This document shows, one piece after another, positions 1-64,000 of a stretch of DNA of 64,000 nt. A model generated the notes under the pieces. It was given only the letters and a program-made list of their open reading frames with translations. It ran no database searches and was not told the DNA's origin. Both the position numbers and the translations under genes were made by a program. This DNA is from Macrostomum hystrix (lineage: Eukaryota > Animalia > Platyhelminthes), in NCBI GenBank assembly GCA_950097015.1, contig CATNEN010000030.1, positions 496,001-560,000 of the forward strand. The letters run 5' to 3'. How positions within the stretch are numbered: the stretch's first letter is position 1; each line of letters starts with the position of its first letter.

Positions 1-764
1 TTCAGGTTGGGTCGGAAGCGGAATCGGTTTTTTGTTGATACAATTTGCTCCAGTCTAATAATAGAATAGATAGTTAATAATAGCTACTTACAATATTTGA
101 TCGCGATGTTGTGTAGAAAGCTTGTAGAGCTGGGTTCGAAATCTAATATTGTTGTCATCTCCCATTTCGCTATTTTATTATTTTATGTCATTTAACACAT
201 ACAGTCTGATCTGCTACTAACCAATAACAAATGTTATAAATAGTTAAATGGGTACGCATAAGTTAATGTCTGTGACTTGAAATTACTAGCTTGATTTTGG
301 GTTGAATTTATTTTTCTTTTTTATTGTTTATTTCTTAAATAGCTTCCATATTGACGCCTATAGGAAAAATTCACATATTGAAGCCGACCACAACAATGTT
401 AGTTTCGCATGCTTGTCAATGTATGCCTCACTAATTTTTTTGCTCTTCTTTAGACAACCAGGAGCAAAAAACTAGTCGATAATCAGTAAATAAGCATAAT
501 GTAACGCTTTACTGATCGTTAATTTTCCCCAATTGAACGCGTTTTCAGCATCATTTCTCGGCAATGCAGGTATTTATAAATACGCTTTCATGACGCATCT
601 GTAGTGTGTGATCGTCGAGTTGCGATCATGATAACTGTCTTTCTATGTTGCTTCAAGCTATTTAGGCCCATATCTAAGCTATCTAGAGTTAATTCTGTAC
701 GCTAGTATAAATAAAAGTCCATATTTCTCAATGTCATTTAAAATCTATTCTATTGATTCAATGA

Positions 765-2970
765 TGTCTCTTCATTATTCAAATCGTCTCTTTCTTATGA
801 GAATCGTCTCTTTCTTATGAGAATCGTCTCTTCATTATTCAAATCGTCTCTTTCTTATGAGAATCGTCTCTTCAGTATGATAATCGTCTCTTCATTATGA
901 GAATATTCTGTTTCTTATGAGAATCGTCTATTCATTATGAGAATATTCTGTTTCTTATGAGAATCGTCTATTCATTATGAGAATCGTCTCTTCATTATGA
1001 GAATCGTCTCTTTCTTATGAGAATCGTCTATTCATTATGATAATCGTCTTCTTCTTATGAGAATCGTCTCTTCAGTATGATAATCGTCTCTTCATTATGA
1101 GAATCGTCTCTTTCCTTATGAGAATCGTCTCTTTCTTATGAGAATCGTCTCTTTCTTATGAGAATCGTCTCTTTCTTATGAGAATCGTCTCTTTCTTATG
1201 AGAATCGTCTATTCATTATGAGAATCGTCTCTTTCTTATGAGAATCGTCTCTTTCTTATGAGAATCGTCTCTTCAGTATGATAATCGTCTCTTCATTATG
1301 AGAATCGTCTCTTCATTATGAGAATCGTCTCTTCATTATGAGAATCGTCTCTTTCTTATGAGAATCGTCTCTTTCTTATGAGAATCGTCTCTTTCTTATG
1401 AGAATCGTCTCTTCAGTATGATAATCGTCTCTTCATTATGAGAATCGTCTCTTTCTTATGAGAATCGTCTCTTTCTTATGAGAATCGTCTCTTTCTTATG
1501 AGAATCGTCTCTTTCTTATGAGAATCGTCTATTCATTATGAGAATCGTCTCTTTCTTATGAGAATCGTCTCTTTCTTATGAGAATCGTCTCTTTCTTATG
1601 AGAATCGTCTCTTTCTTATGAGAATCGTCTCTTTCTTATGAGAATCGTCTCTTTCTTATGAGAATCGTCTCTTCATTATGAGAATCGTCTCTTTCTTATG
1701 AGAATCGTCTCTTCAGTATGATAATCGTCTCTTCATTATGAGAATCGTCTCTTTCTTATGAGAATCGTCTCTTTCTTATGAAAATCGTCTCTTTCTTATG
1801 AGAATCGTCTCTTTCTTATGAGAATCGTCTATTCATTATGAGAATCGTCTCTTTCTTATGAGAATCGTCTCTTTCTTATGAGAATCGTCTCTTTCTTATG
1901 AGAATCGTCTCTTTCTTATGAGAATCGTCTCTTTCTTATGAGAATCGTCTCTTTCCTTATGAGAATCGTCTATTCATTATGAGAATCGTCTCTTTCTTAT
2001 GAGAATCGTCTCTTTCTTATGAGAATCGTCTATTCATTATGAGAATCGTCTATTCATTATGAGAATCGTCTCTTCATTATGAGAATCGTCTCTTCATTAT
2101 GAGAATCGTCTCTTTCTTATGAGAATCGTCTCTTTCTTATGAGAATCGTCTCTTTCTTATGAGAATCGTCTCTTCAGTATGATAATCGTCTCTTCATTAT
2201 GAGAATCGTCTCTTTCTTATGAGAATCGTCTCTTTCTTATGAGAATCGTCTCTTTCTTATGAGAATCGTCTCTTTCTTATGAGAATCGTCTATTCATTAT
2301 GAGAATCGTCTCTTTCTTATGAGAATCGTCTCTTTCTTATGAGAATCGTCTCTTTCTTATGAGAATCGTCTCTTTCTTATGAGAATCGTCTCTTTCTTAT
2401 GAGAATCGTCTCTTTCTTATGAGAATCGTCTCTTCATTATGAGAATCGTCTCTTTCTTATGAGAATCGTCTCTTCAGTATGATAATCGTCTCTTCATTAT
2501 GAGAATCGTCTCTTTCTTATGAGAATCGTCTCTTTCTTATGAAAATCGTCTCTTTCTTATGAGAATCGTCTCTTTCTTATGAGAATCGTCTATTCATTAT
2601 GAGAATCGTCTCTTTCTTATGAGAATCGTCTCTTTCTTATGAGAATCGTCTCTTTCTTATGAGAATCGTCTCTTTCTTATGAGAATCGTCTCTTTCTTAT
2701 GAGAATCGTCTCTTTCTTATGAGAATCGTCTCTTTCTTATGAGAATCGTCTCTTTCTTATGAGAATCGTCTCTTCATTATGAGAATCGTCTCTTTCTTAT
2801 GAGAATCGTCTCTTCAGTATGATAATCGTCTCTTCATTATGAGAATCGTCTCTTTCTTATGAGAATCGTCTCTTTCTTATGAGAATCGTCTCTTTCTTAT
2901 GAGAATCGTCTCTTCATTATGAGAATCGTCTCTTTCTTATGAGAATCGTCTCTTCATTATGAGAATCGGC
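765..2970. repeat. Tandem array, 20-bp unit GAGAATCGTCTCTTTCTTAT (~110 copies) with a higher-order block duplication
   Basis: Read directly from sequence. Variant units recur about 761 bp apart: TTCAGTATGATAATC at ~1412/2174 and ~1712/2474, GAAAATC at ~1781/2542. Confidence 0.97.
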
Positions 2971-3592
2971 TCTGCTTGAATGGATTAGGGTATAAAGCTT
3001 AATTAGTGTAGTTATGCTTTATCTAATCACATTATTTCTCCTATTAGAGTACTTTAAATTGTTCAGTTTCTTCTAAGCCGTTGGTTTGAAAAGTTTTAAG
3101 CCTTTTTGAAACCAATTGTTTGTTAGTCTGTCAGTTGTCTTGTTTCTTAGTGCAAGTATCTTTTCATTATTGAGTTTGAGTGTGCTTACTACATACTACT
3201 TACAATTGAAAGACTTTTTAAGCCACGCCTGGATGCAAATCTCGTCTGGACTTACCTATAGTGATCACAGCACTACACTATCACAGTTAATGATTGGATA
3301 ACATTTTAAACTTTTTCATTGCAACTATTTATACGTTGTGTGTCTTCTAGTCAAAACTAACCCTGTGCTTTCTTTATAAGTATAGAATAAGCATTAGATG
3401 TGCATATTTTGTAAACAGACACGATTCGATTTCTCGTACAAGGGACATAGTTTTCTGCTATTGAAAATGAAAAAACTTTATTCGTAACTTTTCAGAAATA
3501 AAAAACTAATTTACTACTTAAATTCCTTGCTTGGTGTCTTTCAAATCAGTCAGTTTTTTTAGAAGTTTTGCAAAAGCTCACCTTAGTATTAT

Positions 3593-4160
3593 CAGTAGAA
3601 CTACCAAGGGGCCCCCCTGACAATTTTTTTGCTGCACCTGAACGGAACAATGCAAGCCAACTGTTTGTTGCGCATCTTCTGAAACAAGAAACAAGTCGCC
3701 AGCTCTTCAGACCGTCGAGATACTCAATGTTTCTGGCCGAAGGTCCGATTTTTCCCATAAGCGCTAGTGTATTTCATACACCCCTATACACGAATTTGCA
3801 CTGCGGCTCAGTGCGGCCTTGCCAGGCCTTCAGCATTTATCAGCATGTCACCCGAGTGTGCCTGCATCATCTCCGTCTTCGGTGGTCACCTACCTTTATC
3901 TAGACGGACTGCTGGACCTTCAAGGGCTACAACAGGTGGAACTAAGCAACTATGGACACCCTGACGCGAATTTCTCAAATTTCAATGCTCAAGCCAAAAT
4001 ATCGGGCGCAGCTCAACCACAGGACACCATCGCCTAGTCTGTCAACCAATCAGTCACCACCCAACGCTGTTAGCATTCGGGCGCTGCCAAAAAAAATTGT
4101 CAGGATTCCCCCCCCCCTTGGTATAAAAACGGGCAGCAAAATGGCTTGGTAGTCCTACTG
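3593..4160. mobile_element. Non-autonomous DNA transposon (MITE), copy 1, TTAA-type
   Basis: Terminal inverted repeats CAGTAGAACTACCAAG ... CTTGGTAGTCCTACTG (1 mismatch). Flanks are TTAT/TTAA. Body is homologous to 34618-35184 and 43321-43914. Confidence 0.85.
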
Positions 4161-4167
4161 TTAATTG

Positions 4168-4462
4168 AATAATAATAATAATATATATATATGCGGGAGG
4201 TCAGCGCCAGTCTGTAGGCACTGGCACTCAATTTGGTGACACTAGACCCGCAGCCAGCGAGGAGGCAATTCTGCCTATTTCGTTGACTCCTGAGCACACA
4301 CGCACACCCTGCCCTGACTTTCTCATCGTCAAAGCCTTGACAAGCCTTTCACTAAGCCTTCTCTCCGTGGCTGCGCCCCAAATTAATGTGGTCTCGCTAC
4401 GGAATCGAGCTCAGGGCCATTGGTACGAGGAGCAAGCGCGTTGGACCGCTCTGCCACTCGCA
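4168..4462 (-). mobile_element. tRNA-headed SINE family 1, internally deleted copy
   Basis: Reverse complement shows A-box (TGGCAGAGCGG) and B-box-like (CTCGATTCC) head, shared body (CTCAGGAGTCA..GCAGAATTGCCTCCTCGCTGGC) and an AT/ATT tail. Homologous to 47645-48018. Confidence 0.75.
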
Positions 4463-4800
4463 GATTGGCTTCTTTTTAATGTGTCAACTGATTTATTAAT
4501 AATGATTCACTGAACTCGAAGTTATAAAAAATCTGGTTAAAACTGCACTTCTTGTAGCTCAAATTTTGTAATTATTGTAGTCATTATATTTACTGACTAT
4601 GCTTCGCTTAGTGCGTAAGTCACAATTAAAGCATAAAAGCATCGATATATTAGACTGCACTTATTTACAAGGAATGGTAGTATTACACGCCCTTTGTTGA
4701 TTGACGTGTTTAACTTTTTTTCTTAACTTTAAGCATCCTACTTAAGCACTGTGCTCAATTTGTGCTCAGCCTAATATCCACTTCTCTCACACACTACCAG

Positions 4801-7800
4801 CGCCTGGTGGAGACCAAGGAGGTCCTGGAGGTGCGTGAACAGAAGCTGCTACAGCTCAGTCGCGAGAACATGGAGCTCAGAGACGTTGTGGATGCTTTGA
4901 AGGCGTAAGTTCTGAAACTCCCAGCATCCTCAGCATTCACCCAAATCCTCATTATTCATTCGAACCTCGCCAGATCCTCAGTATTCACCCAAAACATCTT
5001 CAAAGACCTTGGGGATCTTCCCAGATTCCCAGATTCACACTATTATTGGTGTGATCCGAGATTCTCGTCATAAAAAAACTGCATCTCGGCTATTCATCTT
5101 CAAGCAGAGCTTGAGTTGTGTTCTCACTGCCTGCCATTCCAGCCAGCTGCTCCGCTCTGAGGAGGCCCGCCAGAGCAACCAGACCGACCTGAACTCCCTC
5201 ACCGAGGAATTCACCAGCCGAATTGCGGACGCCGAGCGGCGCTTTCAGCAGGCCGTCAAAGAGAAAGAGCTGCTGCGCAAGCAGATGGCCCTGCCCAGTG
5301 AGGCCCTGCGAGAGCGCGAACAGCAGGTCCAGGAGCTGCTGCGCGAAGGCGAGCGGATGGCCCAGGAGCAGCTGAAGGCCAGCAATCTGTTAAAGAAGCT
5401 GCGCGCCAGAGAGAAAGAATTGGAAAGTCACGTCGGCCAGCGTGACCGGCGACTGAAGACTCTGGAAGATGAGGCGCAGAAGCTGCGCAAACAGCTAGAC
5501 GAGGCCGAGGAGTCCGGCCGGCGCCAGTCCGAGGCGGTCGCCCAGCTGACTAAAGCCGTCCAACGATTGGAGCGAGAGCTTCAGCAGAAGCAGCGAGAGG
5601 CTGACGCCATTGCCGAGCGAGAGAGATCGCTCAGCGGTCTGCTGGAAACGGCCAACAAACAGAACTCGGAGCTCAATAGGCAGCTGGCCGCCTCTGCAGC
5701 CGAGACACACGAGGCGGCGCTGAGTGCCGAGCTGGCCGCTCGCGAAGAGCTACGAGCAGCTTTGCGGGCCGCTGAACGGGCTGGGTCGCAGGAGGCTGAA
5801 CGACTGCAGGTTAGATCACTCGATTCTTAACACCAGAAAGACCATATGGTGGGTATTCAACCCATCGCAATGGAAATCCAAAACTAGGGCTCAAATTTTC
5901 CGCTCCGATCCGATAGAACAACTTCCAGAATTTGTAAACATCGGCATCGTCAAGATATTCAACGATTCTCGTCGGGGTGTCTGGTGGCAAAACCCACAAA
6001 AATATGCGAAAGTTTTCTGCTCACGAAGTTTCATCATGTAAACATGTCGGCGATTGTTGTTGATTATATTGTAGTGATAATATTGTTAATTTATGCACTT
6101 TTGAATCAATATGGATTCGCCATAGAGTTTAATGCAGAGCAATGTTCTTTGCCCTTGTCACCGGGGTCTTCGACAAGAATCGCTGAATATCTCGACGATG
6201 CTGGCTCGAACGGCTTTGAAAGTTGGTTCATCGAAAAGGGCGGAAAATTTTGATTCAGATGGTGGACTTTCACGAAAATCAGTCATTCGGTTTGGGAGCT
6301 GTCGTCAAGTAGGCAGTGGGTCCGGTCTTTCGTGGTCTTTCTAATGTTCATGGCTCATGACGCTAGAAAAGTACATTGGAATATCAACAAAACTCACAGG
6401 CCAACGTGGAAGAGCTGCGCATTGCTCTAGCGGCTCGCGATCGCGAAGCCGCCGCCCGCGAAACCGCCCTGCGCGAGGAGGCGCGAAGAGCCGCGCGTCG
6501 ACTAGAAGAGGCCGAGCGTCGGGCAGACGAGCTGGCCTCGGCGGCGTCTCAGGCATCGCAGCCGCTGCTACGCCAGCTGGAGTCGCTGCAGAAGGCCCAC
6601 TCAGCTGCCCAGCTGTCCTGGGAGGCTGTCGAAGACCAGTTGAATGCGCGCGTCGCCTCCGCTGAACGAGCAGCCGCGGCGGCCAAGGAGTCGGAGCGAC
6701 GGGCTAGGGAGCGCCTCGCTCACCTAGAGGAGGCAACCACCGCTGCTGCCCAGACGGAGGCTTCGCTGCGGCAAGAGGCGTCTGCAACGGCTGCTGGCCG
6801 AGCGGCCGCCGAGCGCACAGTGTCGGAGCTGTCAGCGGAGGCCGAATCCTGCCGGCGCGAAGCCAAGGAGGCGCGTCGGCAAGCCGACCAGCTGGCCGGC
6901 GAGCTGCGCCGATGCGAGTCCCGTCTGGCCGCGGAGGCGGCTCGCGCCGAAGCCGAAGCCAGACGATCGGCCGACGCGCGTGACCAACTTCTCGGCTGTG
7001 AGGCCACCATTGAGGACCTGCGGCGGCAGGTGCGCGCTCAGAATATCGGCGGCGGCACCGCCGGGGAACCGACGCACAGTCGGCAGAGCAGTGTCGGTGG
7101 CCCCGGAAGCCTGTCAAGTACACCTGTTGTCAGCCTAGGTAAGTGAATAATACTCGAGGGGATATGAGAGCAAACTGCTCAAGGAACATTGAGGATATCA
7201 GCGACCTATACTCAAGGAGCATTGAAATATCAGCGACCTATGCTCAAGGAGCATTGGGGATATCAGCGAACTATACTCAAGGAGCATTGGGGATATCAGC
7301 GACCTATGCTCAAGGAGCATTGGGGATATCAGCGAACTATACTCAAGGAGCATTGGGATATCAGCGAACTATACTCAAGGAGCATTGGGATATCAGCGAA
7401 CTATACTCAAGGAGCGTTGGGATATCAGCGACCTATGCTCAAGGAGCATGGGGATATCAGCGACCTATGCTCAAGGAGCGTTGGGATATCAGCGAACTAT
7501 ACTCAAGGAGCATTGGGATATCAGCGAACTATACTCAAGGAGCGTTGGGATTTCAGCGACCTATGCTCAAGGAGCATGGGGATATCAGCGACCTATACTC
7601 AAGGAGCATTGGGGATATCGGCAACCTATACTCAAGGAGCATTGGGGATATCAGCGACATATACTCAAGGAGCATTGGGGATATCAGCAACCTATACTCA
7701 AGGAGCATTGGGGATATCAGCAACCTATACTCAAGGAGCATTGGGGATATCAGCAACCTATACTCAAGGAGCATTGGGGATATCAGCAACCTATACTCAA

Positions 7801-8611
7801 GGAGCATTGGGGATATCAGCGAACTATACTCAAGGAACATTGGGGATATCAGCAACCTATACTGAAGGAGCATTGGGGATTTCAGCGACATATACTGAAG
7901 GAGCATTGGGGATTTCAGCGACCTATGCTCAAGGAGCATTGGGATATCAGCGACATATACTGAAGGAGCATTGGGGATTTCAGCGACCTATGCTCAAGGA
8001 GCATTGGGGATATCAGCAACCTATGCTCAAGGAGCATTGGGGATATCAGCGAACTATACTCAAGGAGCATTGGGGATATCAGCAACCTATACTCAAGGAG
8101 CATTGGGGATTTCAGCAACCTATACTCTATGAGCATGGGAAAGTTATTACTTGCGTCTCTAGACCCTTCCTTTATAGAAAAAAATTCCATCTTTTTTTCG
8201 AGCAGTCGACGGTCCACCCTCGCCGTCGGCCGCGTCGCCGCACTCCGCGATGGCAGCCTCAGCCGCCTCGCCCTACACCCTGGTGCGCAACGCTGCCGGC
8301 ATGGCCGCCATGGTGGAGCGCCTGCGCGAGGAGCTGCAGAGCCGGCAGGCGGAGGCGGCCAATCTGGCTGCCGATCTGCGAGCCGTTGAGCGCTCTCGTG
8401 AGCACACAGCCAGCGAGCTGGCCGCAGTGCTGGCCCGCGAGGAAAGCCAGGCGGCTCGCCTCGTCGAGCTGGAGGCCCAAGTCGGTGCGTTGAACACTCG
8501 CTACCAAGCTCTGCTGCAGATGTACGGCGAGAAGATGGAGGAGAACGAGGAGCTGCGATTGGATCTGATGGATATCAAGGAGATGTACAGGAGCCAGATC
8601 GACCTCCTCAC

Positions 8612-8648
<37 letters not shown>
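4801..8648 (+). CDS. TMF1: TATA element modulatory factor 1 (golgin TMF1), 3' four exons: 4801-4904, 5143-5809, 6400-7138, 8206-8648; 5' exons not identified
   Basis: GT-AG junctions are phase-consistent (1953 nt = 651 codons). Motifs match TMF1: LTEEFTSRIADAERR, LLREGERMAQEQLKASNLLKKLRAREKE, SQPLLRQLESLQ and the C-terminal YQALLQMYGEKMEENEELRLDLMDIKEMYRSQID. Ends in polyQ. Confidence 0.93.
5891..6253. repeat. Imperfect ~100-bp inverted repeat pair (5891-5990 / 6155-6253) inside a TMF1 intron
   Basis: Reverse complement of 5941-5990 (TTGCCACCAGACACCCCGACGAGAATCGTTGAATATCTTGACGATGC) aligns with TTGTCACCGGGGTCTTCGACAAGAATCGCTGAATATCTCGACGATGC at ~6155. Similarity extends to TCAAATTTTCCG / CGGAAAATTTTGA. 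Confidence 0.75.
7165..8135. repeat. Intronic minisatellite, 32-33-bp unit GCGACCTATACTCAAGGAGCATTGGGGATATCA
   Basis: Tandem periodicity filling the TMF1 intron 7139-8205. Confidence 0.96.
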
Positions 8649-9194
8649 GCACTTACCAAGCATATCCTAGTTTTAGAGTTACAGTTCTTTAGCTAACCAA
8701 TAAACATTTAACAAATCTTTATCACATTGTGTCGTGTTAAAATCCATTTCATTCTCTGTGATATACGCAAAATCTTATTCAGTTGTAAATTGGTTGCACT
8801 CGATTTTTTTGCTATAGAAATTTTCTGAACATAATAAATTTGTTCTTATCTAGCCAAATGAAGCGACTAATAGTACTATAAATAGATTTTGCTACTGGAG
8901 AATTTCAGTAGTATATGTTGTTTGATAACCGACAAATAACTGCGCGCTGCCAATTTCTAAGTTAAACTTCATTTATTTTGTCTTTCTTTTCTTTTCTAAC
9001 AACTCTGTTGCTACTGCTTGGCTGTTTAACTATTGTGCAGTGGCTATGCTTTTTAATTTTAAACACTTGTTCCAAGCTTGCACACAGCTTTGCTTTTTAT
9101 GCGAATTTCGGTCGATCCGGTCGTGTGTCCTGTCACACTTTGTCTCACTCTCGCTTTTGAATTTTTCCTATTTTCCCTAAATCACTAGACTCTA

Positions 9195-9890
9195 CACTTC
9201 AGTACCTACTCTCTATTTCTCTACCTGCTCTACTTCTCTGTCTTCTCTCTCTACTTCTGTGCCTGCTCTATCTACTTCTGTGCCTGCTCTGTCTACTTCT
9301 GTGCCTGCTCTATCTACTTCTGTGCCTGCTCTGTCTACTTCTGTGCCTGCTCTATCTACTTCTGTGCCTGCTCTATCTACTTCTGTGCCTGCTCTATCTA
9401 CTTCTCTACCTGCTCTACTTCTTTGTCTTCTCTATCTACTTCTGTGCCTGCTCTCTCTACTTCTCTACCTGATCTACTTCTTTGTCTTCTCTATCTACTT
9501 CTCTGTCTTCTCTCTCTACTTCTGTGCCTGCTCTATCTACTTCTCTACCTGCTCTACTTCTTTGTCTTCTCTATCTACTTCTGTGCCTGCTCTCTCTACT
9601 TCTGTGCCTGCTCTATCTACTTCTGTGCCTGCTCTATCTACTTCTGTGCCTGCTCTATCTACTTCTCTACCTGCTCTACTTCTTTGTCTTCTCTATCTAC
9701 TTCTGTGCCTGCTCTCTCTACTTCTGTGCCTGCTCTATCTACTTCTGTGCCTGCTCTATCTACTTCTGTGCCTGCTCTATCTACTTCTGTGCCTGCTCTA
9801 TCTACTTCTGTGCCTGCTCTATCTATTTCTCTACCTGCTCTACTTCTTTGTCTTCTCTATCTACTTCTGTGCCTGCTCTCTCTACATCAA
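9195..9890. repeat. Pyrimidine-rich minisatellite, 21-bp unit TCTACTTCTGTGCCTGCTCTA
   Basis: Direct periodicity with interspersed variant units. Confidence 0.95.
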
Positions 9891-10450
9891 GTGTACTGTA
9901 AGTGATTTATGATTTATGATCCTGCAGAGAAGTGCAGGCAAACCCACACAGCTCATTCCTACGTCGCTAACGCTTTGTAAATTAAGCTAACATGGATATT
10001 TACATGATTGTGAGTGAGGCAGGCACAATAGAGCATTAAATATTATTAAAATAGCCATGCATATGCACCCTGTCATTATGTTAGCATAGTAGCATATTTT
10101 TGTCGCGGTTTTGGTCTGATTTTAGTCAACAAAAAATCTGCCTAAAATACTCGTAGGTGTCCGGCTTAAACTGAGCATATATAGTTACTCACGTGGGTAT
10201 CAAGTACCAATATTTTTCGCAGACTATCTTGTTTTTGTGATTGATGCTAATTATATATATATAAACCATTTAATACACTTTACATTTCATTTGAAAATGT
10301 TAAATGTCTATGTCTCAAGTCTAATAACTCACGAATCTGTGTGTAGTTTATCCTAATGTTTTCTAACGGTGGAGCATGCAGTCCAATAGTTGTAGCTTCG
10401 TACTTCTGAGCCAGAGGTCGGCAGTTCGAATCTCAGTCCTTATGGGGAAC

Positions 10451-10760
10451 GATTGGTGAGTTGCAGAGCGGTTAACACTTTTGCCTCTCGCACCAAAGTG
10501 CCTGAGCTCGATTCCGCGGCGAGGCCATACGAGTATTAAATTGGGGCGCAGACGCGGAGAGAAGGCTTGGGGGCTGGTCGTGCAATTTACGCACTTGAAG
10601 ACCAACCTCCAAGGCAGTGAGTATACACTACCTATCGATGAGAAAGTCAGGGCAGATGTACACACCTGTGTGAGCGTGTGCCTGCTTACAGTATCCGTGA
10701 GCGTGTGTGCTCAGGAGTCAGCCGAATGGGCAGAATTGCCTCCTCGATTGGCTCTAGTCA
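10451..10760 (+). mobile_element. tRNA-headed SINE family 1, 3'-truncated copy
   Basis: Head TTGCAGAGCGGTTAA...GCTCGATTCCGCGGCGAGGCC. Body matches the other copies up to GCAGAATTGCCTCCTCG. Confidence 0.78.
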
Positions 10761-13537
10761 ATTAATTCCTGTGGTGGTTGGAATAGGTTTCATATATTTA
10801 CTTTTTGCTATCGAATAACTGCACTGTGTTGTGTATTTAGCTGTTTCTATGCTTGTGTGTGTGGGCTGCGTGTGTCTAGCAGTTTGAGCAGTAACTGTAT
10901 CACCACCTCTACAACATTTGCCATACTCGTAGACATTTTCGGCTCTCGTTCGGGCCGACACGCACGCAGGAAGTGCCATTTTAGGAATGGGGGCCTCTTT
11001 CCTGGTTTTGGCATCTGTCTCTGAGATCTCCTTACCCCCACGTGGACCTTTTCTCACTCATCCGGTTTGTTAATGTCGACTCTGAGGGGGGCGAGGCATT
11101 CATGGGGGTGCCATAAATGGGACTCAGGATCCCCAACTGTGCAATGCCACCTGTGTTTGTTCATCGAATGCGGCCCCAACTCCTAGCGTGCCGGGGACCC
11201 TGGTCTCAAGGGCCCGCCGCGCTCTTCAGTTGCCATAGCTCCAGCGCGTGCGGCCTGGGTCTTTCTCTCTGGAACTATCAACTCAGCCCTCGCGAATAGG
11301 CGCGACTCTTTGTCCGATGCAGGCCTTCTCTCTGTGTGACATTGCGTAATCGTCTGTCTGGGTCTCGTGTGATTTTGAGAGGCGAGACCAAATAGAGAAA
11401 AAACTATTTTTGACTCGCTTTTTTCTGGCTTTGAATCGAGAGTGAGGCGACAGAGAACCGAGCAAACCGAGCGAGGAAAAAACTAGAAAAATATTCGATA
11501 GCTGGAATCGTTTAGAAGAAATGAAAATTATAATTAGAACAAAGACGAGTGTCTAATAGCCCCCTAGCAAGGTCTTTGTTATCCGCGATCTTGATCCTTT
11601 AATATACACCTATTGTGTGATTGGGTCTCATCTGGATTGTCATTTAAACAAGCAGCGAATGTTGCGGGTCTATGAAAGCATGTAGGGATTTATGACAGGA
11701 GGAAAACCGTGTGTCAGATTTATGATCCTAATCCGAAACATTATCCGTTGTCTATTCCAGTATGTAATGAGCTAACTTTACATGTCTGTCTGAACCAATC
11801 CATCAACCCATTCAAAGCGCTTAATCGTTAATCGAATACCATAATGGTATTGCTGGCATTACAGATGAAGGTCGAATTTGACATTATGAGCGCCGTCAAG
11901 CCCTACAAAATCATTTTAATGCTAGGGGCTGAACCCTTAGCTGGGGCTTCCGGGAAAATGCAAATTAACTTGCAGCCGCTCATGGGGGGCACCTCTCCCC
12001 CCTCCAGTCCTGCGGAGCTTACGTAAGTGGAACCGCAGGAAGAAAATCCCACAGTCGCCGCAGAGTTTTTTCTATTCCCTCGTGGCCCTTTAACCTTGAC
12101 GTGTAAACAGTTTTGCCTGTTGGGGGGCGCCAAAGGGAAGCCAGCTAAGGCCAATGATACGCACTCGGAAATCCGAAATCCGTCTGTCGGCTGCCCCCCC
12201 CGCGGGGGGAAGGGCTTGATTACGTGATCCCATAGTAACTAGCAGTATATTTTGGCATTAATCTCTCGACAGTCTGTCTCTAAAGCCGATTGCTGATATT
12301 CACCTATACAATCCCTAGGGGAATTGCTTATCGCCACAGGGACAAGACAGGATTTGATGGCCTTTCCTAGGAATCTAAAATATACACACCAACTCTTGCT
12401 TACCAAATTAAATAGATGGAGAAATCTACTTACGAACAAGACTATACGTGTTATTTACATTTGAAAAAGCGATATTATTCAAGCATCAGGATTGCATAAT
12501 CTTTCTATACTGCCATAGTACGAGTACTAGTATTTTGATTTGTACACATTTTCAAATTTTGTCTGTGGTTGCCAAGTGCCTTACAAGTGGAGCGCATGCA
12601 GCCCATTGCGATGGTGTTAACTCCAGGTTCTTGTGACAATTTGCTTTCAAATACGCTAGCAATTAAAGCGATTCGGTGCGAGGCTGTCAATCAGAATTTC
12701 GCAAATTTGCACGCGAGAAAATTCATTAATCATGTACAACAAGGACGATGCGATGTCTTGCTTCATAATTTAATTAGTGATTTTTTGTAGACAGAGGACT
12801 AACAATGAATGCATGCTCCAGCCTGCCTCAAACTGGTGCGTCTACTCAGCCAAAATTGAAAATGCAGGAAAGATATTTCAATTTTAATTGTTCATTGTTT
12901 AATATAGGCGAGTCAGAGATTTTATAATTAGATGTTAAAATTCACACGTCACAAGGGTGGCGCACCTTGGATTTGACGCTTTCGAGTGTGTTGTCTAATT
13001 TTAGCGATCAAAGTTAGAGACACGTCGACTCAATCGGTAAGCTCATTAATCCTACACTCAACAGAAGATTTTATGAAGCAGAGCAACACAGCCAAATCAA
13101 ATCCGATCAATCAATCTACCTGCATGTCTGCAGTTCATATTTGAGCCAAGTTGAGTCCTGTCTGCTAATCCCCCCAGTATTGGCTGACTGCTCATTCTAA
13201 AAATTCACACATTGTGTGACACTTGAAGGCCAATAAGAGGCCCAATAGTTGCACCCGTTATGTCATAGCATTTCTCCCCTTGAAGTTAATCCCTCTCTTC
13301 ATTTCCTCTCTTGATTCCCAACTATAGCTTCGTCGCAGGAGGCTTATCTATGGAATGGAACAAAGAAATGCGGGCCTCTATGGCTGTGCAAGCAATGCGG
13401 GCAATCAAAAACCTATTTTAACTATAAAGTTGATGCTTGTGGCTTAGGCTAGATTTACATACACGGCTGGCCCTGAATGTGTACACAGTCTGAGACAGTA
13501 ATAATGTTTCATGCATAGTGGAATCTATATCTGGCTA

Positions 13538-13539
<2 letters not shown>

Positions 13540-13573
<34 letters not shown>
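13540..13573. repeat. (CTG)n microsatellite, ~11 units
   Basis: Direct reading. Confidence 0.9.
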
Positions 13574-13576
<3 letters not shown>

Positions 13577-15918
13577 TTAAAAGCAGCTCTATAGCTAGTG
13601 CTAGTCCCGTGCCGAACCCTGCCCCTCAGTATAGTGATGACGCAATCATGTGGGCCTGAAGCAGGCCAACATATACGGTGGGTGGTTCTCGGCTTCAACT
13701 GCGGGGGTCCGGACTGGCGGCTGGTTATGTAACCAGCGCGCAGAGGGTGAGGCCGCGGTGCCCCGCATCCCCCGCTCCGTCTACCACCACCTCAACCGTT
13801 CTCTGTCTCTCCTTGTCTGTCTCACATCTGCGCAGTTTCTGTACCCTGACCTCAATCTGTCTTCTCTCTGCCATTGCGTTCTCAACAAGCCAGGCCTAAG
13901 GCCCACCCACCCCACCCTCCGCGCCCCTCTCACAGCTTCTTTGCTCTAACCAGTTCTGACTAGTAGCGGGCTGAGGATGCCTCCCTTTCACTAGCGAGCA
14001 GCCGATACTGCCCACCGAGCAGTTCTGTATTATGCGTCGCCTGCCACCCTGCCACCCTACTATAATATTCTATTCCCCATTTTCCCACCGCATCTGAACG
14101 CCACTGCTAGTGTTAATATTTCCATTTGCCTGACTCGATAACAATGCCATTGTAGGTCTGTTTTTTTATTCTTCATCGTCTAAGAATCCCATCCAAGGGC
14201 CATTAGGGTGAACAATATTTGGTCTGTAAGGAGTCAATCATGCGTAAATGTTGTTATTCTGAATTCCGCTTCCATCTACTAAAGGCATTGAGGAACTAAA
14301 GTAATTTTAATCCGCAGTTTGACAAAAGAAAAACAAACTATATAGAGGGTGCGTTTTGAGATTTTGTGTTTTAGAAATTCTAAGTCAGATTTTATTCATT
14401 CATTCGTTTTACAATGCCAAACTGTCGATTTAACTGACTTAAAAAATACGAGCGATATAACAAAAAGCCATGAATTAGAAATCTTTGATCAATGAACAAA
14501 GCTTTATCAATGAATATTAGAGATTTCCTATATGAGATTGATCCCGATCCCACCTGTCCTGTACCTGCCTACTCTAATCTCCCACCAAAGCCGGTTTGAA
14601 ATGACACGCGGCAGTTGCCTGTCTCCGTTTTGTGGAGAATGCCGGGATAAAAATATCTAGCTAGGTTGGCTTGGGAATTGGGAGTTACATGCCAGGAAGG
14701 AAATCAATGCCAGCTGACGATATCCCTGAATTCCGCTAATTTTCAGCAGCCCATAGGTTCTTACGCTAGACGAAGAGACTTGAATCTTTCAGTCCAACTC
14801 GATTCGCTCATTGACAAGCCCCTCTGCTATCTATCGCAATGGGACCCCTTGCCCTGCCCTGTCTTTATCCATTTCACATTTCTTGCTGCCGTTCCCAGCT
14901 GAGAGACACAGAGAGGTTAACCCAAGCCTGGGCCCACCTCAAAACACAGCTAGAAGGAACTGTCCCTCGGCCCCGTCCAAAAAAGGCTTTGTGGTCGGTG
15001 GGGGTGGGTGGCGCAGACGAACTAACCTACATTGTTGCGTAATCGCTCAGATGGTCGGGCGCTGAATCACCCCTTCGGGTCGTCGGGTGGGCCAAGTTTT
15101 TGGGGAAAGAAGAGCGAATGGAAAGGAATGGGGGTGAAGGGTCTCTCAGTGCAGCCTTGGCCCCGCTCAGGACACACGCGGACTGTGAGGGCTGGTTTTG
15201 GGGTGGCTGGGCCTTTGGACAGCGCGTCAGGCCAGTGTACATAGCCGCCCACCCCAATTCTCTCACCCCGCATGTCCAATTGGAGAATGTGGTCTCCTTT
15301 TCAACCAGGCAGCCCCTTTCAGTTTACTGGCTTCAGTCCGGCTGGCACGATCGTATATTAAATAGACGAGCCAAGGACTCCCAGGTGCGGTTAAGTGGTG
15401 CAGTTCTAAGTAGAGCAGACATTAATAAACGCAAAGTTATTAGTCTAGAGTTTTATGGGGTATTAACAGTTTTTTATTATATCAGCTTGGTGTTCAAAAA
15501 GGTCAATCTCTCGGCTGCTGGCTTTTAAAGGCCTTATAGTAAGATACCCGCTGTTCTTTCAAACTAAACATTCTGTTGATTTTGAGTTTGTGCTCAGCTG
15601 TTCTGTAGGCGCAGCTTCAACTAGTATAGTATCTACCTTGTCTTTGTATCTAAAAATCTACGTCGCACAAAACAAAATACTGAACGATAAAATACATCTA
15701 GGCAACTTGGTGAGTAAAACTGTCATTCTCTATGTTATTATATTATTTAGTTCATAGCTACCAAATCCCTACATTGAAAAATGCGAATGATCCCAATCCC
15801 ATGTTAGAAAGATTCAATCCCTAAGCTTAAAGCAAACTTTTTCTTTCACCAAGGTCATCTCACCTGCTGGATATTCGCGCCGTTTTGGAATCTGCAGCCA
15901 AACTATTCAAAGCATTTT

Positions 15919-18900
15919 ATGAAGAAAATCTTTCTGCAGCATGCTCAAGCTCAGCAGCAGCAGAGTGCACTGTTATTACGGGGCACCGACTCACCTGCCA
16001 CGGCGGCGCATCCAGCTTTCGATGACCAGCAGCCTCTCTACCAGCTGCAGCCACTCGGCTATTCCTCAGCCTCCTCGAATTCTTCATCCTCGAATCTGAT
16101 GACGCTGGCAACAGCCGCTGCCGCTGCGGCCGCTGCTCAACCTACAGCGGATGAGGTGGGACCTGCCGGGTGTGGTCGCGAGTTCGAATCCTACGCGGCT
16201 AATTCGTCCTATTCGAATTCGCCCCAGAAGCATTCACTGACGCAGGACCAGGGCGCAGCGATGGAGTCACCTTCGAAGGCCAAGAAGGCCAAGGCTAGAG
16301 GCAGCAGTGAGTGCTAGTTTGATATCCTTACTGAATCCACGATCCTCATTAAATTTGCCCATCGGATAACTGTCCCATCGGATAACTGTCCCATCGGATA
16401 ACTGTCCCACCGGCTAACTGTCCCAGCGGATAACTGTCCCACCGGATAACTGTCCCAGCGGATAACTGTCCCATCGGATAACTGTCCCATCGGATAACTG
16501 TCCCATCGGATAACTGTCCCACCGGATAACTGTCCCATCGGATAACTGTCCCATCGGATAACTGTCCCACCGGATAACTGTCCCACCGGATAACTGTCCC
16601 ATCGGATAACTGTCCCATCGGATAACTGTCCCATCGGATAACTGTCCCATCGGATAACTGTCCCAGCGGATAACTGTCCCAGCGGATAACTGTCCCATCG
16701 GATAACTGTCCCATCGGATAACTGTCCCAGCGGATAACTGTCCCATCGGATAACTGTCCCAGTGGATAACTGTCCCATCGGATAACTGTCCCAGCGGATA
16801 ACTGTCCCATCGGATAACTGTCCCATCGGATAACTGTCCCATCGGATAACTGTCCCATCGGATAACTGTCCCATCGGATAACTGTCCCATCGGATAACTG
16901 TCCCATCGGATAACTGTCCCAGTGGATAACTGTCCCATCGGATAACTGTCCCATCGGATAACTGTCCCATCGGATAACTGTCCCAGCGGATAACTGTCCC
17001 ATCGGATAACTGTCCCATCGGATAACTGTCCCATCGGATAACTGTCCCAGTGGATAACTGTCCCATCGGATAACTGTCCCATCGGATAACTGTCCCATCG
17101 GATAACTGTCCCATCGGATAACTGTCCCATCGGATAACTGTCCCATCGGATAACTGTCCCACCGGATAACTGTCCCACCGGATAACTGTCCCATCGGATA
17201 ACTGTCCCATCGGATAACTGTCCCAGCGGATAACTGTCCCACCGGATAACTGTCCCAGCGGATAACTGTCCCATCGGATAACTGTCCCAGTGGATAACTG
17301 TCCCATCGGATAACTGTCCCATCGGATAACTGTCCCACCGGATAACTGTCCCAGCGGATAACTGTCCCATCGGATAACTGTCCCAGTGGATAACTGTCCC
17401 ATCGGATAACTGTCCCATCGGATAACTGTCCCATCGGATAACTGTCCCATCGGATAACTGTCCCATCGGATAACTGTCCCATCGGATAACTGTCCCATCG
17501 GATAACTGTCCCATCGGATAACTGTCCCACCGGATAACTGTCCCATCGGATAACTGTCCCATCGGATAACTGTCCCATCGGATAACTGTCCCATCGGATA
17601 ACTGTCCCACCGGATAACTGTCACATCGGATAACTGTCCCATCGGATAACTGTCCATATATATCTATATCAATATCTATCCCATCCAATATCTATCCCAT
17701 CCGATATCTATCCCATCCGATATCTATCCCATCCAATATCTATCCCATCCAATATCTATCCCATCCAATATCTATCCCATCCAATATCTATCACATCCAA
17801 TATCTATCCCATCCGATATCTATCCCATCCAATATCTATCCCATCCAATATCTATCCCATCCAATATCTATCCCATCCAATATCTATCACATCCAATATC
17901 TATCCCATCCGATATCTATCCCATCCAATATCTATCCCATCCAATATCTATCCCATCCACTATCTATCCCATCCACTATCTATCCCATCCAATATCTATC
18001 CCATCCAATATCTATCCCATCCAATATCTATCCCATCCACTATCTATCCCATCCAATATCTATCCCATCCAATATCTATCCCATCCGAAATCTATCCCAT
18101 CCAATATCTATCCCATCCAATATCTATCCCATCCACTATCTATCCCATCCACTATCTATCCCATCCAATATCTATCCCATCCAATATCTATCTTATCTGC
18201 TAAAGCCTCTATAAGTAATGTGTCTATGCTAGGCCAAGCAAGTGTTAGGCCTTCTATTCGGTTTCGGGTCAAGTAGATCTGAGAACTCTAACAGCTCATA
18301 GTTGAGAGCACGATTGCGCAAGCATAATTTTCGAAGCACAATGCTCAGGCAATGATGGGATCTGTGGGTTTTCAGATTCTGTGATCCGATCTTCCCAATT
18401 GTGCGTCTTTGTCCTATCTCTGCCCCACCTCAGCTAGTCCATCTCCCGGTGTGACACGGGCAAAGTTATAATATTGCGTCACAGGGGGTAGAAAAATCGG
18501 GTTTAACTTAATGAAGGGTTTGTTCTGCCGATGAGTTTTTTGTTAGCGTCATAGTCGACTCAATTGAGTTTGAAGTTTTTTCTTCGTTCTTAAGAATTCT
18601 CATGGCTGCAGGTTCTGCGAACAAAGACCTTAAAACTCTTTGAATTATGGTTTTTATAAGCTAATGTTTGACTAGGCTAACGGCTGGGGTCGACCATGTT
18701 GTCGGAATGGAGCTATGAAAAATAATATTCTTTCATTTTTAATGAGATCCACACTCTCAGGGCAAGGCAAAGAAGCGAAGGTATTGGGTGACACCAAAAT
18801 GAGTGGTTGCATTGTACACCGTGCTATGGTCTACTTAATATTGGTCTCAATTGGTCCGACCGGGATTACGTCACACTGGCCCCTTTAGCCTCGTATGTAC

Positions 18901-21900
18901 AGTTCTCAATTTTATTCTAACTGAGTATGGGTGAGTTCGTGTGAGTCTAAAGCGAAAAAAAGAAATATTTTTTAAACTTGACAAAAATAATTTTCTCTAA
19001 CTAAGAGATTCCTTGATTGCTAGATCTTGAAACTGTAGTTGGGGAGCATTTATAGGCAATAATTTATTACAGCTTTGGTTCTCGTCTTGTGCAAACTCCA
19101 GTTTTATTATACTGCTAGCCAACTGGCTGGAACTGGCGTTGCATAACCAATAATGCATCAGACGGGGCTGCTATTATTACAGCTAACAAACCTAGGAACC
19201 AGAGCCCCTGTGTGTGTGGTGGGTGTAAGCAAAGAACAGAGTATGGTGTGTGTGTGAGATTTGCGGAGCCGTGTTGCGCAATCGTGGCTATAGGGGACCT
19301 TTTTATTTGCCCACCTCGGTAAAGATAAAAAGCAGATCTATATGGCTCATATCGCTAGCGGACAAGGCTATAGTCAACACACAAGCTCACTGGTATATTC
19401 AAAAGCTGTTAATATTTGAATTCTTGCTTGGGCATGACATGAGGGGGTAATTTAGTTGAACCAGTTGTTTCCGGAACTCCAGATTGCAATGTCATGTTTT
19501 TTGGGGTTTTCTACTTTGCGCACCTTATCTAAGGCTGGAAAATATGATTGGGATTGAATTTTGACAAGTGATTGAAAGGTTTAGATTAAATTCTAACCAA
19601 TAAACAGCAGTTTTATCTAGGCATTCTTAGCTTCCTCACAAACAGTTTTTCATCTATTCCACCTACTGTCATGGGCAATGCAGAGACAAGGCGACACTCG
19701 ACCCGGAAACAAAATATCCCAGCTGCCTGCGCACCCCAACAGGCCTGATTGGGATAAAAATCACAGCCACGCTATCTGTCTGTTTGTCCCGGCTTAGCCC
19801 TGTTGCGCAATAGATCCTGGACCTAAGGCCTCCCCTCCGCCCTGTGTATGGGAAGTGTATGGGAAAATATTTGCAGGCCAGACTGATAGTCGGTGGTTGC
19901 GAGAGTCTCTTTGTTCGACTCTATGCCACAATGTCATAATTATACAGCTATTAAAGTTTGCCAGTGACAGGGGCCGCCGGTGTGCCATTGGGTGTTGACC
20001 CTGTCGCCTGTTGCAGCAGCAGCGGCTCGTGTCCTTGCCTTGGCGGAGTCTTTGTCTTTGTTCTTTGTTTTGCTGATAGAAAAATAAACACTCTTAATTG
20101 AAAATGATCGTTTTTTCCCTGCTGCCAAACATCTAGGCACGCCCTACATTCCGAGCTACATGGACCTGACAAACGGGCCCGAGCCCTGCATTGTGTGCGG
20201 CGACGCTGCGACTGGCTACCACTACCGCTGCATGACCTGCGAGGGCTGCAAGGTGAGCCATTGTGCTAGTCATACCGTGCTGTACCTAGATTCAGTGGGA
20301 GCGTATCACAAACCAGCGACTTTATGATCTAGAGAATTCATGAACCAGGGACTTAAAGATCTAGAAAATTCATGAACTAGCGACTTCAAGATCTAGAGAA
20401 TTCATGAACTAGCGACTTCAAGATCTAGAAAATTCATGAACCAGGGACTTCAAGATCTAGAAAATTCATGAACCAGGGACTTCAAGATCTAGAAAATTCA
20501 TGAACCAGGGACTTCAAGATCTAGAAAATTCATGAACCAGCGACTTCAAGATCTAGAGAATTCATGAACCAGGGACTTCAAGATCTAGAAAATTCATGAA
20601 CCAGCGACTTCAAGATCTAGAGAATTCATGAACCAGGGACTTCAAGATCTAGAAAATTCATGAACTAGCGACTTTAGGATCTAGAAAATTCATGAACTAG
20701 CGACTTTAGGATCTAGAAAATTCATGAACTAGCGACTTTAGGATCTAGAGAATTCATGAACCAGGGACTTCAAGATCTAGAAAATTCATGAACCAGGGAC
20801 TTCAAGATCTAGAAAATTCATGAACCAGGGACTTAAAGATCTAGAAAATTTATGCACTAGCGACTTCATGATCTAGAAAATTCATGAACCAGGGACTTTA
20901 AGATCTAGAAAATTCATGAACCAGGGACTTCAAGATCTAGAAAATTCATAAACCAGGGACTTCAAGATCTAGAAAATTCATGAACCAGGGACTTCAAGAT
21001 CTAGAAAATTCATGAACCAGGGACTTCAAGATCTAGAAAATTCATGAACCAGCGACTTCAAGATCTAGAAAATTCATGAACCAGGGACTTTAAGATCTAG
21101 AAAATTCATGAACCAGGGACTTCAAGATCTAGAAAATTTATGCACTAGCGACTTCATGATCTAGAAAATTCATGAACCAGGGACTTTAAGATCTAGAAAA
21201 TTCATGAACCAGGGACTTCAAGATCTAGAAAATTTATGCACTAGCGACTTCATGATCTAGAAAATTCATGAACCAGGGACTTTAAGATCTAGAAAATTCA
21301 TGAACCAGGGACTTCAAGATCTAGAAAATTCATGAACCAGGGACTTCAAGATCTAGAAAATTCATGAACCAGCGACTTCAAGATCTAGAAAATTCATGAA
21401 CCAGGGACTTCAAGATCTAGAAAATTCATGAACCAGGGACTTTAAGATCTAAAAAATTCATGAACCAGGGACTTCAAGATCTAGAAAATTTATGCACTAG
21501 CGACTTCATGATCTAGAAAATTCATGAACCAGGGACTTTAAGATCTAGAAAATTCATGAACCAGGGACTTTAAGATCTAGAAAATTCATGAACTAGCGAC
21601 TTTAGGATCTAGAAAATTCATGAACTAGCGACTTCAAGATCTAGAAAATTCATGAACTAGCGACTTTAGGATCTAGAAAATTCATGAACTAGCGACTTCA
21701 AGATCTAGAAAATTCATGAACCAGGGACTTCAAGATCTAGAAAGTTCATGAGCTAGCGACTTCAAGATCTAGAAAATTCATGAACTAGCGACTTCAAGAT
21801 CTAGAAAATTCATGAACCAGGGACTTCAAGATCTAGAAAATTCATGAACCAGGGACTTCAAGATCTAGAAAATTCATGAACCAGGGACTTCAAGATCTAG

Positions 21901-24900
21901 AAAATTCATGAACCAGGGACTTCAAGATCTAGAAAATTCATGAACCAGGGACTTCAAGATCTAGAAAATTCATGAACCAGGGACTTCAAGATCTAGAAAA
22001 TTCATGAACCAGGGACTTCAAGATCTAGAAAATTCATGAACCAGGGACTTAAAGATCTAGAAAATTTATGCACTAGCGACTTCATGATCTAGAAAATTCA
22101 TGAACCGGGGACTTCAAGATCTAGAAAATTTATGCACTAGCGACTTCATGATCTAGAAAATTCATGAACCAGGGACTTTAAGATCTAGAAAATTCATGAA
22201 CCAGGGACTTTAAGATCTAGAAAATTCATGAACTAGCGACTTCAAGATCTAGAAAATTCATGAACCAGGGACTTCAAGATCTAGAAAATTCATGAACCAG
22301 GGACTTCAAGATCTAGAAAATTCATGAACCAGGGACTTCAAGATCTAGAAAATTCATGAACCAGCGACTTCAAGATCTAGAAAATTCATGAACCAGGGAC
22401 TTCAAGATCTAGAAAATTCATGAACCAGGGACTTTAAGATCTAAAAAATTCATGAACCAGGGACTTCAATATCTAGAAAATTTATGCACTAGCGACTTCA
22501 TGATCTAGAAAATTCATGAACCAGGGACTTTAAGATCTAGAAAATTCATGAACCAGGGACTTTAAGATCTAGAAAATTCATGAACTAGCGACTTCAAGAT
22601 CTAGAAAATTCATGAACTAGCGACTTCAAGATCATGAACCATGCATTCATAAAATCATCTGTTTTTTTGCTCTACCTGTCTTATGAGTTGGTTTAAAGTG
22701 TCTCACAATTAACCTTCCTTTCTGTCATTTCGCTGACTCATGCCGCCTAGATTTCTAATGTTTTTACTGCCTCAAAATAAAACAAAAATGTGTTGGGCCT
22801 TGCAAAAAATAACTATAGGCTTTGTGTTTGTGTGTGTGAAGGGGAGTGATGATTGCGCTGTGTGTTGAGAACGGAGGCGGGTGAGATGGCTTGAGTCTGC
22901 AGTCTCTCTATTACGCAATCAACTTTCTCGATGAAGAAGGGAGAGGCGAGGCTGGATGAGCAATGGGAATCCTATAACTTCTCTCTTTCCTGGCGTGAAA
23001 ACTTGTCCATCTCTAGCCCACTCTTTCTGTGGGCCTTCACTTACGTAATTCCCTGCTTGTGCTCAGACTGTCCCGCTGTCTGCTAATGCATAATGCAAGC
23101 ATCTTCCGCTAAGGTCTTTAACTAATTCTGTAGGGAAAAATATCGACCGGAAACTTTGCTCGTTTGTCTGCGTCCCGCTGCTTAACTTCTTCTGCTTTAA
23201 ATTTAAGCCTTTTTAGTTTAGAAATAACTTGCGGTCGAAATAAGGAAGTAAGATTGATAGATATTCATTTTGTGCGGTCCACGATCAATTCCTTGATTAA
23301 CGGGCCCTTGCTTCTTCCCCTTAGCCCATAGATTTGTCTTTTGATTTGATTGCGTCGCGTTAAATTGAGGCAAGAATAGCAAATTTTAACGCACTCGTAT
23401 TATGCTGCTATCGATTATGCTTCCTATTTAGGGTTTCTTCAGGCGAACCATCCAGAAGAGCCTGCAGTATCATTGCAAATGGAACGGCGGCTGCCGAATC
23501 GATAAGACCACGCGCAACCAGTGCCAGCAGTGTCGCTTCGCCAAGTGCCTGTCCGTTGGCATGGCAGCCGACTGTGAGTACTAGAAGCTTGATTTGTTAT
23601 CTGATTAGCTAGATGACAATCTCTGATACTTCAGTATACTATCCCAGATCCTCAGGTAAACTATCCCAGATCCTCAGGTAAAATATCTAAGATCCTCAAG
23701 TTTAGCCCTCCTAGATCTTTAGCTCCCAAGATCCCCAGTTTGAAAGCTCAGAAGTCCCTCAGGCTCCCAGATTATTTTCTGAATGAGGCCACGATTATCC
23801 AGTTTGGTGAGGCCATGCATGCTGAATCCCGCCCTGCAACTCCAGTGGTGCTTAACGAGAAGCAGCGAGTGGCCAAGCGCAAGCTGATCGAAGAGAACCG
23901 GCTCCGTCGGTCGGCTGACGTGAAACGCCTACGCGAGGACGACGATCTGGACGACTCCGGTGTCAGCGCCAGCGTCGTCGGCGTCACCGATCACGCCAGT
24001 AGCGCCGTTGGTAGCGGCAGCGGTAGCGGCATCGTTGACCGAGAAGACGGCTTCGATCAAGAGGTCATGCCGGAGGAGGAGCGCGCAACCATCAACTTGG
24101 TGTCTGCCGCCTACCAGCAAGCTTGGCTTTCGGCTGGAGTGACCGCTGCAAATGTGAGAATTCGCGTCTTTTGTGCCGGTTCGGGTCCAATGTACCGGAT
24201 GTGTCTGATGTACTGGATGTGTCTGATGTACTGGATGTGTCTGATGTACTGGATGTGTCTGATGTACCGGATGTGTCTGATGTACTGGATGTGTCTGATG
24301 TACCGGATGTGTCTGATGTACCGGATGTGTCTGATGTACTGGATGTGTCTGATGTACCGGATGTGTCTGATGTACCGGATGTGTCTGATGTACTGGATGT
24401 GTCTGATGTACTGGATGTGTAGCTTATGTACTGGAAGTATCTATTTTGTACTGGAAGTGTATCTAATGTAACGAATGTGGCTAATGTACTGGAAGTGTAT
24501 CTTATGTACTCGAAGTGTATCTTATGTACTGGAGGTGTATCTAATGTACCGAATGTGTCTAATGTACTGGAAGTGTATCTTATGTACTGGAAGTGTATCC
24601 TATGAACAGTGTATCTAATTTTTTTCACCAGAAGCCGACGGCGTCGGATTTCTCAGAGGCAGCCGAGGCGGAGCATCCAGGCGGAGCCGGCAGCAGCGGC
24701 GGCAGCGTCCTGGACAGCCTCACCCAGCTGATGTCGCGCGCCGTCTCTTGCGTCATCAAATTCGCCAGGGGCATTCCAGGCTTCGCTCAGGTGAGAACAC
24801 GCGAGACGAGTGCTTGATTCACTACTTTTAGTAGGTAGGTTTTGGGAAAAGTAAAAGGAAGAGACATTTCTTGGCGTGTAAGCACCCGCTCTGAGAATCA

Positions 24901-26871
24901 GTGGCGGGAGGGTAAGCACCCGCTCTGAGAATCAATGGCTGGAGGATAAGCACCCGCTCTGAGAATCAATGGCGGGAGGGTAAGCACCCGCTCTGAGAAT
25001 CAATGGCGGGAGGGTAAGCACCCGCTCTGAGAATCAATGGCTGGAGGGTAAGCACCCGCTCTGAGGTCGCCAGCTTTTGAATAAAATGATGAACATGGTG
25101 ATTGTGTTCCAGCTGAACGAAGACGACCAGTTTCTGCTGCTGAAAAGCAGCTGCATGGAGATCCTCTGCCTCCGGGTGGCCTGTCGATACGATAAGCAGA
25201 CAGAATCGCTCTCGCTGTCCAATGGCAGTGTGGTTACCAAGGCGACGGTTCGCGTCGGTCGCCTTGGCGAATTCGTCGAGCCGCTGTTCGAATTCGCCAT
25301 CGGCCTGAGCCGCCTGGACTTGGATCAGTGCGAGGTGGCCCTGCTGGCTGGCGTGCTGCTGATGCAGAGCGACCGCATGGGACTCCGTCAACCAGACCGC
25401 ATCGAGGCCGTCCAGGACGCCATTCTGGTGGCCTTCAAGCGATACGTCACCGAGCGGCGGCGAAGGAGAGGCGTCGACTGGGCCAAGATTCTCATGAAGG
25501 TTCGAACTCAGACGAGTAGAATAGGGGGCGTAGGGCAGTGATTCGACTCGATTTTGGTGATCGAATAGTGCTGGGGTTTAGTTAGAATCGATTGGGTTTA
25601 GTTAGAATCGATTGGGTTTAGTTAGAATCGATTGGGTTTAGTTTAAAATCGATTGGGTTTATTTTAAAATCGATGGGGTTTAGTTTAGAATCGATTGGGT
25701 TTAGTTTATAATAGATTGGGTTTATTTTAAAATCGATTGGGTTTTGTTTAGAATCGATGTGGTTTAGTTTATAATCGATTGGGTTTAGTTTAGAATCGAT
25801 TGGGTTTAGTTTAGAATCGATTGGGTTTAGTTTAGAATCGATTGGGCTTAGTTTAGAATCGATTGGGTTTAGTTTAGAATCGATTGGGTTTAGTTTAGAA
25901 TCGATTGGGCTTAGTTTAGAATCGATTGGGTTTAGTTTAGAATCGATTGGGCTTAGTTTAGAATCGATTGTGCTTAGTCTAGAATCGATTGTGCTTAGTT
26001 TAGAATCGATTGGGTTTAGTTTAGAATCGATTGGGTTTAGTTTAGAATCGATTGGGTTTAGTTTAGAATCGATTGGGTTTAGTTTAGAATCGATGGGGTT
26101 TAGTTTATAATCGATGGGGTTTAGTTTAGAATCGATGGGGTTTAGTTTAGAATCGATTGGGTTTAGTTTAGAATCGATTGGGTTTAGTTTAGAATCGATG
26201 GGGTTTAGTTTAGAATCGATTGGGTTTAGTTTAGAATCGATGGGGTTTAGTTTAGAATCGATGGGGTTTAGTTTATAATCGATGGGGTTTAGTTTAGAAT
26301 CGATTGGGCTTAGTTTAGAATCGATTGGGTTTAGTTTAGAACCGATTGGGTTTAGTTTAGAATCGATGGGGTTTAGTTTATAATCGATTGGGTTTAGTTT
26401 AGAATCGATGGGGTTTAGTTTTTAATAGATTGGGTTTATTTTAAAATCGATGGGGTTTAGTTTAGAATCGATTGTGCTTAGTCTAGAATCGATTGGGCTT
26501 AGTCTAGAATCGATTGTGCTTAGTTTAGAATCGATTGGGTTTAGTTTAGAATCGATTGGGTTTAGTTTAGAATCGATAGGGTTTTGTTTAGAATCGATTG
26601 GGTTTTGTTTAGAATCGATAGGGTTTTGTTTAGAATCGATTGGGTGTTTTTCAATCCAAGCTAAGTCATCCTCTCCTATCACCCAATGCAGGTGACAGAC
26701 CTGCGCAGTATTGTAACCAGGCAGGGTGACAATGTGCTCACTGCCAGATTCGACACCGCTGGTGGCAACGAGGTGCCCCTGCTGTTCATGAACATCTTCT
26801 GCGACTCGGAGTCCCAGGCTGTGACGCCTCATTCAACAATTGCCAAGTGTGAGCCAATGGAACCACAGTAG
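15919..26871 (+). CDS. THR: Thyroid hormone receptor (NR1A), ~559 aa; exons 15919-16306, 20137-20252, 23432-23573, 23846-24153, 24632-24790, 25113-25499, 26692-26871
   Basis: All junctions are GT-AG and in phase (1680 nt). DBD region YIPSYMD...[31 protein letters not shown]...[22 protein letters not shown] plus [19 protein letters not shown] is diagnostic of TR. LBD motifs: [55 protein letters not shown]. The start codon is less certain than the rest. Confidence 0.95.
16358..17656. repeat. Intronic minisatellite, 16-bp unit GGATAACTGTCCCATC
   Basis: Tandem periodicity in TR intron 1. Confidence 0.97.
17668..18196. repeat. Intronic minisatellite, 16-bp unit CAATATCTATCCCATC
   Basis: Tandem periodicity, abutting the previous 16-mer array. 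Confidence 0.96.
20312..22640. repeat. Intronic minisatellite, 32-bp unit TCTAGAAAATTCATGAACCAGGGACTTCAAGA
   Basis: Period 32 (e.g. TTCATGAA at 20401 and 20433). Lies in TR intron 2. Confidence 0.97.
24190..24610. repeat. Intronic minisatellite, 18-bp unit GATGTGTCTGATGTACTG
   Basis: Fills TR intron 4 (24154-24631). Confidence 0.95.
24878..25064. repeat. Intronic minisatellite, 34-bp unit GTAAGCACCCGCTCTGAGAATCAATGGCGGGAGG (~5.5 copies)
   Basis: Units start at about 24878, 24912, 24946, 24980, 25014 and 25048 in TR intron 5. Confidence 0.93.
25578..26648. repeat. Intronic minisatellite, 21-bp unit GATTGGGTTTAGTTTAGAATC
   Basis: Fills TR intron 6. Confidence 0.96.
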
Positions 26872-27185
26872 CTGATTAATTGATGACCTGATGGTCAATT
26901 AAACTGTAGTTTTACATCAATCAGCCAGTTATTTGGCCAGTTCATATTTGCAACAAAGTTTTCCTCTTCGCAATTCTGATCACTCTGTCACTTTGTTAGT
27001 ATCATTTGTTATCAAAATGTAGTGAGTGATTCTTTCATCTTCACCATATCATGCTTTTTCTATTAGCTTTAGCCTTACAAATAGAAATCTGTTCATTCAT
27101 TTTTTCCTGTTTATTTATTTTTCTTGCTCAGATAGCTAATTGTTTCAGTGAGTATGTGCAGTGCCGCAGGCGTTATTAAGTCTGA

Positions 27186-27905
27186 TGGTTATTAATGACC
27201 AGAATGATCAGGTGGTTATTGATGACCAGAATGATCAGGTGGTTATTGATGACCAGAATGATCAGGTGGTTATTGATGACCAGAATGATCAGGTGGTTAT
27301 TGATGACCAGAATGATCAGGTGGTTATTGATGACCAGAATGATCAGGTGGTTATTGATGACCAGAATGATCAGGTGGTTATTGATGACCAGAATGATCAG
27401 GTGGTTATTGATGACCAGAATGATCAGGTGGTTATGGATGACCAGAATGATCAGGTGGTTATGGATGACCAGAATGATCAGGTGGTTATGGATGCCCAGA
27501 ATGATCAGGTGGTTATGGATGACCAGAATGATCAGGTGGTTATGGATGCCCAGAATGATCAGGTGGTTATTGATGACCAGAATGATCAGGTGGTTATTGA
27601 TGCCCAGAATGATCAGGTGGTTATTGATGACCAGAATGATCAGGTGGTTATTGATGACCAGAATGATCAGGTGGTTATTGATGACCAGAATGATCAGGTG
27701 GTTATGGATGACTAGAATGATCAGGTGGTTATTGATGACCAGAATGATCAGGTGGTTATTGATGCCCAGAATGATCAGGTGGTTATTGATGACCAGAATG
27801 ATCAGGTGGTTATTGATGACCAGAATGATCAGGTGGTTATTGATGACCAGAATGATCAGGTGGTTATTGCTGACCAGAATGATTAGGTGGTTATTGATGA
27901 CTCAG
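27186..27905. repeat. Minisatellite, 27-bp unit GATGACCAGAATGATCAGGTGGTTATT, downstream of the TR stop codon
   Basis: Direct periodicity. Confidence 0.96.
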
Positions 27906-29134
27906 GTGGCTCTCGAGCTGCTGCTCGGGTGATAGTGTTGCGGTTCTCTCACAATTCCGCAACACCTGATTTGCAATAGATTATACATCTAGCATCACAT
28001 ATGTATCCCATGACCAGTTTGTTTTTGTTTTTACTTTTGCTACAACAAATTGCGCTCATTTATTCTATGTTCATACACACAACACACAAGCTCGCCTATA
28101 TCTGATTGATTTGATCGCGCTGCCAACTCGGCTTCTCTGACACACCTGTTAAACCTGTTATTGGCTAATTAAATAGCTAATTATAGCACAAACATATATG
28201 TTGATGATTTCAAAACAATTAATTGTCTTTACTATTTTGCTTGCTTTTTTTAACTCACCCAACAGCACAATTGTTTTTTTAGTTGTTTGTCGAATTTAGA
28301 AAGCTTTCTATTATTGATTTGTTGCTTTTGTAATCTTTAAACAGCGGACGCACACAATGATTGCTTTCTGTTCAGGTGTCCAGGACATGCCGTTTTTTGC
28401 ACAGTTGTATTAGCTTTGTTTATGCATAAGTGATGTACTTTTATGCACGCATTCGCAATCCTTTACCTTAGTTTGTACTGGCTAGCAGGCTGTGTTTGAT
28501 CAGTTTGACAGTGTAGTCATGACCTACGGTAATCATCAGTAAGCTTTCCTTTTGTTCGGTGTCACAGTTGCGGACTGGGAGGTCATTGACTCCCAGTGAC
28601 CTCCCCCGAATCTGCAGTTTTTCTTTGTTTTCAATAGCTAGTGTACATTCTTACTAATGATTTGTTTAACTAAACCGATTTTTTTGGCGCTGATCTGTCT
28701 CTGCTGACTCAGCCCTGAGAATGCTCAGGATTTTGTTTGTTACCGCACACCTATAGCCGCTGTTTTATGCTTATTTCCGCACAAGGCTAGAAATAGCTGA
28801 CGAGAATCGTTTTTATGCCCCTACTATGCTCCTACTATTAGTAGTGCAACACAAAAAGCGATCTGTCCGCTCCGGGTATTGACCAGACCTGTCGGCTCTT
28901 TCACTCAGAGGAAAATTGAAGCCTGGAACACATTTTTTCAATATTATATCATATATTTCGTGACATCTGATATTGTGCCGCTTATCATAATACACAAGCA
29001 AGTGAACATCAACCGGTTCTATAATCTGTTCAAGGCTTTGGTCTTCGTTTATTGCTTTGTTAATCGCTGCAAATCGATAAATTTATTCCCCAAATTCACT
29101 TCGATTTTTTCTAAAAAAACCTTCTCAGGCTATT

Positions 29135-29878
29135 CCCCAGAATCCCTATCACAATGTTCCCAAAATCCTTTAAGAGCTGTCCCAGAATCCTCTCAGAGTT
29201 CTACCAAAATCCTCTCAGAGTGCTCCCAGAATCCTCTCAGAGTTCTACCAAAATCCTCTCAGAGTGCTCTCAAAATCCTCTCAGAGTGCTCCCAATCCTC
29301 TCAGAGTGTTCCCAAAATCCTCTCAGAGTGCTCCCAAAATCCTCTCAGGGTGCTCCCAAAATCCTCTCAGAGTGCTCTCAAAATCCTCTCAGAGTGCTCC
29401 CAAAATCCTCTCAGGGTGCTCCCAAAATCCTCTCAGAGTGCTCTCAAAATCCTCTCAGAGTGCTCCCAATCCTCTCAGAGTGCTCCCAATCCTCTCAGAG
29501 TGCTCCCAAAATCCTCTCAGAGTGTTCCCAAAATCCTCTCAGAGTGCTCCCAATCCTCTCAGGGTGCTCTCAAAATCCTCTCAGAGTGCTCCCAAAATCC
29601 TCTCAGGGTGCTCCCAATCCTCTCAGAGTGCTCCCAAAATCCTCTCAGAGTGCTCCTGAAATCCACTCAGATTGTTCCATCAAATCTTCTCAGAGTGTTT
29701 CTCAAATCCTCTCAGGGTGCTCCCAATCCTCTCAGAGTGCTCCCAATCCTCTCAGAGTGCTCCCAAAATCCTCTCAGAGTGCTCCCAAAATCCTCTCAGA
29801 GTGCTCCTGAAATCCTCTCAGAGTGTTCCGTCAAATCTTCTCAGAGTGTTTCTCAAATCCTCTCAGGGTGTTCCTTAA
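29135..29878. repeat. Minisatellite, 20-22-bp unit CCTCTCAGAGTGCTCCCAAAAT
   Basis: Direct periodicity. Confidence 0.94.
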
Positions 29879-30364
29879 ATCCATATTATATTTTGTTCCC
29901 AAATTTTCATTGAACATTAAATGAATGATAGATAAAGGCATGAAATTTGTAGAAATTTAGAATTGCGGATGCGGTCAGACACGCGCATTGTTAATAAGCA
30001 TTTGTGGGCACTGCGGTCGTTCATTCACCTGCACAGTAAGCTATTAGCTGTTCTAGAAAGGATGCTGAAATAAAATAATAAAACATGATGTCTCACAATG
30101 GGTAGCTCTGTGCCCTGCTCACTCGTAGTATCATGGTTTGAGTCACTGCTCATTGAGTTGGAGTACTAACCGTGCTACTTCTATTTAGCTTTATAATGTA
30201 CAAGCCAGTGTAAAAATAGCTTCAGTGGACTTGGAATTGTTGACAATTTATTCCGAGCAAGCAAAGCAGGGACATAAATAGGTGCCTTTTTAGTCGAGTC
30301 CATAACTAAAAATTTCCAGCGAAATTGCCAAAGTTTGTTTATTCCGAGTCCATCTCAACTGAAC

Positions 30365-33300
30365 ATGAGTTTTTATCGATATTTTTGCTCTAGCCTCGCA
30401 ATCTCATTGTTCTTAATTGGTAAGCTTGTGTTCTACTTTCTCTTGTTTATGCATATCGTCAATTCAAGGTGTCTCGATCTTCAAAAACTTCCACAAAGTT
30501 GCTTTCATGTTCATTCATCTGCTTTGCCTAAACCAAGAAAAGTTGATAACCGTTGATTATATCGCGTCTTTTATAGAAAAATCAACGATAATCTAAATTC
30601 AGTTAATTGTCGTTGACATTTTTCGGACAAAAAATTCTACCATAGATTTTGCCTACTGGAAGTAATTAGTATAACTAGCATCTCAACATTGTATTATTTC
30701 AAACACATTTGACGCAGTAGCCAGCAGCTACAGCGGTGCAGCCGCAGCGGCCTGGAGTTACCGGTGGCGCAGCCTGAACGAATCCGGTGCCCTGGGCTGC
30801 ACAGGCAAAGTACAGACGGTCGACCTGGCTGAGCACTTTCGGGAAGCGCTCGTTGACATTTTCGTCTACCAGGCAACCGGAGGTAAATTTAACTCCGGAC
30901 ACCACGAATAAGGAGCTGTAGTCTGCATAGCTTCAATCACAATGAAACCCAGGCCCAGTAGAATGACTTATATTTATAAACTGTACTACTTGCAGACATT
31001 GCGAATAGCTCGGACCCACCGGAGGCTTGCGGTCTGTATCAGAATGTACTGGACTATGTATCCAGAAATTTGGGCACCAACGCTGGTAGGTGAAAGTTTT
31101 TGCCGCGTCAGCTAGAAGAAATGGAGAAACAGAGAGAAACATTGACATAGGGACAGGGACACAGACTCAGAGACACAGAGACACAGGGACTCAGGGACAC
31201 AGAGACACAGGGACAAGGGGACACAGGGACACAAGGACACAGGGACACAGGGACTCAGAGACACAGGGACACAGGGACACAGGGACACAGGGACACAGGG
31301 ACACAGGGACACAGGGACTCAGGCACTCAGGGACACAGGGACACAGGGACCCTGAGACACAAGAACTCAGAGACGCAGGGACTCAGACACAGGGACAAGG
31401 AGACGCAGAAACAGGGACCCTGAGACACAGGGACACAGGGACTCAGGCACTCAGGGACACAGGGACACAGGGACCCTGAGACGCAGGGACTCAGACACAG
31501 GGACACAGGGACACAGGGACACAGGGACACAGGGACACAGGGACACAGGGACACAGGGACACAGGGACACAGGGACACATGGACACAGGGACACAAGGAC
31601 ACAGGGACACAGGGACTCAGAGACACAGGGACACAGGGACACAGGGACACAGGGACACAGGGACTCAGGCACTCAGGGACACAGGGACACAGGGACCCTG
31701 AGACACAAGAACTCAGAGACGCAGGGACTCAGACACTGGGACAAGGAGACGCAGAAACAGGGACCCTGAGACACAGGGACACAGGGACTCAGGCACTCAG
31801 GGACACAGGGACACAGGGACCCTGAGACGCAGGGACTCAGACACAGGGACACAGGGACACAGGGACACAGGGACACAGGGACACAGGGACACAGGGACAC
31901 AGGGACACAGGGACACAGGGACACAGGGACACAGGGACACAGGGACACAGAGACTCGGGGACACAGGGACACAAGGACACGTCGGACACAGACAGACTAG
32001 AGCAGTGACAAAAGCATAGACCCACCAACATTGCAGTCTGCCTTCAGCCTCACAGCACAGCCGAGCTGCTCACCATCCAGCAGTACCTGAAGCTCCTGCA
32101 GCCAGCTGTCAGTTCCACGCGCCCAGTCGCGGTGTCCGCGGTTCTGGCTGCTGCCGACTATAGAGACAAATCAGGCGCCTTGCTCAGAGGCTTCTTCGAC
32201 AGCCTGTCGGATCCGGTACTCACTGCTGGGCCCTCTGAGTCTGAGCTCGCATCGGTGAGCTCGGGTTCACGACTGATTACGGCGTGGGCTAAGCTTAATA
32301 GGATCCTAGATGATAGATTAAATGATCCTAGTTACAGGACACTGTTAGATCATAGTCCTAAACTAACTTTGCCCGCAGGCAACCTACCAGTACCTCGCCG
32401 AACTCGACTGGAGCTACGTCGGCCTGCTGTGGGAGGCGGAGCCGGGCTCAGCCCGACTGTCACAGAAGCTGCTGTCGCTGGGGCGCACCGACCGCAGGAT
32501 CTGCTTCCCGCTGCTGCTGAGCTTCAACAGCGGGAACGCAACGGACGCTGTCCGGGCGCTGAAGGACTTTGTGTACTCCAGCAAACGGCTGCCCCGCTTC
32601 ACTGTCGTCTTCGCTGGCTCCGGCGCAGCCTTCCTGCGCCTGTGGGACCTCGTGTCAGGAGGCGACAGCGCCTTCGCTGACTCAGAGAAGCGCTACCAGC
32701 TCGTGCTGGTTGGCGACGCCTTCAGCAGCTTCCACCGGATGTCCGACATGACCAGGCGAAAGAACCTCGGCCTCGGCACCGTCTTCATCTTCCCGGGAAT
32801 TCTGGACCCGGAACCCGCCACCGATGAGCTGGGGACGCTGTTCGCCAACCTCACTGCCGATGCGGCTTCCATGGGCCGGTTCTCCGAGCTGAAGGCCACC
32901 CACGGCCGGCTGAACTGGCTCAAGCAGTCGACCAGCAGCCAGTGCCTCTGGTCCGATTCCAGTAGCCTCTGCTACCTGCTGGCCCTCCGCTGCGACTTCC
33001 AAGCCCTCAGCCTCGCCCCGCTTCTGGCCGACGGAGTCCCGAGCCTCGGCTCGCTCGCCGACGTGCAAAGCCTGCGGCAGAAGACGGTCACTCTGGCATC
33101 ACTGAGGACAAAGTTCACATTGCTGAACTCCTTTGTCAGGGCCGGCTTCACCACCTACTCCATGGACAGGGGCCTGCAGCACACCTCCCGCGGCTTCTGG
33201 CAGCCCATCGTGAAGATCTACCAGAGCCAGCTGCGCGGGACCAGCTACTCGCTGGAGAAGCTCGGCGAGCTGGCCCTCAAGCAGGCGGGAACGGCAGCGC

Positions 33301-36300
33301 AGACGTATGAGTTCAATGCGACTGGCGTGAGCAAATTCTACCAGCTGACCAGCGGCAACCCCGACATCTTCCCGACCCTGACGAGCAGCTTCGCGTCAGA
33401 GTGCCCCGCCAGCTGTCCAGAATGTGTGAGCGACTCGGATAAGCAGTTCATTCAGTTCAAGGAGGGCGACATCTACCTGGGCGCTCTGGTGCCCGTCTAC
33501 TATAGAGGAGTTGACTTGTTCGACTGCAGCGATGGCGCCTTCAGGAAGAAGTCCGTTGGCGGCTACGAGTTCGCGATGGCGTTCAAGTTCGTTGTCGAGA
33601 TGGTGGACGCACTCAGCCAGGGAAATCCAATGCCGAAGGGCTTCAACACATCGCAGGTCGATCAGCAGTTCCTTATAGGAGTGAGAGACTTGCTTCAGAG
33701 AGTTCACGACAGGCGCACCAAGAGGCTGCGCTGGGGCTACGTTGTGCTGGACACCTGCTACTCACCCAGCTGCACCGTGCGGCGACTCGGCAGCCTGCTG
33801 GACGGCAGTCTGGCGGTCGTGCCAGGCTTCAACTTCACCAAGGTGGTTGGCTTCGTTGGAGCGCATTCCAGCACCCAGACGATGGCCTCCAGCCAGCTGC
33901 TGAAGATGTACAACCTCCCTCTGATAAGCTATGGCTCAACTTCCACAGCACTAAGTGACGTCAACCAGTATCCGTTCGTTCTGCGTACTTTGTCATCAGA
34001 CACCGCGATCATTGAAGGCATGGTGCGGATGCTAAAGTACCTCAAAGTGGATTACTTCAGCGTAGTGTACGCCTCGTCAGCGTACGGCGTGTCATTGAAG
34101 GAGGAGATGGTGCGAATTTCATCTAGAGAGGGCCTGTGCATCTCGAAGCTGATTGTCTTTGATTGCGGCGGTGTGGACGACAGCTGCAAGCGAAGCTTGA
34201 TGCTGGACCTCAAGTCTCTCAGGGCGCAATACGTGACCTTCCTCAGCAACCTGCCGGACCTCATCTCGCTGCTGAATTATCCGCAGGCCGAGACAGACAT
34301 CGGCTACCTGACACTGTTGACCACCGAGTCTGTCGGCATCTCGGATGCTGCCTTCGTCGATAAGAAGAATGTCGGTCTGGGCACGCTCAGCCTGCAGCTG
34401 GCCTCTTCTCCGACGCCAGCCTTTTCGGGGTTCGTCAATTACAGCCTGACCCGCATGCCGCCGAACCCCAATAACATCTCCCAGTGGGACCGGCTGTTCT
34501 TTGAAGACGCTCAGCAGTGCTACCTTCCCGGAAGTTTCCAGAGAAATATGGCTTTCTCTCAGGCCTGCCAACAATCGCTAGTTCAGGTACTTGAAAATGT
34601 TTGAAGGGCTTCTTTAACAGTAGAACTACCAATTGGAGGGGGAATTCCCCGACCCTGACAACTACTTTTGCTGCAGCCGAATGAAACAACTCAAGCACAC
34701 GAAAGTTTATAAACGGGCCAACTTCTTCTGAAACAATAATCAAGTCGCCAGCTCATCAGACCGCCGAGATATTCAATGGTTCTGGCTGAAAGTCAGATTT
34801 TTCTCGTAAGGGCTAATGTATTTCATACACCCCTATACACAAATTTGCACTGCGCCTCAGTGCGGCCTTGCCAGGCCTTCAAAATTTATGAGCATGTCAC
34901 CCGAATGTGCCTGCATAATTGCTCTCTTCACCTTCATGGGCTACAACAGGTGTAAATAGGTCACTATGGACACCCTGACGCGAATTTCTACAATTTCACT
35001 GATCAAGCCTAAATACTAGGCGCAGCTCAACCCCAGGACACCCTCGCCTAGTCTGTCAACCAATCAGTCACCACCTAGCGCTGTTAGCATTCGAGCGCTG
35101 CCAAAAATATTTTCAAGGGGGGGGAGAAATTCTCATACCCCTTGGTATAAAAACGGGCGGCAAAATGGCTTTGTAGTCCTACTGTTAACCTTTGCTTTCG
35201 CAAACACTCGCACTACGAGATAGCTAAACCTTGGAAATTCGCAGGCGCATCCAATTACTGAAGTGGAATCCCGCGCACCTTTCGTCATCGATGCCACCTC
35301 CACCCTGGTGCTCGGCAGCCTGACCGCAATGACCTACCTGTGCCAGGTGACCACACCGGAACCGGCCTGCCCAGGCTATTTTCCAGGCGACTTCCAGGGC
35401 ATGCTACAGCGGGCCAACTTAGTTATGTACGGCAGCGTTGGCAGCAACGACCCCCGTCCGCAGACGTTTAGTGGCAACTTCGATGGCTCCGCCTGGTCAT
35501 TCCGGAAAGTGTTCGACAACCGCATGGGGCAGACGCCATTCTCAATCTGGCAGTACCGGAAGCGGGGCTCCGGTGACTACCGTTTTGTTCAGGTAAGACT
35601 GACACCATTAGTGCGTCACGTTGAGAAAATGACACCAAAGGTGCTGCCCTCATCATCCACACAGCTGTTATTTAAATATGAGCTTTAGCTGGGCATCAAA
35701 AGGGATGCTGCGACTTACAACCAGGGCTTTAACCACTTTAATCCATTTGCGTTGCAAACAGCGACCCACAGCAGACAACTAAAAGGGATGCTTATTGCGA
35801 TAACCAAATTAAAAATGGTTTAGCAACGGTGAAATCGGATTTCCAACTTTGACAGATCGGCCTGTTTGATGGCGCCAACTCGTTGAGCGTCACCGAAACG
35901 CCAGCCCAGCTTGAGTCCGCCGAGAGAACCTCGGGCTCAACTGGCGACTCGTCGTGCCGAACTCGGGCCCAGTGCGGCATTACGGACACCTCGCGATGCG
36001 CGAATCCCAGCGTGGGATCGAGGGCCACATCGACTGATGGCGACAGCGGCGGAGTCGACAATGGATCCAATCTGGGTTTCCTGGCACTGCTCATTATTCC
36101 AGGCTTCCTGCTCGGCTTCTTGCCAATCTGCGTGTATAATATCTGTCGGATCAGGCTGTTAGAGTCTGACGAGGAAGCACCTGAGGAGTCTATCAACACT
36201 GGCGTCGCCAATCAAAGCTTCCAGTCGACGGGTAACAGCCAGTTTGGTGGCGGAGGAAGAATAGCTTCAGATGGTTACGACCGAATGAGCGGCATCTCTA

Positions 36301-36398
36301 CAGCGCAAACTTGGCAGCAACAGCAGCAGCAACAGCAGCAGCAGCAGCAGGCTCTGTGGCATGCCGACGGAAATGAAATGGCTGAAAACGTCGGTTAA
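30365..36398 (+). CDS. Type I single-pass membrane protein with two tandem class-C-GPCR-like Venus flytrap (ANF_receptor) domains, ~1178 aa; exons 30365-30419, 30718-30882, 32037-32254, 32379-34586, 35245-35592, 35856-36398
   Basis: Six phase-consistent GT-AG exons (3537 nt). Signal-peptide-like start MSFYRYFCSSLAISLFLIVASS. VFT1 is degenerate (YLAELDWSYVGLLW, RICF). VFT2 is clearly mGluR-like (GDIYLGALVPV, VLDTC, VVGFVGAHSS, PLISYGSTS, LSDVNQYPFVLRT, SSAYG, EGLCI). One hydrophobic segment LGFLALLIIPGFLLGFLPICVYNIC (~36072-36146) is followed by RIR and a short tail. Confidence 0.85.
31148..31990. repeat. Intronic minisatellite, 9-bp unit GGGACACAG, with an internal ~345-bp block duplication
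   Basis: Lies in intron 30883-32036. The block at ~31310-31650 recurs at ~31656-31950. Confidence 0.95.
34618..35184. mobile_element. TTAA-type MITE, copy 2 (intact TIRs, TTAA on both sides), in intron 4 of the flytrap gene
   Basis: TTAA(34614-17)|CAGTAGAACTAC ... GTAGTCCTACTG|TTAA(35185-88). Confidence 0.88.
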
Positions 36399-36609
36399 CA
36401 ACAGTTGCTGCTGCCTATTGCTGAACTATCTGCAGACAATACGAGTATTCGGTTTCAGAGACACTACTTCATGTGTCAATATTTACTGTAGCCTGATATT
36501 AATCTACTTGATTATAGGCTTGAATAGTGCTATTTTAGCATCTTTCATTAGCTTCCTGCACACAACTATCATTTATTCTCCATATACTTTTGTAACTCGA
36601 CGACAATAT

Positions 36610-36921
36610 TGTTATGTAGTGACTTGCAGCCAGCGCGTATACGCTGAGTACACCGCGCTGGCAGCTGTCTGTTAACTGGCTGAATATCATTTCATTGTGC
36701 GGTGCAGCCATGTGCAGCCAGCGCGCGTACGCTGAGTACACCGCGCTGGCAGCCGTTTGGTTAACTGGCTGACTTTCAAATCATTGTTCGCTCTATTTTA
36801 TCACCCCCTAATCCTTACACCCAACGTGCCGTCGCATAAAATATATATCGCTGTTCTCAGGAGCGTGGAGCTCTGACTGTTTACGTTTCGTTCTAAATAC
36901 CACCAGTCTAGAGTTATTTCA
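36610..36921 (+). repeat. 5' LTR
   Basis: TGTTATG...TTATTTCA, matching 40989-41300. Contains an internal ~60-bp direct repeat and a TATA-like ATAAAATATATAT. Confidence 0.96.
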
Positions 36922-36932
36922 GTGGCGACGAG
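36922..36932 (+). other. Primer-binding site TGGCGACGAG, complementary to the 3' end of tRNA-Ser(GCU)-type tRNAs
   Basis: Directly follows the 5' LTR. 10-nt complement of ...CUCGUCGCCA. Confidence 0.8.
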
Positions 36933-36946
36933 ACTTGGGCCCAGCC

Positions 36947-39900
36947 ATGCCGGCCCACGGAATCGGAGAATTTGAAGACTCCGTCGAAACCTGGGATGAA
37001 TACCAGGAGCGCCTGGAGCAGCATTTTCTCGCCCAGGACATCACTGACGAGGGCAAGAAGAGAGCAACCCTGCTGAGTGTCTGTGGAAGGAAGACGTTTC
37101 AATTGGCTAGAAGCCTGTGCTCTCCAGCCAAAGTTGCTGGCAAATCGTACGACGACATCTGTTCGCTGCTGAGCGGTCATTTCAACCCGAGACCAAGTGA
37201 GATCGTCCAAAGGTTCCACTTTAACAACCGAGCCCAGCGTGCTGGAGAGACTGTGGCAGAGTTTCTGGCAGAGCTGCGGAAGCTGGCCGAGTTCTGCAAC
37301 TTTGGCAACAGCTTGTCGGACATGCTGCGGGACAGACTGGTGTGCGGCATCGCGGATCAGCAAATCCAACGCCGGCTGCTGATGGAGCCGACCCTCACCC
37401 TCGACACAGCAAAGGAGATCGCTCGGGCGGGCGAATCGGCAGCCATCAACTGCCGGTCGCTGGGATCAGCGAACTCGGCAGCACCGACGCCATCGACGGA
37501 AAGCGACGCTGTGCTACGGATGGAGCGGCAGCGACCAGAGGAAGACAGCAGACAGCTGGGAGCCGAAAGTCGTCGGCGCTGCTTTCGCTGTCTCTCAACC
37601 CGTCACCTGGCCAGCAAGTGCCCCTTCGTGGACAAGCGCTGCTTTAAGTGCAGCAAGACCGGACACACAGCGAAGGCCTGTAAGACAGATGCACTGCGGC
37701 AGCAGCAGACACACCAGCTGGTGGAGCAGGTGACCACGAGCGCGAGTCCAGATGAGGTGTCGTATCCGTTTTATCATCTGGGGGCGGATCGGCCGCAGTC
37801 AAGTTTTCCACCGATCAGGACATCGGTTTTTATCGAAGGGCGGCAGCACGAGATGGAGGTAGACACAGGTGCATCTGTATCGCTGATGTCTGAGCGCACA
37901 TTCAAGGCGAACCTGGACGGACTGGTTACACTGTCCCGGTCAACGATTCAACTCAGCACCTACACCGGTCAGACCGTGCGCGTGCTCGGCCAGCTGTCCG
38001 TCCGCGTGCGAGTGTCCGCCGACTCTGATGAAGCGCAACTGCGGCTTCTCGTTGTCGCCGGCGACGGTCCGAGCCTCCTCGGTCGGGATTGGCTGGCTCA
38101 GCTGCGCCTGGACTGGCAGTCGGTCAAGCGCATCGGTGACCCTGCTGAGAAGCTCATCAAGGAGTTCTCAGATGTCTTCCAAGGCCTGGGAGAGTTCAAC
38201 GGCAAGCCAGTGTCTATCAGTCTCAAGGAGACCGCCAGACCGAAGTTCTTGAAGGCGCGACCTGTTCCTTTCGCGCTGCGTGAAAAAGTCGAACAGCAGC
38301 TGCAGAAGGAAATCGACCAAGGAGTGCTGATGCCGGTCAAGAACTCCGACTGGGCGTCACCGATCGTGCCAGTGATGAAATCGGACGGCAGCGTCCGCGT
38401 CTGTGCAGATTTCAAGCAGGGAGTCAACACAGCGATTCGGCCGGAGGCGTACCCCCTGCCAAACATCGACGAACTGTTCGCCCGGCTGACTGGCGGGCAA
38501 AAGTTCTCTAAGCTGGACCTGACCAACGCATTTATGCAGCTTCCGCTGGACGAGGAAGCCCAAGAGGTCTGTACAATCAACACTTCCGTCGGACTCCTGC
38601 GCTACACCCGACTGCCTTTTGGGGTGTCGATTGCCCCAAGCGTCTTCCAACGAGTGATGGACAACCTGCTGCGTGGAATTCCGCACACAGCATCCTTCAT
38701 CGATGATGTCATCATCACGGGAGAGGACGACGCGAGCCATCTGCACAATCTCAGAGAGGTCCTGAGGGTCTTCAAGGAATCCGGCCTGACCTGCAAGCTC
38801 GAGAAGTGCAGATTCTTCCAGGACGAGGTCACGTACCTGGGTCACCGCATCGACGCAGAGGGACTGCACCCACTCGACGACAAAGTCCAAGCCGTGCTAG
38901 ATGCACCAGCACCGACGAACACGACTCAGCTCAGGAGCTTCTTGGGCCTCATCAACTATTACGGGAAGTTCCTGCCGAATCTCTCCAGCGTGCTGGCACC
39001 GCTACACCGGCTGCTGGAGAAAAACTCGAAGTGGCGGTGGGACCGCGGTGAGGCCAAAGCGTTTGCCGCAGCAAAGCAGCTACTCACGCATCCAAGTGTC
39101 CTGGTGCACTACAATGCGGCAGAGGACCTCTACCTGGAGTGCGACGCCTCGCAGTACGGCCTGGGCGCTGTCATCTTCCATCGTCAGAACGGCATGGACA
39201 AACCGATCGCGTACGCTTCGCGCAGTCTCAGTGCCGCTGAGAAGAACTACTGTCAGCTGGAGAAGGAGGCACTCGCGCTGGTCTTTGGCGTCAGAAAATT
39301 CCACCAGTATCTGTTTGGCCGAGAGTTCAACCTGCTGACGGACCATCGGCCGCTGTTAGGCCTCCTTGGGCAGGAACGGCCGCTTCCAACGTTGGCGTCC
39401 GGCCGAGTTCAACGATGGGCGCTGCTCCTGACAGCCTATCGCTACCGTCTAGTACATCGCAGCGGGACCTCTATGCTCCGGGCGGACGCCCTGAGCCGCC
39501 TTCCTGCATCAAGCGGGCCCAAGGACGTTCCAGTGCCACCGGAAGTCATTCAAGTGATGGACTGCCTCGACGCCGGTCCGGTGACTTCATCAGATGTGCG
39601 TAACTGGTCACGCCGCGATGCCACATTGTCTCAGGTAATTCGTTTCTGTCTCTCTGCCTGGCCGGACAAGGGATCCCTGTCCCCTGACCTCACGCCCTTC
39701 GGCAAACGCCTACAGGAGCTCTCGGTCCAAGACGGCTGCATTCTTTGGGGCTGCCGCGTCGTCATTCCGGAGGCCTGTCGATCCAGTCTCCTAGAATCGC
39801 TGCACGTCGCACACCCTGGCGCGTCCCGCATGAAGTCGCTGGCCAGGAGCTACATCTGGTGGCCCGGCATGGACCGTGATATCGAGGCGAAGGCAGCGGG

Positions 39901-40998
39901 ATGCCAGGAGTGCCAGAAGCACCAGCGAGTCGGTCCGGAGGTGCCACTGCAACCGTGGCCGCTGCCGACAAGGCCCTGGTCGCGGATTCACATCGACTTC
40001 GCAGGGCCCGTCCAAGGAAGAATGCTCCTGGTGGTAGTCGACTCCTACTCCAAGTGGATCGACGTTCACGTGACGTCGGCAACGACAAGCTCTGCAACGA
40101 TAGAGAAGCTACGACAGACCTTCAGTGCCACGGCCTGCCGGATGCTATTGTCTCGGACAACGGTCCCTGCTTCGCAAGCTCGGAGTTCGAAACCTTCTGT
40201 GCTAAGAACGGCATTCGGCACATCCGCACGCCGCCCTACCACCCAGCTTCGAATGGCCAAGCCGAACGAACTGTGCAGACCGTCAAGAGCTCTCTGAAAA
40301 AACAAGCGAGCGACGGCAGCTCTCTGGAGACGCAGCTGGCGAGATTCTTGCTGAGTTACCGCACAACGCCGCACCCAACGACAGGAGTGGCTCCTTGTGA
40401 GCTACTGATGCGCCGTTCGCTGCGAACGCTCCTCGATGTACCCAGGCCAGACATTGCCAAGCGGGTCCTCGAGAACCAGGAGAAGCAAAGGCTGCAGCAT
40501 GACTCTGGGGCGCACGGGCGGAGCTTCGCGGAGGGCGAGGCAGTGTTCGTTCAAGACTTCAGATGTGGAAAGGAACGGAGCTGGACGCGAGCAACGGTGG
40601 TGGGCATTGAAGGCAGCAACTGGTACCAGTGCAACCTGCCGGACAACAGAACGGTTCGGCGCCATGCAAACCAGATGCGGTGCGATACGACTCACCGCAA
40701 TGTGGACCAACAGCCTCGGGGGCTGGTCTGTCAGCCGCCACAACTGCCACCGCCCCTACCACTGGCACCGCCGCCATCGTCGACACCGACAACGCCGCCG
40801 CCGCCGCCGCCGCCGCCCCCACCGCCGCCGCCGCCGACATCACTACATCAGCCACCGCCAACGCCTCCAACGCCTCCAACAATGGCACCGCAGCAGCAGC
40901 AGCGGCGGGATCAATCACCGCAGCACGTGCCTCGAAGATCGACCAGGATCCGCAAGAGCCCAGACCGTCTGAACTATGGTGGGAGAAGTGTTATGTAG
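36947..40998 (+). CDS. Gag-Pol polyprotein (Gag, 2x CCHC, protease, RT, RNase H, integrase) with a 1-nt deletion frameshift at ~40126-40127
   Basis: Motifs: CFRCLSTRHLASKC and CFKCSKTGHTAKAC; VDTGAS; RLPFGV..AP..FQ; FIDD; CDASQYGLGAV; TDHRPL; LHVAHPG..CQEC; HIDFAGP. Integrase continues in the 39901-40998 frame (HGLPDAIVSDNGP...SNGQAER). The stop codon lies inside the 3' LTR. Confidence 0.93.
40978..40988 (+). other. Polypurine tract GGTGGGAGAAG
   Basis: Immediately upstream of the 3' LTR. Confidence 0.75.
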
Positions 40999-41300
40999 TG
41001 ACTTGCAGCCAGCGCGTATACGCTGAGTACACCGCGCTGGCAGCTGTCTGTTAACTGGCTGAATATCATTTCATTGTGCGGTGCAGCCATGTGCAGCCAG
41101 CGCGCGTACGCTGAGTACACCGCGCTGGCAGCCGTTTGGTTAACTGGCTGACTTTCAAATCATTGTTCGCTCTATTTTATCACCCCCTAATCCTTACACC
41201 CAACGTGCCGTCGCATAAAATATATATCGCTGTTCTCAGGAGCGTGGAGCTCTGACTGTTTACGTTTCGTTCTAAATACCACCAGTCTAGAGTTATTTCA
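40989..41300 (+). repeat. 3' LTR
   Basis: Matches 36610-36921. Confidence 0.96.
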
Positions 41301-41462
41301 AATATGAAATGCACTCAGTAGATCGCATTGAGTTGATTTTCACATATGTTTTGCGTAAAACTAAATTGAACAGAACTGAACTTTCCCAATTCTCGGTAAA
41401 ATCCTAAAGAATTTCTGATTCTAGTGAGTATACAGTGAGTATACAGTGAATTTAGCTGCTAG

Positions 41463-41773
41463 AGGTTGTAGCATAGTGGTTAGGCCGTCGGACTCACGAC
41501 TTGAATGTCGGGGGTTCGATTCCCGACTCCACTTGAACAATTTGTGTCCTTCAGCAAGACACTTAACTCTGCATTGCTTCAGTTCACCCAGCTGTTAAAT
41601 GGGTACCAGCATCAGTTGAGATAATTGAAGGTGGGTGTGGCGTGCGCCCAGTCCATGGACTGAACAGCCGTACGCAGCCTTCAGATGCGCCGCGCATTAG
41701 CTGCGGCTGTGCTGTCGGCTGCACATCTGACCCAATCGGGGCCAGGTGTAATCAATTATAATTATAATTATTA
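41463..41773 (+). mobile_element. tRNA-headed SINE family 2 with a CORE-like central domain, full length
   Basis: A-box TAGCATAGTGG and B-box GGTTCGATTCC. CORE-like TGTGTCCTTCAGCAAGACACTTAACT...TCAGTTCACCCAGCTGTTAAATGGG. (ATT/TAAT)n tail. 11-bp TSD TTAGCTGCTAG at 41452-62 and 41774-84. Confidence 0.88.
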
Positions 41774-42459
41774 TTAGCTGCTAGGAATTCGGCTAGCTTT
41801 GAGTTTCCGGTTGTGAAGCTAGAAAAACGCAATACTACTCTCAGTAGCACTGGATCACTCAAGTTGGGCAACATTGAAGCTGCGATGCAAAATGCTTTAA
41901 AATAAGCTCAATTTCGGATAGGAATTGGAAAGGAAACCACACCGTTTAATTTTTCTTCAAACAAGGAGCTGTGGTCCAACGGTCTCCTACCAGGTACAAA
42001 TTGGCTACAAACTAGGCAGAAGACAAAGTGTGTACTTTTGAATAGGATAGGACTGCGCACTGAAAAACTGTTATTAAGCAATGTCCAATGCCTGTCTCTC
42101 TCTCCCTGTCTCTATATTTATGTTTCGCTCCACTTAGTGAAACCTAGAACAGAGTCGCAGAACAATGGCATCGCATTGCATCGGTCATTATCCTCTCCTT
42201 ATATTTAAGGAGAGGCCAACTGGAAATTATAAAAGTAAATTTTCAGCTGCCACTCACCTTAACGAAACTCTGCAGTCTTGCTGGAAATGCCAAACTCGTT
42301 TGTCTCGTGACGGTTTCGAAAAACTTGGACCTCCTAAATTGACGCTGGTAGAACTGTAAGTCTGTTTATTACTTATTCTATGAGCAGCTGGCTGGTTCGA
42401 AAATGCTTAACTTAAGTACCAAAACTTATAATGATTCAGATTTCAATTTTTTGGTATAT

Positions 42460-42766
42460 AATATTAATAATAATTGATCACACCTGGCCCCTATTGGGCC
42501 AGACGTACAGCCGACAGCACAGCCGCAGCTATTGCGCGGCACATCTCAAGGCCGGGTACAGCTTTTCAGTCCATCGACTGGGGGGACGCCACACCCACCC
42601 TCAGTTACCCCAGCTGATGCTGGCACCCATTTATTAGCTGGGTGAACTGAAGCAACGCATAGTTAATGACTTGCTAAAGTACACAAATTGTTTCAGTGGA
42701 GTCAGGAATCGACCCCCCGACTTTCAAGTCGTGAGTCCGACGCTTCAACCACAAGGCTACAATCTC
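42460..42766 (-). mobile_element. SINE family 2 (CORE-like), full-length copy inverted relative to 41463-41773
   Basis: Reverse-complement homology over head, core and tail. Confidence 0.85.
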
Positions 42767-42895
42767 TTCACGCAATAGGTACATGTATAGTTGACAGCCT
42801 CAAGTGTCGTAGGCAAGTCACATCAATTGATTTATTCGCAATGGTCGATGCAGGTCTCGAGCACAACCTGAACTGTACGCCTCTGAGAACAACAC

Positions 42896-44246
42896 ATGGA
42901 GAACCACTGCAGCCATGCGAGAGCATTCGGCGCGCCGCGGCTGGACTGGCAGATGGCGCTACGACTAAAGCAGATCTTTGCACTGCGCTACGGTGGCAAG
43001 AAGACCATTGGCAAGATTGAACTAGTTGCAGCGTTCCTTGTTGCCGACGGAACTGTTGCAGCTTATCATGTTTACAATAGGTGTGTGTGCTTGCTGTACG
43101 AGCTAGGCAACTAACTGTACCCAACAAAAGAAAATTGCACGCATTGAAATATCTCAAGATTGTTGTCTATGGTACAATCTATGTTAAATAGCCAAGCGAT
43201 TGAATCCTTTGATTCATCCATTCAAGCACTAGACCACAGACAACATGTCTATAGTATTAGAGGCCCTTTTATTCACTCTCATTGATGGTATGTAGAACTG
43301 CAATGATCCTGCAAACTTAACAGTAGAACTACCAAGAGGGGGAAATCCCCCCCCCTTGACAATTTTATTCGCCGCACCCTAACAGAAAAACCCAAGCACA
43401 CGAAACTCAAGAACACGGGCCAACTTTTTGTTGCGCATCTTCTGAAACAATAATCAAGTCGCCAGCTCTTTAGACCGTCCAGAAACCGTCATGTTTCTGG
43501 CCGTAGGTCAGATTTTCCCGTAAGCGCTAATGTATTTCATTTACCCCAATACAAAGATTTGCACTGCGCCTCAGTGCGGCCTTGCCAGGCCTTCAAAATT
43601 TATCAGCCTGTCACCCGAACGTGCCTGCATAATCGCTGTCTTCAATGGTCACCTACCTTTATCTAGACGGATTTGATAGACCTTCAATGGCTACAACAGG
43701 TGTAAATAGGCCACTATGGACACCCTGACGCGAATTACTACCAATTTCACTGATCAAGCCAAAATATTAGGCGCAGCTCAACCACAGTACACCATCGCCT
43801 AGTCTGTCAACCAATCAGTCACCACCTAACGCTGTTAGCGTTCGGGCGCTGCAAAAAAAGTTTCAGGGTGGGGGGGAATTCACCCCTCGGTATAAAAAAT
43901 GGCTTGGTAGTCCTGGTACCAAGAGAAAGAGCATGAGAGATCATGTGCCTGAGAATGAACCTCCGTACCGAACTTACAATATAGAATGTTAAGCTAAATT
44001 TTCCCAATATTTAGAAATCGATTCTTCGAGCTGACTGAGAAACGGCAGCGACTATTTCAAAGCTACTACGGCCGAGGGCAGCAGTACGTCATCATGTACG
44101 AGAGTCTACTTAGACAGTGCGAGTATTATCACGCAGTCAGCATCGAGGACGTCAGCGCTTGGCCGGCGAAGTCCGGTGGCCGCAAGGCGTTGCCTTGGCG
44201 ACAAGCTTTCCGAGATGCTCTGTGCGTTGGCGCCAATGACTCTTAA
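42896..44246 (+). pseudogene. Possible truncated ependymin-like gene fragment; exon-like segments 42896-43080 and 44015-44246
   Basis: Phase-2 donor AG|GT at 43081 joins in frame to acceptor TAG| at 44014 across the MITE-containing intron. Translation YHVYNRNRFFELTEKRQRLFQSYYGRGQQYVIMYESLLRQC resembles the EPDR YD..RLF..Y..G..Y.I...KQC segment. No clear signal peptide or C-terminal half. Confidence 0.3.
43321..43914. mobile_element. TTAA-type MITE, copy 3 (right TIR lacks terminal ACTG)
   Basis: TTAA|CAGTAGAACTACCAAG ... CTTGGTAGTCCT followed by GGTACCAAG. Body homologous to copies 1 and 2. Confidence 0.85.
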
Positions 44247-45054
44247 CCGTGTGAGAGGTTATCGACTTTTGAGTAGGCCAGAAGATTTGGCGTAAATTTT
44301 ATTGCGTTATTGGCCCAGTTGACAAAACTTGACAATAGTGCAACAGCTACACTCTCAGATCCTTCGAAAAGAGAGGAAGTAATATAAATTATTTTCTACG
44401 TGTTAAAGCTCTGATTCGATTGTATTTTAGATTAACGCAGAGCTTTCGCTTAGTGCAACTTTATTAACAGCGCGGACTGTCAAAACGCTACAATGACTCA
44501 GGCACACGTCGCACAAGTCTTGTACTCCAATTCTACCAACCCAAAAGTAAGAAAGAAGAAGTATTAAATTAATAATTGAAACGAGACGGCTTGTGTTTAT
44601 TTATGGCCATCACAGATGGCGCGGTATAGCGGCGATTGGCCAAACGAATGTTAGTCCTTTGATTTTTTGGATTACTAAGCTTTTATTAAAAAAAACGCGC
44701 TCGTAAATTTGCAGTGCTTTTAAGAAATGCGAGCCAGAAAATTTTACTAATTTGCTTTATACTCTAAGCAGACTACAAAGATTATCGAAAAAGAAACAAA
44801 ACTTTGACTAATTAGCTAGAGTGAGAACTGACCTAATTGTGGCTAGAATAAAATGGACAGATTAACTATAGCGAAAACTGTTTTAATAGGGAGTGGTAAT
44901 TACGACACCAATATAGTTTCGAGGGAGCTATATAAAAAGGCTAAATAGTCAGATGATTTTTGCTGGGATCGCTTCATAGGGAGACAGTACAGTAGTTCTG
45001 ACACCAAAGAGGTTGTCATTTTTTTTCAATGTCATTTGTAAAGACACACTTAAA

Positions 45055-45753
45055 CTAAGGTTCATCATTCGTGATTGCGGGCCAGCCAGTCTTAGCCGAG
45101 CCGTTAGCTTCGTATGCGTCGATGTCGTAAGCCATGGTAACTTCTTTTTGCTTGCGATCAAGCAGCAGGAAGCGACTGCGTACGGTAAAGCCTTCAAGTT
45201 GACAGACTCGACGATTTATAGCATCTACTGCGGTGTAGCGAACGAATATATCTGTGACAGTTCCACGCCCGGCTGGCCACCCTGTCACTAGCGTCTCGTC
45301 GAGCCGGTAATTGGTGGCGTTCAGACGCTGAAAGCCGTTCTGCGGCGTCAGGCATCGATGGAGCAAGGGCGAGTAGCCACTTGGCGCAACCCGGGACACC
45401 AGACGGCTCGAAATGCGGTCAGTTTTATCCAGAAGCCAGAGTGCGCCACGCCAGTACAGTAAACTATAAGCATTTGTACGCAACTCGAAAATCGACTGCT
45501 GCTCGTAACCGACAATGATTGATACGCGTAAAGGTGGCCTTGAAATATCCAACGGAGGTCTACGCTTATCGGTTAAATAGTTCAAGCGGCGAGTTCTGTA
45601 CAGAATAATATTAGCGTGCCACCTCTCTGGCAGGCAGCAGTAGTTGTCATCGCTGTCGTTGATATCACTGCCCGACGCCTGTGGGGCTCCAACCGTCTGT
45701 GGCGTTTGATGCGTTAGCAGCCCAAGCAAAATTAGGACGAGTAGAGGTAACAT
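45055..45753 (-). CDS. Secreted ependymin-related (EPDR-like) protein, 232 aa, single coding exon
   Basis: ATG directly after an acceptor-like CTTACAG. Hydrophobic signal peptide MLPLLVLILLGLLT. Motif order CCLPERW, VGYE, RCLTP, VTGW, VCQL matches the invertebrate EPDR pattern from memory; no HMM was run. Confidence 0.62.
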   Translation of the reverse strand: MLPLLVLILLGLLTHQTPQTVGAPQASGSDINDSDDNYCCLPERWHANIILYRTRRLNYLTDKRRPPLDISRPPLRVSIIVGYEQQSIFELRTNAYSLLYWRGALWLLDKTDRISSRLVSRVAPSGYSPLLHRCLTPQNGFQRLNATNYRLDETLVTGWPAGRGTVTDIFVRYTAVDAINRRVCQLEGFTVRSRFLLLDRKQKEVTMAYDIDAYEANGSAKTGWPAITNDEP

Positions 45754-47644
45754 CTGTAAGTTGTGCTTGGATACAGGAAATGAGCTTCTTCGGGGGGCTT
45801 CTTACAAGTTCTCCTATTAAAAAATCCTCTCTATTTTATAGACTCACGAGGACAACCACCTCTAAATTTCTTATCCAATGCGGAACCAGTTGGAAATTCG
45901 AATGCCCATTGGATAAGTTTATCAGCTTCTTCTGTTACTGGATGAAGACTTTTTCCTTAATTAACCCACTGGTCCAATGAACATTCAAAGTCTCGCTTAC
46001 GGTCAGTGTTTGTTATCTTACAATTTTCATGGGTGACGGTATGTCATGGGGCTTAGCGCAACTAAATTAAATATATTACGTTCTAAAAAGCCCGTCTAAA
46101 ATCCACTTATTGCACGGGAGAGCAGTCTTCAAGGAGACTTCAATCCTAGCAGTCCTCTAGAACTCTCTAAGAATTATTGCTTTGTACGTTAGGGATTGCA
46201 GTAGTTGGTTCTGGAGCTCGATGCCCTGACCCAGATCATGGACAGATCATCCATGGAGCCTAGCATTGTCCCATGCATGGATCATCCAGTAACATCCATG
46301 GTCCCATACATGTTCATACATGTGTGGTCCATGCATATTACATCCATGGAATTTATACCATCCATGATCATTCATGGCGCTTCTGTCCATCTATGGGCCT
46401 CCATGGGTATGGCATGATGACACCATAGTTGCTGCGGCGGCAGCTTCTGTACACTTCGGTCATGATGTACAGCCAGCTTCTCTGGTTTTGGGCGGGTTAC
46501 TTAAAGGGAGCACTTAAAGGCGATGAGATAAAACTGTATGGTCTGGTGACGATTTATTGTCATTTTAATGTGGTGAAGTTCAGATTCAATGTGGTGAAGT
46601 TCTCGAAAACCGAAAGAAAATATCAAGTCGCCTCCATGTGCCCCTCAGGACATAAGTAAAAGCAAATGGTCAAGGATTTTTCTTAGCGGCTTATCGTATT
46701 CTCCTTATTTCCGAACAAGAAAACAAGATTCATTCATATCTATTTCTACACGTAATCATACACGCATTTTTGGTAGCTTTCGTAATTAGTTTCGTTTTCA
46801 AGCAGTTAACATGATCGTAAATCCATCATGAATAACAAACGGTTTTAAATTAGAAATCATTTTGACAACAAAAGTAGCACGTATAAGTATTCAACCAATC
46901 GCTATTTTTTTCTTTGTTTTCTCCAAAGCGGCGGTGTGTCCTTTGCTCAAGTTAAAGCGAATAATTCCCGGTTAGTAGGTCAGCTATATTGGTAAGCAGC
47001 TGGCCAGGGACAGATTAATACAATAATAGCTTATAGATATAGTAGGAATTGCTTCTTCCATAGGACTTCAATTACTAGATATAATTGACATTACAACGCA
47101 TGGCACCCAGATTACTGGTCATGGATGAAAATATGTGCTAAATGTTTCAATTTTTTTGTAGTCTTAAGTCTGTTACTGTTATCCATTTATATAGCTATAT
47201 TCGTCACATTTTTAGTCACTGACTTGTCAAGGCCACAATAATTTAACTATATTTATATAGGCCTACTGAAGGCCACTGTGCACTGTGTTTAAGCCTGCTT
47301 TAGGCCTATAGCTAATTTAATAGTGCAAAAACATAAATAATTTTTGCTTACATTACAAAAGTTATGTCAGGAGGTTTCTCAAAGATTCAAGGCATCTTTC
47401 AAAATGTGTAAGTACTAACTTTGAACTAGCTTTAATAAACACTTTTAAGTTTAAATAATCTTGTCAGCCAAAGCTTATACTGGCCTATTGCTACCTAGGC
47501 CTACTTGAATTCATCTTGAAGTATAGGGGCCTTGCTAATATAGTCTTATTAAAGGAAGTTGTTTGATTATTTGTCTGGTTAACCAAGTTATAACTTATAA
47601 CTAAGTTATAAGGGGTTGTAGCACTACCACGAGAACCTCTATCA

Positions 47645-48018
47645 ATAATAATAATAATAGGCCTAGTTGCAGAAGGGCTGCGGGTAATGGCACATAATTT
47701 AGTGACACTAGACCTGCAGCCAGCGAGGAGGCAATTCTGCCCATTTCGCTGACTCCTGAGCACACACGCACACAGATACTGTACGCAGGCATACACTCAC
47801 ACAGGTTTGTACATCTGCCCTGACTTTCTCATCGTCAGGCAGTGTACATTTCATTGTGCCTTGGAGGTTGGCCCACAAGGGCATAAATTGTACGACAAGC
47901 CCCCAAGCCTTCTCTCCGTGGCTGCACCCCAAATGAATGTGGCCTCGCCGTGGAATCAAACTTAGGGACCGTGGTGCAAGTAGGCAAACACATTAGACTG
48001 CTCTGCCACCAACCCCTT
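47645..48018 (-). mobile_element. tRNA-headed SINE family 1, full-length copy with TSD
   Basis: 14-bp direct repeat GAGAACCTCTATCA at 47631-44 and 48019-32. Head TGGTGGCAGAGCAG..TTTGATTCC and (ATT)n tail on the minus strand. Confidence 0.88.
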
Positions 48019-49719
48019 GAGAACCTCTATCATTTGTAAGATAAAATAATTAACAAGCTGCAAAAGGACAGTCATTCAGATTTGAAGTTTGTCTCAAATT
48101 ATTTTTGCTTATCAGCTAATAAAAAAAATTTAAACCTTTTCCAGAAATTCGGTTGTTTCAGGGACTAACTTAGTTCAAGGGTATAGTTTGGTCTTTGTGA
48201 GGTCAAGACTCAAGATGGCTCTCAGCAGGGCAAGAGTGGTCTTTGGGAGGATTGTTGCTCCTGCTCGTTAAAATGGGAGAAATTAAGTCCTTGGGTGGTT
48301 AACCGGACAAATAACAACTACCCTTATTAAAAGTAATTAATTAAATTTGTTGAATTTTTGTTTCATATGGCTAACTCTCAGCTCTCTGTATATAGGCTAA
48401 TATATATATATATATTTATTTATTTATTTAAATGGAGTTCCCTTCTCCTCATCTGCCACCATCTCGTCTGCAACAGACAAGTTGACTTATTTGTAGACAA
48501 TTGAAATGATATTCATGAGCAGACAAGTTGGTCAACTTGGCCTTAACTAACATGATAAGAAATTAAACACCTTGCTATCATGTTAGTGTACATGCCAGTG
48601 TACAGATAGAAGATCAGCTAGTTTTTTAGTTTGTTGACTATTTGAAATGGATTTATATATACTTTTCATTTCTTATGGTAGACAAGTCTGTATGAAGTTT
48701 CTTTTAAAGATAAGTTGTTAGCAGATAATATAGTAGTAGAAAAAAAGAACAGAATGATGCAAAGACCTTCTAAAAGTAAATGTTTTGTGTAGCTAGCTAC
48801 ATGCTTTAGAACTGACTACCAGACCCCCTAGTCATTTCACTGTGATAAAACTACAGTCACAGTCATGTAAAAGTGTATACCTGAAAATTTGGGTGTGCAT
48901 TTGTGTTGTCTGCCAAATTGGGCATACATACTTGCTCTAATACTATTACTAAATTTTTGGCATGCATGTTTAGTGCTCAAGGTTGGTGTAAAGCATGTGT
49001 ACTATTGTATAACACTATTAGTAAAAAGTAAGAAATAAGGTTATTGAAAATAAAGAATCGACTTACAGCTCATTTGTCTGACTTTTTTACCTTATTATGC
49101 TTTAAGTTTAAAGCATACAAAAACATACTTTGCTTATAACACTTTAGCTTCCTAATTATTTTTCTATTGTGGACTCAACATGATCTAGACTATGCTGATA
49201 GTTCTATATTGTGCCTAGGTGGAAATCCTATTGAATTATTTGGTTATTCTTGTCACTGAAATTTGATTATTTTATATTTATAAAATCTAAAAAGATAAAA
49301 TAAGTGGAAGAATGAACTGTTTAACACACACCAATAGCTAAATTGTTTGTCTTAAGGGTAATTAACACATTTGTAATCACAGCTATCATTGCTCTAAGGT
49401 ATCTAGCATCTATAGTCTGGTTTGTCATCATACAATACCAGTATGAAAAAATTAACCTATTAAAATTATAGAGAGATCATAGGTTACATTCCAAAACTAC
49501 TTTAAATAGCAGGCTTTATAAGGGAATAGTTATCTGTGCAGTCAGTCCATTAAGAAGTGTGTAATAAAGGTTTACTGCCTATTGTATCAGTAATCTCAAA
49601 CTCAAAAGGATTTTAAATTATTTTGTCTTAATAAACTTTGAATTTTAGTATTTGGCTTTTGACATTTTGAAATAAGATTTTAAGTTGATTAGAATGTATT
49701 GACCTATTAGATATTCAGG

Positions 49720-52700
49720 ATGAGAATTGAGCTCGGCCTAAATAAAAGCCTCATTCTGAATAACAGGATGAATCCTGGCGCAGGCTCTGATGGCAGCCAG
49801 GGATTCGCTTCCGAGGATGCAGTACTGCCAGATTCTTGCCAGTCAGTTGAAGATCTGGTTGAGCCATTGCGTCTAAGCTTTGAACGCCTGGGTAAGCGGG
49901 CTGAGAAATGCGCAGTGCGAAAGCACCCAGAAGAAGCCCTCGTGGAGGCCCTGCGCTCCGCTGGCGATTCTCTTCGGCCTAGTCAGCAGCAGCAGCGAAA
50001 CAGTGCCAATGGCGGCGGTGGGGAGAGTGCCGGAGAGCACGAGATCTTGGAGCAGGTATTGCTAGGCTTAGCCGCAACAGAGCAGGTGCTAATTGACCGC
50101 CGCAACAGTCTCTCAGACAGCCTGACAGAATGGATGGAAGCGGCCAAACAGGTGGAACAGAGTCTGGCCGCTCTGCAGGCGGATAAGCGCTCTCTCGTCA
50201 AGACTGGCCAAGATCTGGCTAAGCTCCGACGCCGATTGCTCAATAGTCAAACTAAACAGCAGCAGCAGCAGCAGCAGCAGAGTCAGCATCAGCTGCAGGC
50301 GGCCGAGGCTAATCTCAACGAGTTGCAGCTTGACGTTTCCAACCGCGAGAGCGACGAGCGAAGGCAGCGCGACGCTTATATTGTAAAACTGAATGGACTG
50401 CTTGGCGAGAGGCCGAAATTGTGCGACAAACTGCTCAATCTGATGCGAGCAAGGCTGGCTTATCACGAGCATTGCTTTGCTCATCTGCGCGACAGCCTGC
50501 CCGGGCTTGAGCAGGCGGTGGCCGAGGCTACCTGTCAGTCTGGTCCCTGCTATGGCGAGCCGCTAGAGGGTCATCTAGCCCGGACTGGCCGGCAGGTGGC
50601 TTACGTTATCGACGTGTGCACTGCCGCGCTAAACAGGGAGGATGTGCTGCTTGAAGAGGTGAGGCCTCGCTAGCAGCATGGGCCTGAGTATGGATTGAAG
50701 GAGCCCTACTCAGACTTACTATAAGAATAAACCCTACTCAATCAGACTGAAGGAATGGACCCTACTCAATCAGACTGAAGGAATGGACCCTACTCAATCA
50801 GACTGAAGGAATGGACCCTACTCAATCAGACTGAAGGAATGGACCCTACTCAATCAGACTGAAGGAATGGACCCTACTCAATCAGACTGAAGGAATGGAC
50901 CCTACTCAATCAGACTGAAGGAATGAACCCTACTCAATCAGACTGAAGGAATGGACCCTACTCAATCAGACTGAAGGAATGGACCCTACTCAATCAGACT
51001 GAAGGAATGGACCCTACTCAATCAGACTGAAGGAATGAACCCTACTCAATCAGACTGAAGGAATGAACCCTACTCAATCAGACTGAAGGAATGAACCCTA
51101 CTCAATCAGACTGAAGGAATGAACCCTACTCAATCAGACTGAAGGAATGGACCCTACTCAATCAGACTGAAGGAAGGCCTAGTGTCTGCTGGCTGCAGGT
51201 TTAGTGTAACCAAGTGATGTGCCATTGCCCGCAGACCTCCTGCAATTATTAATTATTTATCCCTACTAAAGCAGACGAAAGAAATTGGCCTTCGACACAC
51301 GAAGCATTAGTAGGTATTCTAAAACAAAAAGCTGGCTGTTAAATATTGGTAAGAAAAAGTCTGCAAAAACTTAATGGTCTTATCAGCCAGCAATTTACAA
51401 ACTAGCTTTCACTTAAATGCAAGCTGCAGGCATAGGGCGAGATTTTTGTCTTATCTGGTCATTTTTGCTGGCCTAAATGTGAACTAAAACCGAACTCTGC
51501 ACTGTCGGTTCAGCTTCAGACAGTCCTGCGCCATTGTTAGACATGATTTGCCCATCTAATCGGTGTTTATTGGGTAATCACCTCAGCCCTTTTGTGTTGC
51601 CAGATGGTCTACGGAGGATAACTATCGTCTGCCAATCTTCTCCCAGAAAAGACAATTATTTAGCTCATGTTTCTCAGCCCAAGTAGACACAAAAGATAAA
51701 AATAAATGTAAAATGTTTTTTTTTCGTGCATAACCCGAGACTGAGAGTTCAGTAATCACTTTTGAGTTCAGGTGTTCTAGTTCATCTGTAAATCCAGTAC
51801 TGACCTCGGACCACCGGTGAATCCAGTACTCACCCGACCAGTGAATCCAGTACTCATCCAACCAGTGAATCCAGTACTCATCCAACCAGTGAATCCAGTA
51901 CTCACCCGACCAGTGGATTCAGTACTCATCCAACCAGTGAATCCAGTACTCACCCGACCAGTGAATCCAGTACTCATCCAACCAGTGAATCCAGTACTCA
52001 CCGGACCAGTGAATCCAGTACTCATCCAACCAGTGAATCCAGTACTCACCCGACCAGTGAATCCAGTACTCAATACTCATCCAACCAGTGAATCCAGTAC
52101 TCACCCAACCAGTGAATTCAGTACTCATCCAACCAGTGAATCCAGTACTCACCCTGCCAGTGAATCTAGTACTCACTCAACCAGTGAATCCAGTACTCAT
52201 CCAACCAGTGAATCCAGTACTCACCCTGCCAGTGAATCTAGTACTCATCCAACCAGTGAATCCAGTACTCATCCAACCAGTGAATCCAGTACTCATCCAA
52301 CCAGTGAATCCAGTACTCACCCTGCCAGTGAATCTAGTACTCATCCAACCAGTGAATCTAGTACTCATCCAACCAGTGAATCCAGTACTCATCCAACCAG
52401 TGAATCCAGTACTCACCCAACCAGTGAATCCAGTACTCATCCAACCAGTGAATCCAGTACTCACCCTGCCAGTGAATCTAGTACTCACTCAACCAGTGAA
52501 TCCAGTACTCATCCAACCAGTGAATCCAGTACTCACCCTGCCAGTGAATCTAGTACTCATCCAACCAGTGAATCCAGTACTCATCCAACCAGTGAATCCA
52601 GTACTCATCCAACCAGTGAATCCAGTACTCACCCTGCCAGTGAATCTAGTACTCATCCAACCAGTGAATCTAGTACTCATCCAACCAGTGAATCCAGTAC

Positions 52701-54395
52701 TCATCCAACCAGTGAATCCAGTACTCACCCTGCCAGTGAATCTAGTACTCACTCAACCAGTGAATCCAGTACTCACTCAACCAGTGAATCCAGTACTCAC
52801 TCAACCAACGAATCCAGTACTCACTCAACCAGTGAATCCAGTACTCACCCAACCAGTGAATCCAGTACTCACCCAACCAGTGAATTCAGTACTCACCCAA
52901 CCAGTGAATCCAGTACTCACTCAACCAGAGAATCCAGTACTCACTCAACCAGTGAATCCAGTACTCACATATCCAGTGAATCCAGTACTCACTCAACCAA
53001 TGAATCCAGTACTCACATATCCAGTGAATCCAGTACTCACTCAACCAGTGAATCCAGTACTCACATATCCAGTGAATCCAGTACTCACTCAACCAGTGAA
53101 TCCAGTACTCACATATCCAGTGAATCCAGTACTCCCTCAACCAGTGAATCCAGTACTCACATATCCAGTGGATCCAGTACTCACTCAACCAGTGAATCCA
53201 GTACTCACTCAACCAGTGAATCACCTCACTCAATCTACTTCCCTGCCGCGCCCCAGGGCCTATTCCGGCTAAACGGACCCAGTGGGTCGGTGCTGAAGCT
53301 GGAGTCCTTCCTAGATGTGATGCGCGCCGACTTTGAAATCAGCCGCTTTGATAGCGCCTCAGTCTGCGGCGCCCTGAAGAAGTACTTGAAGCAACTGCCG
53401 GAGCCACTGGTTAGTCAGGCCTTACTCCCAGCCTGGGCGGAGGCTTGCAACACAGTCGAAGCTGATACTCGCAGATTTCGCATGCACGACTGCTGCCAGC
53501 GACTTCAACGCGAGCGGCCCATTCCTGTACGCCAATCTGCGACATCTCGTCAAGTTTCTAGTTCGAGTGGCCCAGCATCAGGATCGCAACAAGATGTCGG
53601 CTAAGAATTTGGCCATCTGCATTGGTCCAAACATTGCTGCTGGCGGCGGCAACGGCGCCAACATGGAAGAACTTCAATCGGCTAATCTAGGGACGCTTAT
53701 TATGGAAAATCTGCTTCTGATGCACGACTTCTGCTTTGGCGAAGAAGGTAGGATTTTTAATATTAATTGCGCGCTGTCTGGGATGTTATCATTTTGCATA
53801 TAAGTCTAAGTACTCAAGCACTGTATATTATATTTCTCGCAGTCAAAACGATTTTTGCCGATGGCCTTTTCGTTAACCGCGCAGCTCTAGACTCGAATTC
53901 TATTTATTGAACTTCTCGAATTTCTAGGCGGAGTAAGCCTAGTACGAGCTAATAGTATAGTAGTGCTACATTCATTTACAATTCTTTTACGCTCGTATTC
54001 TAACAAACTTTTTTCCCACTCCATTCCCTTATCCCTTCGAATCCGCCAAATTGTCATTGCCTGACAATGCCCCCACACACACAAACACACAAAATGCTGA
54101 CTACAGTTGTCACTGGGAACAGTTTGCAATCCCCCCGAACCGAAGCTGCTCACCTGCACCAGGCTATGCAGAAGCGTCGCGAGTCGCTGCTCAGTCAGCC
54201 TGACTCAGACTGCGCCGCAGCGCCAGTCGCCGCCTCCGCCTCTTCATCATCGTCGTCATCGTCTGCTCTGACGTCGGCTAAAAGTTTTCACGCCGACGTC
54301 TACGATACGGCGTTTGTGCTGCAAAGCCTTCGTGGCGGGGTTGGGGGAGGTGTCGGCGGTGGCATGTCTGCCAGTTTAAATTATGACAATGACCA

Positions 54396-54437
<42 letters not shown>

Positions 54438-57400
54438 CTTTGTGCGCAATGCGCGCCACATATTCGAGGGTAGATTTCTGCAGAAATCGTCCGCCACTTT
54501 ATCACTGGGTGGCGGAGGCGTCAGTGCACAGTCGCCTGATGCTGGTGCCAATCATAGTAGCGAGGCGGCACCCAAGTTGCTGCACTATCGAGGTTAGACA
54601 AAGGCTTAGAGCTCAGTGCGATGCGATGCATTTTCAACTAACTTGTTGTGTTGCACTTTTTGGTGAAGGTAGGTAATGGGGTATGAAGCACTGAAGGTTC
54701 AGGTGGAGATAGCAGCTGAAGCACTGAAGGATCTGATGGAGATAGCAGCTGAAGAACTGAAGGATCAGGTTGAGATAACAGCTGAAGCACGGAAGGATCA
54801 GGTGGAGATGCAGCTGAAGCACGGAAGGTTCAGGTGGAGATAGCAGCTGAAGCACGGAAGGATCAGGTGGAGATAGCAGCTGAAGCACGGAAGGATCAGG
54901 TGGAGATAGCAGCTGAAGCACTGAAGGTTCAGGTGGAGATAGCAGCTGAAGAACTGAAGGTTCTGACGAAGAAGCAGCGGTAGCACATATATTCATAATC
55001 GTTATAAATGGTTAGTCTATTAGTCGATGTTAATTATGCACATTATTAAGAATTTGGTGATAGATACATTTTTGCATTACTTTCTGTTGTCTGCACGACT
55101 CTAATGCCTTCTTTTATTGCTAATTACCATAGCACCGCGGTTCTATTTTTGATATCTCTTTGTTCTGATGGCTAAATTTGTCTTCTTGTACACCTTTCCG
55201 CTAATTAGTAGCTGTTTTCGCTTTTAAATCGCGCACTTTTAAGTTTCATTTCGCAGATGTGACTCATTTGTACCTATTATACCTATTTGTACCTATTAAT
55301 GCTCTATTCTAATTGGTTTGTTTATTCACAAGCTGTCAAACACTTTGATTAAGCATGTTGTACCGCCTGTGCATTGTATAAATAGTGTATATAATTGTCG
55401 TTAGTATAGATAGTTGTTTCTAGCTCGTATGTACTCTGTGCGTACCTATTTGCCTGTAGACTTATCAATGAGTGAATTTAAGAATTTTGATCTAGAGTAT
55501 TGCGGGAAGTAACAAAATGATCTTTGTACCTATAATGGGATAAAATAGATCAAGTCTGCATAAATCCGGTCTATTATATCTGTGCCGGATGTAATAATAT
55601 TAATAATAATTGCAGGAGGGCTGCAGGCAATGGCAAATCATTTGGTGACACCATTCCGCTGACTCCTGAGCACACACACCGTACGCAGGCACACGCTCAC
55701 ACAGGTGTGTACATCTGCCCTGACTTACTCATCGTCAGGCAGTGAAGGCACGTCGTCAAGGCACACGTTCCCGGTGCTCATGTGCGTCAATTGCATGACA
55801 GGACCCAAGCCTTCTTTTTGCGACTGCGCCCCAAATAAATGTGGCCTCGCCGCGGAATCGAAATCAGGGACCCTGGCGCGAGAGGCAAGCGCGTTAACCG
55901 CTCGGCCACCGACCCCATGATAATATATATAAATATAAATTACGCCTAGCCAAGTTGGGCCAGATGTTCAGTCCATGGACTGGGGCACCCCAGCTGATGT
56001 TGGCACCCATTTTACAACTCTGCGAACCGAAGTAATCGGGAATTAAATATCTTGCTCAAGGATACAAGCTGGGAGGGGGGCGGAGAGAAGGCTTGGGGGC
56101 TTGTCATGCAATTTACGCCCTTGAGGGCCAACCTCCAAGACACAGTGAAGTGTACACTGCCTGACGATGAGAAAGTCAGGGCAGATGTACACACCTGTGT
56201 GAGCGTGTGCCTGCGTACAGTATCTGTGTGTGTGCTCAGGAGTCAGCGAAATGGGCAGAATTGCCTCCCCTCTGGCTGCGGGTCTAGTGGCACCAAATTA
56301 TGCGCCATTGCCCGCAGCCCTTATTAAATTCTTACATTATGATTCAAACTGAGATTCAAACTCCCGATGTCTAGGTGAGAATTTCGAAGCTCCAATCACC
56401 GGACTAGGAGCTCCTTATTTTTTAATAAATTGTTCTAAATTAAAATCGGTTCAATTAAATATAAATTCAATGATTCAATAAGCACATTCTCAGTGTAAAT
56501 TGTATTAACACAAATGTGCCATTCTCAATCCTAATTCTGTAAGATCTGCGCTCACCGCCAGCCGAACGTCACTTGGCGATGCCGCTGCCTGCTGACGAGG
56601 CTAGCGCTGGTGCCTCTCTCCCTCTTGTGTCATGTTTTTTTCTACTAGATTTACTTATGTGTTATTTTATTCTTATTTGTTGTCCATCTCCACTGCTGGT
56701 AAATTATTCTTATATGTGTAATCTATCTACCATTCTATGACCCTATTTGTCTAGCATTTAAACTGCTTCACTTCAAACTGCTCATTACCCAACTCATTTT
56801 CAATTGACTGCTTGACACTGTTGCAATCTATTAGTTAGCAATGGCACCAATAGTGCACTGTAGTTATATGCCTATGCATATGCATATCTTTAACTGTGTC
56901 ATTTGCTTCTAAATAGTTAACGTGTCTAAAAATGTTTTTAATTTCAGACACCACCTACATGAGCCTGCCACAGGGCCTACCTGTGCAGCAGCAGCAGCAT
57001 CAGCATCTAACTCTGCCGCCTAAGCCAAGATTCTCTCTTCCTCGCCAATTGTCTGGCACGGACTATTCCGCCGCTGCTTCGGCGGCCGCTGGAAAAAGTC
57101 GACAGACTCTACAGCTAGATAGCACCGACGGGCCGTTGGCTAGACGCGCTGCAGAGTGAGTTTCTTGGGGATTGGAAGTCAGTTGGGTTAATCTGGCTGT
57201 TTGCTTGCTTTGAAATATAAGACAACGGAGTGCTTTGGGCTTGCTTAACGACACCTGCGCAACATAACTCAGCCATAGTCCTGTGCGTCAATGCCTTAGA
57301 TCCTAACTATAATTGTTCCTCCAATTTACATCGACTCAAAGGCCAGGAGTGAATGCCGCTTATCTCATGACGCGCAAAAAATTATTTGCTTGCCTTCGCT

Positions 57401-60400
57401 GTTTTTCTCCGCGATTTCCGTGTTCTCAGACAGTCTGTATTGGACTCTATGGCTTTCATGCTTATTAAACACAGTCTGTATTGGACTCTATGGCTTTCAT
57501 GCTTATTAAACACAGTCTGTATTGGACTCTATGGCTTTCAAGCTTATTAAACACAGTCTGCATTGGACTCTATGGCTTTCATGCTTATTAAACACAGTCT
57601 GCATTGGACTCTATGGCTTTCATGCTTATTAAACACAGTCTGCATTGGACTCTATGGCTTTCATGCTTATTAAACACAGTCTGTATTGGACTCTATGGCT
57701 TTCAAGCTTATTAAACACAGTCTGTATTGGACTCTATGGCTTTCAAGCTTATTAAACACAGTCTGCATTGGACTCTATGGCTTTCAAGCTTATTAAACAC
57801 AGTCTGTATTGGACTCTATGGCTTTCAAGCTTATTAAACACAGTCTGCATTGGACTCTATGGCTTTCATGCTTATTAAACACAGTCTGTATTGGACTCTA
57901 TGGCTTTCAAGCTTATTAAACACAGTCTGCATTGGACTCTATGGCTTTCAAGCTTATTAAACACAGTCTGTATTGGACTCTATGGCTTTCAAGCTTATTA
58001 AACACAGTCTGCATTGGACTCTATGGCTTTCAAGCTTATTAAACACAGTCTGTATTGGACTCTATGGCTTTCAAGCTTATTAAACACAGTCTGTATTGGA
58101 CTCTATGGCTTTCATGCTTATTAAACACAGTCTGCATTGGACTCTATGGCTTTCATGCTTATTAAACACAGTCTGCATTGGACTCTATGGCTTTCATGCT
58201 TATTAAACACAGTCTGTATTGGACTCTATGGCTTTCAAGCTTATTAAACACAGTCTGTATTGGACTCTATGGCTTTCAAGCTTATTAAACACAGTCTGCA
58301 TTGGACTCTATGGCTTTCAAGCTTATTAAACACAGTCTGTATTGGACTCTATGGCTTTCAAGCTTATTAAACACAGTCTGCATTGGACTCTATGGCTTTC
58401 AAGCTTATTAAACACAGTCTGTATTGGACTCTATGGCTTTCAAGCTTATTAAACACAGTCTGTATTGGACTCTATGGCTTTCATGCTTATTAAACACAGT
58501 CTGTATTGGACTCTATGGCTTTCATGCTTATTAAACACAGTCTGCATTGGACTCTATGGCTTTCATGCTTATTAAACACAGTCTGTATTGGACTCTATGG
58601 CTTTCAAGCTTATTAAACACAGTCTGTATTGGACTCTATGGCTTTCAAGCTTATTAAACACAGTCTGTATTGGACTCTATGGCTTTCATGCTTATTAAAC
58701 ACAGTCTGTATTGGACTCTATGGCTTTCAAGCTTATTAAACACAGTCTGCATTGGACTCTATGGCTTTCATGCTTATTAAACACAGTCTGCATTGGACTC
58801 TATGGCTTTCAAGCTTATTAAACACAGTCTGCATTGGACTCTATGGCTTTCATGCTTATTAAACACAGTCTGTATTGGACTCTATGGCTTTCATGCTTAT
58901 TAAACACAGTCTGCATTGGACTCTATGGCTTTCATGCTTATTAAACACAGTCTGCATTGGACTCTATGGCTTTCATGCTTATTAAACACAGTCTGCATTG
59001 GACTCTATGGCTTTCAAGCTTATTAAACACAGTCTGCATTGGACTCTATGGCTTTCAAGCTTATTAAACACAGTCTGCATTGGACTCTATGGCTTTCATG
59101 CTTATTAAACACAGTCTGTATTGGACTCTATGGTTTTCAAGCTTATTAAAGCTTATTAAACACAGTCTGCATTGGACTCTATGGCTTTCATGCTTATTAA
59201 ACACAGTCTGTATTGGACTCTATGGTTTTCAAGCTTATTAAACACAGTCTGTATTGGACTCTATGGCTTTCAAGCTTATTAAACACAGTCTGCATTGGAA
59301 CATAGGCTCCTATGTTTGCTATGTTTTATTTGTTTCAGTAAAATCTGACTTCTAATGTTAACAAAAGCATTTATGCGAATATCTACTCGTAATACTCTAG
59401 TTTAGCTACTGTGTGACGTGAAATACTGACAAACAGTTAAAACCGCCCAACGCCCGCCTTTGCCAGAAAGAATAGTATCAGCCAGTTTGTCTGCAAAATC
59501 AAATCCAAAGGCAGCTTTAAGATAAATCGGTCTGTTAAAATCTATCAGTGATTAGACTATTAGATAACCCAGTTTTTTGTGCATTACCTAAAATTTTGCA
59601 TGTCTGTTTTCTTCAGAATTCTAGTGAGCTAATAAAACTTTAATGAAGAAGGTGCAATAATGATTTCTTTGAAGTCAATTTTGTTGGTCAATATAGTATT
59701 TTTTAAATACAGTGTGTTGAGCTCGTATAGACACTTTCTGCACAGTTTACTTGGCTGCTGTAAGTGCATTTTTGTGATTCTTTTGGCCAAATCATTCTTA
59801 CAGTTTCACCAGTGCTCACGTGCATCAGCAGCAGCAGCAGCATGGCCTAGAGATAGTACGATCTAAATCAATTGCCTGTCGCATTTATAAACTTTTTTTG
59901 CATTTTCACGTATCCAATTCTCTTTTTTTGCACGCCATTAGCATATTTTTTCGATACACTGTAACAAGCGTCTGGGCTGGTGTACTGGTTCATTCCTCTC
60001 TGTCTCACCTCACAATAACGAGTAATTATTAGGTTTCTGAGGAGTTAAAGCGTTTGAACTCTACATTTTTTACTTATTAACAAGAAACCTGCAAGAATAT
60101 CATTTTTCTTTTGTTGTGTATAGGGCTTGTTAAAAAAGTTATCGCCTTTAGTAATATTATCATAAATAAAAAAACTAACTTTTTTAAACAACTTAGCTGC
60201 GGTGCAGCTTTTCTGTTAAATAGCCTAACACAAAAAGGAACATCTCAGATATTAACAGAGCAGAATCATAATTCCTAACTCTCTCAACCCAAATATGCAC
60301 ACAGCCACCACCTCCAACCCCTAATTTTCTAACCCCAAAAGTACACTCACCCAGTCAACCCCTAGCTCTCTAACCCCAAATTTTCACTCACCCCAGTCGA

Positions 60401-62501
60401 CCCCCTACCTCTCTAACCCCAAATTTTCACTGACCCAGTCAACCCCTAGCTCTCTAACCCCAAATTTTCACTGACCTAGTCAACCCCTAGCTCTCTTACC
60501 CCAAATGTACACTGACCCAGTCAACCCCTAGCTCTCTTACCCCAAATTTTCACTCACCCAGTCAACCCCTAGCTCTCTAACCCCAAATTTTCACTTACCC
60601 AGTCAACCCCTAGCTCTCTAACCCCAAATGTACACTCACCCAGTCAACCCCTAGCTCTCTTACCCCAAATGTACACTTACCCAGTCAACCCCTAGCTCTC
60701 TAACCCCAAATGTACACTTACCCAGTCAACCCCTAGCTCTCTAACCCCAAATTTTCACTCACCCAGTCAACCCCCTACCTCTCTTACCCCAAATGTACAC
60801 TTACCCAGTCAACCCCTAGCTCTCTAACCCCAAATGTACACTCACCCAGTCAACCCCTAGCTCTCTTACCCCAAATGTACACTTACCCAGTCAACCCCTA
60901 GCTCTCTAACCCCAAATGTACACTTACCCAGTCAACCCCTAGCTCTCTAGCCCCAAATTTTCACTGACCCAGTCAACCCCTAGCTCTCTAACCCAAATGT
61001 ACACTTACCCAGTCAACCCCTAGCTCTCTAACCCCAAATGTACACTACCCAGTCAACCCCTAGCTCTCTAACCCCAAATGTACACTTACCCAGTCAACCC
61101 CTAGCTCTCTAACCCCAAATGTACACTCACCCAGTCAACCCCTAGCTCTCTAACCCCAAATGTACACTACCCAGTCAACCCCTAGCTCTCTAACCCAAAT
61201 GTACACTTACCCAGTCAACCCCTAGCTCTCTAACCCCAAATGTACACTGACCCAGTCAACCCCTAGCTCTCTAACCCCAAATTTTCACTCACCCAGTCAA
61301 CCCCTAGCTCTCTAACCCAAATGTACACTTACCCAGTCAACCCCTAGCTCTCTAACCCCAAATGTACACTCACCCAGTCGATTCTTATCTCTAACACCTG
61401 CTGCAAATACACGCCACCAAAAGCTTGTAATAATTAATTTTTTCTTTCAGAATTCCGAGTCCATCCCTATCTATTATTACACAGATTCTTATGCTCCCAT
61501 CGAATAACTTTTTTTTAAATACGTTAGCGGCCAAGGGAAATTCTCAATTATGCATGTTGTATGCGCTAGTTCTTATCTTATTTCACTCTGTGGCGGTGGG
61601 CATTTTTCTTTCCATTCATGCACTTTGTTGATTTAGACAAGTTAAAATAAATATTTTTCACTTCTAGCACACCCGATCCTTTCATCGCTTCTTTATTTCT
61701 AGCCCGCGGTTCCACCAAGACCCGCCCGCCGCTCGCCCCGTCACGACCCTCGGGCCGGTCATCGCGGCCTCACCAAGCCGACATAGAAAAGCGGCGCCGC
61801 CGCCTCCGCCACCGGCTCAGACTCGGAATCAAGGTGCGCCTGAGCCTTCGCCTGCTCTGCAGCAGAAACAGCAACAACAGCAGCAGCTCAACCACGATCA
61901 ATCTGAGCTTCCACTGCACCCGCCAGCACCACCACCGCATCAGCCACCGCCGCCAACGCAACCACCGCATCAGCCACCACCTCCACCGCCGCCGACGCAA
62001 CCACCGCATCAGCCACCACCTCCACCGCCACCGACGCAACCACCGCAGCAGCCACCACCTCCACCGCCACCGACGCAACCACCGCAGCAGCCACCACCTC
62101 CACCGACACCGACGCAACCACCGCAGCAGCCACCACCTCCACCGCCACCGACGCAACCACCGCAGCAGCCACCACCTCCACCGCCGCTGACGCAACCACC
62201 GCAGCAGCCACCACCACTGCCGTCGACGCAGCCACCGCAGCAGCCACCTCCGCCCGTGCCACCGGCCCGGCCGCAAGTTCCGCACAGTCTGCCAGTTTTG
62301 GCTGCACACACCCCGCTAGTAGATTTGTCGGCTAGTAGCAAAGAAGAATCAGAAGCTCCACTTCCTGCGCCGTTAGCTCCGACTCCGGCTCGACCGCCGC
62401 CGCCGTCGCTGCCGCCGCAGCAGCAGCCTTTAACAATGAAGTCGCCACCTGTGTCTGGCTCGGCCGTCCTTGACGAGTTCGAAGAAGTTACCAATCTTTG
62501 A
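49720..62501 (+). CDS. ARHGAP17: BAR + RhoGAP protein of the ARHGAP17/ARHGAP44/SH3BP1 (RICH/nadrin) family, ~973 aa if one extra C at 53518-53520 is removed; exons 49720-50658, 53257-53747, 54107-54592, 56948-57155, 61703-62501
   Basis: BAR end ARLAYHEHCF, then YGEPLEGHL, EE|GLFRL (arginine finger), GALKKYLKQLPEPL and NLRHLVKFL..NKMSAKNLAICIGPN. Proline-rich tail with C-terminal PDZ ligand EVTNL. Exon phases join only after deleting 1 nt in exon 2. Symbol is family-level; start codon uncertain. Confidence 0.88.
50703..51178. repeat. Intronic minisatellite, 28-bp unit CCCTACTCAATCAGACTGAAGGAATGGA
   Basis: Direct periodicity. Confidence 0.96.
51188..51260 (+). mobile_element. SINE family 1, 3'-end fragment
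   Basis: GCTGGCTGCAGGTTTAGTGTAACC...GTGCCATTGCCCGCAGACCTCCTGCAATTATT matches the family 3' end. Confidence 0.7.
51790..53222. repeat. Intronic minisatellite, 24-bp unit CCAGTGAATCCAGTACTCATCCAA
   Basis: Direct periodicity. Ends 34 bp before the RhoGAP exon acceptor. Confidence 0.96.
54686..54962. repeat. Intronic minisatellite, 33-bp unit CAGCTGAAGCACGGAAGGATCAGGTGGAGATAG
   Basis: Period 33 (CAGCTG at 54844 and 54877). Confidence 0.92.
55598..55917 (-). mobile_element. tRNA-headed SINE family 1 copy with an internal deletion
   Basis: Minus-strand head GGTGGCCGAGCGGTTAA...TTTCGATTCCGCGGCGAGGCC and (ATT)n tail. Confidence 0.85.
55945..56064 (-). mobile_element. SINE family 2 (CORE-like) fragment
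   Basis: CAGTCCATGGACTG...CAGCTGATGTTGGCACCCATTT...TTGCTCAAGGATACA is the reverse complement of the core region. Confidence 0.7.
56070..56330 (+). mobile_element. SINE family 1, 5'-truncated copy, inverted relative to 55598-55917
   Basis: Body from GGAGAGAAGGCTTGGGGG to GCCCGCAGCCC. No tRNA head. Confidence 0.82.
57430..59298. repeat. Intronic minisatellite, 41-bp unit ACAGTCTG(T/C)ATTGGACTCTATGGCTTTCA(T/A)GCTTATTAAAC (~45 copies)
   Basis: Near-perfect periodicity, no spacers. Confidence 0.97.
60325..61395. repeat. Intronic minisatellite, ~41-bp C-rich unit CCCAGTCAACCCCTAGCTCTCTAACCCCAAATGTACACTTA
   Basis: Period 41 (AGTCAACC at 60601 and 60642). Confidence 0.96.
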
Positions 62502-63284
62502 TCTCTACTAAACTGCACCAGTTATGGCATATGATGCTAATTGTTTAATCCTAACAGTTTAATGGCTATTCTGTTTTCGCCTTTTCCCGCTCCGATCTGT
62601 GATTGATTGACCAATTGCTAAATGCCAATAATACCTGTTACCTTATTCTTACCTGTTAATTTCGTTGTGTTTTATGGTTTGTTTGCCTTCTGCTGCCTAT
62701 ATTGACACTACACCTTGACAGATATTTTTATTAAACATTTCCATTGTCTCCCATTTCTTTAAGCCTCATTCCCATAGCCTTCCTGAATATTCCAAAATGT
62801 TTTACATTGTCTTAAGCGCTTGCTACTTTCAGTTATGGCCTTAATCGTTTTATATGATTATTGTTTATGATTGTTTTATATTGTCAGATTTAGATCCTCC
62901 CATATGCTAGGATCTAAATGATTCCGCTTATTAAATGCATTGTCATACAATCATCAAAGCTCCGAAAGATTCGTGATTTCATTTTTTGTTGATTTTGTGT
63001 TTGCCTATTTATATCAATTGACTCGCATGGACTAAATACCTGCGCTACACTTGGCCATTCCGTATGTGCTTTTGTTTTCACTACTCTATGGTGTGTTGAT
63101 TGTCTATTTATTCTGTTTGCTGGAATCAAATGCTTTTGTTCTGCCCGATATTCTACACTATTTGTTGGCAGATTATTGTCACGCCACTTTGATATTAGGT
63201 TGGTTGTGTTTTGATTTTCATTTGAGAAATTAGCACTAATGTTTAAGCGCACTATTTGAATAAATTTCCTACCACTGAATTTCC

Positions 63285-63755
63285 TAATGTACGCACGCAG
63301 CGGGACCCCTACAGCCCCTAACCCTATATACGCACGCAGCGGGACCCCTACAGCCCCTAACCCTATGTACGCACGCAGCGGGACCCCTACAGCCCCTAAC
63401 CCTATGTACGCACGTAGCGGGACCCCTACAGCCCCTAACCCTATGTACGCACGCAGCGGGACCCCTAACCCTATGTACGCACACAGCGGGACCCCTACCG
63501 CCCCTAACCCTATGTACGCACACAGCGGGACCCCTACAGCCCCTAACCCTATGTACGCACGCAGCGGGACCCCTACAGCCCCTAACCCTATGTACGCACG
63601 CAGCGGGACCCCTAACCCTATGTACGCACACAGCGGGACCCCTACCGCCCCTAACCCTATGTACGCACACAGCGGGACCCCTACAGCCCTTAACCCTATG
63701 TACGCACGCAGCGGGACCCCTACAGCCCTTAACCCTATGTACGCACGCAGCGGGA
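63285..63755. repeat. Minisatellite, 39-bp unit (with 30-bp deletion variants) containing CCCTAACCCT
   Basis: CAGCGGGACCCCTACAGCCCCTAACCCTATGTACGCACG repeated. Confidence 0.95.
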
Positions 63756-64000
63756 CAAAACTTCAACGCCATACACTGGGGTCCATGTGTACACTGTTAT
63801 AAAACCAACTAAGCGTGTTAGCTCTTCCGCTATTCTTTACTTGTCAAGTTGTTAAATTGAACGAATGCTTTCCTAATTCACAAAGCTGTCCACATTTCAG
63901 CACGGAAGAATCGTAGCTTATACTACTTGATTGCGTTTACTGCTGTGATTGCCAGTATCTATCTGTGTTTTTATTTTACTTACTAAAATAGTTTTTTAAG

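Follow-up and report, generated by a model that had tools for sequence, protein, structure and literature searches.

The locus considered here lies in a 64,000-nucleotide stretch of Macrostomum hystrix DNA, which was analysed as a whole (the window), and it appears to encode a protein with two Venus flytraps (VFT1 and VFT2) and a single transmembrane (TM) helix. The question that it raises is whether such a protein is complete or is instead a class C GPCR that has lost its 7TM bundle, and, if it is complete, what it might do.

Gene structure and transcripts

The gene occupies positions 30365-36398 of the forward strand and encodes a product of approximately 1208 amino acids in a coding sequence of 3627 nt (Table 1). 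The first-pass annotation had described six exons; we count seven, which begin in phases 0, 1, 1, 1, 0, 0 and 0, in that order, and are separated by GT-AG introns throughout. The individual elements that it had listed all lie where it had placed them.

The first-pass annotation had also called for a check against RNA, and this check finds exons 3-4 and exons 5-6-7 joined and the stop codon covered by separate contigs. RNA contigs from runs X2, X3 and X4, which come from two studies, omit positions 34587-35244 and 35593-35855 and thereby join exons 5, 6 and 7, and the same two introns are covered by DNA run X1. A 520-nt contig of RNA run X2 continues for 214 nt upstream of exon 4, a continuation that exon 3 and a portion of exon 2 would account for. 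In RNA run X3, a loose end at position 32036 corresponds to the end of exon 3, so the exon 3-4 junction is seen in RNA. The separate contigs at the 3' end (RNA runs X3 and X4 and DNA run X1) span 36359-36639 and include both the stop codon and the 3' UTR. The exon 1-2 junction and cleavage of the signal peptide are predictions, and a leader resembling that of exon 1 is also present in the M. lignano ortholog, P0001. Identity to M. lignano is 69% for exon 2 (tblastn against locus L012), 78% for exon 5 (against P0001) and 83% for exon 6 (against L012).

Downstream of the gene lie a young LTR retrotransposon, which begins at 36610 and thus 212 nt beyond the stop codon, and a RhoGAP gene. No 7tm_3 exon was found on the contig within 1.4 Mb of the two-flytrap gene, the nearest being 1.4 Mb away, and a scan of the window's 10 larger open reading frames likewise detected none. 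Given this distance and a stop codon inside exon 7, we agree with the original observation that no 7TM exons precede the next genes.

Table 1. Features of the two-flytrap gene, in window coordinates.
Feature	Position	Strand	Description
Exon 1	30365-30419	+	Start codon and hydrophobic, signal-peptide-like N-terminus MSFYRYFCSSLAISLFLI; based on sequence and a GT donor
Exon 2	30718-30882	+	Start of the N-module (AAWSYRWRSLNES...); AG/GT sites, phase 1
Exon 3	30996-31085	+	AG/GT sites
Exon 4	32037-32254	+	X2 RNA contig exactly on 32036-32253, with flanks unlike introns; conserved in L012
Exon 5	32379-34586	+	736 codons, open frame; rest of the N-module, SECPASCPEC, VFT2 lobe 1 and most of lobe 2
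Exon 6	35245-35592	+	C-terminal part of VFT2; spliced contigs in X2, X3 and X4
Exon 7	35856-36398	+	Stalk with three Cys, TM helix, 83-aa tail and TAA stop; spliced contigs cover 35853-36310
Stop codon (TAA)	36396-36398	+	Within exon 7, after the TM helix
3' UTR	36399-36609	+	Contigs at 36359-36636/36639; ends at the edge of the young LTR element
N-module (putative VFT1)	30718-33395	+	Spread over exons 2-5
Mini Cys motif 1	33396-33425	+	SECPASCPEC; after the N-module, within exon 5
VFT2	33447-35592	+	Class-C type; S-T-D-Y-E amino-acid-binding signature intact
Mini Cys motif 2	35955-35999	+	C-x5-C-x7-C; after VFT2, in the exon 7 stalk
TM helix	36072-36146	+	Single hydrophobic segment (Kyte-Doolittle); contains GxxxG
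Shared tract	32407-33940	+	95.6% nucleotide identity with the upstream paralog (blastn); read as gene conversion

Two flytraps and a single-pass anchor

Searches were run exon by exon, with P0001 and P0002 of M. lignano, both full length, taking the place of the complete product. The order of domains is a signal peptide, an N-terminal module (N-module), a three-cysteine motif, VFT2, a second three-cysteine motif, the TM helix and a tail. The GxxxG motif of the TM helix is invariant in an alignment of five Macrostomum sequences. The 83-aa tail, which includes NQSF, YDRM (36276-36287) and a polyQ run, is short, of low complexity, poorly conserved and fast-evolving, and it contains no Pfam domain, catalytic or docking. 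Pfam detected no kinase domain in exon 7, P0001 or P0002, and the stalks, with three cysteines only, gave no match to NCD3G in these same sequences at E-values up to 1. The first description of the protein, as having two flytraps, mini cysteine motifs, one TM helix and no cysteine-rich (CRD), 7TM or catalytic domain, is correct.

VFT2 opens with the motif GDIYLGALVPV and is matched by Pfam ANF_receptor over exon 5 residues 449-686 with an E-value of 5e-28. Its best PDB matches are mGluR1/5 (E-values of 3e-20 to 8e-25), and these closest solved relatives bear out its earlier characterization as mGluR-like. VFT2 retains S165, T188, D208 and Y236, has glutamate at the D318 position, as CaSR does, and conserves the lobe-2 cysteine of the 'GxCI' motif. 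All five alpha-amino-acid-contact residues (S, T, D, Y and E) are present in VFT2 of this gene, of its M. lignano ortholog and of a third paralog. Since in mGluR and CaSR the alpha-amino-acid group is held by these five residues, VFT2 would most likely close around an extracellular amino acid or a small molecule resembling one. Residue R78 of mGluR1, which holds the distal carboxylate of glutamate, is apparently not conserved; the HMMER alignments placed neither it nor K409.

The N-module alone gives nothing significant with Pfam, its profile finds no match among PDB sequences, and its hhalign comparison with the alignment of the same gene's VFT2 is not significant (E-value of 0.16). Compared with a VFT1 profile of two-flytrap proteins, it is matched by hhalign with a probability of 96.3% (E-value of 1.6e-9, 164 colinear columns). 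This profile was built from 30 proteins, namely 29 mollusc and Lingula relatives and one fish CaSR-like model that was excluded afterwards. Atlas features for the N-module give ANF_receptor at 0.94, and the sole Pfam trace is a 13.5-bit ANF_receptor match at the colinear position in the N-module of the third paralog. An AF2 model made from five sequences was unusable (pLDDT of 38.7). The AF2 model that we used is confident for residues 141-250 alone (approximately 110 residues), and its best Foldseek matches are mGluR5/1, T1R and the NMDA-receptor ATD; because the AF2 alignment contained true VFT1s, this fold match and the hhalign comparison are not independent lines of evidence. As judged by profile comparison and predicted fold, the N-module is a decayed first flytrap. 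The amino-acid-binding residues are gone from the Macrostomum VFT1.

Conservation in Macrostomum and across Spiralia

M. lignano possesses a syntenic ortholog (locus L012, protein P0001) with the same exons, and the comparison with M. lignano yields a dN/dS of 0.15 overall, 0.15 for exon 5, 0.24 for the N-module, 0.08-0.12 for VFT2, 0.09 for exon 6 and 0.37 for exon 7. The decayed VFT1 is still under selection, and its role is probably structural or regulatory. The M. hystrix genome also holds two paralogs of the same build, one of which lies 139 kb upstream of the window and 172 kb upstream of the gene and has P0002 as its M. lignano counterpart. The ortholog and both M. hystrix paralogs likewise end after one TM helix, and no 7TM gene adjoins either of the M. 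lignano genes. A literature search with the M. lignano gene ids found no paper.

These observations bear on whether the locus might be a class C GPCR in decay or wrongly modelled, either a pseudogene without its 7TM domain or a gene with 7TM exons that were overlooked or split off by the LTR insertion. The proximity of the young LTR retrotransposon to the stop codon and the failure of Pfam to detect the N-module would suit such a history. However, the stop codon sits inside exon 7 after the TM helix and is covered by contigs of RNA runs, the same ending occurs in the ortholog, the two paralogs and distant phyla, dN/dS is 0.15, and the 7tm_3 scan found no such exon within 1.4 Mb. On these grounds we rejected both the pseudogene and the missing-exon versions, and we consider a decayed or mis-modelled GPCR extremely improbable. 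The two-flytrap gene is real, spliced, expressed and under selection.

The paralogs differ in their binding residues and tails. In the upstream paralog, three contacts out of five are substituted (D>T, Y>F and E>Q), identically in both species and with a dN/dS of 0.08, and its tail carries a YxxP motif (YDEP in M. hystrix, YDVP in M. lignano P0002). The M. hystrix sequence of this paralog shows an extra T that may not be real. The third paralog resembles the window gene in keeping all five VFT2 contacts and in having lost YxxP. For P0152, the M. lignano ortholog of this third paralog, the annotation adds a repeat-rich extension at the N-terminus. The 1.5-kb tract that the window gene shares with the upstream paralog spans the bulk of the N-module and the initial portion of VFT2, and RNA contigs have matching loose ends at 32407 and 33865. 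The same tract in M. lignano is 94% identical between paralogs versus 79% between species. The tract has been kept 94-96% identical between the paralogs independently in two species.

This identity, taken with the split of contacts and YxxP between the two paralogs, is what leads us to consider an obligate heterodimer. By analogy with the GABA-B receptor, one subunit would bind ligand, a phosphotyrosine docking site would sit on the other, and gene conversion would keep the shared assembly surface of the two paralogs matched. We regard this division of labor as unlikely.

A search of proteomes, which the first-pass annotation had proposed, finds the same architecture in molluscs and Lingula. 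Uncharacterized proteins of molluscs and brachiopods, in at least 29 clusters, have two Pfam ANF_receptor domains and one TM helix, and the named members, from molluscs and Lingula, are annotated as 'uncharacterized' (for example, Lingula XP_013382567.1, Haliotis XP_048248200.1 and Saccostrea XP_062604070.1). Three cysteines are found in the linker between VFT2 and the TM helix in 27 of the 30 non-Macrostomum members listed, and a cysteine motif follows VFT1 in all four family members that were read full length. No match to 7tm_3 or NCD3G was found among the eight spiralian members scanned. A juxtamembrane YxxP motif is enriched in the family, though not universal, occurring in 17 of 29 tails versus a mean of 4 after shuffling; the tail of the window protein lacks it and has YDRM instead.

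A quick maximum-likelihood tree places VFT1 in a separate clade with support of 100, and places the Macrostomum VFT2 inside the family VFT2 group, on a long branch and with moderate support (SH-aLRT of 82-87). VFT1 and VFT2 thus appear to be separate old clades across phyla, which speaks against a recent origin of the duplicated mGluR ectodomains suggested earlier. The M. hystrix protein belongs to an uncharacterized spiralian family that includes a flatworm, molluscs and a brachiopod. The architecture had also been proposed to be undescribed. That still stands to the extent that our literature search found no paper describing a two-flytrap, single-pass metazoan family, but the protein is not a one-off, given the M. 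lignano counterpart, the two paralogs and the mollusc and Lingula proteins. Word-index searches matched only two M. lignano proteins and, with the family alignment, only Lingula and one 7TM protein; with so few matches, these searches are uninformative about taxonomic range. Giant matches of 2-4 kaa with 5-10 flytrap matches each (Polypterus 'CASR' and Sinanodonta) were set aside as probable merged tandem-array models.

Related receptors and probable function

Among known receptors, group I mGluR1/5 and CaSR most clearly resemble VFT2, sharing its class-C type, the GDIYLGALVPV opening, S165/T188/D208/Y236 and the 'GxCI' lobe-2 cysteine. Class C GPCRs (mGluR, CaSR and T1R) nonetheless have the nine-cysteine NCD3G domain and 7tm_3, both of which the M. 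hystrix protein lacks, whereas the latter has an extra upstream flytrap, three cysteines only, one TM helix and an 83-aa tail. NPR-C, which is dimeric, is similar in that its ANF_receptor flytrap is followed by one TM helix and by a short tail of no catalytic function. It differs in having one flytrap and in binding peptides, whereas the M. hystrix protein has two, with cysteine mini-stalks and an mGluR-related VFT2. The natriuretic peptide/guanylyl cyclase receptors contain kinase-homology and cyclase domains, neither of which Pfam finds in the M. hystrix tail.

The Venus kinase receptors (VKRs) of schistosomes, insects and other invertebrates, which occur in flatworms and are reported to be activated by amino acids (PMC2680970, PMC4038586), also join a flytrap ectodomain to a single TM helix. 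A VKR, however, couples a lone flytrap to a tyrosine kinase domain of insulin-receptor type, whereas the M. hystrix protein has two flytraps and, by Pfam, no kinase. SmGBP, a truncated Schistosoma mansoni mGluR of 488 aa, is a membrane-associated, dimerizing glutamate-binding protein and, like the M. hystrix protein, provides a flatworm mGluR-type flytrap free of CRD and 7TM; by its described architecture, it differs in having one flytrap and no C-terminal TM helix (PMC3206071). Two tandem flytraps external to the membrane, and then one TM helix, are also found in bacterial BvgS/EvgS and in trypanosome receptor adenylate cyclases (PMC4352136, PMC6027212), but in those proteins the output domain is a kinase or a cyclase and the flytraps belong to other PBP classes; the likeness may be one of arrangement only.

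With a probability of roughly 0.55, we favor the reading that this constrained gene encodes a type I membrane protein that serves as a subunit of a dimeric cell-surface sensor for amino-acid-type ligands. The protein would function in dimeric form, like the flytraps of class C receptors and NPRs. The invariant lobe-2 cysteine of each flytrap may be disulfide-bonded to that flytrap's own three-cysteine stalk, by analogy with the VFT-CRD link of mGluR. Closure of the flytrap could then shift the TM helices that bear the invariant GxxxG motif, and the signal would pass to a partner subunit or membrane protein and not through the protein's own poorly conserved tail.

A less probable, though plausible, reading is that the protein binds an amino-acid-like ligand without signalling, as a surface decoy, buffer, clearance receptor or uptake receptor comparable to NPR-C or SmGBP. 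The absence of YxxP and the fast-evolving tail fit this possibility equally well: the short tail has low complexity and little conservation (dN/dS of 0.37), no catalytic or docking domain was found, and flatworms already own a truncated membrane-associated glutamate-binding flytrap protein (PMC3206071). On the other hand, the invariant GxxxG and the conserved three-cysteine stalk suggest that coupling across the membrane matters, YxxP is enriched in the tails of the family, and selection has kept VFT1, which a simple binder would not need.

It is quite improbable that the flytraps instead bind another protein, trans-cellular or of the matrix, in an adhesion or organizer role. The large two-module ectodomain, a VFT1 that has lost its small-molecule-binding residues and yet remains constrained, and the annotated extension of P0152 could all be accommodated by such a role. 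Pure protein binding, however, offers no reason for the five VFT2 contacts to be kept in the gene, its ortholog and the third paralog. The first-pass annotation had suggested a co-receptor, decoy, uptake or adhesion protein; the intact VFT2 signature, together with purifying selection, favors a ligand-binding receptor subunit over a purely adhesive protein.

Flytraps are known to be coupled to the 7TM bundles of class C GPCRs, to ion channels, to cyclases and to tyrosine kinases. Here, the same sensor leads into one helix with a short tail, and its two-flytrap format is conserved in flatworms, molluscs and brachiopods alike. Macrostomum has established methods for RNAi and transgenesis. With one flytrap decayed, one intact and a paralog with a mutated pocket, the roles of the modules and of the dimer partners are directly testable. 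If amino-acid sensing proves true, this family would represent an unexplored route by which a large share of animals senses nutrients or transmitters.

Gene model and transcript of the focal gene

The focal gene comprises seven exons, all bordered by GT-AG and in consistent phase, and its coding sequence totals 3627 nt (1208 codons plus TAA). The first-pass annotation had counted six exons, which does not stand; the rest of its description of the sequence was accurate. Public runs were mapped over 31990-36900 only, leaving out the intron 3 microsatellite. Contigs of approximately 1587 nt from the RNA runs X2, X3 and X4 (two studies) map to 33836-34583, 35242-35589 and 35853-36310, thereby reading the exon 5-6-7 junctions, and the introns are covered by the DNA run X1. 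Contigs of X1 and of X3 and X4 also cover 36359-36639, from the stop codon into the 3'UTR, and no joint leaving exon 7 occurs among the contigs mapped over this interval. The RNA check that the first-pass annotation had proposed for the true last exon thus confirms that the transcript ends in exon 7, as it had been placed.

Features of the focal gene and its surroundings (N-module, the N-terminal module before SECPASCPEC; VFT2, second Venus flytrap)
Feature	Position	Strand	Remarks
TMF1-like exon	5009-5830		TMF_DNA_bd
Nuclear hormone receptor gene	24632-26871		upstream; syntenic with M. lignano
Minisatellite	28879-29913		just upstream of focal gene; SECSQNPLRVLPKSSQSAPKIL-type repeats in all three plus frames
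Focal gene	30365-36398	+	seven exons
Exon 1	30365-30419	+	hydrophobic leader
Exon 2	30718-30882	+	GT-AG
Exon 3	30996-31085	+	GT-AG; end read by RNA loose end at 32036
Intron 3 repeat	31140-31985		~850 nt micro-/minisatellite of GGGACACA-like units
Exon 4	32037-32254	+	exactly spanned by one X2 contig
Exon 5	32379-34586	+	Pfam ANF_receptor at residues 449-686 (5e-28)
Tract shared with upstream paralog	32407-33940
SECPASCPEC motif	33396-33425	+	between N-module and VFT2
Intron 5 repeat	34639-35189		very high-copy, interspersed
Exon 6	35245-35592	+	spliced RNA contigs
Exon 7	35856-36398	+	C-x5-C-x7-C motif, hydrophobic segment, tail, stop
Hydrophobic segment	36072-36146		exon 7; sole strongly hydrophobic segment of the protein
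LTR retrotransposon	36610-41288		LTRs 36610-36909 and 40989-41288; frames 36935-40297 and 39901-40998
RhoGAP-domain gene	51817-53604		downstream

The surroundings are rich in repeats. The intron 3 repeat contains long spurious open reading frames in all frames on both strands. The intron 5 repeat has a summed word depth above 200,000 in the DNA run, and copies of 77-78% identity adjoin both paralogs. The LTR element begins 212 nt past the focal stop codon, either in the 3'UTR or at its end; its two 300-nt LTRs are 100% identical, and it encodes gag, protease, RT, RNaseH and integrase in two overlapping frames.

The claim of the first-pass annotation that no 7TM follows was borne out. Of the 107 exons matching the Pfam domain 7tm_3 in a six-frame scan of the 220-Mb genome, none on the same contig lies within 1.4 Mb of the focal gene, and downstream of it lie the LTR element and the RhoGAP gene. 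The reading of the gene as a class C GPCR with a missed 7TM is contradicted. The focal product is a type I membrane protein, expressed and under constraint, that consists of a decayed flytrap, an intact class-C-type flytrap and one TM helix, without an effector domain.

Macrostomum relatives, selection and a shared tract

A word-index search returned two full-length M. lignano proteins with the focal layout and without 7TM, P0001 (1195 aa, 78% identity) and P0002 (1182 aa, 68%). In the searches the focal gene entered as unjoined exons, with P0001 and P0002 representing the complete protein. P0001 is the syntenic ortholog, as a nuclear-receptor gene precedes both genes and the exon pattern matches. 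The P0002 gene lies ~180 kb from the P0001 gene on one M. lignano contig, and its M. hystrix ortholog lies 172 kb upstream of the focal gene on the opposite strand. A third M. hystrix paralog, with 48% identity, is found on another contig, C38. The last exon of both M. hystrix paralogs encodes 3-5 Cys, one TM helix, a ~75-aa tail and a stop.

Measured against the M. lignano ortholog, with a high dS that makes the values approximate, dN/dS is 0.15 for exon 5 overall, 0.24 for the N-module, 0.08-0.12 for VFT2, 0.09 for exon 6 and 0.37 for exon 7. These values rule out the reading of the focal gene as a pseudogene.

Three irregularities were observed among the relatives. In the assembly, the upstream paralog carries an extra T (locus L002, reverse complement, ~2937; G000:C30 near 354,540), reading CTGGCTGGTC against CTGGCGGTC in the focal gene; this T, which may be allelic or a mistake of the assembly, shifts the reading frame close to where the converted tract ends. 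In P0152 (PAA66742.1, 1499 aa), which is the C38 paralog's ortholog in M. lignano, the annotation places an additional N-terminal Pro/Thr-rich stretch and repeated ~90-aa Cys-containing modules before the N-module; these may be real or stem from a merged gene model. Some 4-5 kb downstream of the C38 paralog, short fragments resembling family genes at 37-62% identity (G000:C38:27613293-27613517 and nearby; L006/L008 ~5044-5503) are probably a decayed partial copy.

The focal gene shares with the upstream paralog (C30 ~354.4-355.95 kb, minus strand) a tract of 95.6% nucleotide identity, whose flanks are unalignable by blastn; RNA contigs of the upstream paralog diverge from the focal gene at 32407 and 33865. 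The equivalent tract in M. lignano (L012/L011) spans 1556 nt with 94% identity between the two genes. Between species, the identity is only ~79%, and the tract borders match in the two species. The tract takes in the greater part of the N-module and the beginning of VFT2, ending just before the first ligand-contact motif. Judged from these alignments, it is a product of concerted evolution by gene conversion, with like borders in two species.

The wider family and the N-terminal module

The first-pass annotation had proposed searching lophotrochozoan proteomes for the same architecture, and it is present there. An exhaustive HMMER search with P0001 returned many further proteins of 950-1490 aa, matching best at residues 520-1000; all eight that were scanned with Pfam contain two ANF_receptor domains, and 7tm_3 and NCD3G, the cysteine-rich domain (CRD), are absent from these eight. 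With a home-made flytrap HMM and hydropathy, at least 29 clusters share a flytrap at ~25-480, a second at ~520-960 and one TM at ~1000-1060. Among the 30 non-Macrostomum members listed, 27 have three Cys in the linker before the TM, and an inter-flytrap C-x(3-6)-C-x2-C motif aligns directly with SECPASCPEC. Named members come from gastropods (Haliotis, Bulinus, Patella, Batillaria, Nucella, Babylonia), bivalves (Saccostrea, Solemya, Mytilus, Dreissena, Potamilus, Mya) and the brachiopod Lingula. Their annotation is "uncharacterized" or "hypothetical" in nearly all cases; one Mya protein is called "GRM7-like". The literature searched, outside which most subscription journals lie, yielded no account of such a two-flytrap single-pass family in metazoans. 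A conserved "mGluR3-like" amphioxus protein, P0069 (Branchiostoma floridae XP_035696128.1, 1307 aa), has two flytraps followed by a 7TM; these flytraps group together, suggesting that the tandem duplication arose independently there.

Pfam did not detect a flytrap in the N-module, its profile comparison with the focal gene's own VFT2 was not significant, and an AF2 model from 5 sequences yielded no usable fold. Against a profile of first flytraps (VFT1) built from 30 domains (29 family members and one fish CaSR-like model, excluded later), hhalign aligned N-module residues 138-307 with VFT1 147-313 over 164 colinear columns (probability 96.3%, E 1.6e-9); against the VFT2 profile, E was 4e-4. 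An AF2 model from a 34-sequence alignment reached pLDDT 80-92 at residues 141-250, an alternating strand-helix lobe whose best Foldseek matches are the mGluR5, mGluR1, T1R and NMDA-receptor amino-terminal domains; because the true VFT1s in that alignment shape the model, the fold match is not independent of the hhalign result. Language-model features place the N-module with ANF_receptor clusters at 0.94, as a lead only. We conclude, in line with the earlier reading of a "degenerate flytrap", that the N-module is a decayed first flytrap, directly for its central lobe and by colinearity for the remainder.

Ligand site, stalk, tail and possible mode of action

Pocket residues were compared at the five positions that hold the alpha-amino-acid group (S165, T188, D208, Y236 and D318) through a HMMER alignment to mGluR1 (1EWK), where adding 32 to the chain index yields receptor numbering, as the GPGSSS motif confirmed. 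The VFT2s of the focal gene, P0001 and the third paralog have S, T, D, Y and E, the E being as in CaSR. P0002 and its M. hystrix ortholog have S, T, T, F and Q, and the P0002-type VFT2 is still tightly constrained (dN/dS 0.08). Most mollusc and Lingula members keep all five residues in both flytraps, and the Macrostomum N-module has lost all five, by an alignment that is uncertain in its first half. R78 of mGluR1, which binds the distal carboxylate of glutamate, aligns without confidence and seems unconserved, so the ligand may be other than glutamate.

The lobe-2 Cys of a G-x-C-I/F motif is invariant in each flytrap (C189 in alignment A4, C231 in A5). In mGluRs this Cys is reportedly bonded to the CRD and required for activation. 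Together with the three-Cys mini motif it makes four Cys, which would fit one intra-stalk and one flytrap-to-stalk disulfide. A GxxxG is invariant across the five Macrostomum TM helices, and the tails diverge. Within the 83-aa focal tail lie NQSF, YDRM and a polyQ run. In the wider family a Y-x-x-P next to the membrane is frequent (e.g. PDYITP, DPYLNP, QIYLTP): 17 of the 29 tails have it, where 2000 shuffles averaged 4.05 and never exceeded 11; relatedness inflates this figure. At this motif P0002 has YDVP, the upstream paralog YDEP and the focal gene YDRM. The conversion tract and the complementary losses, of the pocket in one paralog and of YxxP in the other, suggest that the two might divide labour in a heterodimer as GABA-B subunits do, though this is improbable.

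In the mechanism we propose, VFT2 would bind an amino-acid-like ligand, the protein would be dimeric, its closure would be relayed to the TM helices by way of the disulfide-linked mini-stalk, and output would come through a partner rather than the protein's own tail. The strongest competing reading is a protein that binds or clears its ligand without signalling, like NPR-C or SmGBP. NPR-C shares the short tail, but its flytrap is single and NPR-type; SmGBP is a truncated flatworm mGluR with one flytrap and without a C-terminal TM (PMC3206071), whereas the focal protein has two flytraps and a C-terminal TM. An adhesion protein is less likely, as the pocket is intact. Of the other systems closest to our proposed receptor, mGluR and CaSR share the flytrap but have the CRD and 7TM that it lacks, VKRs share a flytrap and one TM but add a kinase, and bacterial and trypanosome sensors share tandem flytraps but have catalytic outputs. 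What the analysis adds is the range of the family over molluscs and Lingula, the identification of the N-module as VFT1, the ligand-site contrast between paralogs, the tail motif and the conversion tract.
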